Of a DNA stretch of 64,000 nucleotides, positions 1 through 64,000 are shown one piece after another. Each line of letters begins with the position of its first letter. Position 1 is the first letter of the stretch. The notes beneath the pieces are model-generated. The model had not been told where the DNA came from, searched no databases, and was given only the letters and a program-made list of their open reading frames with translations. Source of the DNA: a phage; the sequence record PQ478073.1; one strand, 5' to 3'. The translations under genes were made by a program, and so were the position numbers.

Positions 1-131
1 CTGAACACACATATAGGAACACGACAAGAAATGAAAATGTTGCTAACGATTCGAATATTATCGAAGATGTTGAATTCATAAACACAATTTTTGATCGTTG
101 TTCTAAGGATTTAAAAAAAGTATACATGTAA

Positions 132-160
132 TGGGACATTATATGTTCCAATGATATAAT
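132..160 (+). promoter_or_regulatory. promoter-like site, class A (TGGGACA-N-TGaTATAAT)
   Basis: TGGGAC at 132-137, 17-nt spacer, TG-extended TATAAT at 155-160; same architecture recurs at 11231 and 30242. Confidence 0.55.
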
Positions 161-656
161 GTATATAGAAAATGACAACGGACATTGAAAAATGGACACT
201 GAGAACCTACTTCTCTTGAAAATGTAAAGGATAGATGAGCTTTACCGTTGTAGCGAACAGCAGAAGAAACCTGTTAGAGTACTGGCATTCAAACAAACAC
301 GATGTAAGACCACGAATCACGGCGACACGGCTGTATAAAGAACTCCGATAAGCATACAGAGAGTTCCTAGATAGATGTATAAGGTTCGCACCTTACCAGA
401 TTTGCTAAGGGAGTTCAAGGATAGCGGACGCAATTTTTACAAGAAAGTTGCGTCCAAAATTTGAGAACAAGTACTACTTTGATCGAATAGAGTTAGTACT
501 GAGTGCTGTTGATGAAAAGACCAGCGACCGTTGCATATGACTGCGATAGAGAGAAACCGAGCAACCCGCTTTCGCTCTCTAAATTTTGGTACAAGAAAGA
601 TCCGTCCAAAATTTGAGAAATTCGCAATTCGATAATATCCGATGCCATCATCGTCA

Positions 657-685
657 AGAGAGACTTAATTGTCTCTTTTTTATTA
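657..685 (+). terminator. rho-independent terminator
   Basis: agagagac / ttaatt / gtctct hairpin followed by ttttttatt. Confidence 0.6.
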
Positions 686-821
686 CCTTCATTCCCCTGC
701 GGGGGGATGTAATAGTCCTCAACAAATCCCGTCAAGTTTTTAAAGTACATTATCATTTTCAGAAGGAACTAGTTTACGAAGTAAACGCAGTGACTTCTTG
801 AGTTACGAGAGAACGAAGTGA

Positions 822-1250
822 ATGAGTAACACAACGAAAATATCCGATAAATCCGAATTAACACAAATGTTATTCAAAGAATATTTTGAGTTTCAGATAA
901 AAGACGAACATCAATTACCACAGCAATATTTGAAAAGAATTAAAGATCCGTCAGTAATTACTAAAGAAACTAATTTTTATAATAGTATTTTGGATTTCGT
1001 TAAATCAGTTCATACAACAAGACCTATTGTAGTTTTGTTTTTTGATAAATCTATTCCTTTAGTAGTTCCTGAAAATGTATTTTTTATTTCAGAAACTGAT
1101 TTAAATAATCAAAGTACTGTAAGTAGATTAAGAAATTGCTTACTTGTAGTATGTGATTCTTCTTTGTATAATAACAGAATACTATGGGATAGAAGTAAAC
1201 GCAATGCAGTTTCTGAAATGAATCCTGAAATTACCTTTATTATTAACTAA
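822..1250 (+). CDS. hypothetical protein (142 aa)
   Basis: ORF track; ATG start; first long ORF after terminator 657-685; no recognisable motif. Confidence 0.5.
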   Translation: MSNTTKISDKSELTQMLFKEYFEFQIKDEHQLPQQYLKRIKDPSVITKETNFYNSILDFVKSVHTTRPIVVLFFDKSIPLVVPENVFFISETDLNNQSTVSRLRNCLLVVCDSSLYNNRILWDRSKRNAVSEMNPEITFIIN

Positions 1251-1282
1251 ATAATAAGAGAATAACTCTAAGGAGAGATATT

Positions 1283-1723
1283 ATGGAAGATATTAATGAT
1301 TTACGACACGTAATGGACTTTATCGGTAGTACTGAAGAAGATAATTCGTATGATGAAGTACTATTAACTTTTATTGAAAATAGTTTGTTTTTAAGTTCTG
1401 CTGCACATAACTGGCACTTACAATGTCATTTTTATACAAAGCATTTACAATTAGATGAACTATATAAAGAATTACCAGAATATGTAGACGCATTTGTTGA
1501 AGGTATCATGAATAATCGTGGTGCTTTACAAGTTGGAACTGGTAATAGTTATCGTTTTACACCAATTGAAGATTGTGTACCAATTCTTGAAGAATATGTT
1601 GAGCAATGTAGAGCAATTCATGATATGCTTGAAGAATCAGGTGATTACGGCAGTGTAAACACATTAGAAGATATTATGAGTTTTGTTGAAGGAACACTTT
1701 ACAAACTTAAAGTTTTACAATAA
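1283..1723 (+). CDS. Dps-like ferritin-fold protein (146 aa)
   Basis: SD aaggagag upstream of ATG; segment AAHNWHLQCHFYTKHLQLDELYKELPEYVDAFVEG reproduces the Dps ferroxidase-site spacing H-x11-H-x14-D-x3-E. Confidence 0.6.
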   Translation: MEDINDLRHVMDFIGSTEEDNSYDEVLLTFIENSLFLSSAAHNWHLQCHFYTKHLQLDELYKELPEYVDAFVEGIMNNRGALQVGTGNSYRFTPIEDCVPILEEYVEQCRAIHDMLEESGDYGSVNTLEDIMSFVEGTLYKLKVLQ

Positions 1724-1730
1724 AATATAT

Positions 1731-1760
1731 GGAGAGTCATTGTGACTCTCCTTTTCTTTT
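1731..1760 (+). terminator. rho-independent terminator
   Basis: ggagagtca / ttg / tgactctcc hairpin followed by ttttctttt. Confidence 0.7.
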
Positions 1761-1771
1761 GGAGAAATAAA

Positions 1772-2389
1772 ATGAAATCTCATGATTTAGCAAAATTACT
1801 ACTATCTCAACCAAATCTAGAAATTTATCATTATGATGCAGAGAGTGACTTGCATTATCAGAATTTTGATAATAAATTAATGGTCACCCCATCTGGCATT
1901 TTCACAACGGTAAAACCCACATCAGTTTCTGAAAATGTACTTACACCATACGAAACCCCGCTCTTGGGTCATGTACAAATTTTCTTTAAGGATGGTACTA
2001 TTACTCCAAAATTGGAGGGTTCATCTATTCAAACTGTTCTTAACTTAGAATCTGGGTTGATATTTAACATTCCTTATGAAAAGCCAATTGTTTTATTAGG
2101 TAAAAATCAATCAGCACCATCAGGGAATCAAAATGCTGTTTGGTATACACCCGATGATATTGATTTCATTTCAGTACTGACAGAATATGATCCTAATACT
2201 TGGCATGAAACATGGGAAAATATGTCATATGATGAAGCAATTGAATGTGGTAAAAATTTAGCCAAAATGTTATTTCCACCAAAAAAAGAACTTTCACAAG
2301 AACAAAATGAATCATTTTCTAAAGATTTTCCTGATTCTGAATTCAATGTAAAAGTATCACCTTCTATGATTGATAAAATTGAAAAATAA
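1772..2389 (+). CDS. hypothetical protein (205 aa), paralogue of 3125..3709
   Basis: ORF track frame; start moved to ATG 1772 (SD ggagaa, downstream of terminator); N-terminus MKSHDLAKLLLSQPNLEIYHY matches MKAKDLAALLLQNPEMEVYHEH of 3125..3709. Confidence 0.6.
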   Translation: MKSHDLAKLLLSQPNLEIYHYDAESDLHYQNFDNKLMVTPSGIFTTVKPTSVSENVLTPYETPLLGHVQIFFKDGTITPKLEGSSIQTVLNLESGLIFNIPYEKPIVLLGKNQSAPSGNQNAVWYTPDDIDFISVLTEYDPNTWHETWENMSYDEAIECGKNLAKMLFPPKKELSQEQNESFSKDFPDSEFNVKVSPSMIDKIEK

Positions 2390-2401
2390 AAGAGGTTGAA
2401 C

Positions 2402-2755
2402 ATGAGTGATTACCGCGTAACATCTGGACTAATGGCACGTCTTATTGAAGCAGTTCCTGAAGATGATTATGAAGCTATTTCAGATCGTCTTTTTGACGCA
2501 GATTCTAAACTCCATATTACATATGATGGTGCATTGATTTACAGTACTGATATTGATATGTCTAGTTATGAATTTGAGATTTCTTTTGGTAACAAACTAA
2601 CTACTGAAGAATTCGCTCGAAAATGTGAGCGTGAAGGATTCTGTATTGATATTAGTTCAGTTCAGCCATATACATCACTGTGGTATGATGGTGCTGATAG
2701 TCCAATGTCTACTACATCTTTACAGGATTTTCTAAATGCAAATCAAAAAGATTAA
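2402..2755 (+). CDS. hypothetical protein (117 aa)
   Basis: ORF track frame; ATG 2402 preceded by agagg SD. Confidence 0.5.
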   Translation: MSDYRVTSGLMARLIEAVPEDDYEAISDRLFDADSKLHITYDGALIYSTDIDMSSYEFEISFGNKLTTEEFARKCEREGFCIDISSVQPYTSLWYDGADSPMSTTSLQDFLNANQKD

Positions 2756-3128
2756 ATTCCACCAGCATTGTTCTATACATGAATGTGATGATTGTGGTAT
2801 ACAAATGAGTGACATTTATACAGTTTCCTGTAAAGGTTTCAAATTCACTCACGGTGAACCTGCTTATTGTTATGGTACAGAAGAAGGTGATATCGAAGTA
2901 GTACTGAAAGAATTGTTCCAGTACTTGCAAAGTGTAGGTCATGATGTTACAATACCCACATATTATGAAGATGATTATGATGCACATGTAGAAGAAAATA
3001 CATATTATAATCAATTCGTTTATGGTAATGGTTTTATCACATATCTACATGAGAATGGTATTGAGGTAAAAACTAAGTACACCAGTGATGATTATGATGA
3101 TGATAATTCTATGGAGATTGAAGATTGA
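2736..3128 (+). CDS. hypothetical protein (130 aa), acidic, Cys-containing N-terminus
   Basis: ORF track; 20-nt overlap with upstream gene; start uncertain (alternative ATG 2805). Confidence 0.45.
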   Translation: MQIKKIKFHQHCSIHECDDCGIQMSDIYTVSCKGFKFTHGEPAYCYGTEEGDIEVVLKELFQYLQSVGHDVTIPTYYEDDYDAHVEENTYYNQFVYGNGFITYLHENGIEVKTKYTSDDYDDDNSMEIED

Positions 3129-3709
3129 AAGCAAAAGACTTAGCAGCACTGTTGTTGCAGAATCCTGAAATGGAAGTGTATCATGAGCACATGCACATTG
3201 ATGACATGTGTGACGCTTACTATTCACCAGAAAATGTGTCTGGTATTGAAATTACCCCTAGTGGCGTATTCATCAGTACTGAACGTATTGATTATAATTC
3301 CCAGCAAGAAATCAAAACTCCACATAATAAACCTCGCATTGGTGCTATTGACCTAGTATTTCATCAGGACCGTTTGGTAGAATATGATGAAGAAGATGGT
3401 ACTACCCGAACTGATGTTGAGAATGTAGTTTTTCGTTTTTATAATGCATACGAAGACCCAACTACTGGAGAAGATTTCTTCCGTGAGCTATTAGAGGATG
3501 GAGAAGTTTATGGTCAGGATGGTACGGTTTTTGTACTGGACCCTAACTATGAGCCAGATCACAATACATGGCAATTCTATACACCAGAAGATGTAATGGA
3601 AGTTAAAGTACTTACTGATCTTGACGATAAATGGAATCCTATGTATACTTCAATGACATATGAAGAAGCCAAAGAATACTTCGTTTCTAAACTAAACATT
3701 ACAAAATAA
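3125..3709 (+). CDS. hypothetical protein (194 aa), paralogue of 1772..2389
   Basis: TTG start overlapping upstream stop, GGAG SD 7 nt upstream; shares N-terminal motif and TPSG[IV]F / NTW motifs with 1772..2389. Confidence 0.55.
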   Translation: MKAKDLAALLLQNPEMEVYHEHMHIDDMCDAYYSPENVSGIEITPSGVFISTERIDYNSQQEIKTPHNKPRIGAIDLVFHQDRLVEYDEEDGTTRTDVENVVFRFYNAYEDPTTGEDFFRELLEDGEVYGQDGTVFVLDPNYEPDHNTWQFYTPEDVMEVKVLTDLDDKWNPMYTSMTYEEAKEYFVSKLNITK

Positions 3710-3726
3710 TAAGGATTCACAAATTT

Positions 3727-4008
3727 ATGAAAATTGTTGCAAGTGCATGGATGAAACTACCAGATGGTACAACTGCTTTTGAAGAATATGGCTTTGTTGA
3801 AAGTGTCGATGAATTAAAGCGTTTCAAGAGTGAAAATGATGATGATGTTTTTGATATTGTATTTGTATATCATCATATTCCTAATGATACTGATTATGAA
3901 CATTATTATTATCATCCTGATTTGTTGGAAACACTTGTATGCGACAACTATCATGAAATTGATGAAAATACAGCTTTACTAATGTTGAGTACCGTATCTC
4001 CGGTATAA
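3727..4008 (+). CDS. hypothetical protein (93 aa)
   Basis: ORF track; SD-like aaggattc upstream. Confidence 0.5.
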   Translation: MKIVASAWMKLPDGTTAFEEYGFVESVDELKRFKSENDDDVFDIVFVYHHIPNDTDYEHYYYHPDLLETLVCDNYHEIDENTALLMLSTVSPV

Positions 4009-4016
4009 GGAGTAAT

Positions 4017-4496
4017 ATGTATAATCTTATAATTATCCGCGAACCATATGAATCTGACAACAGTTCAACTGATGGTGAGGTTTTAGTATATCAAAGTTAT
4101 GAACAAAGTGGCATTGAACATGAATTAAAAGATTATTTACGTCAACATATATATCTATATCGTACCGAACCACGTGAACAGTATGGAGATATAATGTTTA
4201 TCGTAACTCATAATGGTGCAGTAATTGAACATGTAAATATGACAAATAACATGTATTTTCATAATTACACTGACACGTCTAAAGAATTAGGAAACGATTT
4301 CAAGTCTGTTTTCGATGCATTGCGTATCAATTTTTTTAAAAATGACAAATTCTGTACTGATATTAGATTAGAAGAAGCAAATACAAAAAAGAAACTTTCT
4401 CGAAAATACGAGAGTGATAGAAAAAAAGAACAAGAGATTCAGCGTTTACATGAATTGATGAAAAAATACCCTAATGAGGTACAACATGGCTCTTAG
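4017..4496 (+). CDS. hypothetical protein (159 aa)
   Basis: ORF track; aaggag SD upstream. Confidence 0.5.
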   Translation: MYNLIIIREPYESDNSSTDGEVLVYQSYEQSGIEHELKDYLRQHIYLYRTEPREQYGDIMFIVTHNGAVIEHVNMTNNMYFHNYTDTSKELGNDFKSVFDALRINFFKNDKFCTDIRLEEANTKKKLSRKYESDRKKEQEIQRLHELMKKYPNEVQHGS

Positions 4497-4824
4497 AGGT
4501 TCAAATCAATATAAATGTATTGCAGAGATCAGGAAGAAAGATGGAACACTTGTAGACCGAGCATTGAAGCAAGAATATAAAGAATTACGTGATGTGGTAC
4601 ATAATGATAGTTATGGTGGGATGCGTCGTCAAAAAATTTATGAATATCTAAAGAAAGGTTTAGAAATTCAGGTTAATGGTCTTCATTGCATTCAAACAAA
4701 AAACGATCCTGATATTCTACGTTTGTTGAAAGAAGATAAGATTGAAATGTTTAATGTTCCTATTTCATTCTATGGTAATAAACTAAAATGTAAGCATACT
4801 TTCTTGAGGATTAAAAATGGTTGA
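4474..4824 (+). CDS. hypothetical protein (116 aa), basic
   Basis: ORF track; overlaps upstream gene end. Confidence 0.45.
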   Translation: MRYNMALRGSNQYKCIAEIRKKDGTLVDRALKQEYKELRDVVHNDSYGGMRRQKIYEYLKKGLEIQVNGLHCIQTKNDPDILRLLKEDKIEMFNVPISFYGNKLKCKHTFLRIKNG

Positions 4825-5041
4825 TTCATTTATGAAAAAAATCTTTAAAAAATTACTATCTGGATTTGAAAAAGCAGTAAGTCTTATTTTCAGTTCAGTT
4901 GTAATGGTTATTACAGTACTGGTGTTTTCTCTAGTACTGCATTTTGTACCATTCTGGTTAATCTTTATTGTACTTATTGCTCTGCTAGGTGCACATGTTT
5001 ATTATGTTTACCGTGACGCATTGGATGATGATAACGATTAA
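4817..5041 (+). CDS. small membrane protein, holin-like topology (74 aa)
   Basis: GAGGA SD 6 nt before ATG; two predicted hydrophobic helices (VSLIFSSVVMVITVLVFSLVL, FWLIFIVLIALLGAHVYYVY) and acidic C-terminus DALDDDND. Confidence 0.45.
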   Translation: MVDSFMKKIFKKLLSGFEKAVSLIFSSVVMVITVLVFSLVLHFVPFWLIFIVLIALLGAHVYYVYRDALDDDND

Positions 5042-5049
5042 ATGTATTT

Positions 5050-5074
5050 GACCTCACTATGTGGGGTCTTTTTT
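5050..5074 (+). terminator. rho-independent terminator
   Basis: gacctcac / tat / gtggggtc hairpin (one mismatch) followed by tttttt. Confidence 0.5.
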
Positions 5075-5086
5075 AAGGAAAATTAT

Positions 5087-5539
5087 ATGCTTATAGAAAC
5101 AGAAACATTTAAGCGTTTTATTGACGTATGTCGTGATACGTGTTTTTGTTATCTTTCATCACAAGAACAGTTCGATGCAATGAGTGATGTGTTAGGTTAT
5201 CGCCGTTCGGTATTGATGTATTTTGATGGTCCTTTGATTGAAGTTCATGATGATGTGTATTCCCTACAATATGTATCAATTAACAATGCGTTCATTTTTA
5301 TTGCTGACTCGTACTCAATTGTAGTTGAGGAACGTGGTAAAGGTATACCAACAACACACTATATTGATTGTCAAAGAACTGATTGTGTTTATAGTTCTGG
5401 ACTAATACAAACACCAATTCCATATCCTAGCATTTATATAAACACACTCCATCAAGAAATTATTGAGTACTGTAATAGTATTTCTGATACAGATACACAG
5501 TATTTTCCTATTGTATTATTGAAAGGAGTTAGAACATGA
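5087..5539 (+). CDS. hypothetical protein (150 aa)
   Basis: ORF track frame; start placed at ATG 5087 downstream of terminator with aagga SD. Confidence 0.5.
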   Translation: MLIETETFKRFIDVCRDTCFCYLSSQEQFDAMSDVLGYRRSVLMYFDGPLIEVHDDVYSLQYVSINNAFIFIADSYSIVVEERGKGIPTTHYIDCQRTDCVYSSGLIQTPIPYPSIYINTLHQEIIEYCNSISDTDTQYFPIVLLKGVRT

Positions 5540-5925
5540 GATGGCGTAAACGACACGTAAAAAGATTTGATAAAATAATCAAAAAATATTACTCACATAA
5601 GTTAGATCCAATCATACTTCAACTAAGAAGTAGTATGTTTGATAGACGTTTTCCACAGTGTTTAGAATCGTACAGTCGTAAACGTTACAAGAATGAATAC
5701 CTGGTATATCGTTATGATTTATCAGAATTCTTTTTGAATACTCGTGTATCTGTACCCATCAGACTGTACTCAAGGGTAAAACGAAGTAGGGTTCAAGATA
5801 TTACATATGGATATCTTATGATTGAAATCGACGACCTGAATGAAAAAACTGGCAGAAATTACAGTACTTTATGTCTGGAAAACCATGATTCAATAAAAAG
5901 AATCATAGAAGAGTTGGGAAAGTGA
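5536..5925 (+). CDS. hypothetical protein (129 aa), basic
   Basis: ORF track; start overlaps upstream stop (ATGA). Confidence 0.5.
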   Translation: MRWRKRHVKRFDKIIKKYYSHKLDPIILQLRSSMFDRRFPQCLESYSRKRYKNEYLVYRYDLSEFFLNTRVSVPIRLYSRVKRSRVQDITYGYLMIEIDDLNEKTGRNYSTLCLENHDSIKRIIEELGK

Positions 5926-5954
5926 GATTTTTAGTGCTATAATTGGAGATGAGT

Positions 5955-6299
5955 ATGAAATACATCGATAAAGGTACAGTGGAGACACAGTACTGGAATA
6001 TCCATATTGCTGGTGATATTCAAACAGCAAGAGAATACACAAGAAAATTTGCGTTTAAGCATGGCTTTTGTGTACAATTAATTCCCTGTGAATATATCTA
6101 CACTGGTGGTCTTGAAAGTGGGATGTGTGCTCGTATTATTCAGTACCCACGCTTTCCAAAAGAAGAAGTATATCTCAACCGAGATGTATTAAACTATGCA
6201 AAGGGTTTAGCTGAAGAGTTGTGTCAAAAGAGCTTTACTATAGAGCGAAATAATGATACAATTTATTATGAAAGTGATGAACCTTTACACAAGAAATAA
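5955..6299 (+). CDS. hypothetical protein (114 aa)
   Basis: ORF track frame; ATG 5955 six nt after GGAG. Confidence 0.5.
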   Translation: MKYIDKGTVETQYWNIHIAGDIQTAREYTRKFAFKHGFCVQLIPCEYIYTGGLESGMCARIIQYPRFPKEEVYLNRDVLNYAKGLAEELCQKSFTIERNNDTIYYESDEPLHKK

Positions 6300-6310
6300 A
6301 AGGAAAATAT

Positions 6311-6442
6311 ATGAATGGACTAAAGAAATTTGGTAAAGATTTTCTAAAATGCATACGCTACACATATGATGCAAATCCAGAAATGACTGCCATTGTGGGT
6401 GTGTTTATTACACTCGTTGTATTAAGCTTTATTGTGGTGTAA
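6311..6442 (+). CDS. small hydrophobic protein (43 aa)
   Basis: Below ORF-track cutoff; aaggaaa SD, ATG, C-terminal hydrophobic stretch AIVGVFITLVVLSFIVV; fills gap between neighbours. Confidence 0.35.
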   Translation: MNGLKKFGKDFLKCIRYTYDANPEMTAIVGVFITLVVLSFIVV

Positions 6443-6445
6443 AAT

Positions 6446-6649
6446 ATGATTGAAATTAATGCTGATATATATTGTAGTGCATCACCCAATTACTTCATTT
6501 ATGCACTAAGTACATTTGGTGAAACTGAAGGTGAAACTTTTGTTTTAGTAGAGAATACTACATGGTTCAAAACAAGTAATAAAATTCCGAAAGATGTTTT
6601 GGAAACATATGTTCGTATTGAAAATAAAAACATATATGTAATTTTATAG
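6446..6649 (+). CDS. hypothetical protein (67 aa)
   Basis: ORF track. Confidence 0.4.
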   Translation: MIEINADIYCSASPNYFIYALSTFGETEGETFVLVENTTWFKTSNKIPKDVLETYVRIENKNIYVIL

Positions 6650-6656
6650 GTAACAT

Positions 6657-7067
6657 ATGATTGAAATGGAAGGAACTCTGGTGTATGATCCAGATCGTGG
6701 CACTATGAAAAAGAAGAAGGACTTCTGGTTAGTACTACAACTTCCATTACAGTTGGTTCGATACTACCAGTACTTCATCAGAACTGACTTACATATTGAT
6801 ATTAAAGACCCACAATGGGGAGCACATGTCAGTATCGTTCGTGGTGAAGTGCCACCAAATCCAGAGTACTGGAAAAAGTACGATGGAATGAAAGTAAAGA
6901 TAAAGTTCAATCCTTGTATTGAGATAGTAAAAGATAAAAAGAATCCAGGTTCATTCTTTATCATTGAATTTGAAGATGATTTCATCACACATATTAGAAA
7001 TGAACTAGGACTACCAACCAAGTACTTTAAATATCACATCACTGTAGGTAGAACTTACTACGATTAA
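6657..7067 (+). CDS. 2H phosphoesterase superfamily protein (136 aa)
   Basis: Two H-x-[TS]-x motifs with hydrophobic fourth residue (AHVSIV and YHITVG) about 70 residues apart, the hallmark of the LigT/2H fold. Confidence 0.55.
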   Translation: MIEMEGTLVYDPDRGTMKKKKDFWLVLQLPLQLVRYYQYFIRTDLHIDIKDPQWGAHVSIVRGEVPPNPEYWKKYDGMKVKIKFNPCIEIVKDKKNPGSFFIIEFEDDFITHIRNELGLPTKYFKYHITVGRTYYD

Positions 7068-7235
7068 TGTGGTTTTTACAGTAAATATGTCTTGTAATAA
7101 AATAAAAATATGCTATACTACTTAAACATTTGAAAAGAACGTTTTTGTACTGTAGAAAGTCCGATGAGGCTTTTGCAAATGGCCTCTTTGCCATCTTTGT
7201 GATTGCCCATCTTAACAATCAACAAAGGAGGCGTT

Positions 7236-8162
7236 TTGAAACAAGCGAAAAAAGCACTGAAAACTAAGACTACTTATGGTGTTCTAGTTTGCACAGTACT
7301 TGTCGCTGCGATTGGATTTTATGGTTTTTCTCAAAATGATCGTGTATCATCATCGGACGAAAGTCAGGTACACAATTTAAAACCACAAGTTACGCAAATT
7401 CAAAAGCAGGAATTACCAAAGGTAGAAATATCAAAGGATGTTCCACGCGGCGAGAAGCATTATACGGTTCAACCTGGTGATAGTTATTATTCTATTGCTA
7501 AAAAGTTTAAACCTAAAAATGTACAACTTGAAGAGTATGTTATTTTGTTGAAAAATATCAATTTAAATGCTACTCTTCATACTTCTCAGGGTATCTTTAT
7601 CCCAACAAAAGAGGATTTGAAGAACGTATTGTTACCAGATGTGACTGTACTGTTTGATTATAATGATCCAGAAATTGTCAATCACATCAAAGAAGCTGAA
7701 GGTTCAATTGAATTTCAGTCCAAGAACAAACGCCGTTTACTTGGTGGGAAAGTCGGAGTTCCTTTCCACAATTCTAAATTTCATCCCTACAAGGACATGA
7801 AAGGTAATTATACAATAGGTTATGGGCATTATTTGGGTAGAAAAGAATCTGATGCGATTAAGTACAGAAACGGTATTACCAAAGCTCAAGCCAATAAACT
7901 TTTAATGCAAGATATGAAAAGAACATATAATGACTTTTTATTATTGATGCAGAAAAAAGAAGCAGTAAATCTGACCAAAGAACAACAACGTATTCTTTAT
8001 GAAATGTCCTATACAATGGGTGTTGATAAATTAGCAACGTTTAATAAACTTTGGAAAAGTGTGAAAAATGATAACCCTAAGAAATTTAAAAAAGAAATTA
8101 TGAATTCCTTATGGTATCGTCAAGTTACAAACCGAGCAGATTTGTTGTTAAGTTCACTCTAA
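7236..8162 (+). CDS. membrane-anchored LysM + T4-lysozyme-family (GH24-like) protein
   Basis: Perfect SD aaaggagg then TTG 7236 (ORF track starts 7203); N-terminal hydrophobic helix VLVCTVLVAAIGFYGF; LysM-like YTVQPGDSYYSIAKKF; lysozyme motifs YKDMKGNYTIGYGH, GITKAQANKLLMQDM, SLWYRQVTNRADLL parallel T4 lysozyme. Confidence 0.7.
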   Translation: MKQAKKALKTKTTYGVLVCTVLVAAIGFYGFSQNDRVSSSDESQVHNLKPQVTQIQKQELPKVEISKDVPRGEKHYTVQPGDSYYSIAKKFKPKNVQLEEYVILLKNINLNATLHTSQGIFIPTKEDLKNVLLPDVTVLFDYNDPEIVNHIKEAEGSIEFQSKNKRRLLGGKVGVPFHNSKFHPYKDMKGNYTIGYGHYLGRKESDAIKYRNGITKAQANKLLMQDMKRTYNDFLLLMQKKEAVNLTKEQQRILYEMSYTMGVDKLATFNKLWKSVKNDNPKKFKKEIMNSLWYRQVTNRADLLLSSL

Positions 8163-8178
8163 AAAAGGAAGGTGAAGT

Positions 8179-8511
8179 ATGCTAAATCTAAATATTCAAG
8201 GCAACGTTGATATCACTCCAGCAATCCAAGATGCTATTTACAATGAAGCAAAAAGTCTGGATAAGTACCGTACTTCTTCAGTACTAGACATTGGTGTTCA
8301 TGTTAAGAAAGAGCATAAAACTCAATATGCTGTAACTTTAACTGCTGGTAGTAAATCAGTAACTGCTGATGATGCTGATTTGTATAAAGCAATTGTTGAA
8401 TCTTTTGATAAGATGGAAACTGTATTCAGTAAAGACAAAAGCATTAAATTACACCGCAGAAACCATCCAGAACACCCAGTTCTTGATGATTTGACAGAAA
8501 ACGAAGAGTAA
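8179..8511 (+). CDS. hypothetical protein (110 aa)
   Basis: ORF track; aaggaaggtg SD. Confidence 0.5.
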   Translation: MLNLNIQGNVDITPAIQDAIYNEAKSLDKYRTSSVLDIGVHVKKEHKTQYAVTLTAGSKSVTADDADLYKAIVESFDKMETVFSKDKSIKLHRRNHPEHPVLDDLTENEE

Positions 8512-8521
8512 TATATACTAA

Positions 8522-8550
8522 AGGGACAGATTAATTCTGTCCCTTTTCTT
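8522..8550 (+). terminator. rho-independent terminator
   Basis: agggacaga / ttaat / tctgtccct hairpin followed by tttctt. Confidence 0.7.
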
Positions 8551-8564
8551 ATGGAGTTTTAATT

Positions 8565-15896: not shown

Positions 15897-18560
15897 ATGG
15901 CAGGAGATCTACTCTCACCTGGCGTTTCCATTTCAGTAACTGATGAAAGTATGAGTACCGCTGCTGCTCCTGGCACTGTACCACTATTTGTAATCGCTAC
16001 TGCTGAAGACAAACTTGTCCCAGGAAGCAGTGCAATAGCTGCGGGAACTACTAAAGCAAACGCTGGAAAACTACAGCTTCTAACATCACAAAAAAGCTCA
16101 CTTGATACCTATGGTACACCAATTTTTCAAATGAATAACGGTTCTGTTGTTCAAGGTGATGAACTAAACGAATATGGCCTACATGCAGTATATTCTTATC
16201 TAGGCATTACTAACCGTGCATATGTAATTCGTGCTGATATCGATCTAGCACAACTAGCACCAAGTGCTGAAGCACCAACTGGCCCAGTATCCAATGGTAC
16301 TTTGTGGTTTGATACCGCACAATCACAAGTAGAAGCGTATGTAGCGAAGAAAGATAGTCCAAGCAGTTTTTATGATTGGCAACTTAAGCCAGTAACTATT
16401 GTAAGTGCTGAAGAAGTTGAAGATGTAAGTCTAGTAGGTTTAAATGTTGATGATTTAGTTCTACGTTACAAACCAAGCAATGGTCAGATGCTAATGTATA
16501 AACGTTCTGCTTCTGGGCTAGTGCAAATGGAAACTTATCTATCACCAATTAACAAAGTTCCAGTTGGCTCAACTGTAGAAAAAGGTAACATTTGGATTCG
16601 TGATGGTTACACCCAAAATGGTTCAAACTATTTTGGTACTCGTTTTGTTATTAAACGTTATGCATCCCTAACTCAAGTTTGGAATATTGTACCAGCATAT
16701 ACTGGTAATTCATTCCAAGAAATTGAAGCGAAAAGTGGTGTACTAAACAATAGTTATATCGCATCTCGTTTTGATGAAGATAGTAAGAGTTTCTCTTTCT
16801 ATATTCAAAGTGCAAAACTAACAACAATTAGTGCTCCTGCTTTGCCACTTGGTGAAACTATTATTGAACAAGCAGGTGCTGATAGTTATATGACTTTTGT
16901 TTATTTGAATAAATCAGTTAAAGTACTAGCAGTTCCACAAGGCGGTGTTATTAATACCCAAACTATCATCAATAATCTAAATGCAAATGCTGAAATTATT
17001 AACGATGGTTTTAAATTTAAACGTGAAACTAATGGTGGTTTAGTTGTTTCCAATACAAAAGGTTACAGTTTCAAAATCACACAAAGTGGTGATGATATTT
17101 TTGCTGAATCTGAACTACAAAAACTAACTGTAGATAGTAACAACTACTCTCTAATTAACGTTAATAACTTCCGTGTTAGTTATTCAGTACCACGTAGTGT
17201 AGCAAAAGAAGGAACTCTCTGGTATGATTTCGGGAACTCCGATAATCTAACTGTAACTATGTATGTTGCTGATGTTGCTAATGATGAATGGGATCTAGTA
17301 CAAGAAGAAAACAAATATGTACAAGTTGATGAACCAGCGGCTGACCGTTTAATTTGGGTTTGTCCTTTGTCTCAAGGCATTGATGGTTATGATTTCTATC
17401 GTAACGTTGATGGTGAATGGGTTAAACTTGACAGTACTGATCAAAGTACACTAAATGGTATGATTTTCCAAGACTTTAATTTCCCAAGCCAAGTTCCTGC
17501 TGCGGCATTGTATCAAAATGGTATGCTTGCAGTTGACCTAGGTAACACTGAAGGTGTTGTTAAGAAAATGGTTAATGGTCAATGGGAAGTTGTTAGTGGT
17601 GTAAGTCTTGATGGTGCTGGCCTATTTGGTCGTGCTGCACAACGTCAACTAGTAGTTGAAGCACTAGCTGCTGTTATTATTGGTAATGATGACATTCGTT
17701 CTGAATTTATTGATTTTAACCTAATTTGTGTACCTGGTTACGTTGAAACACTTGATGAATGTGTAACTTTAAACACTGATCGTAAAGAAACTGCATTTAT
17801 TGTTACTGACGTTCCAGCACGTTTGAATCCAACTGGAAACGGTAGTGCTGTACAACAATGGGCTACTAATGCTAACAATGCACCAAGCAACGGTTCAGTT
17901 GGTCGTACAACTGCTTATGATTATGCTGCTCAGTATATGGGTTGGTGTCTAAGTACTAACGTTGATGGTGAAGAAGTTGCAGTTCCTGGTAGTACTATTG
18001 CAATGCGTACATATGCATACAGTGATAGTGTTAGTTATGTATGGTATCCACCTGCTGGTACAACTCGTGGTGTTGTAACAAACGCTGCAAGTACTGGTTT
18101 TATCAACAGCGAAGGTGAATATCAACCAGTAGTATATAACCAAGGTCAACGTGACGTTATGTATACTAACAACATTAACCCAATTGCAATGCGTCCTAAC
18201 CGTGGTTTGCTTGTTTATGGAGATAAAACTCTATCTGCTAATCAAACTTCTGCACTAAGTCGTGTTAACGTTGCTCGTTTAGTTGTTTATATTCGTCGTC
18301 AACTAGAAATTATTTCCGAACCATTCCTATTCCGTTTGAATACTCCAAGTACTCGTCAGGAATTTAGTGGTGTAGTTAATAGTTTCTTGGCTGAAATTGT
18401 TCAACAACAGGGTCTTTATAACTTCGCAGTAGTTTGTGATGAAAGTAACAATACCGCAGAGCGTATTGACCGTAATGAACTTTGGATGGATATTGCAATC
18501 CAACCAACTAAGAGTATTAACTTCATTTACGTACCAATCCGTATCGAAAAAACTCAATAA
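15897..18560 (+). CDS. tail sheath protein (887 aa)
   Basis: GGAGGA SD; N-terminus LLSPGVSISVTDES and C-terminal block VNVARLVVYIRRQ...FAVVCDESNNTAERIDRNELWMDIAIQPTKSINFIYVPIRI parallel T4 gp18; codon usage less AT-rich than neighbours. Confidence 0.85.
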   Translation: MAGDLLSPGVSISVTDESMSTAAAPGTVPLFVIATAEDKLVPGSSAIAAGTTKANAGKLQLLTSQKSSLDTYGTPIFQMNNGSVVQGDELNEYGLHAVYSYLGITNRAYVIRADIDLAQLAPSAEAPTGPVSNGTLWFDTAQSQVEAYVAKKDSPSSFYDWQLKPVTIVSAEEVEDVSLVGLNVDDLVLRYKPSNGQMLMYKRSASGLVQMETYLSPINKVPVGSTVEKGNIWIRDGYTQNGSNYFGTRFVIKRYASLTQVWNIVPAYTGNSFQEIEAKSGVLNNSYIASRFDEDSKSFSFYIQSAKLTTISAPALPLGETIIEQAGADSYMTFVYLNKSVKVLAVPQGGVINTQTIINNLNANAEIINDGFKFKRETNGGLVVSNTKGYSFKITQSGDDIFAESELQKLTVDSNNYSLINVNNFRVSYSVPRSVAKEGTLWYDFGNSDNLTVTMYVADVANDEWDLVQEENKYVQVDEPAADRLIWVCPLSQGIDGYDFYRNVDGEWVKLDSTDQSTLNGMIFQDFNFPSQVPAAALYQNGMLAVDLGNTEGVVKKMVNGQWEVVSGVSLDGAGLFGRAAQRQLVVEALAAVIIGNDDIRSEFIDFNLICVPGYVETLDECVTLNTDRKETAFIVTDVPARLNPTGNGSAVQQWATNANNAPSNGSVGRTTAYDYAAQYMGWCLSTNVDGEEVAVPGSTIAMRTYAYSDSVSYVWYPPAGTTRGVVTNAASTGFINSEGEYQPVVYNQGQRDVMYTNNINPIAMRPNRGLLVYGDKTLSANQTSALSRVNVARLVVYIRRQLEIISEPFLFRLNTPSTRQEFSGVVNSFLAEIVQQQGLYNFAVVCDESNNTAERIDRNELWMDIAIQPTKSINFIYVPIRIEKTQ

Positions 18561-18567
18561 AATACTA

Positions 18568-18592
18568 AGGGAACCTTTTGGTTCCCTTTTTT
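18568..18592 (+). terminator. rho-independent terminator
   Basis: agggaacc / tttt / ggttccct hairpin followed by ttttttatt. Confidence 0.75.
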
Positions 18593-18955
18593 ATTGTTTA
18601 AAATTAAATACCTTTATATTGATGTTATAAAGGGACATTATGGATATGGAAGAAATACTAAAAAGAACAATACAAGATGTCAGTAAAATAGTTTTAACTC
18701 AGTTAGAATCAATACACATACTAAATATATTTTTAAAAAATTTAGAAGATTGTCGGTATAATTGAAAAATACGAAGTATACACAAATGGAAAATGGTCTA
18801 TATCAGTAAACTATATTGACCACACTAAACGAAAAAGATACTTATATTGTGTTAATATTAATTGGTTCCCTGTTGATGACACTTTAGTTAATTAAAAATA
18901 TACTTCCAGATAGATAAATAATATAAAGATGTCATTCCATAATAGGAGAATATAA

Positions 18956-19642
18956 ATGGCTACAATGCTTGATCGATATGGCGTACCGCTCGCTGGCGGT
19001 GGTCGTATCTCTATGAAACAACCAAAAGCAAAATACAAATTTCGTGTTATTTTCTTTGGTTTTGGTACTAATGATGATGGTAATATGATTACACTAGACA
19101 CCAATACCGTTGGGGCAGTATCTGTATCACATGAAAACGTCACTGTTCATAGTTACAACAGTTCTGCACACTACAAAGGGAAATACACTTGGGATACAAT
19201 TGATGTTGCTTTCCGTGACTCTGTAGGTAATGCTTCTGCTAAAGCACTATACAACCAAATGCGTAAAGAATTTAACTACTACAGTCAAGAATCTCGCATG
19301 ACAGATTCACAATTTAAATTTGAAATGTGGATTCAAGAGCTTGATGGTTCTAATAGTGAAAATACAACAAACTTGTTTGAAGGAACATTGAGTACTTGGG
19401 TATGTCAAGGTTGCTTTATTGAATCCAGCAACTTTGGTGATTGGGATTATTCCTCAAGTGAAGCACAAGTTATTTCAATGACTGTTCAACCAGATGGTTG
19501 TGCTAAATTGGGTCCAAATGGCGAAGCGTTCGGTGATGAAGTTAGTGGCTTCGGTAATCCATCAACTGCTACCTCTATTTCTGGTGCACAAACTAATATT
19601 AGTAGTACTACTCTACCAGATAGTAACTTCTACGAAAATTAA
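18956..19642 (+). CDS. putative tail tube protein, paralogue 1 (228 aa)
   Basis: Immediately downstream of sheath; N-terminus YGVPLAGGGRISMKQPKAKYKFRVIFFGFG shared with next gene. Confidence 0.5.
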   Translation: MATMLDRYGVPLAGGGRISMKQPKAKYKFRVIFFGFGTNDDGNMITLDTNTVGAVSVSHENVTVHSYNSSAHYKGKYTWDTIDVAFRDSVGNASAKALYNQMRKEFNYYSQESRMTDSQFKFEMWIQELDGSNSENTTNLFEGTLSTWVCQGCFIESSNFGDWDYSSSEAQVISMTVQPDGCAKLGPNGEAFGDEVSGFGNPSTATSISGAQTNISSTTLPDSNFYEN

Positions 19643-19662
19643 TTTTATTTAAACTTAATATA

Positions 19663-19691
19663 TAGCCTCGAATCTATTCGGGGCTTTTTTT
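19663..19691 (+). terminator. rho-independent terminator
   Basis: agcctcgaa / tcta / ttcggggct hairpin (one mismatch) followed by ttttttt. Confidence 0.6.
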
Positions 19692-19736
19692 ATGCTAAAT
19701 AAAGTATAATGCCTTATAAAATAAAAAGAGGTTGCT

Positions 19737-20513
19737 ATGGCAAATAACATGATTAATAAATATGGCGTTCCTTTACCATCGGGGCGTAATCGTTCAATGC
19801 TACAACCGAAAGCAAAATACAAGTTTCGTGTTATTGTGTATAATTTCGGTACTGATATAGATGAACGTGATCACATCGCATTAGATGTTGATAAAATTGA
19901 TAGACCTACTGTAACATTTAGTACTCATAAACTATATCAATTTACTACTAATACTTCCTATATAGGTAGTCATGATTGGGAACCAATTACTATATCTATA
20001 CGTGATTCAGTTGGAAATGCATCAGCAAAAGCATTATCACGCCAACTACAAAAACAACTTGACTTTCAACGCAGAATAACTTCAAGAAATGACCAAGATT
20101 ATGGTTCTTATAAATTTGGTTTAGTTATACAGATGTTGAGTGGTCGTAACTCAGATGATACACTAGAAAATCTAGGAAGAGATACACTAGTAGATGCTGC
20201 AACTGCTGCAACAAATAATGCTGGCTTAGTAAATGCAGTAGATCAATTTATTGGTGGTTCTTCTTATAACAGTGCTGGTGTTATGGAATACTTTGTTTTA
20301 ACCGGATGTGTTATTCAAAACATATCATACGATTCATTAGACTATAGTTCAAGTTCTCCAGTTGAAATGGTAGTGACTATCAAACCAGATAATTGTATAC
20401 AATTTGATAACATTGAAGAAATGTATAGTACCAGAATTAATTCACTTTTACCTGAAAATGTCAATCAAGGTTTAGATATCATTGATCGTGTTTTTGGTAG
20501 TGTAGGATTTTAA
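19737..20513 (+). CDS. putative tail tube protein, paralogue 2 (258 aa)
   Basis: N-terminus YGVPLPSGRNRSMLQPKAKYKFRVIVYNFG; C-terminal motif VEMVVTIKPDNC similar to paralogue 1 ISMTVQPDGC. Confidence 0.5.
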   Translation: MANNMINKYGVPLPSGRNRSMLQPKAKYKFRVIVYNFGTDIDERDHIALDVDKIDRPTVTFSTHKLYQFTTNTSYIGSHDWEPITISIRDSVGNASAKALSRQLQKQLDFQRRITSRNDQDYGSYKFGLVIQMLSGRNSDDTLENLGRDTLVDAATAATNNAGLVNAVDQFIGGSSYNSAGVMEYFVLTGCVIQNISYDSLDYSSSSPVEMVVTIKPDNCIQFDNIEEMYSTRINSLLPENVNQGLDIIDRVFGSVGF

Positions 20514-20524
20514 GGAGATAATGA

Positions 20525-22632
<2,108 letters not shown>

Positions 22633-22659
22633 CTTAAACGACCTTATGGAGTTATTAAA

Positions 22660-23196
22660 ATGAATAGATTACAACAAATCCTAACTGAAAAAAAACCAGT
22701 TTATGAATACCGAGTTAAGTTTGCAGTTGAACCATCACCGGAACAACTTAGTAAAGTAACACAGCGACTAATGGACCGCTATGATGCATTTGAAATTGGT
22801 GCACTTAAGAAAACAATTTTTATGGAAAAACCATTAGATTTCTATGAATTAGATTGTGGTGAAATTTGGATGTTTGATTTTAAATGTCATCGTGGTGTTC
22901 AATCAAACGTACTAATGTATGAAATCGGTAATTTACTAAGTATGACCGAAGCACTGATTCGTGTACGCAGTAAAGATGAACCTCGTCAAATTGAAATGAC
23001 TGACCTAGAAGATGATATCGATTTTGATGATGTTGATGAGCCAATTATTGGTGTAGATTTTGGTAAACCAGAAGACAGTTATGATTTAGCTGGTCAACAA
23101 CGTGCTGAAACAGCAGTTGATGATGCAATTGAAGCATCTAAAAAAGACAATAAATACTCTCAATATATGAGTGCTGGTTTTGGTAAAAAGGATTAA
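22660..23196 (+). CDS. hypothetical protein (178 aa)
   Basis: ORF track. Confidence 0.5.
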   Translation: MNRLQQILTEKKPVYEYRVKFAVEPSPEQLSKVTQRLMDRYDAFEIGALKKTIFMEKPLDFYELDCGEIWMFDFKCHRGVQSNVLMYEIGNLLSMTEALIRVRSKDEPRQIEMTDLEDDIDFDDVDEPIIGVDFGKPEDSYDLAGQQRAETAVDDAIEASKKDNKYSQYMSAGFGKKD

Positions 23197-23199
23197 CAC

Positions 23200-23742
23200 A
23201 TGAGTATACTTAATGAAATGTTAGATTATGAAGACAATGAGTTAAATGAAGCTCGTCCTTATAGTCGTTCACAAAGTGCAGTTGATAGTGCAAAAGGAAA
23301 AGTAAAAGGCTTTTTTGGTAGTGGACAGATAGAACAAGGTGCACAAGAGGTTGGTGCTGAAGCTAACCGATTGTGGGCCGAGTTTAAACGATATGTTGGA
23401 CGTAAATATGGTAAAGCTCAACCATCAGTACCTTACGCTGATGTGGCACAGTTTTTTAAAGGTAACAATCTTGATATTAAACATTTAGGGAACAATCCTC
23501 GTCGTTCTTTTACACCAAAAGATGTAGGTAGTGCTCTATTAAATGCGGCTCGTGATTTAATGAATGATTACCGTGACCAACAAGGCGGCGAAGAAAGTTC
23601 AGAATCACAACCATCACAATCGACCTCAACTGAGCAACCAGCACAACAAGAACAACCAAAAGCACAAGGTTCCAGTATCCCTGATGCTCTACAAAAATTA
23701 AGTCCAGAGCAACGCGACCAACTGTTACGTATGCTTTCTTAA
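23200..23742 (+). CDS. hypothetical protein (180 aa), Q/E/S-rich low-complexity C-terminus
   Basis: ORF track. Confidence 0.5.
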   Translation: MSILNEMLDYEDNELNEARPYSRSQSAVDSAKGKVKGFFGSGQIEQGAQEVGAEANRLWAEFKRYVGRKYGKAQPSVPYADVAQFFKGNNLDIKHLGNNPRRSFTPKDVGSALLNAARDLMNDYRDQQGGEESSESQPSQSTSTEQPAQQEQPKAQGSSIPDALQKLSPEQRDQLLRMLS

Positions 23743-23755
23743 GGAGAATCAACAC

Positions 23756-25273
23756 ATGGATAATTTTTTCAGTACTGAAACTACCACAGTTCCTAATGGA
23801 TATGTATATACGTCACATACTGGTGCAAAATATGTATTTCTTGAAGGATTCTGGTTCAATGACAATAATATGTTAATGGTAGACCCTAGAAAATACCCAT
23901 CCATGTACGCAAGTGCTCGACAACAGATTGTCGAGCACAATCTAGCTTCAAATGAATATAAGATTGGTAACAAATATATTGTTGAAGGTAAAGAGTGTAC
24001 ATTTATTGGTGAAAACCGTTTCAATTCAAAAGATGGAATTCTATTAACTGAAAGTGAATTCATCACTGAATTAATGGCAGATGATCATCGAGTATATAAT
24101 GTTTCTAAAGAAACACTACAAAAAGAATGGAATGCATTAAAATTTTACATTCTTCCACCATATGCTGATGATATATCAATTCCAGCAGGTATGGAAGTAA
24201 GTGGATTTAAATTTGTGCCAAAGAATCACCGTTTTGTTGATATGAAATCAGGACGAGCAGTTGATCCAGCAATGACCCGTAAACTATCAGATGAAGGTAT
24301 GCGTATTGCTCGTCAGTTAGCTTCTAAAAATAAACTAATTCCAATCAAATCAACCTTAGTTCAAGGAAATACACGTTGTGAGTGGAATGGTAAAGAATTT
24401 TGTGATAATGATGGTAATGTAGTAATTCCAGAACAAAATGCACATGCAATTATTAATGCATATCAGCAATTTGTTAAGAATAACCCAAGTGATTTTCCAA
24501 CATTAACGGGTGAACAAGAACATAGTGAGCAACGTTTTGGTTCAGGTGAAAAGCCACAACAAGCTTCACAACCTGCTAAACAGCCAGTATTTGCAACTAA
24601 AGAATCAATTAATGAAGCAGATGAAGAAATTGAAGAATTTGAAAGTATTACTGTTCCTGACGGTTATAGAATGACTTCTTCTAAAGGAAAAACATACGCT
24701 AAGAAAAATAACTTGTGGTATGATATCGAAAGTAAAAAGCAACTTAACACAAGTGCTTCTAAAAGTGTTGAACGAGCAGCACAGCGTGATATTTTCCGTC
24801 ATAACAATTCCGGTGCTATGAAAATCGGTACAAAAGTTAAATCCAAACAAGGCAAAGAATATTCGTATGTTGGTGGTGACAGATTCATTAGTGCTGATGG
24901 TAAGTTTATACCAAAAGCAACTGCTGCTAAATTACTTGCCAAATATGAACAAGATAAAGAAGTTAAAAGTGATGAAACACCGGAAGTAGACTCTGGTACT
25001 GAGCAAATTCAATCAAAAGAAGAACCTAAGAAAGAACCAGAATCTGAACAAAAACCAGACGAAGTTCCTGAACCAGAAACTAAATCTGAAACAATTGCTG
25101 GTGATGATGTACAATCATTAGCTTCTAAAATTAAAGAGTCACCTTATGCTAAAAAAATCACAGTACTACTAACTCGTGGTGATGAGGTTTCTCTACTTGC
25201 TGCTGACATTTTACTTTCAGGTAAAAAGGATGAAACAGTGCAAATTTTAAAATCATTAAATAATAATGATTGA
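23756..25273 (+). CDS. hypothetical protein (505 aa), K/E-rich low-complexity C-terminal third
   Basis: ORF track; aaggagaa SD. Confidence 0.55.
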   Translation: MDNFFSTETTTVPNGYVYTSHTGAKYVFLEGFWFNDNNMLMVDPRKYPSMYASARQQIVEHNLASNEYKIGNKYIVEGKECTFIGENRFNSKDGILLTESEFITELMADDHRVYNVSKETLQKEWNALKFYILPPYADDISIPAGMEVSGFKFVPKNHRFVDMKSGRAVDPAMTRKLSDEGMRIARQLASKNKLIPIKSTLVQGNTRCEWNGKEFCDNDGNVVIPEQNAHAIINAYQQFVKNNPSDFPTLTGEQEHSEQRFGSGEKPQQASQPAKQPVFATKESINEADEEIEEFESITVPDGYRMTSSKGKTYAKKNNLWYDIESKKQLNTSASKSVERAAQRDIFRHNNSGAMKIGTKVKSKQGKEYSYVGGDRFISADGKFIPKATAAKLLAKYEQDKEVKSDETPEVDSGTEQIQSKEEPKKEPESEQKPDEVPEPETKSETIAGDDVQSLASKIKESPYAKKITVLLTRGDEVSLLAADILLSGKKDETVQILKSLNNND

Positions 25274-25295
25274 TAACTAAAAGGATTTATTTAAA

Positions 25296-26276
25296 ATGGC
25301 TAAAAAAATTAATGAAGCACAAGTTAAAATCGATATCGCAGGTTTAGAATCTGATGATTTGGAAACACTATCACGTATGTTAGCACTTGCTGGTCAAGCT
25401 GAACGTCAAGACCCAGTTGTTGCTGCTCCAGTACCATCAATGGGGTCTATGACTCCATCTCTTCCACCTATTGCTCCACTAGATCTAGATTCTATTGGTG
25501 CTGAAGAAGAAATTGGTGGAATTGAAACTTCAGTTGAAGACCCACTAGCAGCGGCAGTTGATGATCTTTCCGCTGATGTTGGTGATTTTGGTGCTGACTC
25601 AGATGAAGTTAGTATGGATGCTGAATTTTCAGAACCAGGTGTAGAAGGTGAAGAAGATTTTTCTCTTGACCTTAGTGGTCAACCTCAACTAGAATCAGTT
25701 GAAGAAGACGATGAGGAAGAAGAAGAAATTATTGAAGAAGAATTCGATTTTAGTCGTATGCTATCCCTTGCTGGTATTAACGAAGAAGAAGACGAAGATT
25801 TTTCCGTAGAGGGTAATCCTGCTACCGATAAAGAAATGAAAGATACCCAATTTCTACCAGATCTAAGTATCTCTGAAGATGAAGAACCATCTAACAGTAC
25901 TGATTATGGTCCATATGAAACAGAAGCTGATGCCGTTCGTGATGGTCAACTAAAGACTAATGGTGTTGAAGGTGACCATTTTGTTGTAATTGCAAAAGGC
26001 AATCAATTTTATTGGAGACGTGTTGTAGATGAAGATCTTGACAATCGTCCAGAACCTGAGTATTATGATAATGAAGGGAACGAAAATCGTGTTCATAAAT
26101 TTGAACCAAAATTCCCAGGCACTGCATTAGGAGATAACCCACTAAATGTTAATGAAAGTGAAGAAGATGATTCACCTGAAGGTAACATTGACTTGGAAGA
26201 TGATTCTGATGAAGAAGTAGAAGATATTTTTGAAAGTCTCCAAGAAAAATACAAGAAATTTTTAGGAGACAAATAA
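25296..26276 (+). CDS. highly acidic protein (326 aa)
   Basis: ORF track; long D/E runs (EEDDEEEEEIIEEEFDF). Confidence 0.55.
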   Translation: MAKKINEAQVKIDIAGLESDDLETLSRMLALAGQAERQDPVVAAPVPSMGSMTPSLPPIAPLDLDSIGAEEEIGGIETSVEDPLAAAVDDLSADVGDFGADSDEVSMDAEFSEPGVEGEEDFSLDLSGQPQLESVEEDDEEEEEIIEEEFDFSRMLSLAGINEEEDEDFSVEGNPATDKEMKDTQFLPDLSISEDEEPSNSTDYGPYETEADAVRDGQLKTNGVEGDHFVVIAKGNQFYWRRVVDEDLDNRPEPEYYDNEGNENRVHKFEPKFPGTALGDNPLNVNESEEDDSPEGNIDLEDDSDEEVEDIFESLQEKYKKFLGDK

Positions 26277-26277
26277 T

Positions 26278-26673
26278 ATGCAATATAATTATCGTGAACT
26301 AGTTGAAGCGTTAGACGAAATTACCGGAAGAGATGAAGACGAAAGTTTTTCAGTTGAAGTTGAATCCGATGTTGTAGCAGTTGATGTTCTTAAGGATATT
26401 ACCAAATGTCTTATTAACATTGTTGATAAGATTAAATCTGGTGAAGACCAAAAAGAAATTGTAGATAAACTACAAAAAGCCTGTGACATTTTGTCTGATA
26501 TTCGATATAATGATGAAAGTACTGAAGTTGCTGATGATGAAGTGTTGGAAGCCATTGCAGGTTGTTTTGGTACTGAAGGTATGGGACCAACAATTGACAA
26601 AGAAGGTGTACAACACTATAATGAACCTGGTGCACCATCTTATGCTGCACGTCAAGGTTTTGTTGGAGACTAA
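26278..26673 (+). CDS. hypothetical protein (131 aa), acidic
   Basis: ORF track; start overlaps upstream stop. Confidence 0.5.
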   Translation: MQYNYRELVEALDEITGRDEDESFSVEVESDVVAVDVLKDITKCLINIVDKIKSGEDQKEIVDKLQKACDILSDIRYNDESTEVADDEVLEAIAGCFGTEGMGPTIDKEGVQHYNEPGAPSYAARQGFVGD

Positions 26674-26676
26674 TAT

Positions 26677-27057
26677 ATGTTTCCAGAACCATCACATAAC
26701 AGTACTGAATATCAAAATAATGTACTTTCCAAAGTTAGGGAAGTACATGAATCAGATTCAGAAATAACAGACCGTATGCTTCTGATGTCAATTTTTGAAA
26801 ATTTCAGAACTGGCGGTGGTTTACGTCTTAGTAAGTTTGGATATGGAATTTGTAAAGAAAATAATCTTTATGAATTTACAAAAATCCCCTTGCAAAGAGA
26901 ATTTAAAAGTTCTATAATGTTTACATCACTTGACAGAATATGTACTTCACCTTACTATGTTGAAGGTCAGTACATATATCTGACAGATGCAATGATAATA
27001 ACTGAATTAACATTGTGTTGTGATGATTTTAAACAGTTATTTTCTATTCATATGTAA
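26677..27057 (+). CDS. hypothetical protein (126 aa)
   Basis: ORF track. Confidence 0.5.
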   Translation: MFPEPSHNSTEYQNNVLSKVREVHESDSEITDRMLLMSIFENFRTGGGLRLSKFGYGICKENNLYEFTKIPLQREFKSSIMFTSLDRICTSPYYVEGQYIYLTDAMIITELTLCCDDFKQLFSIHM

Positions 27058-27080
27058 GAAAAATGAGTTAAAAATAAATG

Positions 27081-27108
27081 TTGACAAGATAGAATGATGT
27101 GATATAAT
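27081..27108 (+). promoter_or_regulatory. sigma70-like consensus promoter (class B), upstream copy
   Basis: TTGACA 27081-27086, 16-nt spacer, TG-extended TATAAT 27103-27108. Confidence 0.65.
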
Positions 27109-27173
27109 AAGCATCAGACATAAAGTTTTCAAGCGTCACAAGATGTGAGTTTGAAAAAAAGAAAAAAAAGTGA

Positions 27174-27201
27174 TTGACAAGTTGAAACGATGTGATATAA
27201 T
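27174..27201 (+). promoter_or_regulatory. sigma70-like consensus promoter (class B), downstream copy
   Basis: TTGACA 27174-27179, 16-nt spacer, TG-extended TATAAT 27196-27201; core TTGACAAG...GATGTGATATAATG nearly identical to upstream copy. Confidence 0.65.
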
Positions 27202-27262
27202 GTTCACATCAAGACAGCAAAGAGATTTACCTTTTAAACACACGGATGATTCATGAAGTAAC

Positions 27263-27303
27263 AAAGGAACTGATAAGTTAAATTATTTTAACACAGTTCC
27301 TTT
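27263..27303 (+). promoter_or_regulatory. 5'-leader hairpin upstream of MoxR-like gene
   Basis: 10-bp perfect inverted repeat aaaggaactg ... cagttccttt with 21-nt loop. Confidence 0.45.
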
Positions 27304-27370
27304 ACTTTTGCCCACGGATTGGCTATAATAGAAACTTAAACGATTTTATCCAACAAAAGGAAATATATAC

Positions 27371-28696
27371 ATGACTACTCAAAACGATATCCTGAACGTT
27401 AAACTGACTCCAAAGAAAGCTAAAGAAGCAATGGCACTAGCTGACATGATTCAAGATAGCCTGATGATTTGGGGTAGCCCAGGTATCGGTAAGTCTGCAA
27501 TCGCTCGTCAATACGCTGATGAAAATTACCCACTGCGTAAAGATAACGTAGCTAAAATCGAGTTCATGAAACAACAAATCGAAGCTGACCCTGAAAATGC
27601 TGATCAGCTACGCCGTGAACTGGTTGCATTTGAAGCAAAACTAATCGACCAAGATACTAACTTTATCGATTTCCGTTTGTCTCAAATCGAACCAAGTGAC
27701 CTTCGCGGTATCCCTGTACCAGAGAAGCTTTTCCGTAAAACTGACGGTTCTCTTCTCAAAGAATCTGAGCTTGCTGAAGCAAAAGATTATGTGGCTGAAA
27801 CTGCTGTAGTATGGGCTGCACCTAAAGTACTGAAATTGTCCGAAGATTGGAAAGGTGTTATTCTGTTTGACGAAATTAACTCTGCAATGCCTATTGTTCA
27901 GGCAGCGTCTTATCAGCTAATCCTCGACCGTTGTGTTGGTGAGATGAAGCTACCTAAGACTGCACTGATTCTTGCAGCAGGTAACCGTGAAACTGATGGC
28001 GGTGTAACGTTCTCTCTTGCTACACCACTGCGTGACCGTATGACTCACATTGAGATGATTCCTTATCATCAAGATTGGATTAACGATTATGCGATTGCAA
28101 AACGTTTGAACCCAGCAACTGTTGCGTTCATCAACAACACTGGTTCTAAGTACTTTAACACACTTAGCCCACAAGATCCTTCTCACAGCGGTGGTACTTC
28201 TCCACGTTCATGGGAAGCAGTAGCACGCTACGAAGATCTCAAGAAAAATAAGACAATTGATAAAGAAGTGTTCCGTGCAATGATTGCTGGTCGTGTTGGT
28301 GAAGGTGTTGCGACTGAATACATTGAGTACGTTGAGAACGTTGCTAAACTACCAGATACTATGTCTATTCTGTCTGGTGAAATCAAAGAAATCGACGCAA
28401 CGCTGGATATTTCTGCGAACTACTTTATCACTCTGAACTTGGTTTATAAAATTATCGACCTGTTCAATGAGAAGCAAGAACAACGTCTACCAGTGGAAGA
28501 ATGGGGTAAACTGTGTAACAACTTCATCACCTTCCTAGACCATAACTTCTCTGCAACTCAAGCAGAACTGGCAGTACTGGCAATTCGTACCATCACGCTT
28601 CATAAGGTTGCGATTTCCATTAAAGATGTACCAGCGTTTAAAGATTTCATCGCTAAGTACTCTGAACTTGTACGTAAAGCACGCTCTCTTGGCTAA
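27371..28696 (+). CDS. MoxR-like AAA+ ATPase (441 aa)
   Basis: Walker A GSPGIGKS, Walker B VILFDEIN, ILAAGNRE sensor-1-like, SPRSWEAV sensor-2-like; aaggaaa SD; G/C-richer codon usage than neighbours. Confidence 0.75.
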   Translation: MTTQNDILNVKLTPKKAKEAMALADMIQDSLMIWGSPGIGKSAIARQYADENYPLRKDNVAKIEFMKQQIEADPENADQLRRELVAFEAKLIDQDTNFIDFRLSQIEPSDLRGIPVPEKLFRKTDGSLLKESELAEAKDYVAETAVVWAAPKVLKLSEDWKGVILFDEINSAMPIVQAASYQLILDRCVGEMKLPKTALILAAGNRETDGGVTFSLATPLRDRMTHIEMIPYHQDWINDYAIAKRLNPATVAFINNTGSKYFNTLSPQDPSHSGGTSPRSWEAVARYEDLKKNKTIDKEVFRAMIAGRVGEGVATEYIEYVENVAKLPDTMSILSGEIKEIDATLDISANYFITLNLVYKIIDLFNEKQEQRLPVEEWGKLCNNFITFLDHNFSATQAELAVLAIRTITLHKVAISIKDVPAFKDFIAKYSELVRKARSLG

Positions 28697-28717
28697 TTAA
28701 CAAAGAGTTGTTGACAA

Positions 28718-28750
28718 GAAGGATGCCTAATGGTATCCTTCTTTTATCTT
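28718..28750 (+). terminator. terminator-like hairpin overlapping a TTGACA -35-like hexamer
   Basis: gaaggat / 10-nt loop / atccttc followed by ttttatctt; TTGACA at 28711-28716. Confidence 0.5.
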
Positions 28751-28770
28751 AACTAAACGAGGAAATATAC

Positions 28771-30195
28771 ATGTCAGATAACAAATCTACTTCCAGATTT
28801 AATGAAGTATCTCCGGCACTCCAGAAAGAATGTCAAGAACGTCTGGTTCTGGCTCGTACATCTTTGATGTTAACTGCACCATTCTTTGGTGTACTCGCTT
28901 CACGTTTACGTCCAGTTCCTAATAATACATGGTGTCGTACTCTAGCAGTGGATGGTAAACATCTATTCTACAACGTAGAATTTGTAATGGGTATTCAAGA
29001 CCCATCTAAAAAGAAAGAATATGAAGAAGCTATTCGTGAAAAGCACCCTGAAGTTACAGACGAACAATTAAAAGAAATGACTGAAGGTTTGACTGATGAA
29101 AACCTTGTTGCAGTAATTTGTCATGAAATCCTACACTGTGCTTACGATCACTTCCTTCGTCGTGGTATGCGTGATCCACAACGTTATAACCGTGCAGCGG
29201 ATTATGCCATTAACCAAATCATCGTTCGTGAGAAAATTGGAAAAATCCAAAGTTCATGGTTGTATGATAAAAAATATGAAGGTATGACCGCAGAAGAGAT
29301 TTACATTCTTCTTGAAGAAGAAGAAGAAAAGCAAGATGGTGAAGGACAAGGACAACCACAAAGCGGTGGTGGTGAAGGTGAAGGTAAAAATCGTGGAACT
29401 TTTGGTGATATTAAAGATGGTAAGGGTAAACCAAAAGGTACTACAATTGACCAACATGACGTTCCACAAGAAGGTCAAGAAGGTGGTTCTAGTGAACAAC
29501 AAAAACGCGATTATATGGATGATTTCAAAACAGCAATGATGAATGCTGCACGTGCAGGTGGTACACCAGCAGAAATCGCTCGTATGATTAACAACTTCAA
29601 AGAACCAAAGATTGACTGGCGTTCAAAACTTCAACGTACTCTTCGTAGTTGGTTGAAGTCTGATGCAACTTATCAAAATCCAAATCGCCGTTCATGGGGT
29701 GCTGGTTTTGGTTCTAATGGTTCATTCTATGGTAATCCAATTTACCCAGGGATGAAACCAGATGATGATATTGATATTGCGATTGCACTAGATGCTTCTG
29801 GGTCTATTTCTGAAGATATGCTTCGTGATTTCATTAGTGAAGTTCTTGGCATCACTAAACAATTCAAACAGTTTAAGATTCGTATCATGACTTTTGATAC
29901 TGAAGTTTATACTGTAAAGGATTACAAAACTGGCGAAGAACGTAAGATTCTGGAATATCCAGTAAAAGGTGGTGGTGGTACTGACTTTGAAGCAGTATGG
30001 GTTCATATGAAGAACGACAACTACAAGCCTAAACAGCTTGTAATGTTTACTGATGGTGAACCGTGGCAGTCATGGGGTGATCCAAACTACTGTAAAACAC
30101 TGTTCGTGATTCACAGTAACCCAAATAAAGTTGCACCATTTGGTGAGACTGTACACTACGAATATGAAGCTGATAAAAAGCGTCAACGTAGTTAA
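28771..30195 (+). CDS. HExxH putative metallopeptidase domain + von Willebrand factor A (VWA) domain protein
   Basis: VAVICHEILHCAYDH (HExxH); Gly-rich linker; MIDAS-like DIAIALDASGSIS and downstream FTDGEP. Confidence 0.7.
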   Translation: MSDNKSTSRFNEVSPALQKECQERLVLARTSLMLTAPFFGVLASRLRPVPNNTWCRTLAVDGKHLFYNVEFVMGIQDPSKKKEYEEAIREKHPEVTDEQLKEMTEGLTDENLVAVICHEILHCAYDHFLRRGMRDPQRYNRAADYAINQIIVREKIGKIQSSWLYDKKYEGMTAEEIYILLEEEEEKQDGEGQGQPQSGGGEGEGKNRGTFGDIKDGKGKPKGTTIDQHDVPQEGQEGGSSEQQKRDYMDDFKTAMMNAARAGGTPAEIARMINNFKEPKIDWRSKLQRTLRSWLKSDATYQNPNRRSWGAGFGSNGSFYGNPIYPGMKPDDDIDIAIALDASGSISEDMLRDFISEVLGITKQFKQFKIRIMTFDTEVYTVKDYKTGEERKILEYPVKGGGGTDFEAVWVHMKNDNYKPKQLVMFTDGEPWQSWGDPNYCKTLFVIHSNPNKVAPFGETVHYEYEADKKRQRS

Positions 30196-30206
30196 GTACT
30201 AAATAA

Positions 30207-30237
30207 TGAGAACGGAATTTTCCGTTCTCTTCTTTTA
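30207..30237 (+). terminator. rho-independent terminator
   Basis: gagaacgg / aatt / ccgttctc hairpin followed by ttcttttat. Confidence 0.7.
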
Positions 30238-30241
30238 TAAG

Positions 30242-30270
30242 TGGGACAACTTATAAAAATATGATATAAT
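30242..30270 (+). promoter_or_regulatory. promoter-like site, class A
   Basis: TGGGAC 30242-30247, 17-nt spacer, TG-extended TATAAT 30265-30270. Confidence 0.55.
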
Positions 30271-30304
30271 AGTTAATGTACCAATATACATGGAGAGTAT
30301 TAAA

Positions 30305-30550
30305 ATGGAACAAGAAAATAATCAAATTCAACTAACCCTTCTAGACCTAATCAATGCTGCAAAAATCATGGAAGCTGCTGTTGCACGAAACACCTTTAAA
30401 GTTGAAGAACTCGTTGAGGTTGCTCCAGTTGTATCTAAATTTGTTTCTTTTGCAAATGTAGCTCTTGAAGATATTAAAGCACAAGAAGATGCAGCTAAAG
30501 AAGAAGCTGAATCACAAGATAGTGAAACTCAAGAAGATAAAGGAGAATAA
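30305..30550 (+). CDS. hypothetical acidic protein (81 aa)
   Basis: ORF track frame; ATG 30305 six nt after GGAGAG. Confidence 0.5.
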   Translation: MEQENNQIQLTLLDLINAAKIMEAAVARNTFKVEELVEVAPVVSKFVSFANVALEDIKAQEDAAKEEAESQDSETQEDKGE

Positions 30551-30552
30551 TT

Positions 30553-31209
30553 ATGGCAGCTATTCGTCATGTTGGTGTAATGCGTAATACAGGTTCTCGT
30601 GTTTTTGTTGTTTGGCGTTCACTACCAGATGATCCTGAACACTGCCTTATTGTTTATCGTGATTCACTACCAGAAGCATATGTTCACGCAGTAACTGATA
30701 TTGTTATGGGTCATGGTCAATCTAATATTGATTTGTGGGAAGTAATGCATAAAATTGGTTATCTCGATGGACGCAAAATGCTAGATGTTCTACACAATAT
30801 GCAGCATCTACGTCGCGTTCGTACTTGTGACATTGATATGCACACTGGTGGTAATAATAAAATTTCTCTTGATGTTCTAAACAAAGCATTAGATGAAAAT
30901 CAAGCAAAAGTACAAGAAGATGGTAAAGTAAAAGACTTTAACCCATTCAATCCACAAGAAGCGGACACTAAAGTAGAAGAAGCTACTATTGTAGAACAAC
31001 TTCTCACTGATGCACAAAAATATGAAAAACTGGCTAAAGAACATTATGAACGTGCATATAATTTAGAGCCAAGTTTGCGTCCACAAACACAAGTTGTTGA
31101 ACAACCGAAAGATAGTAAAACAATTTATCTAGAAATTCCAGAAGGTATTTCACAGACTAAAGCTATTGAGAAAGTAAAACAACTATTTGCAGAACGTAAA
31201 GCAAAATAA
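30553..31209 (+). CDS. hypothetical protein (218 aa)
   Basis: ORF track; aaggagaa SD. Confidence 0.55.
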   Translation: MAAIRHVGVMRNTGSRVFVVWRSLPDDPEHCLIVYRDSLPEAYVHAVTDIVMGHGQSNIDLWEVMHKIGYLDGRKMLDVLHNMQHLRRVRTCDIDMHTGGNNKISLDVLNKALDENQAKVQEDGKVKDFNPFNPQEADTKVEEATIVEQLLTDAQKYEKLAKEHYERAYNLEPSLRPQTQVVEQPKDSKTIYLEIPEGISQTKAIEKVKQLFAERKAK

Positions 31210-31212
31210 AAT

Positions 31213-31806
31213 ATGAAAAAGAATGAATTAGATGAAGCAATAAAAGGTTTATCTAATGTATGTTTTAGTGGCGGGGCAGCAGGTGCTGACCGCCTTTTTT
31301 CTATCTATGCAAAAAATAATGGATTTGAAGTTATTAATTTTTCATTCAAAGGTCATGAGCATAGTGTAGATGAAAGTACTATATTAGAAATACCATCCAA
31401 TATTCTATCTGATATTTCTATATTAAATCAACTAAACATTGCATGTTACTCGTTACAGCGAAAAGTACCGAAGCCTGGTTCTTATGTTTACAACTTACTT
31501 GCAAGGAATAGTTATCAGATACTTAATACAGAAAGAATATATTGTATTGCAAATATCACATCACCAACTAAGGTAAGTGGTGGTACTGCATGGGCAGTAC
31601 AGATGTATATGGATTCAGTTGAAAATCCTGAAATTTATTGTTATGATATGAATTCACGTTCAGTATTTTATTTCGATACAGTACTGAAAGAGTTCACACA
31701 AACATTCGTCGTTCCAGCACCACATGGTAACTGGACTGGTATTGGTTCACGCAATGCCACCGAAAAACATATGGAACATTTTATTACATTTTTCAAGGAA
31801 GAATAA
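31213..31806 (+). CDS. SLOG/Rossmann-like nucleotide-binding fold protein (197 aa)
   Basis: Gly-rich motifs CFSGGAAGADRLF and TKVSGGTAWAV resemble the two glycine loops of the DprA/LOG/YpsA-type fold; translationally coupled to thyA. Confidence 0.35.
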   Translation: MKKNELDEAIKGLSNVCFSGGAAGADRLFSIYAKNNGFEVINFSFKGHEHSVDESTILEIPSNILSDISILNQLNIACYSLQRKVPKPGSYVYNLLARNSYQILNTERIYCIANITSPTKVSGGTAWAVQMYMDSVENPEIYCYDMNSRSVFYFDTVLKEFTQTFVVPAPHGNWTGIGSRNATEKHMEHFITFFKEE

Positions 31807-32735
31807 TGAAACAACTACAAGAACTATATCAAAAAATTCTAGATGAAGGCGTAGAAAGCGTTGACCGTACTGGTGTTGGGACAATCAAACTTATCGGTCA
31901 ACAAATGCGTTTCGACCTTAACGATGGTTTCCCAGCAGTGACGACAAAACGTCTAGCTTGGAAAGCAATGACTTCAGAATTACTATGGTTTATTGAAGGT
32001 TCCCATGATGAGCGTCGCCTTTGTGAAATTTTGCATGGAACTCGTGATACCGAAAAGAAAACAATTTGGACAGATAATTACCTAAATCAAGGCGTTGCTC
32101 TTGGTTATACTGGTGGTGAATTGGGTCCAGTGTATGGTAAGCAATGGCGTGAATGGGAAGATTATAAATTTAGTTCCAGTACTGAAGAAATTCAAGAATT
32201 AAAAGATAAAGGATACAAAGTTATCGATTATACTGGTTCACATGGTGTTGTTATGAAACGTACAACTGACCAATTACAAGAACTAATCAAAGGTATAAAG
32301 TCCGATCCATATGGTCGTCGCCACATTCTAAGTGCATGGAACGTTGGTGAGCTTGATGATATGACGTTGCCACCTTGTCATAGCTTTGTGCAATTTTGTG
32401 TAGTACAAGGGAAACTAAGCTGCATTCTACATCAACGCTCCGCTGATCTATTTTTAGGAGTTCCATTTAATATCAGTAGTTACTCACTACTAACTCATAT
32501 GATTGCACAAATTACTGGTTTAGATGTTGGTGAATTTATTTGGAATGGTGGTGATTGTCACATTTATAAAAACCACGTTGAACAAGTAAAAGAACAACTA
32601 CAGCGAAAACCTCGTGAATTACCTGAATTGTGGCTTGATCCTACAATTACTAATATTGAAGATTTCACAATGGATTCTTTCAAATTAGTGAATTACAACC
32701 CAATGCCAACAATTAAAGCACCGATGGCTGTATAA
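31806..32735 (+). CDS. thyA: thymidylate synthase
   Basis: DRTGVGT, FPAVTTKR, LGPVYGKQWR, SAWNVGELDDMTLPPCHSFVQF, GKLSCILHQRSADLFLGVPFNISSY, IKAPMAV closely parallel ThyA. Confidence 0.95.
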   Translation: MKQLQELYQKILDEGVESVDRTGVGTIKLIGQQMRFDLNDGFPAVTTKRLAWKAMTSELLWFIEGSHDERRLCEILHGTRDTEKKTIWTDNYLNQGVALGYTGGELGPVYGKQWREWEDYKFSSSTEEIQELKDKGYKVIDYTGSHGVVMKRTTDQLQELIKGIKSDPYGRRHILSAWNVGELDDMTLPPCHSFVQFCVVQGKLSCILHQRSADLFLGVPFNISSYSLLTHMIAQITGLDVGEFIWNGGDCHIYKNHVEQVKEQLQRKPRELPELWLDPTITNIEDFTMDSFKLVNYNPMPTIKAPMAV

Positions 32736-32739
32736 ACGA

Positions 32740-32769
32740 AAAGGGAGAACTAATGTTCTCCCTTTTTTT
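32740..32769. terminator. bidirectional rho-independent terminator at convergent gene ends
   Basis: A-run, gggagaac / taat / gttctccc hairpin, T-run. Confidence 0.75.
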
Positions 32770-32770
32770 A

Positions 32771-34735
32771 TTATCTAATTGTTACCAATGTTCTTCCGTC
32801 GAAACGTACATCAGGAGTTGAAGGTATACTAAACACTACGTTAGTGCCGTTAAACGTAACGCTATCGACCTCAACACGAGTATAGACACCAGGACTAACC
32901 TGTTCCTGTATCTCTGCTGTGACGATGTTTGAGGCTGTTACAGTAAGGGTGTAGTAGTTACCACTTAATACCCAAGATGAAATGGTAAAAGCATCGGTTC
33001 TCACTGAACCTGAACCAATCGGAACCCATTGACCTTGAACTTTTTGCATTGAAGTACGCTCGGTATTTGAGTATGCAATCATACCATCAACGCCAACAGA
33101 GTTATCAATAGTTGCTAGTACTGGTAATTGGATACCATATCTATTAAAACGTGTTCTTATAGTTCCATTATCATAGATACTTACATCAGCATAATTACCC
33201 ATTGATAGTTTTAAATCAGAACTAACTAATTGGATTGTACTTTGATTAGTAGTACTTTCTAATGTAATTATACCATTAGCTAATAGATTTATATTTTTAA
33301 ATTTATTAGTTGTTCCATTGAAATTAGTGTTTGCTGTAAACGTACTAACTCCATTAACTGTAATTGTATCTGATGCAGCATCGCCTAATATGGTATTACC
33401 TTGAATGTTCAAATTACCACTAGCAGTGATATTACTAGCTGATGTATCACCAGTCAATGTGCTTGTACCATCAACCACAATATTACCATGAAACGCACTT
33501 TCACCATTTTTAAATTCAACTTGTACTTTATTCATTGAACTAAATGAAATAATATTACTACTAGCACTTAGTCCAACATTAGTATTGGTTGCATTATCAA
33601 ATCTTAGTACTGGGGTTGATGCTGGGGTTGAGGTTGTTTGGTATAATGTTAATGTTGAATTATTAATTCTAATACGTTCAGTTCCCGCAGTACTGAAACC
33701 AATTGCATCATCTGCTGGATGAAACATACCAGTATTAGCGTCTGACCATTTTGCAGGATCATTACCTGGGTTATTGGTTGGATCAAATGGATTGTTATTA
33801 AATGTCAATGCTGGTGCTGCTGCACTACCATACACCACACCAAAACGCCCTGAGCCGCTTGTTCCATCATTATACATGGAATCACCAGTTCTACGTAAAC
33901 ATTCAATCACAACGTTATCTATGGATGTTTGTACGGTTCCTGCGTTCGTTCTAAATTGACGATGGTTTGCAATCATTACTGTATTGTCATATAATACAGA
34001 AGCAGCAGAAATGCTTGTTCTTGACTGGCGTAGACGTATGTTTTTATCTTCAGTTATAATGATCCAATCACCATCTGATAGTGCGGTTTGGTTCATTGGA
34101 ACGCCTGAAGCAAATGGTTTGGTTAAGTCAGCATCTGTTGCTAAATTTTTAAGACCATCATGACCAGTACTAGGTATGGAAGCAGTAATAATTCTAGCAA
34201 ATGCATAAGTGACAAGTTTTGCACCTGAAACATTTGGATTTGAATCAACATAATAAAGGATTTCAATCCAGTTTCCCTGACCAGTTGGGTTGGTTGGTGT
34301 AAATGTAACCGGACTTGTTTGTGGGTTATTTGCTTCAAAGTGTGCTTGTGCTGCATCCATAATACCACGAACAACATAATAATCACCATTAAGTGATGCT
34401 GAAGGTGCAGGGAGCGGTGTTTGTGCCAAAGGTGGATCGATGTCGTCAGGGATTGGATTATATGTACCTACGAACTGCAAACCACTTGTTACCGAATCTG
34501 GTAATTGTGAAGTAAGGAGTTTGCCATTGGCATCTAAGTTTGCAAAACGACGATATGCCATTGTACCATCTTCAAAATCCAAAACACCTTCAAATGATTT
34601 CCATTCTTTATTGTACCTAATCATCCCTGAACGTATTACATCAGCGGTTTCTTTAGATGGTGCTTTCGGTAACTCTAAAAAAGATTTACTATCTATGATA
34701 ACACCACCATCACCTCTAATTCGATTTATACTCAT
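32771..34735 (-). CDS. tail fibre / receptor-binding-type structural protein (654 aa)
   Basis: ORF track; GAGGAA SD; T/S/N/G-rich beta-rich composition; located in fibre gene block. Confidence 0.5.
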   Translation of the reverse strand: MSINRIRGDGGVIIDSKSFLELPKAPSKETADVIRSGMIRYNKEWKSFEGVLDFEDGTMAYRRFANLDANGKLLTSQLPDSVTSGLQFVGTYNPIPDDIDPPLAQTPLPAPSASLNGDYYVVRGIMDAAQAHFEANNPQTSPVTFTPTNPTGQGNWIEILYYVDSNPNVSGAKLVTYAFARIITASIPSTGHDGLKNLATDADLTKPFASGVPMNQTALSDGDWIIITEDKNIRLRQSRTSISAASVLYDNTVMIANHRQFRTNAGTVQTSIDNVVIECLRRTGDSMYNDGTSGSGRFGVVYGSAAAPALTFNNNPFDPTNNPGNDPAKWSDANTGMFHPADDAIGFSTAGTERIRINNSTLTLYQTTSTPASTPVLRFDNATNTNVGLSASSNIISFSSMNKVQVEFKNGESAFHGNIVVDGTSTLTGDTSASNITASGNLNIQGNTILGDAASDTITVNGVSTFTANTNFNGTTNKFKNINLLANGIITLESTTNQSTIQLVSSDLKLSMGNYADVSIYDNGTIRTRFNRYGIQLPVLATIDNSVGVDGMIAYSNTERTSMQKVQGQWVPIGSGSVRTDAFTISSWVLSGNYYTLTVTASNIVTAEIQEQVSPGVYTRVEVDSVTFNGTNVVFSIPSTPDVRFDGRTLVTIR

Positions 34736-34817
34736 TAAATATTTCCTCAGAATAGATTATATATGATGTATTTATTTTAGTTAAAAGAAAAGGCCAACCA
34801 TAGTTGACCTTATAATA

Positions 34818-35597
34818 TTAACGAGTACGTTCAGGAATTTCAATACCTTCATATACCCAAGTTGCAGCTTGTTGTGCTTTATAAATTGCATCAGGATCTA
34901 AATCATCAACTGCATCAATTGCAGCACACTGACGATCACATTCTGCAAACAACTGTTCTACCATAGCAAATGCTTCAGTATATAGTTGTGTCATTTCAGC
35001 AGCAGATAGTTTAACTATTGCATCATCGAGAAATATAGAGACAGTTTCAGCACCAGAAGTTACTTGAGTATAATAGTTAAGTAACATTTGACGACCAGCT
35101 AGATCAGTACTATAACGTTGTCCTTTAAACAAATAACCACGATTAATACGTTCACCACGTTCTGCTACAGTTCTGGATTTTAAATCATATTTCACATCAG
35201 TAATATTCATATCAACGTAATGGTATGTTTTCAGTACTGTTAGTGCTTTATACTCTGATGTAGCTTCTTCAATAAATTCAACAACTGGTTGATTATCATC
35301 TTTTAACTTAATAAACTCCAATGGTTGTTCAATAGCATTAACATTGCCAATATTTTTATACACTAACCACCAAAAACCTTCTTCTTTTCTAACAGCATCA
35401 TTAGGTTCCACTGGAGAACCATCTTTACTTGAAATACCATAAAGAGTTCTAATATCACTATAAAGATAACGATAGGTTTGTGGATCTTCTGGTGTAGCAC
35501 CTGGACGTTCTTTCAATCCTTTTACACCAATTGGGTTAGAAATAATGCTACCCAATTCATAATTTTCTTTTGAATTTCCTTTCACATATGTGAACAT
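34818..35597 (-). CDS. hypothetical protein (259 aa), possibly fibre-associated
   Basis: ORF track; GAGGT SD; position between fibre genes. Confidence 0.5.
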   Translation of the reverse strand: MFTYVKGNSKENYELGSIISNPIGVKGLKERPGATPEDPQTYRYLYSDIRTLYGISSKDGSPVEPNDAVRKEEGFWWLVYKNIGNVNAIEQPLEFIKLKDDNQPVVEFIEEATSEYKALTVLKTYHYVDMNITDVKYDLKSRTVAERGERINRGYLFKGQRYSTDLAGRQMLLNYYTQVTSGAETVSIFLDDAIVKLSAAEMTQLYTEAFAMVEQLFAECDRQCAAIDAVDDLDPDAIYKAQQAATWVYEGIEIPERTR

Positions 35598-35660
35598 ATA
35601 ACTACCTCACTTGTTATGATGGTGTCACCCAAAAGAGTGACACCTTTATTATTATAATTA

Positions 35661-38600
35661 TTAAGCTGTACGTTGTGCAATAAACATATCTACAACTGGA
35701 CTTACACCATCATAAATGACTTGGTAAATGGTCACAGAGTTTGCAGTTTTGTTTAGAGTGCCATCAACAACCGCATAAGTACCATCAGTAGTAAAGTTTC
35801 TGTTACCAGTTGCATCTTGTTTCACATAAATGTATACTGAAGATGCTTTACCACCACCGATTAGACCAGTGATTGGTGCTAGAGTTGTATCTTGATCAAG
35901 GGTGATAAAGTATACGTTGCTAGTACCATCAGGAGTCCAAGTACCAGTTGGTGCAATAACAGAAGAAGTTACTTGATTAGGAATAACATCATATTTTTTA
36001 GTAGTTACAGTAGTAGTAGTTAAATCAGCATTAGTTGTTGTTAGTTGACCAGTAACTGTTACATTTTTGTCAAACACAGCATTTTCTTTGAAAGAAGATG
36101 TTGCATTAACAGTTAATGTATCAGCAGCAGCGTCACCTAGAACAACACTACCATTTGCAGTCATTAAACCAGTAACAGTTAAAGTACCACCTACGGTTGC
36201 TGCACCAGTTACAGATGCACTAGCAAGAGTAGCAGCACCAGAAGTAGTAATTGTAGTTACAGAAGTAGCAGCAAGGGTAGCAGTACCAGTTGCAGAAATA
36301 TCACCACCGACAGTTAGGTTACCAGAAGTAATACCAACAGTTCCTGTGATATTCGCACCACTTGACATAGTAACTGCACCACCGAATGAACCAGTAGTAG
36401 TTACTTCAAGAGTGTTACCTTTTAGTAAACCAGTTGCAGTAATGCTTGTTCCTGCGGTAATACTAGTACCAGCAGCAACACTGTTAGTTGCAGTTAAAGA
36501 TTTAACAGCCACATCAGAGTTAGCTTGGTTTAGCGTTGCGTTTAGAACACCAGTTACTGTAAAGTTACCATTGTTAACTACGTTACCATTGATGGTTAAG
36601 TTGTTGTTTTGTGAACCAACATCACCAATAGTTGCAGATTTAGAAATCAATTCTGCACCAGATGTGATATTACCTGCTGCACTAATAGTATCAGCAGCAA
36701 CAACAGCATATGGTTCGATAGTTTGACCACTAACATCGATATCAGCGTTGATACCACCGTCTACACGCAAGGAACCTGCGATGTAAGTGTTAGGGAAAAT
36801 CTGAACTGTTTCTGGTTGATCACCAATTTTTGTACCAATTACAACGTTCGCACCAGTTTTAACTGCACCAGATGTTGTTAGTGAACCTAAAGTTGCTTCA
36901 CCAACTACACCTAATGTACCACCTACGGTTGCGTTATTAGTAACTGCCAAAGCTGTTCCTTCACCGTTAAGGGTGATAGATGGAGCAGTCGCTGCACCAG
37001 TTACGCCTAATGTACCACCTACGGTTGCGTTGCCATCAGAATGTAGTGTAGTAGCTACAGAAAGACTGTTTGCAACTACATCAGTACTTGCAAGATCCAA
37101 TGCACCTGGTGTTAATGTACCAGTAATGTTAACATTATTACCAAAGGTTGCTGCACCAGTAACATCTAGAGTTGTACTAAATGTACCAGAAGTTGCAGAA
37201 ACAGCACCAGAATCTAGTGAACCTACAGTTGCTTTTCCAGTTACACCTAGTGTACCACCTACAGTTGCGTCGGTTGTTACACCTAATGTACCAGTACTAA
37301 CTTCTTGAGCGGTTGCTTTACCAGATGCAGTAATAGTTGAAGTAGATACTCCCCCAGTTAATGTGCTTGCACCAGTTACTGCTAAAGTTGTTGCTGCTGT
37401 TACGCTGTTCACGTTAAGGTCAGCACCAGCTAGGTTCAAACCACCTTCAGGAATAAATTCACCCTTCACTGTTAGTTTTTGTACTGTACTATCACCAGTG
37501 ACTGCCAGTGTAGATGCAGTTAAACCACCATTCATACTAGCTGCACCAGTTACACCGAGTGTAGTGGTTACAACAGCACTATTAAGAGTAGCAGTGTCGG
37601 AAATATTAGCACTTGGTGCAGCAATAGTCCCAGCATCAACTTGAATACCACCAGTAACAACTTGGATACCACCAGCATTAACAGTGAGTTTACCAGCAGT
37701 GTTTAAGGTATTTGATACAGTTGTAGCACCAGATAGTGTACTTGTACCAGTAACACTTAGATTACCAGAAATTATTGGGCTACCAGTTACATTACCAGTT
37801 GTTAGAATTAAATCAGTACCTACAGTTGTAGAACCAGTACTTTCTAATGTTACACCAACAATGTTAGAAGAACTTAGGTTAATTGAACCTGTTACAGTCA
37901 AGTCACCATTAACAGTTGCGTTACCTAGTGAATTTAATGATTTCACTGAAACATCAGTAGTGCTAAGGTCAATTACACCCGCAGTTAATGTACCAGATAC
38001 AGCCAAATCACCAGTGATTGCAGTGTTTTTAGTAATAGAAACACTTTCAGCAGCAGAAGTTAGAGAACCAACAGTCAAAGCACCGCCAACAGTGGCGTTA
38101 TTAGTAACGTTAAGTGCAGTACCAACACCAGATAGTGTTGCAGACGCACCATTAACAGCACCAGAGATATTTGCATTTGCAGCAGATACATCACCTGAAA
38201 CAACCGCAGTTGTTGCATTTACTGTAGTTGCAGTAATATCAGTACTTTGTACTTTTGGTAGTAGGTTAACACCTTCAGCACTACTAACAGTGATGATTCC
38301 AGCACTTGTTAGAGATTTTACTGATACATCAGCAGCAGATAGGTCTACAGTACCAGAAACAACAAGGTCACCACCAATATTTGCACCAGCAGTTGTTGTG
38401 ATTGATTTAGCATTAACATCAGTTGTTGTTAAATCAATAGCACCTGGTGTTACTGTACCAGAAACTGTTAGGTCACCAGTAATAGATGTATTATTAGCAA
38501 TAGATACACCCGCAGTATTACCAATGGTTGGAACTTCAATAGAAACTGCTGTAACTTTACCAGAAGATGTTACATCAGCAACAGAAGTTGCACCAGTTAC

Positions 38601-41186
38601 ATTCAAATTAGTAATATTCGCAGTAGTAGAACCTAGAGTTGCAATTGTCGCATCAGTACTTTGTAGTTTAGGTAGAACACTACTAATAGTTGATTCATTA
38701 CTAACGATTGCACCAGTACTGGTTAGAGATTTAACTGTTACATCAGCAGCAGTTAGGTCTACTGTACCGTTAACGGTTAAGTTTCCACCAATTGTTGCAC
38801 CAGCAGTTGTTGTGATTGATTTAGCGTTAACATCAGTTGATGCTAGGTCGATAGATCCAGGAATCACAGCACCACTAACAGTTAAGTCACCAGTGATAGA
38901 AGTATTATTACCAATTGTAACACCAGTTACATTGGAAATAGATGGAGTAACTAGAGATGCAGTTGTTGTTTCACCACTTACATTTAAAGTTGTTCCGACT
39001 ACAACATCAGCACTTGTACGAACAGATGCTAGATTAGATGGACCTGTTACCGCAAGTTCAGTTGCATTAACAGTATTAATTGTTGCAGTAGTACTATTAA
39101 GTACTGGTAAAACGTTGGCATTAACCAAATCATTACTTTTAACAATACCAGAAGTTGTTACAGATTTAACGTTAAGATCAGCGGCTGATAAATCAAATGA
39201 CCCTTGAACAACTAAATCACCACCAATTGTTGCACCAGCAGTTGTTGTAATAGAGTTTGCATTAATATCAGTAGTGCTTAGATCTAAAGAACCTACAGTC
39301 AAACTACCAGTAATATCAACGTTTTCAGTAAAGTTAGTATTTCCAGTAATAGTTGGAGCAGAAAGACTTGTAGCACTAATAGTTGTACCATTAATAGTTC
39401 CACCACTTAGTGTACCACTTGCAGTAATAGTTGGAGCACTTACTTCAGTGGAAGCAGTAATAGATGGTGCAGATACAGATGTTGTACCAGTAATAACACC
39501 AGCATTAATAGAACCAGCAGATAATGCACCAGATAGATTTGCAGTAGTACCTGCAATATCACCAGTAACGGTTAGTTTAGCACCTACGGTAGTATTTCCA
39601 GTACTTTCAAGAGTTGCACCTTTCACGTTTGCAGCAGCTACAACAGAGTTAGGAGTTAAGTTTTGACCACTAACATCAACAGTTAGGCCAGTAACAGTAC
39701 CAGTGAAATCAACATCATTAAGAATAGTTTTACCACCAACTTGTAGGAATGGTGTACCTGGGGCTTGTGTTTCATTACCAGTGATAGTTAGGTAATCTAG
39801 TTTGTTAAGACCGTTACCAGTAATACCATAGGTAGATAGTGAAGCATTACCAAAAGTTGCGGTTTTTAGAACATTCAATGTTGCAGGTGAAACAACTTCT
39901 GATTGAACTTCGTTAGGTAAAATAACAGTTGGGCGTTGGCCTGGTGCTGTATATCCAAATCCTAATTTAACTGCTGCATCTTGACTGTTTTGACCCAAGC
40001 TAATGGATTTGAAAGAAGCAGTACTATTAAAGCCAGTGATATTTGAACCTAAAGTTACTGCACCAGTTAGTGAAGATGTACCAGTAACATTCAATGAAAC
40101 TGCATTAATATCGTCAAGTTGGAATGTACCACCAAGTAGACCAGAAACGTTAATGTTATTAAAGTTTGCGGTTCCTGTACTTTCAATATTAGGAATAGTT
40201 GCTGTGCCAGTAACTTCAAAGTCAGCAACTTTGGTTTTACCCTTTTGAACTTCCAATAGTGGGGTGTCTGGGGATTGAGTATTGTTACCAGATACAGTTA
40301 GGTAATCTAGTTTGTTAAGACCATTACCTGTAATACCATAAGAAGAAAGAGAAGCGTTACCAAATGTTGCAGATGTCAAAACTGTTAAATTTGCAGGTGA
40401 CATTAATTCAGATTGAATTTCGTTTTGAAGAACTACAGTAGGACGTTTACCTGGAGCACTGTAAGGGAAGCTTAGTCTGAAGGTTTGAGATTCAGAGTTA
40501 GAACCAATACGAATATCTTTGAATGTAGCAGTACTGTTAATACCAGTTACGTTTGCACCAAAAGTTACTGCACCTTGTTGGTTAGATGCACCAGAAACGT
40601 TCAATGTTACTGCATTCAAATCTGATAGATTAAATTGTCCACCAAGTGTACCACTAATAGTTACATCGTTAAATGTAGCAGTACCAGTACTACTAATATT
40701 GGTTGTACTTACATTAGTAATTTCTGCGGTATTAGCAGTAATTTTATCAAATGCAGCAGTAGTACCAACATCAGCAGTAATATTACCTTTAAATGCTGTT
40801 GTTTCAGCAACTTCTAAGTTTTTAACTTTAGTTGCTTGTAGAGTGGTTGTACCAGCAGTTTGTGTAAAATCAGAACCAACTGATACAGTACCGTTAAAGG
40901 TAGCGTTTGAATTAATTGTTGCTGTATCAGACCCGACAACTGCACTACCGATTGTAGTATTACCCTCAACACCAAGACCACCAGAAAGTGTTGCTTTGCC
41001 ACCAACATCTAAAGTAGATGTAATGTTGGCAGTTGATGATTCAATGGCAGTAAAAGTTGCATTTGCAAAAGTTACAGTACCATTTACAGTTAGGTTATTA
41101 TTGAAAACAGCATTTCCTTTGACTAAAAGATCCTTACCAACCGTACCAGCACCAGTAATATCTAAGTCAGTTTTTATTGAGTACAT
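35661..41186 (-). CDS. giant repetitive tail fibre-like protein (1841 aa)
   Basis: ORF track; Thr/Gly/Ser/Ala/Val-rich with tandem repeats of about 170 and about 150 aa; SD ggaggg. Confidence 0.65.
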   Translation of the reverse strand: MYSIKTDLDITGAGTVGKDLLVKGNAVFNNNLTVNGTVTFANATFTAIESSTANITSTLDVGGKATLSGGLGVEGNTTIGSAVVGSDTATINSNATFNGTVSVGSDFTQTAGTTTLQATKVKNLEVAETTAFKGNITADVGTTAAFDKITANTAEITNVSTTNISSTGTATFNDVTISGTLGGQFNLSDLNAVTLNVSGASNQQGAVTFGANVTGINSTATFKDIRIGSNSESQTFRLSFPYSAPGKRPTVVLQNEIQSELMSPANLTVLTSATFGNASLSSYGITGNGLNKLDYLTVSGNNTQSPDTPLLEVQKGKTKVADFEVTGTATIPNIESTGTANFNNINVSGLLGGTFQLDDINAVSLNVTGTSSLTGAVTLGSNITGFNSTASFKSISLGQNSQDAAVKLGFGYTAPGQRPTVILPNEVQSEVVSPATLNVLKTATFGNASLSTYGITGNGLNKLDYLTITGNETQAPGTPFLQVGGKTILNDVDFTGTVTGLTVDVSGQNLTPNSVVAAANVKGATLESTGNTTVGAKLTVTGDIAGTTANLSGALSAGSINAGVITGTTSVSAPSITASTEVSAPTITASGTLSGGTINGTTISATSLSAPTITGNTNFTENVDITGSLTVGSLDLSTTDINANSITTTAGATIGGDLVVQGSFDLSAADLNVKSVTTSGIVKSNDLVNANVLPVLNSTTATINTVNATELAVTGPSNLASVRTSADVVVGTTLNVSGETTTASLVTPSISNVTGVTIGNNTSITGDLTVSGAVIPGSIDLASTDVNAKSITTTAGATIGGNLTVNGTVDLTAADVTVKSLTSTGAIVSNESTISSVLPKLQSTDATIATLGSTTANITNLNVTGATSVADVTSSGKVTAVSIEVPTIGNTAGVSIANNTSITGDLTVSGTVTPGAIDLTTTDVNAKSITTTAGANIGGDLVVSGTVDLSAADVSVKSLTSAGIITVSSAEGVNLLPKVQSTDITATTVNATTAVVSGDVSAANANISGAVNGASATLSGVGTALNVTNNATVGGALTVGSLTSAAESVSITKNTAITGDLAVSGTLTAGVIDLSTTDVSVKSLNSLGNATVNGDLTVTGSINLSSSNIVGVTLESTGSTTVGTDLILTTGNVTGSPIISGNLSVTGTSTLSGATTVSNTLNTAGKLTVNAGGIQVVTGGIQVDAGTIAAPSANISDTATLNSAVVTTTLGVTGAASMNGGLTASTLAVTGDSTVQKLTVKGEFIPEGGLNLAGADLNVNSVTAATTLAVTGASTLTGGVSTSTITASGKATAQEVSTGTLGVTTDATVGGTLGVTGKATVGSLDSGAVSATSGTFSTTLDVTGAATFGNNVNITGTLTPGALDLASTDVVANSLSVATTLHSDGNATVGGTLGVTGAATAPSITLNGEGTALAVTNNATVGGTLGVVGEATLGSLTTSGAVKTGANVVIGTKIGDQPETVQIFPNTYIAGSLRVDGGINADIDVSGQTIEPYAVVAADTISAAGNITSGAELISKSATIGDVGSQNNNLTINGNVVNNGNFTVTGVLNATLNQANSDVAVKSLTATNSVAAGTSITAGTSITATGLLKGNTLEVTTTGSFGGAVTMSSGANITGTVGITSGNLTVGGDISATGTATLAATSVTTITTSGAATLASASVTGAATVGGTLTVTGLMTANGSVVLGDAAADTLTVNATSSFKENAVFDKNVTVTGQLTTTNADLTTTTVTTKKYDVIPNQVTSSVIAPTGTWTPDGTSNVYFITLDQDTTLAPITGLIGGGKASSVYIYVKQDATGNRNFTTDGTYAVVDGTLNKTANSVTIYQVIYDGVSPVVDMFIAQRTA
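37850..39340 (-). repeat. intragenic tandem repeats, 3-4 units of about 0.42-0.45 kb
   Basis: Protein repeat IDL[AST]TTDVNAKSITTTAGA[TN]IGG[DN]L.V.GTVDL[ST]AADV.VKSLTS.G recurs; matching DNA strings near 38401 and 38815. Confidence 0.6.
39700..40700 (-). repeat. intragenic tandem duplication, 2 units of about 512 nt
   Basis: gttaggtaatctagtttgttaagacc at 39785 and 40297; encodes two 170-aa repeats (TATFNDVTISG... and TANFNNINVSG...). Confidence 0.65.
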
Positions 41187-41282
41187 TTATACCCTCCATT
41201 ATAACCTTGTTAATATGTATATATTTAGTTTTATTATGCTGTTATCCAACAATTAATACATTATTTGACAAAAGCAAATATA

Positions 41283-41320
41283 ATAAAAAAACCAGACTTA
41301 TTTAGAACAAAGTCTGGTTA
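41283..41320 (-). terminator. rho-independent terminator
   Basis: aaccagact / 12-nt loop / agtctggtt hairpin with U-run on the minus strand (A-run 41284-41290). Confidence 0.65.
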
Positions 41321-41325
41321 ATTTT

Positions 41326-42222
41326 TTACTTACCGGAGATAACAATCTTACCACTGAAAGAAATATCAGAAGTGAAGATTACATCACCAGTACTACTAAT
41401 TTGTGTATCAGTCACTACCAACTCGAATGGAGATGACGCAACACTCCCAGGTGTTTTATTTGCATAAATTGAAATATACAAATTATCTGGGGTTTGATTG
41501 TGTTCGGATGCTGGAATAGTGATTGTGAAATCACCAGCACTAGAAACCCAATCTGCTTGGTTTACTAATTTACTATAAGGTACTGTCATTGTGGTTGCTC
41601 CTATAATGTTTACTTTAACACTTGCATAATCTGTGATTTGACCAATCACATCAATTGTTATATCCCCAATACCACTAACTGTTACTGTGGTTTGGAATAC
41701 TGATTCCAATGCAACATTACCTGGGTCACCTTGTAGTTGAATCATAATATCAGAACCTCTACCATGAACTGATTCTGGTAGTGTGTAAGTATAATGATCA
41801 GTAGTATCTGGTACTAATGTAAATGCAGAAACAGGAACTATTTCAGTAGTTACATATGAGCTATCAGTTCCAGGTGAGCTACCTTTAAATGGTTTCCAAA
41901 TACCAAGATCTTTAATATAAATTTGAAGAACATTAGTACTATCAACCAAAAAGTAAACGTCACCATCTAGACCAATAGAATCGGATGGTGCTGTTGTTCC
42001 ACGTAAGATACCAGAACTACCACCACCACTGTGTGCGTTTAAATATCCCAATGTAACCAAGTGTGTGTTTGCAGTTGGTTCACCTGCTGAAATTGGAAGA
42101 AGTTGTGTTCCTGAGTAGTTTTGAATTTGCACAACACTACCATTTGTGGTAATCTGTGCACCATTCTTCCCAAGAATGAAGGACTTCTTCATGGTTCCTT
42201 CTAAATTAGAAAAAACTGCCAT
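41326..42222 (-). CDS. tail fibre/spike protein with conserved N-terminal anchor (298 aa)
   Basis: AAGGAG SD; N-terminus MAVFSNLEGTMKKSFILGKNG shared with 42239..44380. Confidence 0.55.
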   Translation of the reverse strand: MAVFSNLEGTMKKSFILGKNGAQITTNGSVVQIQNYSGTQLLPISAGEPTANTHLVTLGYLNAHSGGGSSGILRGTTAPSDSIGLDGDVYFLVDSTNVLQIYIKDLGIWKPFKGSSPGTDSSYVTTEIVPVSAFTLVPDTTDHYTYTLPESVHGRGSDIMIQLQGDPGNVALESVFQTTVTVSGIGDITIDVIGQITDYASVKVNIIGATTMTVPYSKLVNQADWVSSAGDFTITIPASEHNQTPDNLYISIYANKTPGSVASSPFELVVTDTQISSTGDVIFTSDISFSGKIVISGK

Positions 42223-42238
42223 TTTAATATAATCTCCT

Positions 42239-44380
42239 TTATGGTAGGGTTATGTAAGTTACGGGTTGGGCGGCTTTTAATGCTGCACCAGCGGCAGTTG
42301 CTGTTATGATAGGATCTGCAATATCAATTCTATATACGTTGTTTACAACATACACTGCACGAGTTATATACGTTCTCAAATCACCACCATTTTCACCAGC
42401 ACCAGATATAATAATCTCAGTACCAGCAGCTTTTGCATATTGGTTTTCACCCCATGACACACCCAATGCTTCTATATATGTTTGTCCTACTACGGTTTGT
42501 CTAATAGTGTCGTATTTTCCGAAAAAAGAACCACCAACGGTCACAATATATTTTCCACCAGATTGCTTATGTATAATAGTACCTTCTGGGAAATAACGAC
42601 CACCCGGAAAAGTGTCGTAGGGAATATAATATTGTTCAACTACTGGTATCAGTACTGGGCCACGGTGACCTGTACCATCGATTGCAGTTGTAACTTTAAA
42701 GTTATTAGATGATTGGTCTATTCTGTCTACATACATTTTAGAAAAACTATATTTTGAAACATTACAATCATCTTGAACAACACAGTTAGTCCAATTAGTA
42801 TAAGTATATTTAGAGCGAGTATAGATACCACCACCTTCGCCTTCTGTAGAGAGATGTTGACCAATTACATCTAATTCTTTAGTTCTAATATCACTAAATT
42901 TAGATGATGATGGCAAACCACGCCAAAGGATTTTAGAACAAGTGATATTGCTCAATTCTGTATTATTTAACCAATTATCAGAACCGGAAGTATAAACAAG
43001 TATAGAAGACTCAGGAATATAGAGATTAGAAATTTTAAAGTTTCTAGGTGGCCCAGCAAAACGACCAGAAGTTACACCCCAGTTTATTGAAACCATTCTA
43101 TTTGTGATAGAAGGATCATTAAGCAAATGACCAGTCAACCCATCAATAATGAATTCTTTAGAACCATAAGTTATAACACCAGCAGTGGTTAATCCAGTAC
43201 CGACAGAAACTAAAGATGATGGATAAACTTCATTATTAAGTATTTTAAAGTCCATGCCTAATTCAACGTGGATACATTGTCTAACATTATATAGTCTGTT
43301 ATTTTTAATAACAAAGTTTCTGACATATTGTGTATCTGGTGCATCTAAACCATAAGGACCAGAACCAGCAACACCAATACCAATACCCCAGTTTGAAAGT
43401 GGGATTGGAGCGTTAGAACCATCAACGTTTTCAATTATGTTCCCTTCAATAACAAAACCATCAGGATAGTGTGAGTTAATTACGTTTAGTTCAATTGCAT
43501 CACCATATATATCATGTATGTGGTTATATGAATATCTACCAACCTTCATTTTCTCACCAGTACCTTGTTGAAGAACACCATACTTACATTGGGTCATTTC
43601 ATTAAAGCAAAAATCTATTGTACCTGGTTGTGTCATGCCTTGCATTAAAAATGCAGCAGTACTTGTGATGTTTATAAATTTATTAAAATAAAACTTACCA
43701 TCGCCACCGAAGAATTTTAAATAACATCCAGTAAGTGTTGCAAATTGTATTTGGGAATTAATAACGGATACCATAGTACCACCGTTACCAGTAATAGTTC
43801 CCCCAAACCAAGTTACATCTTCCAGATATATTGCCGTTTTGATACGGTAATTACCACCAGCCTGAATTTGTATTTTATTTTCTTTAGCATACGCAGCACA
43901 TAAATTTACAGCAGCAGTGTCATCAGTTTCGCCATCACCTTTAGCACCAAATTCTTCTGGTGTTATATAAAACTGTGCCTGTTGAACTGTACCTCCAGTA
44001 ATAAGTCCGATGAAATCCCCACCATTTTTACTGGATAGAACTTTTTTATTAATGTATAATGATTTTACCCATGTACCATTGCTTTTTGCAAAAATATCAA
44101 CAATACCATCTTCATCAATTTGAAAATACGTATTATTGTTCTTTCCTATATCATCGGTAGGTGGTACAACACCAAATAATGCATTAGGGTTATCTTCAAG
44201 ATATTTTACGTTAACTGCTGAATTAGGATCAGATGAAGTTCCTACCTTCAGTGGTAGGAACTGTTCTCCTAGATAATCTTTTATAGAAACTGAATCATTG
44301 ATAAAATTTATTGAAGCACCTTTTTTCCCCAATATGAATTTGGGCTGCATAGTTCCTTCAAAATTAGAAAATACTGCCAT
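42239..44380 (-). CDS. tail spike protein, putative beta-helix (possible depolymerase), shared N-terminal anchor (713 aa)
   Basis: GGGAGGA SD; N-terminus MAVFSNFEGTMQPKFILGKKG; central region with repeated short beta-strand/Gly-Asn turns typical of right-handed beta-helix. Confidence 0.5.
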   Translation of the reverse strand: MAVFSNFEGTMQPKFILGKKGASINFINDSVSIKDYLGEQFLPLKVGTSSDPNSAVNVKYLEDNPNALFGVVPPTDDIGKNNNTYFQIDEDGIVDIFAKSNGTWVKSLYINKKVLSSKNGGDFIGLITGGTVQQAQFYITPEEFGAKGDGETDDTAAVNLCAAYAKENKIQIQAGGNYRIKTAIYLEDVTWFGGTITGNGGTMVSVINSQIQFATLTGCYLKFFGGDGKFYFNKFINITSTAAFLMQGMTQPGTIDFCFNEMTQCKYGVLQQGTGEKMKVGRYSYNHIHDIYGDAIELNVINSHYPDGFVIEGNIIENVDGSNAPIPLSNWGIGIGVAGSGPYGLDAPDTQYVRNFVIKNNRLYNVRQCIHVELGMDFKILNNEVYPSSLVSVGTGLTTAGVITYGSKEFIIDGLTGHLLNDPSITNRMVSINWGVTSGRFAGPPRNFKISNLYIPESSILVYTSGSDNWLNNTELSNITCSKILWRGLPSSSKFSDIRTKELDVIGQHLSTEGEGGGIYTRSKYTYTNWTNCVVQDDCNVSKYSFSKMYVDRIDQSSNNFKVTTAIDGTGHRGPVLIPVVEQYYIPYDTFPGGRYFPEGTIIHKQSGGKYIVTVGGSFFGKYDTIRQTVVGQTYIEALGVSWGENQYAKAAGTEIIISGAGENGGDLRTYITRAVYVVNNVYRIDIADPIITATAAGAALKAAQPVTYITLP

Positions 44381-44394
44381 TATGACATCCTCCC

Positions 44395-45510
44395 TTAAAT
44401 ATTATCTTGAATCGGTTGGATAGGAGCTTGCCATGAAAGAGTACAAATAATTTCCATTTTTCCATAAGGACTGTTGTTAACAGAATCGTTGAATACACAT
44501 GAAATAATTTCATCAACATCGGATGCTGCATGATTAGTTTCATTAACAATAAAACGCATCTGACGATTGATATCAAAGTAGGAAGTTGGTGCAATTACAG
44601 TCCCACCAATATCTTCTTGTGCTTCACCACCAAAACGTACAAACATATCAGTTACAGGAAGAGAATAAGGTTGTATAACGTTTACATCAATATTAGAAAC
44701 TACATATCCAGCAGGACACGTACCAATAACTAATAGTGCGTTAGTCCATGAGCTATCTATAGTATTTCTAATAGAAATTGTATCTTTACCTGGTGCACCT
44801 GGTTCGCCTTGTATACCTTGAATACCTTGCTGACCTTCTTTACCACGGAATAGAATACCATCACTCCACTCTTTTGAAGGAGGGGTAGTTGTAGTTACTT
44901 CATCAACATAATATAGTTTTCCATCAGTGTTGTTATAAAAACAATAATCAACTGGAAGATTTTCAATACTTGGAAATTGATCACCACTGCTATCAATATG
45001 GAAACGACCACGCGGACCTTGTTCACCACGGAAAGGGATACCATCACTCCAAGTGGCAGTTACACTTTGATAGAAATAAATCTTACCATCTTGAGTATTA
45101 TAAAATGTATAGTTATTAAAAAGACCAGTTGTTGGGAAAGTAGTTCCAGCACTATCAATGTGGAACGGCTTACCCGCTTCACCCGTATCACCTTTACCAA
45201 ACTCAACACTAATCCATGTACTTGTCGGATCTTGTGCATCATTTGATTTAAAGTATAGAGTACTGGTATTGTTAGCCAAGCTTAAGTAGCACCACCCAAG
45301 TGGTTCACCAACTTTAAATTGTTCGGAAGGAATTTCAAAACCAATCTCATTAGGATAAAAGTTTTTACCATTCTCGCCATTCTGTCCTACAACAAGACCT
45401 AAATCTTGAATTGTGTTATCTGCATAGGTTACAATTAAATGCCCAGCACCATTAATAACTAGACTTTTGATGCCGGAGTTATTACATGAACCATTAAATG
45501 AAATTGTCAT
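44395..45510 (-). CDS. tail fibre-like protein with collagen-like G-X-Y triplets (about 371 aa)
   Basis: ORF track frame; start placed at ATG 45510 (AAGGGA SD); GEQGPRG, GKEGQQGIQGIQGEPGAPGKD; internal repeated FHIDS.G..FP motif. Confidence 0.5.
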   Translation of the reverse strand: MTISFNGSCNNSGIKSLVINGAGHLIVTYADNTIQDLGLVVGQNGENGKNFYPNEIGFEIPSEQFKVGEPLGWCYLSLANNTSTLYFKSNDAQDPTSTWISVEFGKGDTGEAGKPFHIDSAGTTFPTTGLFNNYTFYNTQDGKIYFYQSVTATWSDGIPFRGEQGPRGRFHIDSSGDQFPSIENLPVDYCFYNNTDGKLYYVDEVTTTTPPSKEWSDGILFRGKEGQQGIQGIQGEPGAPGKDTISIRNTIDSSWTNALLVIGTCPAGYVVSNIDVNVIQPYSLPVTDMFVRFGGEAQEDIGGTVIAPTSYFDINRQMRFIVNETNHAASDVDEIISCVFNDSVNNSPYGKMEIICTLSWQAPIQPIQDNI

Positions 45511-45620
45511 AATATTTCCCTTGTATGAGTTAATGTCATATACCAATATTTATCAGTACAAAATACATTTCGTTATCATTAATAAATAAATGAAAGTTCA
45601 CTACTAAAAGGGCTTAAACA

Positions 45621-46118
45621 ATGGCATTAAGATCAAAAGACTTTCTCTTCAGAAGAAAAACAAAAGATGGTTCATGGCAAGATTTTCCTGAATCTGATAG
45701 CTGGTATCCAGCTAACTTGGATTATCACTGGAATGAACAAACGTTACCACTCGCAAGTGGTGGCTACTATGGCTGTACTACAGGTTTACATACTATTTCA
45801 TTTACACTACGTAATTTTATTGGTAGAATTTATGTATTAGCTACATTAGCTAGTAATCCTACTGATGATGATTGGTTTCCAATTAAATTCACTGAAAGTT
45901 GTAATTATTATCTTGAATTTACTGATATGGTTATTTTAAATCCAAATGGTGGGGATTTAATTAGACAACAAGGAACTACCGGAACATTTGCTGAAACAGT
46001 AACTGGTAATTTTACTTACCTTAAAGTTGGTATAGACCGTGATTATATTAGTAAGTATCCATCAGATGTCCAAAAAAGTTTAGCTGGGAAGTTAGAACAA
46101 ATTTTAATTAACTACTAA
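45621..46118 (+). CDS. hypothetical protein (165 aa)
   Basis: ORF track. Confidence 0.5.
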   Translation: MALRSKDFLFRRKTKDGSWQDFPESDSWYPANLDYHWNEQTLPLASGGYYGCTTGLHTISFTLRNFIGRIYVLATLASNPTDDDWFPIKFTESCNYYLEFTDMVILNPNGGDLIRQQGTTGTFAETVTGNFTYLKVGIDRDYISKYPSDVQKSLAGKLEQILINY

Positions 46119-46127
46119 GGATTAGAA

Positions 46128-46736
46128 ATGAAATTAGAAACAGAACAACCAAAACTATTTGTTAAAGGTCATGTCCTAATTACTGACGTTACTGATCCAT
46201 CAAATCAAAAAATCGTTTTAGATAAATCTAACGCTATTCACCCTGAAAATATGAGTACTGCCATTGCTAATGCGTTAGCATATAATCAAGACAGTACTGG
46301 TATTCCTATTGGTTCTATTAGCGAGATGCGTTTTGGTAATGGTGGTACAGTAGTTTTAAGTACTGGTCGTGTTACTTATAAAAAACCACGTGTTACATCA
46401 TTCGGTGGTTTGTATTCACAAACATATTTGAAAAAAATCAACCCACGAATTACGGCAGGTATTGATTCACAATACAATAATATTACAACTGTACATATAC
46501 CAGGACAGTCCTATACTGATATTGTATGTATTTGTACTCTAGGGTTAGGTGAACCATCCGACCAAGGTGTAAGCTCAGGGACAAGCATGGATGGAACTTA
46601 TGTATTTGATGAATTGGGATTGTACACGGATGGCGATAGTGGTATTCCTTTAACCCATATCATTTTTCACCCAGTTGAGAAAAGTGCAAACCGTGTCTTA
46701 CAAATTAAATACACAGTTCGTGTACAATTACAATAA
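46128..46736 (+). CDS. hypothetical protein (202 aa)
   Basis: ORF track. Confidence 0.5.
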   Translation: MKLETEQPKLFVKGHVLITDVTDPSNQKIVLDKSNAIHPENMSTAIANALAYNQDSTGIPIGSISEMRFGNGGTVVLSTGRVTYKKPRVTSFGGLYSQTYLKKINPRITAGIDSQYNNITTVHIPGQSYTDIVCICTLGLGEPSDQGVSSGTSMDGTYVFDELGLYTDGDSGIPLTHIIFHPVEKSANRVLQIKYTVRVQLQ

Positions 46737-46748
46737 TGGGGACATATA

Positions 46749-47849
46749 ATGAGTGTTAATTATACAATTTATAGAAGTAATGGTAGTGTTTATGCTACCA
46801 TTCCAAATAATGTTATTTTAGGACCAAACCAACCCGGAAGTAACCCAGTTCCGTTAAATTTAGTTGGTAGAAATAAAGTAAGTTACGGTCAAGCATGGAA
46901 TGAAAACTTTTTACATTTAGTTGAAAATTTCAGTTCAGCATCTGCACCACGTGGCAACGTCAATGGTCAACTTTGGTATAGAAACACTGGTAGTACTGGT
47001 GAGTTATTGATATCATTAGTTGATAATGCTAGACAACCTGCTGATATGGTAAGTGAAGCTGAATGGGCGTCTATCCCTATGATTACTGTTTTTAACACAG
47101 TACCTGATGGTGAAAATAGTGTTATGGGTCGTATGGTATTAACTAGTAACGGTGATTCTCTTCGTGTGTTAATGAAAAACAAAGAATGGCGTGAAATTCA
47201 AACATCTAGACCAGAAAACAAAGAGTATTCATCATTATTAGATATTAACTATGATAATGGTAAAAAATATATAGAGTTCACACAAAGTAATAGTACTAAA
47301 CCGATTGCGTATTTTAACTTAGGTGGTACTTCACAAGTAGATACAAATAACTGGACAACATTAACTAATGGTACAGGTGTCTTTGAATTTGGTAGCAACT
47401 ATTTCTATGAATTAAAAATTATGATTAGAGAAGTAAATGATTCTTCTGGTGAGATAGTTTCTCTTCCATACAATTCCAAAACCTTTTTTATAAAAGGGCA
47501 ATTTTATGTAGATAATCAAGGAACTTTTGTTCCTGGTTCGGTGGGGGCAAGTCAAATGCCAGACCCACGTAGGATTACACAATTAGAATCCATTAAAGAT
47601 GTTATTACCAGTAGTCGCCCAAACTGGGACGTAAATATTGTTATTAATGGTGTAGATCCATCTATCCCAAATCCTAATGGAACATCTAAAGCTGATTATG
47701 AAAATTGGGTTATCAATTCTCTAAACTCAAATAAAAATTTAGGTTTTCGAGTTGATGGTAGTATTAGTAATCTAACTGCTGGTGAATCCGTTAAACTACA
47801 AGCATCCGTGTTGTTAAATATTACAGGTATTCCGATTATTGGAGTATAA
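46749..47849 (+). CDS. hypothetical protein (366 aa), possibly structural
   Basis: ORF track. Confidence 0.5.
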   Translation: MSVNYTIYRSNGSVYATIPNNVILGPNQPGSNPVPLNLVGRNKVSYGQAWNENFLHLVENFSSASAPRGNVNGQLWYRNTGSTGELLISLVDNARQPADMVSEAEWASIPMITVFNTVPDGENSVMGRMVLTSNGDSLRVLMKNKEWREIQTSRPENKEYSSLLDINYDNGKKYIEFTQSNSTKPIAYFNLGGTSQVDTNNWTTLTNGTGVFEFGSNYFYELKIMIREVNDSSGEIVSLPYNSKTFFIKGQFYVDNQGTFVPGSVGASQMPDPRRITQLESIKDVITSSRPNWDVNIVINGVDPSIPNPNGTSKADYENWVINSLNSNKNLGFRVDGSISNLTAGESVKLQASVLLNITGIPIIGV

Positions 47850-47880
47850 AAAAAAAAGGAGCCACACGGCTCCTTTTTGT
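47849..47880. terminator. bidirectional rho-independent terminator
   Basis: A-run, ggagcc / acac / ggctcc hairpin, T-run, between convergent genes. Confidence 0.75.
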
Positions 47881-47881
47881 T

Positions 47882-48346
47882 TTAATATCTATATGGTAAA
47901 CTGTTGACAAACTGTGTACCTTCACGTATACTTTCCCATAGTGAGTAAAAATCTTTCATTAAGTTTGTGTTAAGTAAAGTATTTTTAGCACCAGGGTGTA
48001 ATGGTTTAGGCCAAGAACCAATTCTAACCCAAGCATAACCAGAGCTTTCATGATTTAAAGTTGGTACAAATTCATTCTCAACTACAATAACAAATGAATA
48101 ATATTTAAATTTACCATTTTTTGTACAAAATACATCAAACGGTATAATATCAATAATGTTAGGTATTGAGTTGCCCAACTCTTCTTTAATTTCTCTCATC
48201 AGACCTTGTAGTGGTGTTTCGTTATGTTCAAGCTTTCCACCAACAAATGCCCAGTTGTTAGAATAGGTACTTCTTTCAGAACGCAAGTTTAACATCATAT
48301 GTCCAGTACTTTTTGATAAAAATATAGCACCAACCGCTTCATTCAT
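47882..48346 (-). CDS. NUDIX hydrolase (154 aa)
   Basis: AAGGAGG SD; Nudix box GGKLEHNETPLQGLMREIKEELG. Confidence 0.8.
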   Translation of the reverse strand: MNEAVGAIFLSKSTGHMMLNLRSERSTYSNNWAFVGGKLEHNETPLQGLMREIKEELGNSIPNIIDIIPFDVFCTKNGKFKYYSFVIVVENEFVPTLNHESSGYAWVRIGSWPKPLHPGAKNTLLNTNLMKDFYSLWESIREGTQFVNSLPYRY

Positions 48347-48359
48347 AACAACACCTCCT

Positions 48360-49703
48360 TTATTTGTCAGTGAAAGTTATTTTCCAATATCCCTGACGAT
48401 ACACAGGCATGATACTTTTATGCCATTTAAATTTGTCATTATATCTATAATAACCATTGTCTTCTTTATTATAAATGTAATTTCGTACAGTAGATGGTTC
48501 AATTAATTGTGCACCGTCATTTGTAATTTTAAACAAATAATTTGATGGGATTTCGGTTTCTTTATAAATGATGTTATGTATACTGTTATTTACATAATAT
48601 TGTTCAGGTAATGCACTTGAAAGTACTGAATCTTTCTGCACAAACCCATGTATAGTGTAATCAACAGTATAATTGGTATTATCAAGCTGTACTATAATTT
48701 TGTTGGCATCTTCATTTTCACCATACGACGCTATATGACCTTTTAGTGGGTTGTCTTCTTCAATAGATTGTTGAAATTTAATCCCTACTTTTTTGTCATC
48801 AAAATTTGGTTCTAGATATTTAAGATATTTTTCCCATGAATATATTCCACCGTTGGGAGAAACCGCAGATAGCGATTGGCTAACCAAGGTAAGTTGGTAT
48901 GTATCAGGTAAATTATACTTGGAATTAGTAATTTCTTCAACTTTAATGCATAAATTCTTGGGTGTAAAAACATCTGTTATTATATCTGAATAATTTCCCA
49001 TTTCAAAATCAAATTCGTCACGAGCACCTTTAATATTTGTAGTAATCTGTTGGATTAATTTTGGTTTTTCAACAATAGCTGGTAAAGAAAACCATATTGT
49101 CGTTTCAAATGTTAAAACCATTATATCCAAATCTGGGTCAGTTCCTTGTGGAAAACCACGAGTAGAAAACTGACAATCTATTAGTTCAACATCACTAAGC
49201 GATGTCCAATCTAACGGGTTATCAGATAATTGAAGTTGTATACTAGGTGCAAACAAAGTTGAGATTTGTTCGAATAATTCCATTTTAGTTTGAGTTTGAG
49301 TTACCCAAATATTCAAATCAAACGTAAAAGTCCAAGGTACTGGGTTATGTCTTACAATTTTGTATTGTGTGTCAAGATCTTTTGTGTACTCATTAATAGC
49401 AGGGGACTTGTTAGACCCCATTACTATAGTTTCGTTGGCATTAGAACGAATATTTTTACGATCCAACTTTAGTTGATTAACACTTATGGTCATTATAGGT
49501 GCTGATGGGAGAACATTTTCACTATTCCCATTTATAATTGCTGCTGCCATTCTTGAAATATCGGCATAGCGACATGGAACCTTTTTGTATTTTGGGTTTC
49601 CATTAGCATCAATACCATTTTGTACTTGAAATTCACCAAAAACTCTGATAAGATGTTTCAGTACTCTGCGAAATTGACCGTCATAATAATAATCTATTTT
49701 CAT
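48360..49703 (-). CDS. hypothetical protein (447 aa)
   Basis: ORF track; AAGGA SD; start overlaps upstream stop. Confidence 0.55.
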   Translation of the reverse strand: MKIDYYYDGQFRRVLKHLIRVFGEFQVQNGIDANGNPKYKKVPCRYADISRMAAAIINGNSENVLPSAPIMTISVNQLKLDRKNIRSNANETIVMGSNKSPAINEYTKDLDTQYKIVRHNPVPWTFTFDLNIWVTQTQTKMELFEQISTLFAPSIQLQLSDNPLDWTSLSDVELIDCQFSTRGFPQGTDPDLDIMVLTFETTIWFSLPAIVEKPKLIQQITTNIKGARDEFDFEMGNYSDIITDVFTPKNLCIKVEEITNSKYNLPDTYQLTLVSQSLSAVSPNGGIYSWEKYLKYLEPNFDDKKVGIKFQQSIEEDNPLKGHIASYGENEDANKIIVQLDNTNYTVDYTIHGFVQKDSVLSSALPEQYYVNNSIHNIIYKETEIPSNYLFKITNDGAQLIEPSTVRNYIYNKEDNGYYRYNDKFKWHKSIMPVYRQGYWKITFTDK

Positions 49704-51205
49704 TCTGTGTCCTTATGTATGCGATAAACAGTATTAGGTTTAACTGCGTCATGTAATGGAACTTTGTTATCACTATTTACAAACTGTGTAAGTGCTAAGT
49801 CTGCACCTTCCCACGGTTTTCTTCCACCATAATCAAAAATAACCCATGAATTCTTAGTTGCATTGAATTCCCATAACGTAACTGGAGTATAATCGGTGCG
49901 ATAGAAATAGTCACCATCTACTGCATCAGTTGGGAACATATTTCCTTCAGGGACTGTACCTCGTGCTGGTGGAATTTTAGGACGATAATCTTGTTGCGAA
50001 TCAATATTACCATATACACAATTGGACGTGAATGGTTCATTGACATAAGTTACCTTTGGTTCCCCCCACTTGTCATCATTATACTGATAAATGTGTGGTT
50101 CTTTATAAAAAATACAAAAATCTTCCACATCTTCTGGTGGAACATCACTGGTAGTATATTCTACATCACAATTTAACCATTTTTTAGCACTTTTATCATA
50201 TTGATACAACGTATAACCTGTCACATCTGCGTCATTTTCTTTAAAGAAGAAGTCACCATCCATTGGTTTTCTGGGAAAGATGGTTCCACGCTTGACTTCC
50301 ACAAAAATCCATGTATCATTAACAAACTCTTTGAGTACTGGGTATGTTTTTTTCAAAAAATACATTCCATCGGCAGGTTCTTCTGGAAAATCATAACCGT
50401 TAAGCATATATTTTGATAAATCTACTGTATCAGGTCGATCATCATACAAATGTTCATTTGTATAATGAATATAGGGTACTTCATCATCAGCTTGCATGAT
50501 GATACGGTTCATGATATCCATTTCATTGCCATAGTTACTGTTTTCCGACGAACCATCATCGGTATTTCCATTACCATTATTAGGGTCATCTGGATTATCA
50601 GGATAATTATTGTTACCGAGTAAATCGGAGTACTCAGGTGAGTCGGTTAGCGGTTTAACTCTAAGTTTATAAATGTGATGTTGCCACGTAACCGAGTATC
50701 CCTCAGATGTACGAAATGCATCTTGGACGACATAGAAGCGGTTTAGACCTGTATCTTTACCCAATACATCAAAATCACGTAAATTTGGTAGTTCTATCAC
50801 ATCCCCTGGCATGATTTTTCTACCTAAACGCTGCATCATTGTATTATAATGGATTGTGATGTCCATAGTGTTGAAATTAAAGAACAATCCTGGGATTTTC
50901 AAGTCTGGAGTTGCTTCTTGAACTTGATAGACACAACTAAGTGTGATAGCTTCAAGGTTGTAGTTTCTGTTTGGTGTGTCACCAAAAATTAAATCGCCAA
51001 TACTTGACACAACTGATCCTGAAGATGTATAATCACCTCCATAGGATAAGTCAGTGTTGTCAGCAACTTGTTTTGGACCGACATATGCATAAAGCCACAT
51101 GTCAACTCCACCAATGTTGTATTGTTCAGCAATGGCAGAATCAATGAACTTGTAATCATTGGTTCTACCTTTTTTCCACATTCTATATGTCATGATTGTC
51201 TCCAA
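49700..51205 (-). CDS. hypothetical protein (501 aa) with three copies of a DG[DM][FY]F...W motif
   Basis: ORF track; GGAGA SD; repeats PMDGDFFFKEND..., PADGMYFLKKTYP..., AVDGDYFYRTDYT... Confidence 0.55.
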   Translation of the reverse strand: METIMTYRMWKKGRTNDYKFIDSAIAEQYNIGGVDMWLYAYVGPKQVADNTDLSYGGDYTSSGSVVSSIGDLIFGDTPNRNYNLEAITLSCVYQVQEATPDLKIPGLFFNFNTMDITIHYNTMMQRLGRKIMPGDVIELPNLRDFDVLGKDTGLNRFYVVQDAFRTSEGYSVTWQHHIYKLRVKPLTDSPEYSDLLGNNNYPDNPDDPNNGNGNTDDGSSENSNYGNEMDIMNRIIMQADDEVPYIHYTNEHLYDDRPDTVDLSKYMLNGYDFPEEPADGMYFLKKTYPVLKEFVNDTWIFVEVKRGTIFPRKPMDGDFFFKENDADVTGYTLYQYDKSAKKWLNCDVEYTTSDVPPEDVEDFCIFYKEPHIYQYNDDKWGEPKVTYVNEPFTSNCVYGNIDSQQDYRPKIPPARGTVPEGNMFPTDAVDGDYFYRTDYTPVTLWEFNATKNSWVIFDYGGRKPWEGADLALTQFVNSDNKVPLHDAVKPNTVYRIHKDTE

Positions 51206-51232
51206 AATAAATCGGGTATATCTTTATTTACC

Positions 51233-51262
51233 TTGTAGACAAACCGTAAGAATGTGATATAA
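51233..51262 (+). promoter_or_regulatory. promoter-like site (class B -10, weaker -35)
   Basis: gaatgTGATATAATg with TATAAT at 51257-51262; TTGTAG/TAGACA -35-like 15-18 nt upstream. Confidence 0.45.
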
Positions 51263-51303
51263 TGTTTATTAATTAGAGTGACGTGAATCACATAGGAGAA
51301 TAC

Positions 51304-53592
51304 ATGAATCTTACTCAATTGTTCAAAAAAAGCGACGAACTGGCAACATCTCTAGGTCATACATTCTTGACTATTGACCACGTAAGTGCCACAGTACTGA
51401 CTATTGATAGCATCAAGAACGTATTTGAAGATATGAACATTGATGCAGACAAACTGCACAACCGCCTGATGAACTATCTTAAAAATACAACAGTTCCACA
51501 TGCACCAAAAAGTGTTAAAGATGAAGACGCGAATCGCACTTCACTTCTAGTGAATCGCGTTGTACATGAGCTTTCTAAAAAATCAGTTATTGAACAACTA
51601 AAAAGTGATGATTTTTCGATTGATGCATATTTTGTTCTATTCGAATGTCTGTCTTTCCCTAACACAGCACTAGAAGCTGCGTTGAAAGAAGAAGGTGTTA
51701 GCTGTACTGAAGCTGCACGTGCATTGCAAAAACACGTTGAGTCACTTGATAAGGGTATCAACTTACAAAGTATTAATGACGAACCGATTGGAGATAAAAA
51801 AGTGGCCCAACAGCAGCAATCATCTAAACAAAAAGGTTTGGAAGACTATACAACGAATCTAACAGCTCTTGCAAAAGAAGGCAAACTAGATCCTATGATT
51901 GGTCGCCAGAAAGAATTGTCTGCATTGATTGAGACTCTTGCTCGCAAAACCAAAAAGAATGCTATTCTTACTGGTGAAGCTGGTGTAGGTAAAACACAAA
52001 TCATCGACGGTCTTGCACAAGCTATTGCTGACGGCAACGTACCTGAACACCTGAAAGACGTTGAAATTCTTTCACTAAATGTTGGTGCATTGACTGCTGG
52101 TACTAAGTATCGTGGTGAGTTTGAAGAACGCATCGACAATTTGCTAAAAGAACTAAAGAAACGTGAAAATACTATTGTTTTCATTGATGAAATTCATATT
52201 ATGGTTGGGGCTGGTTCCGCAAGTAATGGTTCTATGGACATGAGCAATATGCTTAAGCCAGCACTTTCACGTGGTGAGATTCGTGTAATTGGTGCAACAA
52301 CATATGATGAATATCGTAAAAATATCGAGAAAGATAGTGCATTAACTCGTCGTTTTATGAAAATTGATGTAGTTGAGCCGTCAATTGATGAAACTCGTGC
52401 AATTGTTAATGGTTTGAAACCAACTTATGAAAAATTCCATAATGTTGAGTTCACAACTGATGCAATGGATGCTGTAATTTCTCTCAGTGATAAATTCCTG
52501 AAGAATAAGCACTTCCCAGATAAAGCAATTGATCTAATGGACGCTGCTGCTGCAAAAGTTCGTTCACGTGACAACAATAGTAAGCTTATTACTGCCAATT
52601 TGATTCAAGAAGTTGTTGCTGGTATTGCCAATTTGGATATCAACGTGGTTGCATGTACTGAAAGTGATCGTATGCGTAATCTACCAGATGCACTACGCTC
52701 ACGTGTATACGGTCAAGAGGAAGCTATTCAAAAATTAGTTGATAACGTGATGGTAGCTCGTGCAGGTCTGCGTGACAAATCTAGTGTTCAGGGTGCATTT
52801 ATGTTTGTTGGACCATCTGGTACTGGTAAAACAGAAATTACCAAAGCATTAGCAGATGCAACTGGTGCGGAACTGATTCGCTTTGATATGTCAGAATTTT
52901 CTCAAGAACATACTGTTTCTAAACTAATTGGTTCACCTCCAGGTTATGTTGGTCATGATTCTGGTAACGGTTTACTGTTGGATAAAATTGAGCAGTTCCC
53001 TAATGCAGTACTGTTACTTGATGAAATTGAAAAAGCAGATCGTAAAGTACTACTAACCTTCCTACAGGTTTTGGATGAAGGTCGCCTGACTGGTTCACAA
53101 GGTAAAACTGTATATTTTAATAACGTAACTGTTATTATGACTACAAACCTTGGTGCGGCAGATTCAACGAAGCGTAGCATTGGTATGAGCGGTAGTGATA
53201 CTGCACAAGACAAGGCTATTAAAGCATTCTTGCCACCAGAGTTCATTAACCGTATTGATAGTATCGTTACGTTTAAAGACCTAAGCAGTGAAGCTATTGA
53301 CAGCATCATTGATAAGTTCATGGGCAGTTTGAATGAACAAGTCAAAGACCGCAATGTTAAAGTTACGTTGACAAAAGCTGCACGTGAATGGCTTGCGAAA
53401 AATGGGGTAAAAGTTGGCATGGGTGCACGTCCAATGAAACGTACCATTGAACAAAACATTCGTGTACCACTAGCTAAAGAAATGTTGTGTGGTTCACTTG
53501 TGAATGGTGGTAACATTACATTTGATGTTATTGATGGTAAAATCGGTATTAAACCTAAACGTTCCAAAGCTGTAGATAAAGCACTGGCATAA
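51304..53592 (+). CDS. ClpA-like double-AAA+ chaperone/unfoldase
   Basis: Start at ATG 51304 after AGGAG (ORF track GTG 51283); Walker [11 protein letters not shown] and [10 protein letters not shown], Walker B FIDEIH and [22 protein letters not shown] tripeptide (KRSIGMSG) at the ClpA IGL-loop position; no long ClpB-type middle domain. Confidence 0.85.
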
Positions 53593-53628
53593 AAAAAGAA
53601 AAGGAGAGCAACATGCTCTCCTTTTTTA
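53593..53628. terminator. bidirectional rho-independent terminator
   Basis: A-run, ggagagca / aca / tgctctcc hairpin, T-run, between convergent clpA-like and giant gene. Confidence 0.75.
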
Positions 53629-56600
53629 TTATTTAACTAATAATATATTTTTAATATCATTACCACTAACTTGTAGACTATCAGTGTATACTGAAAGATC
53701 TATAGTGTAACTATTTTGTGTGTAACGTTTTAACATATCATAATTACCTAAATTAATTCCATTGAATGAATATGTAGTATTAAGTTTAAAATCATGTTCT
53801 GCACTATACATTACTCCACGGAGTAAATTATTTGCATTTCTAACTTCAACTTTTTCATATCCAATCGATATAATATCATTTATGTTCGCGGCAGAACCGG
53901 ATAAAACATTATTTCTAATACTATAAGGACTTATTGATTTAGGTTGAGAAACATAGGTTGTATTTTCTTCACTAATGGTTGTGATGTTAGTAACCGTACC
54001 ACCAACAACACCGATGTACATACCGTCAACCATTGGATAACCATAAACCCATATACCTTCATTATTTCTAAACGGTTGAATAACACTTGAATCATATTCA
54101 ATAACGTTGATTTCTAAACTATCAGTCATTTTAGTTCTTGCTAATTCACTAAGAACTCCCGCACCAGTAATTGGTAGGTTATAACCGTTGTCGATAGTAA
54201 TTCCATCAACATCAAATATTTCGTTAGAGATTATCCAAACGTCAACGTCATCTGGTGTTATTCCGTCATTGTACTTACCACCATTTAAAGTAGTATCGTA
54301 GAAAACATCATAATTAATTACATCAATTGTGTAATTTCTATTTTGTTCGTACAATTTGATACCATTCTTCACAAATTCTGGGTCAGCAAATGTTCTAACA
54401 CGAACAATGTTCAATGCAAGAGGCTGTACTGGCTCATTTTGTTGTGCAAGAGTGATATTATCATAACGGAGAACTGCACCAGTACTCTCATCAATCAATT
54501 CAATCGTTTCTTTACCTGTATTTCTTACAGTGAATAGGATCGGAGTTGTATTGTTTTTGATGTTAGATACACGCAAGATTGTTTCCCATGTGTGATTTTG
54601 ATATCTCACAAAATCTTCACCATCAGGAGTGAAAATCATCACCTTATCACCATCAGATAGGTCATTGTCAACTATTTCTGCTTCAGTTAAGCTATTAATA
54701 GATCTCACACGATAGAAATATTTTTCATCAAACTTCGATGTTGTTTTATTAATATCATTTTCAATCTTAGCATATGAAGGAATACTAACAATTGCTTCTG
54801 TATGTTTATATGGATTGATAATTGCCATACCTTCAGTTTGATATCTGCTGTTATCACGTAATTGTACAAGAGATACATTGTCAAACCCATATCCATCAAC
54901 TGTAAATCTAATTTGACCAACATCACGCCCAGAAGGGTTTATGTCAGATATATCCACAATATAAGGATCAACTTCATCATCTTTAACTTCCCATTTTATT
55001 GAAGAAGTTTGAGATTCTAATGCTAGGTTATCAAATGCATTCATATCATTGAAGTACTTAGCTTCAGTAATACTATCAAGTATATATTGATAATCTGAAT
55101 ACATTGGGTTATTTTGATCTAGTGGTAAATCATCTAGATTTATTTCAGCTAGTTCAATCATTTCACCATTTGTGATAAAATAATCTTCCATGAAATCATC
55201 AATACTTTGTTCATCAGGTATACTTTGATATACACCGTTAACATTTAAGTAAACATATTTTCGTGGAATCATTGTAATTGCATAGATATCAATTGGGGTT
55301 TTACTAAGAATCTCTTCAGCTTTTTCGTACTTATCAGTAGCGTCTTTGTCGAATAACCCTCTCATACCTGCTAATACGTGAATAGCATCAGTATAGAAAC
55401 GGGTATCACCACCGACTTCATCATAACGATAAACATATACACCATACTCAACTTCAAGTTTAACTTTTACTTCATAGTCTGATGCGTCAGGATTTTTATC
55501 TTTAATTAATGAAATATATTTTTGATACAGTTCACTGCTTATTTCAAAATATCCATAGTTATAATCATTACTAGAAGAAAAGCCTAATGGAAGTCTAGTA
55601 CTAGGATTGTCATTATAAGTAAGTCCACTAAATCCACAACCAACTTCATCGTGAATTTTCTCATCACTTATATCTTTATAAAGTTTCAAACGGTTTGCCA
55701 ATGTGTTATACTGAACATATTGTCTAAGGTCAGTAAACATATCGTTCTGCGTTGATTCTTTATAAACACGCTCCAATGTAGCAGTAAATTCATCAGTTGC
55801 TTCTAAATCTTCCGCATGGTCTTTATACCACTGGTTAACACCATATGCTGTTCCTAATGTTACATCCAATTCTGGATAGTAGATTTGCATTTGATAAGCA
55901 ATAAGAAGATCGAAAGTTTCTTCACTATATTCTGGGAAAGAATATATATAACGTTGTAATTCATAGTTACTAACAGCATCCTTTTCATTGGATTGATATT
56001 TGTTATTAACACTTACTAATTCATTTATGCTTGCTAAATCTGCATTTGGTTTACATTGAATGTTATCGTAATGCATAATAATATCAATTTCTTGGAATCT
56101 TCTATTTGGTGTAATGAAATCACTTGGTAGTGAACCTACCTGTTCCCATTTTTGGGTAATTTCATTAAATTGAGCGTACTCATAATCCCAAATATCTTTT
56201 TCAGTTTTGACCCAAGAACCGTCAACGAAAATATATCCATTAGGATCTAAATCATTACACAGACCTTTTATTAAATCATCATCAGATGTCTTTTGCTCTA
56301 TTTGTGAACGAATTTTAGTTCTATAAGGTTTAACTTCTTCAAAATATTCAACAATTTGATTAATCAAATTATCGTTTGAATAGTTTTGAACTAATGATTG
56401 TTCCAAACCAACAATATAGATATATGATGTTTTAAATACCCAATCCACAACACTTTGTTCAACATGTACATATTTGACCATATCAAAAACAATTTCGCTT
56501 TGATGTAAATCGAAAGAATTTTTGAGTAAAGCTAGTGCTTTACGAACGTTGATTTCACGATTGCTTAGTGAACCATTATCATTATGAACACTATAATCTG

Positions 56601-59600
56601 CGTAAAGCATATCATTGAGTTCAACTGTACTGTTTTCACGACCAATCGCTTTCCAATAAATTGAATCGCGTGATTGTGATTTAATATACAATGTCCAAAT
56701 GTTTTCACTATCGGTAACTCTGATAATATCTCCAACTTGGTAGTTTTTAGTATTAGCATCTTCTAAGCTTGACTCTTGTGTATAAGTCGTGTTACTATCA
56801 TACCCAACATCATACCAATCAGCATATGACCAGTACTGAGTCATGTCCAATGAAGTTCCTAGTGATTCAACATAATCAGATTGTTTAATCATTTTATGTT
56901 GTCCCTCACCTTTGTTCTCTAACGTTATAGTAACAACACTACCCGCGTTTGCTGGACTATTCATTAACTGAATATATCCATTTTCGTCGAAGTGAATAAA
57001 ATAAACAGCACTAGAAGTTAATGGATTTGGTAGATATCCACTAGTACTTAAAATAACAGCGTCATTTTCTTTAAATTTATCACTTTCAACTGCAATAACT
57101 AATTCATTATTGTAAGACAATACACGGAAAGAAACTTCATTCGGGTTAACTTCAGTGGTTTTAACATTAAACACATCTTCCATAACAACACTATTAGTGG
57201 TTATGTTTTGTGACCTATAATAATTATTAGCACTTTCTACAAAGTTTCTACGAGCTTCTATAACATTTTGGAACCAAGTTTTGTTTGAACCTAAACCGTT
57301 ATCAACATCTGGATATAATAAATTAATCACAGAACCTGATTCAGTTGTTTCTTGACCAATTAGTGAGTTCCACATTGAATCCCAAATTAGTGGGTTAAAG
57401 TTATAGCTGTCACCTTCTTTACATAGTTGATACTGGTCATGTTTAACAACTTCAGTACTATCCATGTAATAAGAAACAGTTAAAATACTGGTATCATCAT
57501 TCACTTTAAATTGCATATTACTAAGAATAAACGAGTTTTCATTGATTGGAGCGAACCAAGGAATGTTTAGCTGTGTTGGATCTTTAATAATACGAGCAAT
57601 GTCAGTACATGATTTTGTTCTGGTATGTAGTGGTGGTACATAAATTGTATCACGTACCCAGAAATAGTATTTTGTCACATAACTATCAGTTGAACTATCA
57701 TATTCCAAAAATGTACTATAATTATCTTCAAGTGCAGTTCCACTTGGTAGATACATAGTATTATTTTTGTTTTTCTTAGCAACATCTTTACAGTATTTGT
57801 CCCAGTTATATGGCTCAACTGGTGAACAAACCCACTCTAACACATCAATTGTACTATGTGGTAATAAACGACCCCAGTTGTAACGTTTGTATTCATTGGT
57901 TGCATCAATGTCAACATTACCGTCTGCGTCATAAATTGCACGAGTATAATCCAAATAAAATGCAGTGCTAGTGTTCCACCATACTTGACCAACTTTATCA
58001 GCACCCCAAGCCTGGATTAACTCTCCATTACTATTATACTGTGCAGGATCAACTGGTGAAGTATATGTTACGTTTTGCATAGCCGCACCTGGAATAACAC
58101 CATTAATTGGGTCATAAACGTTTAGATATAGCTCAGTAATGTTAGTACGTTCATCATATGTCGTTGGACGATCAAATAAAGTACTTTGTGGTGCTTTAAA
58201 ACTATATTTCTTGTCAATGTAAGCTTGACGTTCATCAGTACTGGCAAAACGTGATACATAACGATACAAACGTGGACGTGTATCTGGATCAGTAAATTCA
58301 ATATCAATAGAAGTGTCAAATGGAACTACCATAACTTTAGGATCAGAACCAGCAGTATAATATTGACTTTCTACTGTTAAAGTATCTGGCATAAAGTTAG
58401 TTTCATCAACAAAATAATAATAATCACCATCTTCAAGTGGTACATTATCAGTTAAAGTTACTTTACAAAATTGTTCAGCATACACATCGGTATTTTCAAT
58501 AGGTGTTATAGAAACCATTTGAACATTAGTATCAACCAATTCAAAAATGTTCCACAAACCATTACCGTCTTTAAACATCCACACAGATTCAGGATTTTCA
58601 CCTTTACCATTAGTATAAGTTATGCGGTCATTATATGCAGTACTGAAATCTTTTGTTGTGTACGATACTTCATCCAATGTTACTGGACCAATATCTGGAA
58701 GTTGGATATTTTCACTTCTTCCACTACGCATTGGGAATGAGAACTTACCATTTGGACGTGTAATCCAACGAGGATCTTTACCCTGCTCACCGAAGTATAC
58801 AATATGATTACCATTACCATTTGAAGTTGCATTTACATCAAAAGAAACCATTTGAGGTTGTTGTTTAAATTGGTCATTGATTAGTTTAAATTGAAGGTTT
58901 TTCTTACCATCAATATTACCATATGTACCAATTTTAAATGCCCATTCTTGTAATGCTTTATATTCATCAGTGTCATATGATTTAGAAACACGAAGGACAC
59001 GTTCTAAAACTTGGTTAGTACCTTTATCGTGAATGAATCCTTTATAGAAATCAACACGACTAACATCACTACTAATCATACGCTGTAGATAATCACGAGA
59101 TTGATAACCAATCAAATGGTTTGACAACTCTTGTAATTGTACATCACTTACTGGAGTTTCACTATCATAATAATGTTGGAAATCCGACACTAATTTTTCA
59201 AATGATGGTAGTGTTCCAGCTTCCAAGATAATAAATCCAGGAGCTTGTAGGCGACCAGTCCATGAACCAGTAATATATCCATACATTTTAATTAGTTCTT
59301 GAATAGAACCATATGTTGGCTGATAAATGTAATCACCAAAAATAGTTTTATCATCAAAAATAACAGCATGTTCATATGAACACAAACTTAAACGAATCAA
59401 TGCAATGCGTTTATTAGATTCTAAAGTTCTAACAGTGAAGATATTTCCAATACGAGAAGTTTCAATTTCATATTGGCGAATACCTTGGTTATTATCATCA
59501 AGTAATGACCATACACCACCATTATTTTGCGTAATAGATTGTACTGAACCAAAGTCTGCCCCAAATTTAGCGTTTGCAGCACTTGGGGTACAAGAAATAA

Positions 59601-62600
59601 ATTCACCAGTTACTAGAGAATTCTGACTCCAGATCACGAAATCTTTAGCAATAGTGTTCCAATCTTGTTGAGCACCACTATCATTTACATCTTCAAAAAT
59701 CCAACCATGTTCTTTAAGATATTCACCATATCCACAAATAAAAGTATAAACTTCTTGGTAACTATTGAAAACTTTACCATATTCAATTGAAGCTTCAGAC
59801 TTCCATTCATTATAATGAACAACATTACGGTTTTCCAATTTAAGAGTTACTTTTCTACCATTTTTTACGGGAAGTTTATATTTAAATTTAGCACCAACTA
59901 GATCATATCCATCAATCTGATATGCACTACCATTCCAAGTAATTTTGATCGCACTCATTTGCTCATCACGGATATTATTAGAACGAACAAGACCAATGGT
60001 TTGGTTTTCTTGTGAAATAAGACCGAAAGATTTAGCATTGAATGTTAGCTGATCTGCTTTAGTAAATCCTCCAATTTTATGACCAACATTTATATAAGAA
60101 GAACGAACTACATCCCCATACTTGGTGGTAATATTTTTATTTTGATACATCAAATGGTCACTTACAAACATTTGATAACCAATTGTTCTTGTGCTATTTT
60201 CACCATGAACTACTGTATTTTTATCAAAATTAATACGCTTACGTGTATCACCATAAAGGAATTGTGAACCATCAGTGAATACTTCTTTTAAGTTATCATT
60301 GCGGGTATCCCAGAAATAGTTAGCAAATTGTGCTGGTTTAGCTTTATACAAAAGCATCATTTGGTCATATGCAAACAATGTAGTGTTCATGTATGTAAAT
60401 TCCATGTCACCCATATCACCATATGTCCAAGGTTCTGCTCTATGATTTAAAGATCCAGACACTAAACCTAAAATTTCAGGTGCAATATATTCAACCACAC
60501 AAATATCAATACCAGAAGATGTTTTATTTCCAGTTTTTGTAATTTTGAATGGCTGTACACCAAATCTTTTATATTTGTCATATTGACCACGACGATCACC
60601 AAATAAAATAGTTCCAGTACTGCTATCGCCAATACTTCCGTCAATATCCCAAAGACCACTAGGAACTAAATCACCTTGCTCATTCATAACAAGTGCTTCA
60701 TATACATATACAACATCACTATCACGTTCACCAACTTGAACAGCCGTTGGTTCGTATTCTTGGTTCCACCAAGTTGGACGTTGTGTAAAGCCAAACATTT
60801 CCCACGGATGGGTAGCTGGGCGATATGTACCATATTGGTCAGTGTAAATGGCACGCCATGAACCACGTGCAGGAATTTCAGTACTTTGACCATTAACTAC
60901 ATAATAAGTGCCAGTATAGTTCCAAGTTCTCCAATTGTTAGGATCATAATCATGTGTACTATTACTGATACCATTAGTTGCGGTGAAGTTAATGTATCCA
61001 CGTAGTAATAATGTTTGTTTCTCTTCAGCACTATATTCAGTTTTAGTGAAATATGGTGTAGGGAAAAGGTCATCACTATTCAATACTGGTACGTAATCAA
61101 CATCTTTGAATTTATTATCAATACTATTAAAAATTCTATTTTCTAATTCATATACAACATCATCCATTTTATCAACACCATTGATAACACGGTATGCTTT
61201 GGAAATAATACCAGTATGACTGATGTTATAACAGCTTGGTTTACTACCAGCAGTGAGGAATGTCGCTTTTTCTGGTACATATGCTTGAAGAATACCTAAG
61301 AACTGTGGTGTTGGTGGTATAAATGCACGAATGAATCCAGAAGTACTTCCAACATTATCATAATAGAATGGGAATGAACTATCACGTCCCATATTAATAG
61401 TAGTTAAAATTGCATCAACAATGTTTGCAGCACTATTTTGTAAAAAGTCTGATGGATTTTCATCATACATACGAAGCATTTGTGTATTAAATTTATTAAT
61501 GAATCTAAAATATTCAGATTGCATAAACATAGTTGCTTCAAATAAATCAATATCTTCATTTGCAGTATGTGCCATCAATGGAAGCATAGATGCTTCATTT
61601 TGGATAATTTTAGTACCTACGCCATTATTAACCAATCCTTTAGCCAAACGTTCTTCATAGTCATTGAAATCATCAGAAGAACCACGTGTAATGTTCTTTT
61701 GAATAATATCCTGAAAATGTAAAGTGTAGTCACCTTGGTTAATGTATATAATATTAGAATTATATGGGTTATTTTGTAGGTTGATTGGAACTTCATAAGC
61801 ACCTAATTCTTTATCAGGTGTTACAGTACTGCTATAAGTTCTGATTTGAATAACAGAATCTTCATCCAATTCTACAGTACTATCTAGAGTGATGCTTTGT
61901 ACTTGACCTTTTGAAACATTTTTGGTATATTTGGACACATCAACACCATCAACCACAACTTCAATAATATCAGAATCATTATCTAAAACTTTTTGTGCCA
62001 ATTCGAATGTATGGTCATATTTTACAATCTGAACACCATCACCAGTAATTGGATGCCAATCTAGATAAGTTTCTCGGTCAGCTTTATAGTACTGATATGT
62101 TCTATCAACTTCAATAACATATGCATACATACCATCAACTGGTTCTTTAAAAACTTCCATATCATAAACAGTACTGAATACACGATACATATCAGTACGT
62201 TTGACTTGTGGAGTTTGTTTTACAAATTGTTTAGAGTACTCTTCTGAACGAACCCAATCGGTTTGAAGATTCATTTCATTATTTTCATCAATAATGTTAT
62301 AATAGTATAAACCATCAATTTCAACTTCTTTTCCAAGATGGTCATAGGTATAACGTTGGGATTGTAAAAAGTTTTCATAAATGTAATAATTATAATCACC
62401 AAGTTCAATGTTATATCCATATACACTATCAGTTGCATAGTTGTAATTTATTTTAAAACCAAACAACTCTGAACCTTTAAAGTTACTTGATGGATATGTA
62501 GTACTGTTGTCAAGTTTGATACCATTACGATCATAAAGTTGGAATTTAGGGAATACGTTAACACTAGTTTTTGATTGTGCACGAACCCACAAAGAACCAT

Positions 62601-63600
62601 TCCAGTACATAGAACTATTACCATACTCATTACCTTTAGTGATTAGAACAACATCACCATCTTGAGGTTCACCACTTGGGCGTGATTCGGTTTCTTCTTC
62701 TGGATCTAGTGCTAAACCATAAACACGAGTACCATCTTGCATTTTTTTCACATATACATTATAAATTCTATTGTTTTCACCATTGTTACCAATACTGGTG
62801 AATAGAATACGCATTCCATCTTGCGGAATAATACCATCAATACGTATACCACTATTAATATCTTTTTGAACGATATCTTCAGGTTTAATAATATCAGAGA
62901 ACAGATCAACAGTTCCACGGAATTTTGTACCGTAGTTAATTAGCTCAATATTTTTATTATATTCAATAATTGGTGCACGTGCACGAATAAAACGTGAATC
63001 TTGCATTAATTCTTCAGTTAATATTGAGCCATCTTCTAATGTTTCACCTAAAGTATACCAAAAGTTTTGTAGTGACCATGTATTACCATTAAGTGCTCCG
63101 CGTTCCATTACAATGTAATCAGGTGAAGTAATATTATAAGAGTTTTTAGTATCCCAAAGATATGAGCTAAAATTGTTCATTTTATTTGGGTTAATAGCTG
63201 GAGTCCATGCATAAAACTTACCGTTGAACAAACGGCTTTCATTATCGGTTAGTGCTCCATAATGATTCATGTATCCAACTAGATCATCATAAAATTGAAT
63301 TGAACGAATTGTCGAATCATCATTTTTTGAGACGTAAGCAGTGGACAACTGATAAAGTTGACGTGCTACAGTACTTTCATGTAAGAAGATATTACCAGCA
63401 GCGGCAGGAGAACCCATATCACCAATATAGCCGTCAACTAATTCGTTTTCAGCCGGATTAAACCATTGTTGAATAACATCATCACTGACTTTTTGAATAT
63501 CTTCTAAGCCTTGCATCCACTCAGGCAATCTTTTAATAAAAAGCTTCTTCTGTACTGCTTCAGCCATCTGTGTAGGTTGAAACTTAAAATTATTAGTCAT
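53629..63600 (-). CDS. giant protein of unknown function (about 3323 aa; 3333 aa if first ATG 63630 is used)
   Basis: Single uninterrupted ORF of about 10 kb; GGAG SD 7 nt upstream of ATG 63600, none upstream of 63630; Y/N/D-rich, no transmembrane or catalytic motif recognised by eye. Confidence 0.7.
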   Translation of the reverse strand: MTNNFKFQPTQMAEAVQKKLFIKRLPEWMQGLEDIQKVSDDVIQQWFNPAENELVDGYIGDMGSPAAAGNIFLHESTVARQLYQLSTAYVSKNDDSTIRSIQFYDDLVGYMNHYGALTDNESRLFNGKFYAWTPAINPNKMNNFSSYLWDTKNSYNITSPDYIVMERGALNGNTWSLQNFWYTLGETLEDGSILTEELMQDSRFIRARAPIIEYNKNIELINYGTKFRGTVDLFSDIIKPEDIVQKDINSGIRIDGIIPQDGMRILFTSIGNNGENNRIYNVYVKKMQDGTRVYGLALDPEEETESRPSGEPQDGDVVLITKGNEYGNSSMYWNGSLWVRAQSKTSVNVFPKFQLYDRNGIKLDNSTTYPSSNFKGSELFGFKINYNYATDSVYGYNIELGDYNYYIYENFLQSQRYTYDHLGKEVEIDGLYYYNIIDENNEMNLQTDWVRSEEYSKQFVKQTPQVKRTDMYRVFSTVYDMEVFKEPVDGMYAYVIEVDRTYQYYKADRETYLDWHPITGDGVQIVKYDHTFELAQKVLDNDSDIIEVVVDGVDVSKYTKNVSKGQVQSITLDSTVELDEDSVIQIRTYSSTVTPDKELGAYEVPINLQNNPYNSNIIYINQGDYTLHFQDIIQKNITRGSSDDFNDYEERLAKGLVNNGVGTKIIQNEASMLPLMAHTANEDIDLFEATMFMQSEYFRFINKFNTQMLRMYDENPSDFLQNSAANIVDAILTTINMGRDSSFPFYYDNVGSTSGFIRAFIPPTPQFLGILQAYVPEKATFLTAGSKPSCYNISHTGIISKAYRVINGVDKMDDVVYELENRIFNSIDNKFKDVDYVPVLNSDDLFPTPYFTKTEYSAEEKQTLLLRGYINFTATNGISNSTHDYDPNNWRTWNYTGTYYVVNGQSTEIPARGSWRAIYTDQYGTYRPATHPWEMFGFTQRPTWWNQEYEPTAVQVGERDSDVVYVYEALVMNEQGDLVPSGLWDIDGSIGDSSTGTILFGDRRGQYDKYKRFGVQPFKITKTGNKTSSGIDICVVEYIAPEILGLVSGSLNHRAEPWTYGDMGDMEFTYMNTTLFAYDQMMLLYKAKPAQFANYFWDTRNDNLKEVFTDGSQFLYGDTRKRINFDKNTVVHGENSTRTIGYQMFVSDHLMYQNKNITTKYGDVVRSSYINVGHKIGGFTKADQLTFNAKSFGLISQENQTIGLVRSNNIRDEQMSAIKITWNGSAYQIDGYDLVGAKFKYKLPVKNGRKVTLKLENRNVVHYNEWKSEASIEYGKVFNSYQEVYTFICGYGEYLKEHGWIFEDVNDSGAQQDWNTIAKDFVIWSQNSLVTGEFISCTPSAANAKFGADFGSVQSITQNNGGVWSLLDDNNQGIRQYEIETSRIGNIFTVRTLESNKRIALIRLSLCSYEHAVIFDDKTIFGDYIYQPTYGSIQELIKMYGYITGSWTGRLQAPGFIILEAGTLPSFEKLVSDFQHYYDSETPVSDVQLQELSNHLIGYQSRDYLQRMISSDVSRVDFYKGFIHDKGTNQVLERVLRVSKSYDTDEYKALQEWAFKIGTYGNIDGKKNLQFKLINDQFKQQPQMVSFDVNATSNGNGNHIVYFGEQGKDPRWITRPNGKFSFPMRSGRSENIQLPDIGPVTLDEVSYTTKDFSTAYNDRITYTNGKGENPESVWMFKDGNGLWNIFELVDTNVQMVSITPIENTDVYAEQFCKVTLTDNVPLEDGDYYYFVDETNFMPDTLTVESQYYTAGSDPKVMVVPFDTSIDIEFTDPDTRPRLYRYVSRFASTDERQAYIDKKYSFKAPQSTLFDRPTTYDERTNITELYLNVYDPINGVIPGAAMQNVTYTSPVDPAQYNSNGELIQAWGADKVGQVWWNTSTAFYLDYTRAIYDADGNVDIDATNEYKRYNWGRLLPHSTIDVLEWVCSPVEPYNWDKYCKDVAKKNKNNTMYLPSGTALEDNYSTFLEYDSSTDSYVTKYYFWVRDTIYVPPLHTRTKSCTDIARIIKDPTQLNIPWFAPINENSFILSNMQFKVNDDTSILTVSYYMDSTEVVKHDQYQLCKEGDSYNFNPLIWDSMWNSLIGQETTESGSVINLLYPDVDNGLGSNKTWFQNVIEARRNFVESANNYYRSQNITTNSVVMEDVFNVKTTEVNPNEVSFRVLSYNNELVIAVESDKFKENDAVILSTSGYLPNPLTSSAVYFIHFDENGYIQLMNSPANAGSVVTITLENKGEGQHKMIKQSDYVESLGTSLDMTQYWSYADWYDVGYDSNTTYTQESSLEDANTKNYQVGDIIRVTDSENIWTLYIKSQSRDSIYWKAIGRENSTVELNDMLYADYSVHNDNGSLSNREINVRKALALLKNSFDLHQSEIVFDMVKYVHVEQSVVDWVFKTSYIYIVGLEQSLVQNYSNDNLINQIVEYFEEVKPYRTKIRSQIEQKTSDDDLIKGLCNDLDPNGYIFVDGSWVKTEKDIWDYEYAQFNEITQKWEQVGSLPSDFITPNRRFQEIDIIMHYDNIQCKPNADLASINELVSVNNKYQSNEKDAVSNYELQRYIYSFPEYSEETFDLLIAYQMQIYYPELDVTLGTAYGVNQWYKDHAEDLEATDEFTATLERVYKESTQNDMFTDLRQYVQYNTLANRLKLYKDISDEKIHDEVGCGFSGLTYNDNPSTRLPLGFSSSNDYNYGYFEISSELYQKYISLIKDKNPDASDYEVKVKLEVEYGVYVYRYDEVGGDTRFYTDAIHVLAGMRGLFDKDATDKYEKAEEILSKTPIDIYAITMIPRKYVYLNVNGVYQSIPDEQSIDDFMEDYFITNGEMIELAEINLDDLPLDQNNPMYSDYQYILDSITEAKYFNDMNAFDNLALESQTSSIKWEVKDDEVDPYIVDISDINPSGRDVGQIRFTVDGYGFDNVSLVQLRDNSRYQTEGMAIINPYKHTEAIVSIPSYAKIENDINKTTSKFDEKYFYRVRSINSLTEAEIVDNDLSDGDKVMIFTPDGEDFVRYQNHTWETILRVSNIKNNTTPILFTVRNTGKETIELIDESTGAVLRYDNITLAQQNEPVQPLALNIVRVRTFADPEFVKNGIKLYEQNRNYTIDVINYDVFYDTTLNGGKYNDGITPDDVDVWIISNEIFDVDGITIDNGYNLPITGAGVLSELARTKMTDSLEINVIEYDSSVIQPFRNNEGIWVYGYPMVDGMYIGVVGGTVTNITTISEENTTYVSQPKSISPYSIRNNVLSGSAANINDIISIGYEKVEVRNANNLLRGVMYSAEHDFKLNTTYSFNGINLGNYDMLKRYTQNSYTIDLSVYTDSLQVSGNDIKNILLVK

Positions 63601-63648
63601 TTTTGGACTCCATATAATTCGTTCATTCATTTGATTTATTTATGATAT

Positions 63649-63672
63649 AAAAAAGGCGTTCCGAAGAACGCC
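63649..63672 (-). terminator. rho-independent terminator
   Basis: ggcgttc / cgaa / gaacgcc hairpin with U-run on the minus strand (A-run 63649-63654). Confidence 0.65.
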
Positions 63673-63679
63673 CGTTATA

Positions 63680-64000
63680 TTAAGAACCGATATTAATATT
63701 ACTTTTAGCTAGTGAGTTAACAATTTGAACATTTTCAACAGATGCAGTACTCAAGAATATTTGGTCTGAACGTGAAGGGATTTCAAATAGAGAACCAAAT
63801 TTTGAATTTGGATTTTGTGCAACTATAACAATAGTACTAATATGTCTACCTAACTGTGAGTGTATGTAAGTACACAAATCAGTATAATAGAAACTTTCAC
63901 CGAAATCCCAGTTATCAACATTGAAGTATTCATTAGTTAATGCTATGACATTTTGACGAATTTCATCATCACTCATTGTGCTGTTTGGTAATTTCACTAC
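63680..64000 (-). CDS. hypothetical protein, 3' portion (gene probably continues beyond window end)
   Basis: ORF track 63680..63997; reading frame open to window edge. Confidence 0.45.
   Translation of the reverse strand, partial: VVKLPNSTMSDDEIRQNVIALTNEYFNVDNWDFGESFYYTDLCTYIHSQLGRHISTIVIVAQNPNSKFGSLFEIPSRSDQIFLSTASVENVQIVNSLAKSNINIGS

What the first reader, a model, noticed from the sequence alone, without database searches (positions are those of the whole stretch)
53629..63630. Giant 3.3-kaa ORF occupying 10 kb with no recognisable domains
One uninterrupted minus-strand reading frame of about 10 kb (about 16 percent of the window), flanked by clean terminators, with a proper SD only at the internal ATG 63600. 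Composition is Tyr/Asn/Asp-rich but not low-complexity or tandem-repetitive like the 1841-aa fibre, and no catalytic, nucleotide-binding or transmembrane motif was spotted by eye. Proteins this size in phages are usually virion components (tail or baseplate complexes) or virion-packaged enzymes, but assignment here is open.
Basis: seen in the sequence. Interest (0 to 1): 0.6.

Follow-up and report, generated by a model that had tools for sequence, protein, structure and literature searches.

The report
Giant baseplate protein of jumbo phages
The 10-kb gene is real and encodes a 382-kDa protein already detected in virus particles of near-identical Rak2-like jumbo phages; its fixed position after the baseplate genes suggests it is a huge baseplate wedge protein, but it matches no solved structure or known family.

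Summary
There is one intact minus-strand ORF at 53629..63630. The true start is very probably ATG 63600, giving 3,323 aa, 381.8 kDa and pI 4.6. The window comes from a PBECO4/phAPEC6/121Q-type (Rak2-like) jumbo myophage. The gene is intact at 99% identity in many independent isolates and is under strong purifying selection. Published mass spectrometry found its orthologues (phAPEC6 gp245, CBB_236) in purified virions, with no function assigned.

New here:
- A profile of the central core finds 1,186 clusters at 50% identity, almost all giants of 2,400-6,300 aa.
- The gene always follows spike/lysozyme, gp25-like and gp6-like (DUF8360) genes, usually abutting or overlapping the latter, and precedes fibre genes. 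That is the T4 gp7 / P2 gpI slot.
- About 2,450 aa are conserved, there are fixed insertion hot-spots, and the C-terminal ~870 aa vary.
- Distant relatives carry carbohydrate-binding or adhesion modules.

Best reading: a baseplate wedge and periphery scaffold that works like gp7. Membership of the gp7 family is not shown. Interest is moderate.

The parts
53629..63600 (-). Giant virion protein CDS from the probable true start ATG 63600 (3,323 aa, 381.8 kDa, pI 4.58). The mechanical ORF extends to ATG 63630.
   Evidence: homologues of 3,323 aa; annotated CDS in SHEFM2K; PHROG 10938 full-length match, E=0
63608..63611 (-). Shine-Dalgarno GGAG, 7 nt upstream of ATG 63600
   Evidence: read from the sequence
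63637..63644 (-). CATAAATA, one mismatch from the T4 late-promoter consensus TATAAATA (consensus recalled from general knowledge). This is a lead only and was not tested.
   Evidence: read from the sequence; a gp55-like late sigma factor is annotated nearby in SHEFM2K
63654..63673 (-). Terminator-like hairpin plus T-run between the gp6-like gene and the giant gene
63680..64000 (-). 3' end of the upstream 1,153-aa gp6-like baseplate wedge gene (DUF8360 family). It runs off the window.
   Evidence: weak colinear similarity to T4 gp6; published BLAST of CBB_237 to KVP40 gp6, 3e-5
63427..63600 (-). N-terminal arm, aa 11-68. It is highly conserved (invariant P36) but modelled as low-confidence helices, making it a candidate partner-dependent segment.
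59875..63426 (-). aa 69-1252: conserved beta-rich and helical domains, well modelled. Family insertion hot-spots lie near aa 160, 470-590 and 760.
58831..59448 (-). Central signature core, aa 1395-1600 (W-GRL-APG ... IGYQ-R-YL ... FY-G-I--KGT ... EEWAF-G-YG ... PQ). It is the most conserved block. Helices at aa ~1477-1545 have pLDDT below 50.
   Evidence: the profile finds 1,186 cluster representatives
58156..58830 (-). aa 1601-1825: variable linker and main insertion hot-spot. Relatives carry up to ~1,700 extra aa here.
56251..58155 (-). aa 1826-2460: conserved beta-rich domains that end the family-wide core
53632..56250 (-). aa 2461-3333: lineage-specific, fastest-evolving C-terminal region, not alignable to distant relatives
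53597..53627 (.). Bidirectional terminator-like hairpin shared with the convergent Lon-like protease gene
46128..46736 (+). 202-aa conserved ORF (phrog_11259). Its orthologue lies immediately downstream of the giant gene in 4 of 5 distant contigs, so it may be a partner and is the rival candidate for the gpI-sized protein.

Best explanation
The ORF encodes a structural protein of the tail baseplate. It is most likely present once per wedge (six per virion) and fills the role that gp7 plays in T4 and gpI/TssG play in P2-type and type VI systems. In this reading its conserved, partner-dependent helical segments (aa ~20-57 and/or ~1477-1545) join two copies of the upstream gp6-like protein. Its many beta-rich domains would build the baseplate periphery. 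The fast-evolving C-terminal third and the insertion hot-spots would face outward, to dock fibres and/or touch the cell surface.

Shown: it is a real, selected gene; it is in virions; the gene order is invariant; the domain anatomy is as described.

Inferred: the baseplate location, the copy number, pairing with the gp6-like protein, fibre docking and signal transmission.
For: Virion protein by mass spectrometry in phAPEC6 (gp245, next to gp244 'baseplate wedge') and in CBB (CBB_236, next to CBB_237 gp6-like). In PA5oct, gp128, named as one of that phage's two largest proteins, has the gene number next to the annotated baseplate wedge gp129; gp130 (baseplate protein) and gp133 (hub/lysozyme) are close by. 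I infer this is the orthologue.

The gene order spike/lysozyme, GPW_gp25, DUF8360 (~1,100 aa), giant, then fibre genes holds in the window clade and in five of five contigs whose giants are only 23-29% identical. The giant gene's start overlaps or abuts the upstream stop in four of the five (-8, -1, +2, -1 nt), which suggests coupled expression.

The upstream protein is weakly but specifically gp6-like: hhalign aligns 462-475 colinear columns, P about 0.002, including the gp6 helical domain, while other T4 wedge proteins score P>=0.3. No gp7-gp12 homologue appears in the published T4-homologue table for CBB, so the universal gp7 role is otherwise unfilled.

The architecture parallels T4 gp7, with peripheral domains, then a helical segment, then more domains (Gp7_helical lies at 643-689 of 1,032). 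The two most conserved blocks are low-confidence helices, as expected for segments that fold only in a hetero-oligomer.

Against: Baseplate location has not been shown directly. A conserved ~200-aa protein encoded right after the giant gene in distant relatives is the size of gpI and could be the true triplex partner. No gp6-like/giant fusion was found among 244 giants.
Confidence: 0.55

Rival explanations
1. It is a peripheral baseplate protein, a single-chain stand-in for T4 gp8/gp9/gp10/gp11-type proteins, but not the gp7 equivalent. The conserved ~200-aa protein (window 46128..46736) would then be the real gpI/TssG-like triplex partner of the gp6-like protein.
For: The ~200-aa gene follows the giant gene directly in 4 of 5 distant contigs and is gpI-sized. 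Its window orthologue is 41-44% identical. A ~22-kDa protein (gp251c) is in the phAPEC6 virion list, which may correspond to it (my inference). The giant protein shows no gp7 or gpI homology.
Against: The 200-aa family shows no similarity to gpI, gp7, gp53, gp8, gp9 or gp11 either (P>=0.07). In the window clade it is not adjacent to the gp6-like gene. It is absent from that position in L007, where a 384-aa gene follows.
Confidence: 0.25
2. It is itself a fibre-like adhesin or receptor-binding protein attached to the baseplate, rather than part of the wedge.
Against: About 2,450 aa are conserved across relatives from very diverse samples, unlike receptor-binding proteins. There are no shaft repeats, Collar or Peptidase_S74 domains, and no internal repeats. 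Separate fibre genes follow it. The window protein has no CBM or FG-GAP module.
Confidence: 0.1
3. It is a tape-measure or internal ejected tail protein.
For: It is very large and lies in the tail module. Some jumbo phages have large internal tail proteins (general knowledge).
Against: The models are beta-rich and globular, not extended helices. At about 1.5 A per residue, 3,323 aa would measure a ~500-nm tail, whereas the observed tails are 123-128 nm. The surface-type modules in relatives also argue against an internal position.
Confidence: 0.04
4. It is a virion-packaged enzyme, for example an N4-like virion RNA polymerase.
For: Only size: N4 vRNAP is about 3,500 aa (general knowledge).
Against: No polymerase or other catalytic domain appears in Pfam, the PDB or fold searches. 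A gp55-like late sigma factor is annotated nearby. PA5oct was reported to rely on the host RNA polymerase.
Confidence: 0.02

Closest known systems
Orthologues in Rak2-like jumbo phages: phAPEC6 gp245, PBECO4/121Q/SHEFM2K 'virion structural protein', CBB_236, probably PA5oct gp128 (PHROG 10938)
   Same: Same gene. 99% nucleotide identity to the phAPEC6/PBECO4 group, 58% amino-acid identity to CBB, full-length PHROG match. Mass spectrometry found it in virions.
   Different: Nothing material. The literature I read assigns no function or location.
T4 gp7 (baseplate wedge initiator, 1,032 aa; Pfam Gp7_helical, Gp7_5th, Gp7_6th)
   Same: It is encoded directly after the gp6-type gene, it is a large multidomain virion protein, and it has a helical segment flanked by peripheral domains.
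P2 gpI / TssG-type minimal wedge protein (Tail_P2_I, ~176 aa)
   Same: It occupies the slot between the J-like (gp6-like) gene and the fibre genes, as in the P2 order J-I-H. The same local match recurs, giant aa ~1440-1512 against gpI ~84-152.
   Different: That match is not significant (P 0.016-0.03, probability below 5%). The protein is 19 times larger, and there is no Pfam Tail_P2_I hit even on trimmed cores.
N-terminal attachment domains of phage fibres and tailspikes (CBA120 TSP4 residues 1-250, T7 gp17 N-terminus, cyanophage A4 and P-SCSP1u fibres)

Membership tests
T4 gp7 / P2 gpI / TssG wedge 'triplex' protein | Gene lies immediately downstream of the gp6/gpJ/TssF-type gene in the baseplate module | tested here: met
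   Window clade plus five distant contigs. Compared with the T4 and P2 gene maps.
T4 gp7 / P2 gpI / TssG wedge 'triplex' protein | Detectable sequence homology to Gp7_helical/Gp7_5th/Gp7_6th, Tail_P2_I or TssG | tested here: not met
   Pfam gives nothing for the whole protein (E<=1) or for trimmed central and N-terminal modules of 9-10 diverse members (E<=10). hhalign against gp7 and gpI alignments gives probability below 5%. The gpI and gp7 alignments used had low diversity, and TssG itself was not compared by profile.
T4 gp7 / P2 gpI / TssG wedge 'triplex' protein | Core fold (bundle helix plus trifurcation strands) superposes on gp7 or TssG structures | tested here: inconclusive
T4 gp7 / P2 gpI / TssG wedge 'triplex' protein | Forms a 1:2 heterotrimer with the gp6-type protein, six per baseplate | not testable with these tools
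   This needs complex prediction or cryo-EM. The only indirect evidence is abutting or overlapping genes.
PHROG 10938 (Rak2-like giant virion structural protein) | Full-length profile match | tested here: met
   E=0, 5,789 bits, residues 11-3330 matched to profile positions 1-3324 of 3,324.
Tape-measure protein | Extended, mostly helical protein whose length scales with tail length | tested here: not met
   The models are beta-rich and multidomain. 3,323 aa would predict a ~500-nm tail, against 123-128 nm measured for CBB and RaK2.
N4-type virion RNA polymerase or other packaged enzyme | Recognisable catalytic domain | tested here: not met
   No Pfam, PDB-sequence or fold match to any enzyme family above noise.
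Tail fibre or tailspike | Shaft repeats, beta-helix, or Collar/Peptidase_S74-type domains | tested here: not met

The most novel reading that the evidence does not exclude
A very widespread, so far uncharacterised family (more than 1,000 clusters at 50% identity, proteins of 2,400-6,300 aa) forms a single-chain 'mega-wedge' in a large clade of jumbo and huge phages. In this reading it replaces the multi-protein baseplate periphery of T4 (gp7 plus gp8-gp11) with folds that have no solved relatives. It also uses fixed insertion hot-spots to plug in carbohydrate-binding modules, so that the baseplate itself becomes a receptor-sensing organ.
Probability: 0.3. Interest if true: 0.65.

Novelty: new variant of a known kind. 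Interest (0 to 1): 0.45.

Why it matters
Contractile-tail baseplates are thought to share a small universal core of gp25, gp6 and gp7-type proteins. In Rak2-like jumbo phages the gp7-type protein has never been identified. If this 382-kDa protein fills that role, it would be by far the largest wedge protein known. It would also show how very large phages build a baseplate from one giant chain instead of many small ones.

The family is large (1,186 clusters at 50% identity) and has no solved structural relative, so it is a worthwhile cryo-EM target. Its variable C-terminus and its insertion hot-spots are candidate determinants of fibre docking or host contact. That matters for engineering the host range of jumbo phages now being explored for therapy.

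The gene itself is not new. It is annotated in GenBank and its product has been seen by mass spectrometry.

Tried and rejected
1. Pfam on the whole protein (E<=1) and on trimmed central-core and N-terminal modules from 9-10 diverse members (E<=10) found nothing.

2. PDB sequence searches with the single protein, a full-length profile (A6) and a central-core profile (A7) found nothing.

3. hhalign of seven slices of the family alignment against a T4 gp7 family alignment gave probability below 3% everywhere. Repeating with 245-sequence alignments was still negative.

4. My by-eye motif leads were not supported. These were 'DFYKGFIHDKGT' against the T4 gp7 / P2 gpI 'KGT' region, and the N-terminal 'LLP..QT' against the gpI N-terminus. 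hhalign instead prefers a different, non-significant local match (aa 1440-1512 against gpI 84-152). The N-terminus against gpI gives P=0.76. I treat all of these as unproven.

6. The search for gp6-like/giant fusion proteins among 244 giants found none.

7. The ~200-aa downstream protein tested as a gpI homologue got no hhalign support.

8. The homologous-protein searches on T4 gp7 and P2 gpI listed only close relatives (46% and 70% identity or more), so the comparison profiles were shallow.

9. The literature I searched (phAPEC6, RaK2, CBB, phiKp24, PA5oct, Sharanji, Alcyoneusvirus adsorption complex) assigns no function to this protein.

No complex prediction was possible.
Full report
**1. 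The observation**

The minus-strand ORF 53629..63630 (3,333 codons) exists as described. Given the local base composition, a stop is expected every ~12 codons, so the chance probability of such a frame is about 1e-121. GC at the three codon positions is 0.45/0.33/0.20.

ATG 63600 is preceded by GGAG at a 7-nt spacing, and ATG 63630 has no such site. Homologues and the SHEFM2K annotation begin at the equivalent of M11 (3,323 aa). The mass from M11, 381.8 kDa, equals that published for phAPEC6 gp245 (381.88 kDa).

Terminator-like hairpins lie on both sides, at 63654-63673 and at the bidirectional 53597-53627. The protein is acidic (pI 4.58) and rich in D, N, Y, S, T and I. It has no internal repeats and no TM-like segment.

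**2. Whose gene it is, and whether it is intact elsewhere**

Megablast against 50,697 phage records finds 58 matching records. Of these, 35 cover at least 80% of the gene and 12 are at least 99% identical. They include phAPEC6, SHEFM2K, SP27, PBECO4, G17, Sharanji, UB, 121Q and Salmonella phages. More distant matches are in Klebsiella, Cronobacter, Erwinia and Serratia jumbo phages. The window therefore comes from a PBECO4/121Q-type, Rak2-like jumbo myophage.

Against SHEFM2K the gene has 85 nucleotide differences, 72 of them at third codon positions. That gives 72 synonymous and 12 non-synonymous codon changes. No amino-acid change falls in aa 1253-2460, and 8 of the 12 fall in the last quarter. 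The frame is a real gene under purifying selection, not an assembly chimera.

**3. What was already known**

The protein matches PHROG 10938 ('virion structural protein') over its full length. Published ESI-MS/MS of purified phAPEC6 virions lists gp245 (381.88 kDa, 'hypothetical protein', 17 unique peptides, 7.6% coverage). It sits directly after gp244, 'baseplate wedge', 131 kDa (PMC7247149).

In phage CBB the orthologue CBB_236 was also detected (21 peptides). It is next to CBB_237, which the authors matched weakly to gp6 of T4 and KVP40. CBB_238 is gp25-like, CBB_240 gp5-like and CBB_242 gp53-like. No gp7-gp12 homologues appear in their T4-homologue table (PMC5259590).

In PA5oct, gp128 is named as one of the two largest proteins. 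Its gene number is adjacent to gp129, annotated as baseplate wedge (PMC7318152), so I infer it is the orthologue. None of the papers I read assigns a function or a location.

**4. Family and anatomy**

A word-indexed search returned 195 homologues. All of those listed are 2,780-5,638 aa long, and identity falls to 23-29%.

BLAST mapping shows a colinear conserved core, aa ~14-2460. It is interrupted at fixed hot-spots near aa 160, 470-590, 760, 1252, 1600-1825 and 2145-2260, where relatives carry up to ~1,700 extra residues. The C-terminal region, aa ~2470-3333, is alignable only within the closer clade.

Region-wise identity shows that the N-terminal arm (aa 11-170) and the block aa 1253-1600 are the most conserved. 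The C-terminal region is the least conserved: for CBB, 69% and 68% against 40%.

I built a profile from trimmed central cores (aa 1395-1600) and searched it against 1.84 billion representative proteins. It found 1,186 proteins at E<=1e-3 and 695 at E<=1e-30. Of the 141 new representatives listed, 124 are at least 2,400 aa long, with a median of 3,476 and a maximum of 6,281. The core sits ~1,300-1,900 residues from the N-terminus, and the short entries look like contig-end fragments.

Of 11 distant members scanned with Pfam, 9 carry CBM_5_12, 7 carry FG-GAP repeats and 1 a Gly-rich domain. Others have Laminin_G_3 or TIG. The window protein carries none of these.

**5. Genomic context**

In SHEFM2K the same strand reads:
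- a gp53-like gene;
- a 749-aa structural protein;
- gp5-like spike/lysozyme (Phage_base_V plus lysozyme);
- a small lysozyme;
- GPW_gp25;
- a 1,153-aa 'baseplate wedge subunit';
- the giant gene.

Five contigs carry giants only 23-29% identical to this one; two of those giants also occur on contigs of 481 and 513 kb. All five show the order spike, GPW_gp25, DUF8360 (1,054-1,176 aa), giant. A ~200-aa gene and a Collar-domain fibre gene (in L002, Gp34_trimer/Peptidase_S74 fibres) follow in 4 of the 5; the fifth contig ends just after a 384-aa gene.

The giant gene's start overlaps or abuts the DUF8360 stop by -8, -1, +2 and -1 nt, with one gap of 68 nt. In the window clade the gap is 79 nt and holds a hairpin, a late-promoter-like CATAAATA and the gene's own SD.

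The DUF8360 proteins are orthologous across these contigs, at 32-43% identity to the SHEFM2K protein. They are weakly but specifically gp6-like. hhalign aligns 462-475 colinear columns to T4 gp6 at P about 0.002, including gp6 residues 26-113, which overlap the Pfam 'Gp6-like helical domain' (25-98). Other T4 wedge proteins score P>=0.3.

The order spike-gp25-gp6-X-fibre corresponds to the J-I-H part of the P2 map and to gp6-gp7 in T4, both of which I fetched. The full P2 V-W-J-I-H order is from my own knowledge. X is the slot of gpI or gp7.

**6. Structure**

AlphaFold2 with a 23-sequence alignment gave two models. aa 11-1210 has mean pLDDT 81.7 and pTM 0.76. aa 1253-2452 has mean pLDDT 75.7 and pTM 0.47. 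Both are chains of beta-rich domains with some helical bundles, not an extended helical protein.

Two segments are strongly conserved yet modelled as low-confidence helices: aa ~21-57 and aa ~1477-1545. The second lies within the signature '...IGYQ-R-YL...FY-G-I--KGT...'. That pattern is expected for segments that fold only against partner chains. This is inference.

Fold comparison identifies no relative:
- Foldseek against the PDB on aa 11-1210 gives best E=0.11.

The weak top hits of the last search are small N-terminal attachment domains of fibres and tailspikes (CBA120 TSP4 1-250, T7 gp17 N-terminus, cyanophage fibres, Carin-1 tailspike). This is a coherent theme but below the level of proof.

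**7. Tests of gp7/gpI membership**

All sequence tests were negative:
- Pfam, including trimmed modules at E<=10.
- PDB profiles.
- hhalign against a T4 gp7 family alignment and a P2 gpI alignment, with 38- and 245-sequence query alignments.

The only recurring signal is a local alignment of aa ~1440-1512 to gpI ~84-152, sharing 'LGY..W..PG-F...(A/S)RHLIG'. It has P=0.016-0.03 and probability below 5%, which is not significant. My by-eye motif matches were not supported.

I therefore do not file the protein as a member of the gp7/gpI/TssG family. I propose only that it works in that position.

**8. Interpretation**

The best-supported reading (confidence 0.55) is a baseplate wedge and periphery scaffold that partners the gp6-like protein. 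It would have conserved inner parts and an outward-facing, fast-evolving C-terminus. Insertion hot-spots accept carbohydrate-binding modules in relatives.

The main rival (0.25) keeps it in the baseplate periphery but gives the triplex role to the conserved ~200-aa protein (window 46128..46736). That protein also lacks any detectable gpI or gp7 similarity.

Less likely readings:
- Fibre or adhesin (0.10).
- Tape measure or internal protein (0.04). Length scaling would predict a ~500-nm tail, against 123-128 nm observed.
- Packaged enzyme (0.02).

**9. Novelty and score**

The gene and its presence in virions are already on record. What this work adds:
- the size of the family;
- the invariant gp25, gp6-like, giant gene order down to 23-29% identity;
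- the conserved-core, hot-spot and variable-tail anatomy;
- the absence of any solved structural relative.

I rate it a new variant of a known kind (a baseplate wedge or peripheral protein), with interest 0.45. Cryo-EM of a Rak2-like baseplate or a complex prediction would settle the mechanism.

Noticed in passing
window 46128..46736 (+): This 202-aa ORF (phrog_11259, unknown function) is the orthologue (41-44% identity) of a ~200-aa gene that lies immediately downstream of the giant gene in 4 of 5 distant contigs (L002, L003, L006, L008). Here it sits ~7 kb away. It may be a partner of the giant protein.
   Followed up: partly
window 63601..63679 (-): In this clade the junction between the gp6-like gene and the giant gene holds a terminator-like hairpin, a late-promoter-like CATAAATA and a separate SD, with a 79-nt gap. 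In distant relatives the two genes overlap or abut. Expression may have become uncoupled here.
   Followed up: partly
window 51283..53592 (+): A Lon-like ATP-dependent protease gene (phrog_4871, E=0) lies inside the tail/baseplate module. It is convergent with the giant gene and shares its bidirectional terminator. The mechanical ORF starts at a GTG 7 codons (21 nt) upstream of the start annotated in SHEFM2K (769 versus 762 aa).
   Followed up: no
window 47882..48346 (-): A MutT/NUDIX hydrolase gene sits between tail-sheath-stabiliser-like and virion structural genes, according to the SHEFM2K annotation.
   Followed up: no
GenBank OR699183.1 (Salmonella phage SD-1_S14), 288488-298465: The orthologous gene is annotated there as three hypothetical proteins and aligns over 9,978 nt instead of 10,002. 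Frameshifts from assembly errors are likely. It is the only broken copy among the listed near-identical records.
   Followed up: no
L006 8001-22673, L008 8001-24917, and other distant homologues: Distant family members carry CBM_5_12, FG-GAP, Laminin_G_3, TIG or Gly-rich modules inserted at the same hot-spots, and reach 5,638-6,281 aa.
   Followed up: partly
window 42239..44380 (-) and 35661..41186 (-): A 713-aa protein matches 'colanic acid degradation' and tailspike PHROGs. An 1,841-aa fibre-like ORF lies 12-18 kb from the giant gene's 3' end. Both are candidate fibres that would dock on the baseplate.
   Followed up: no
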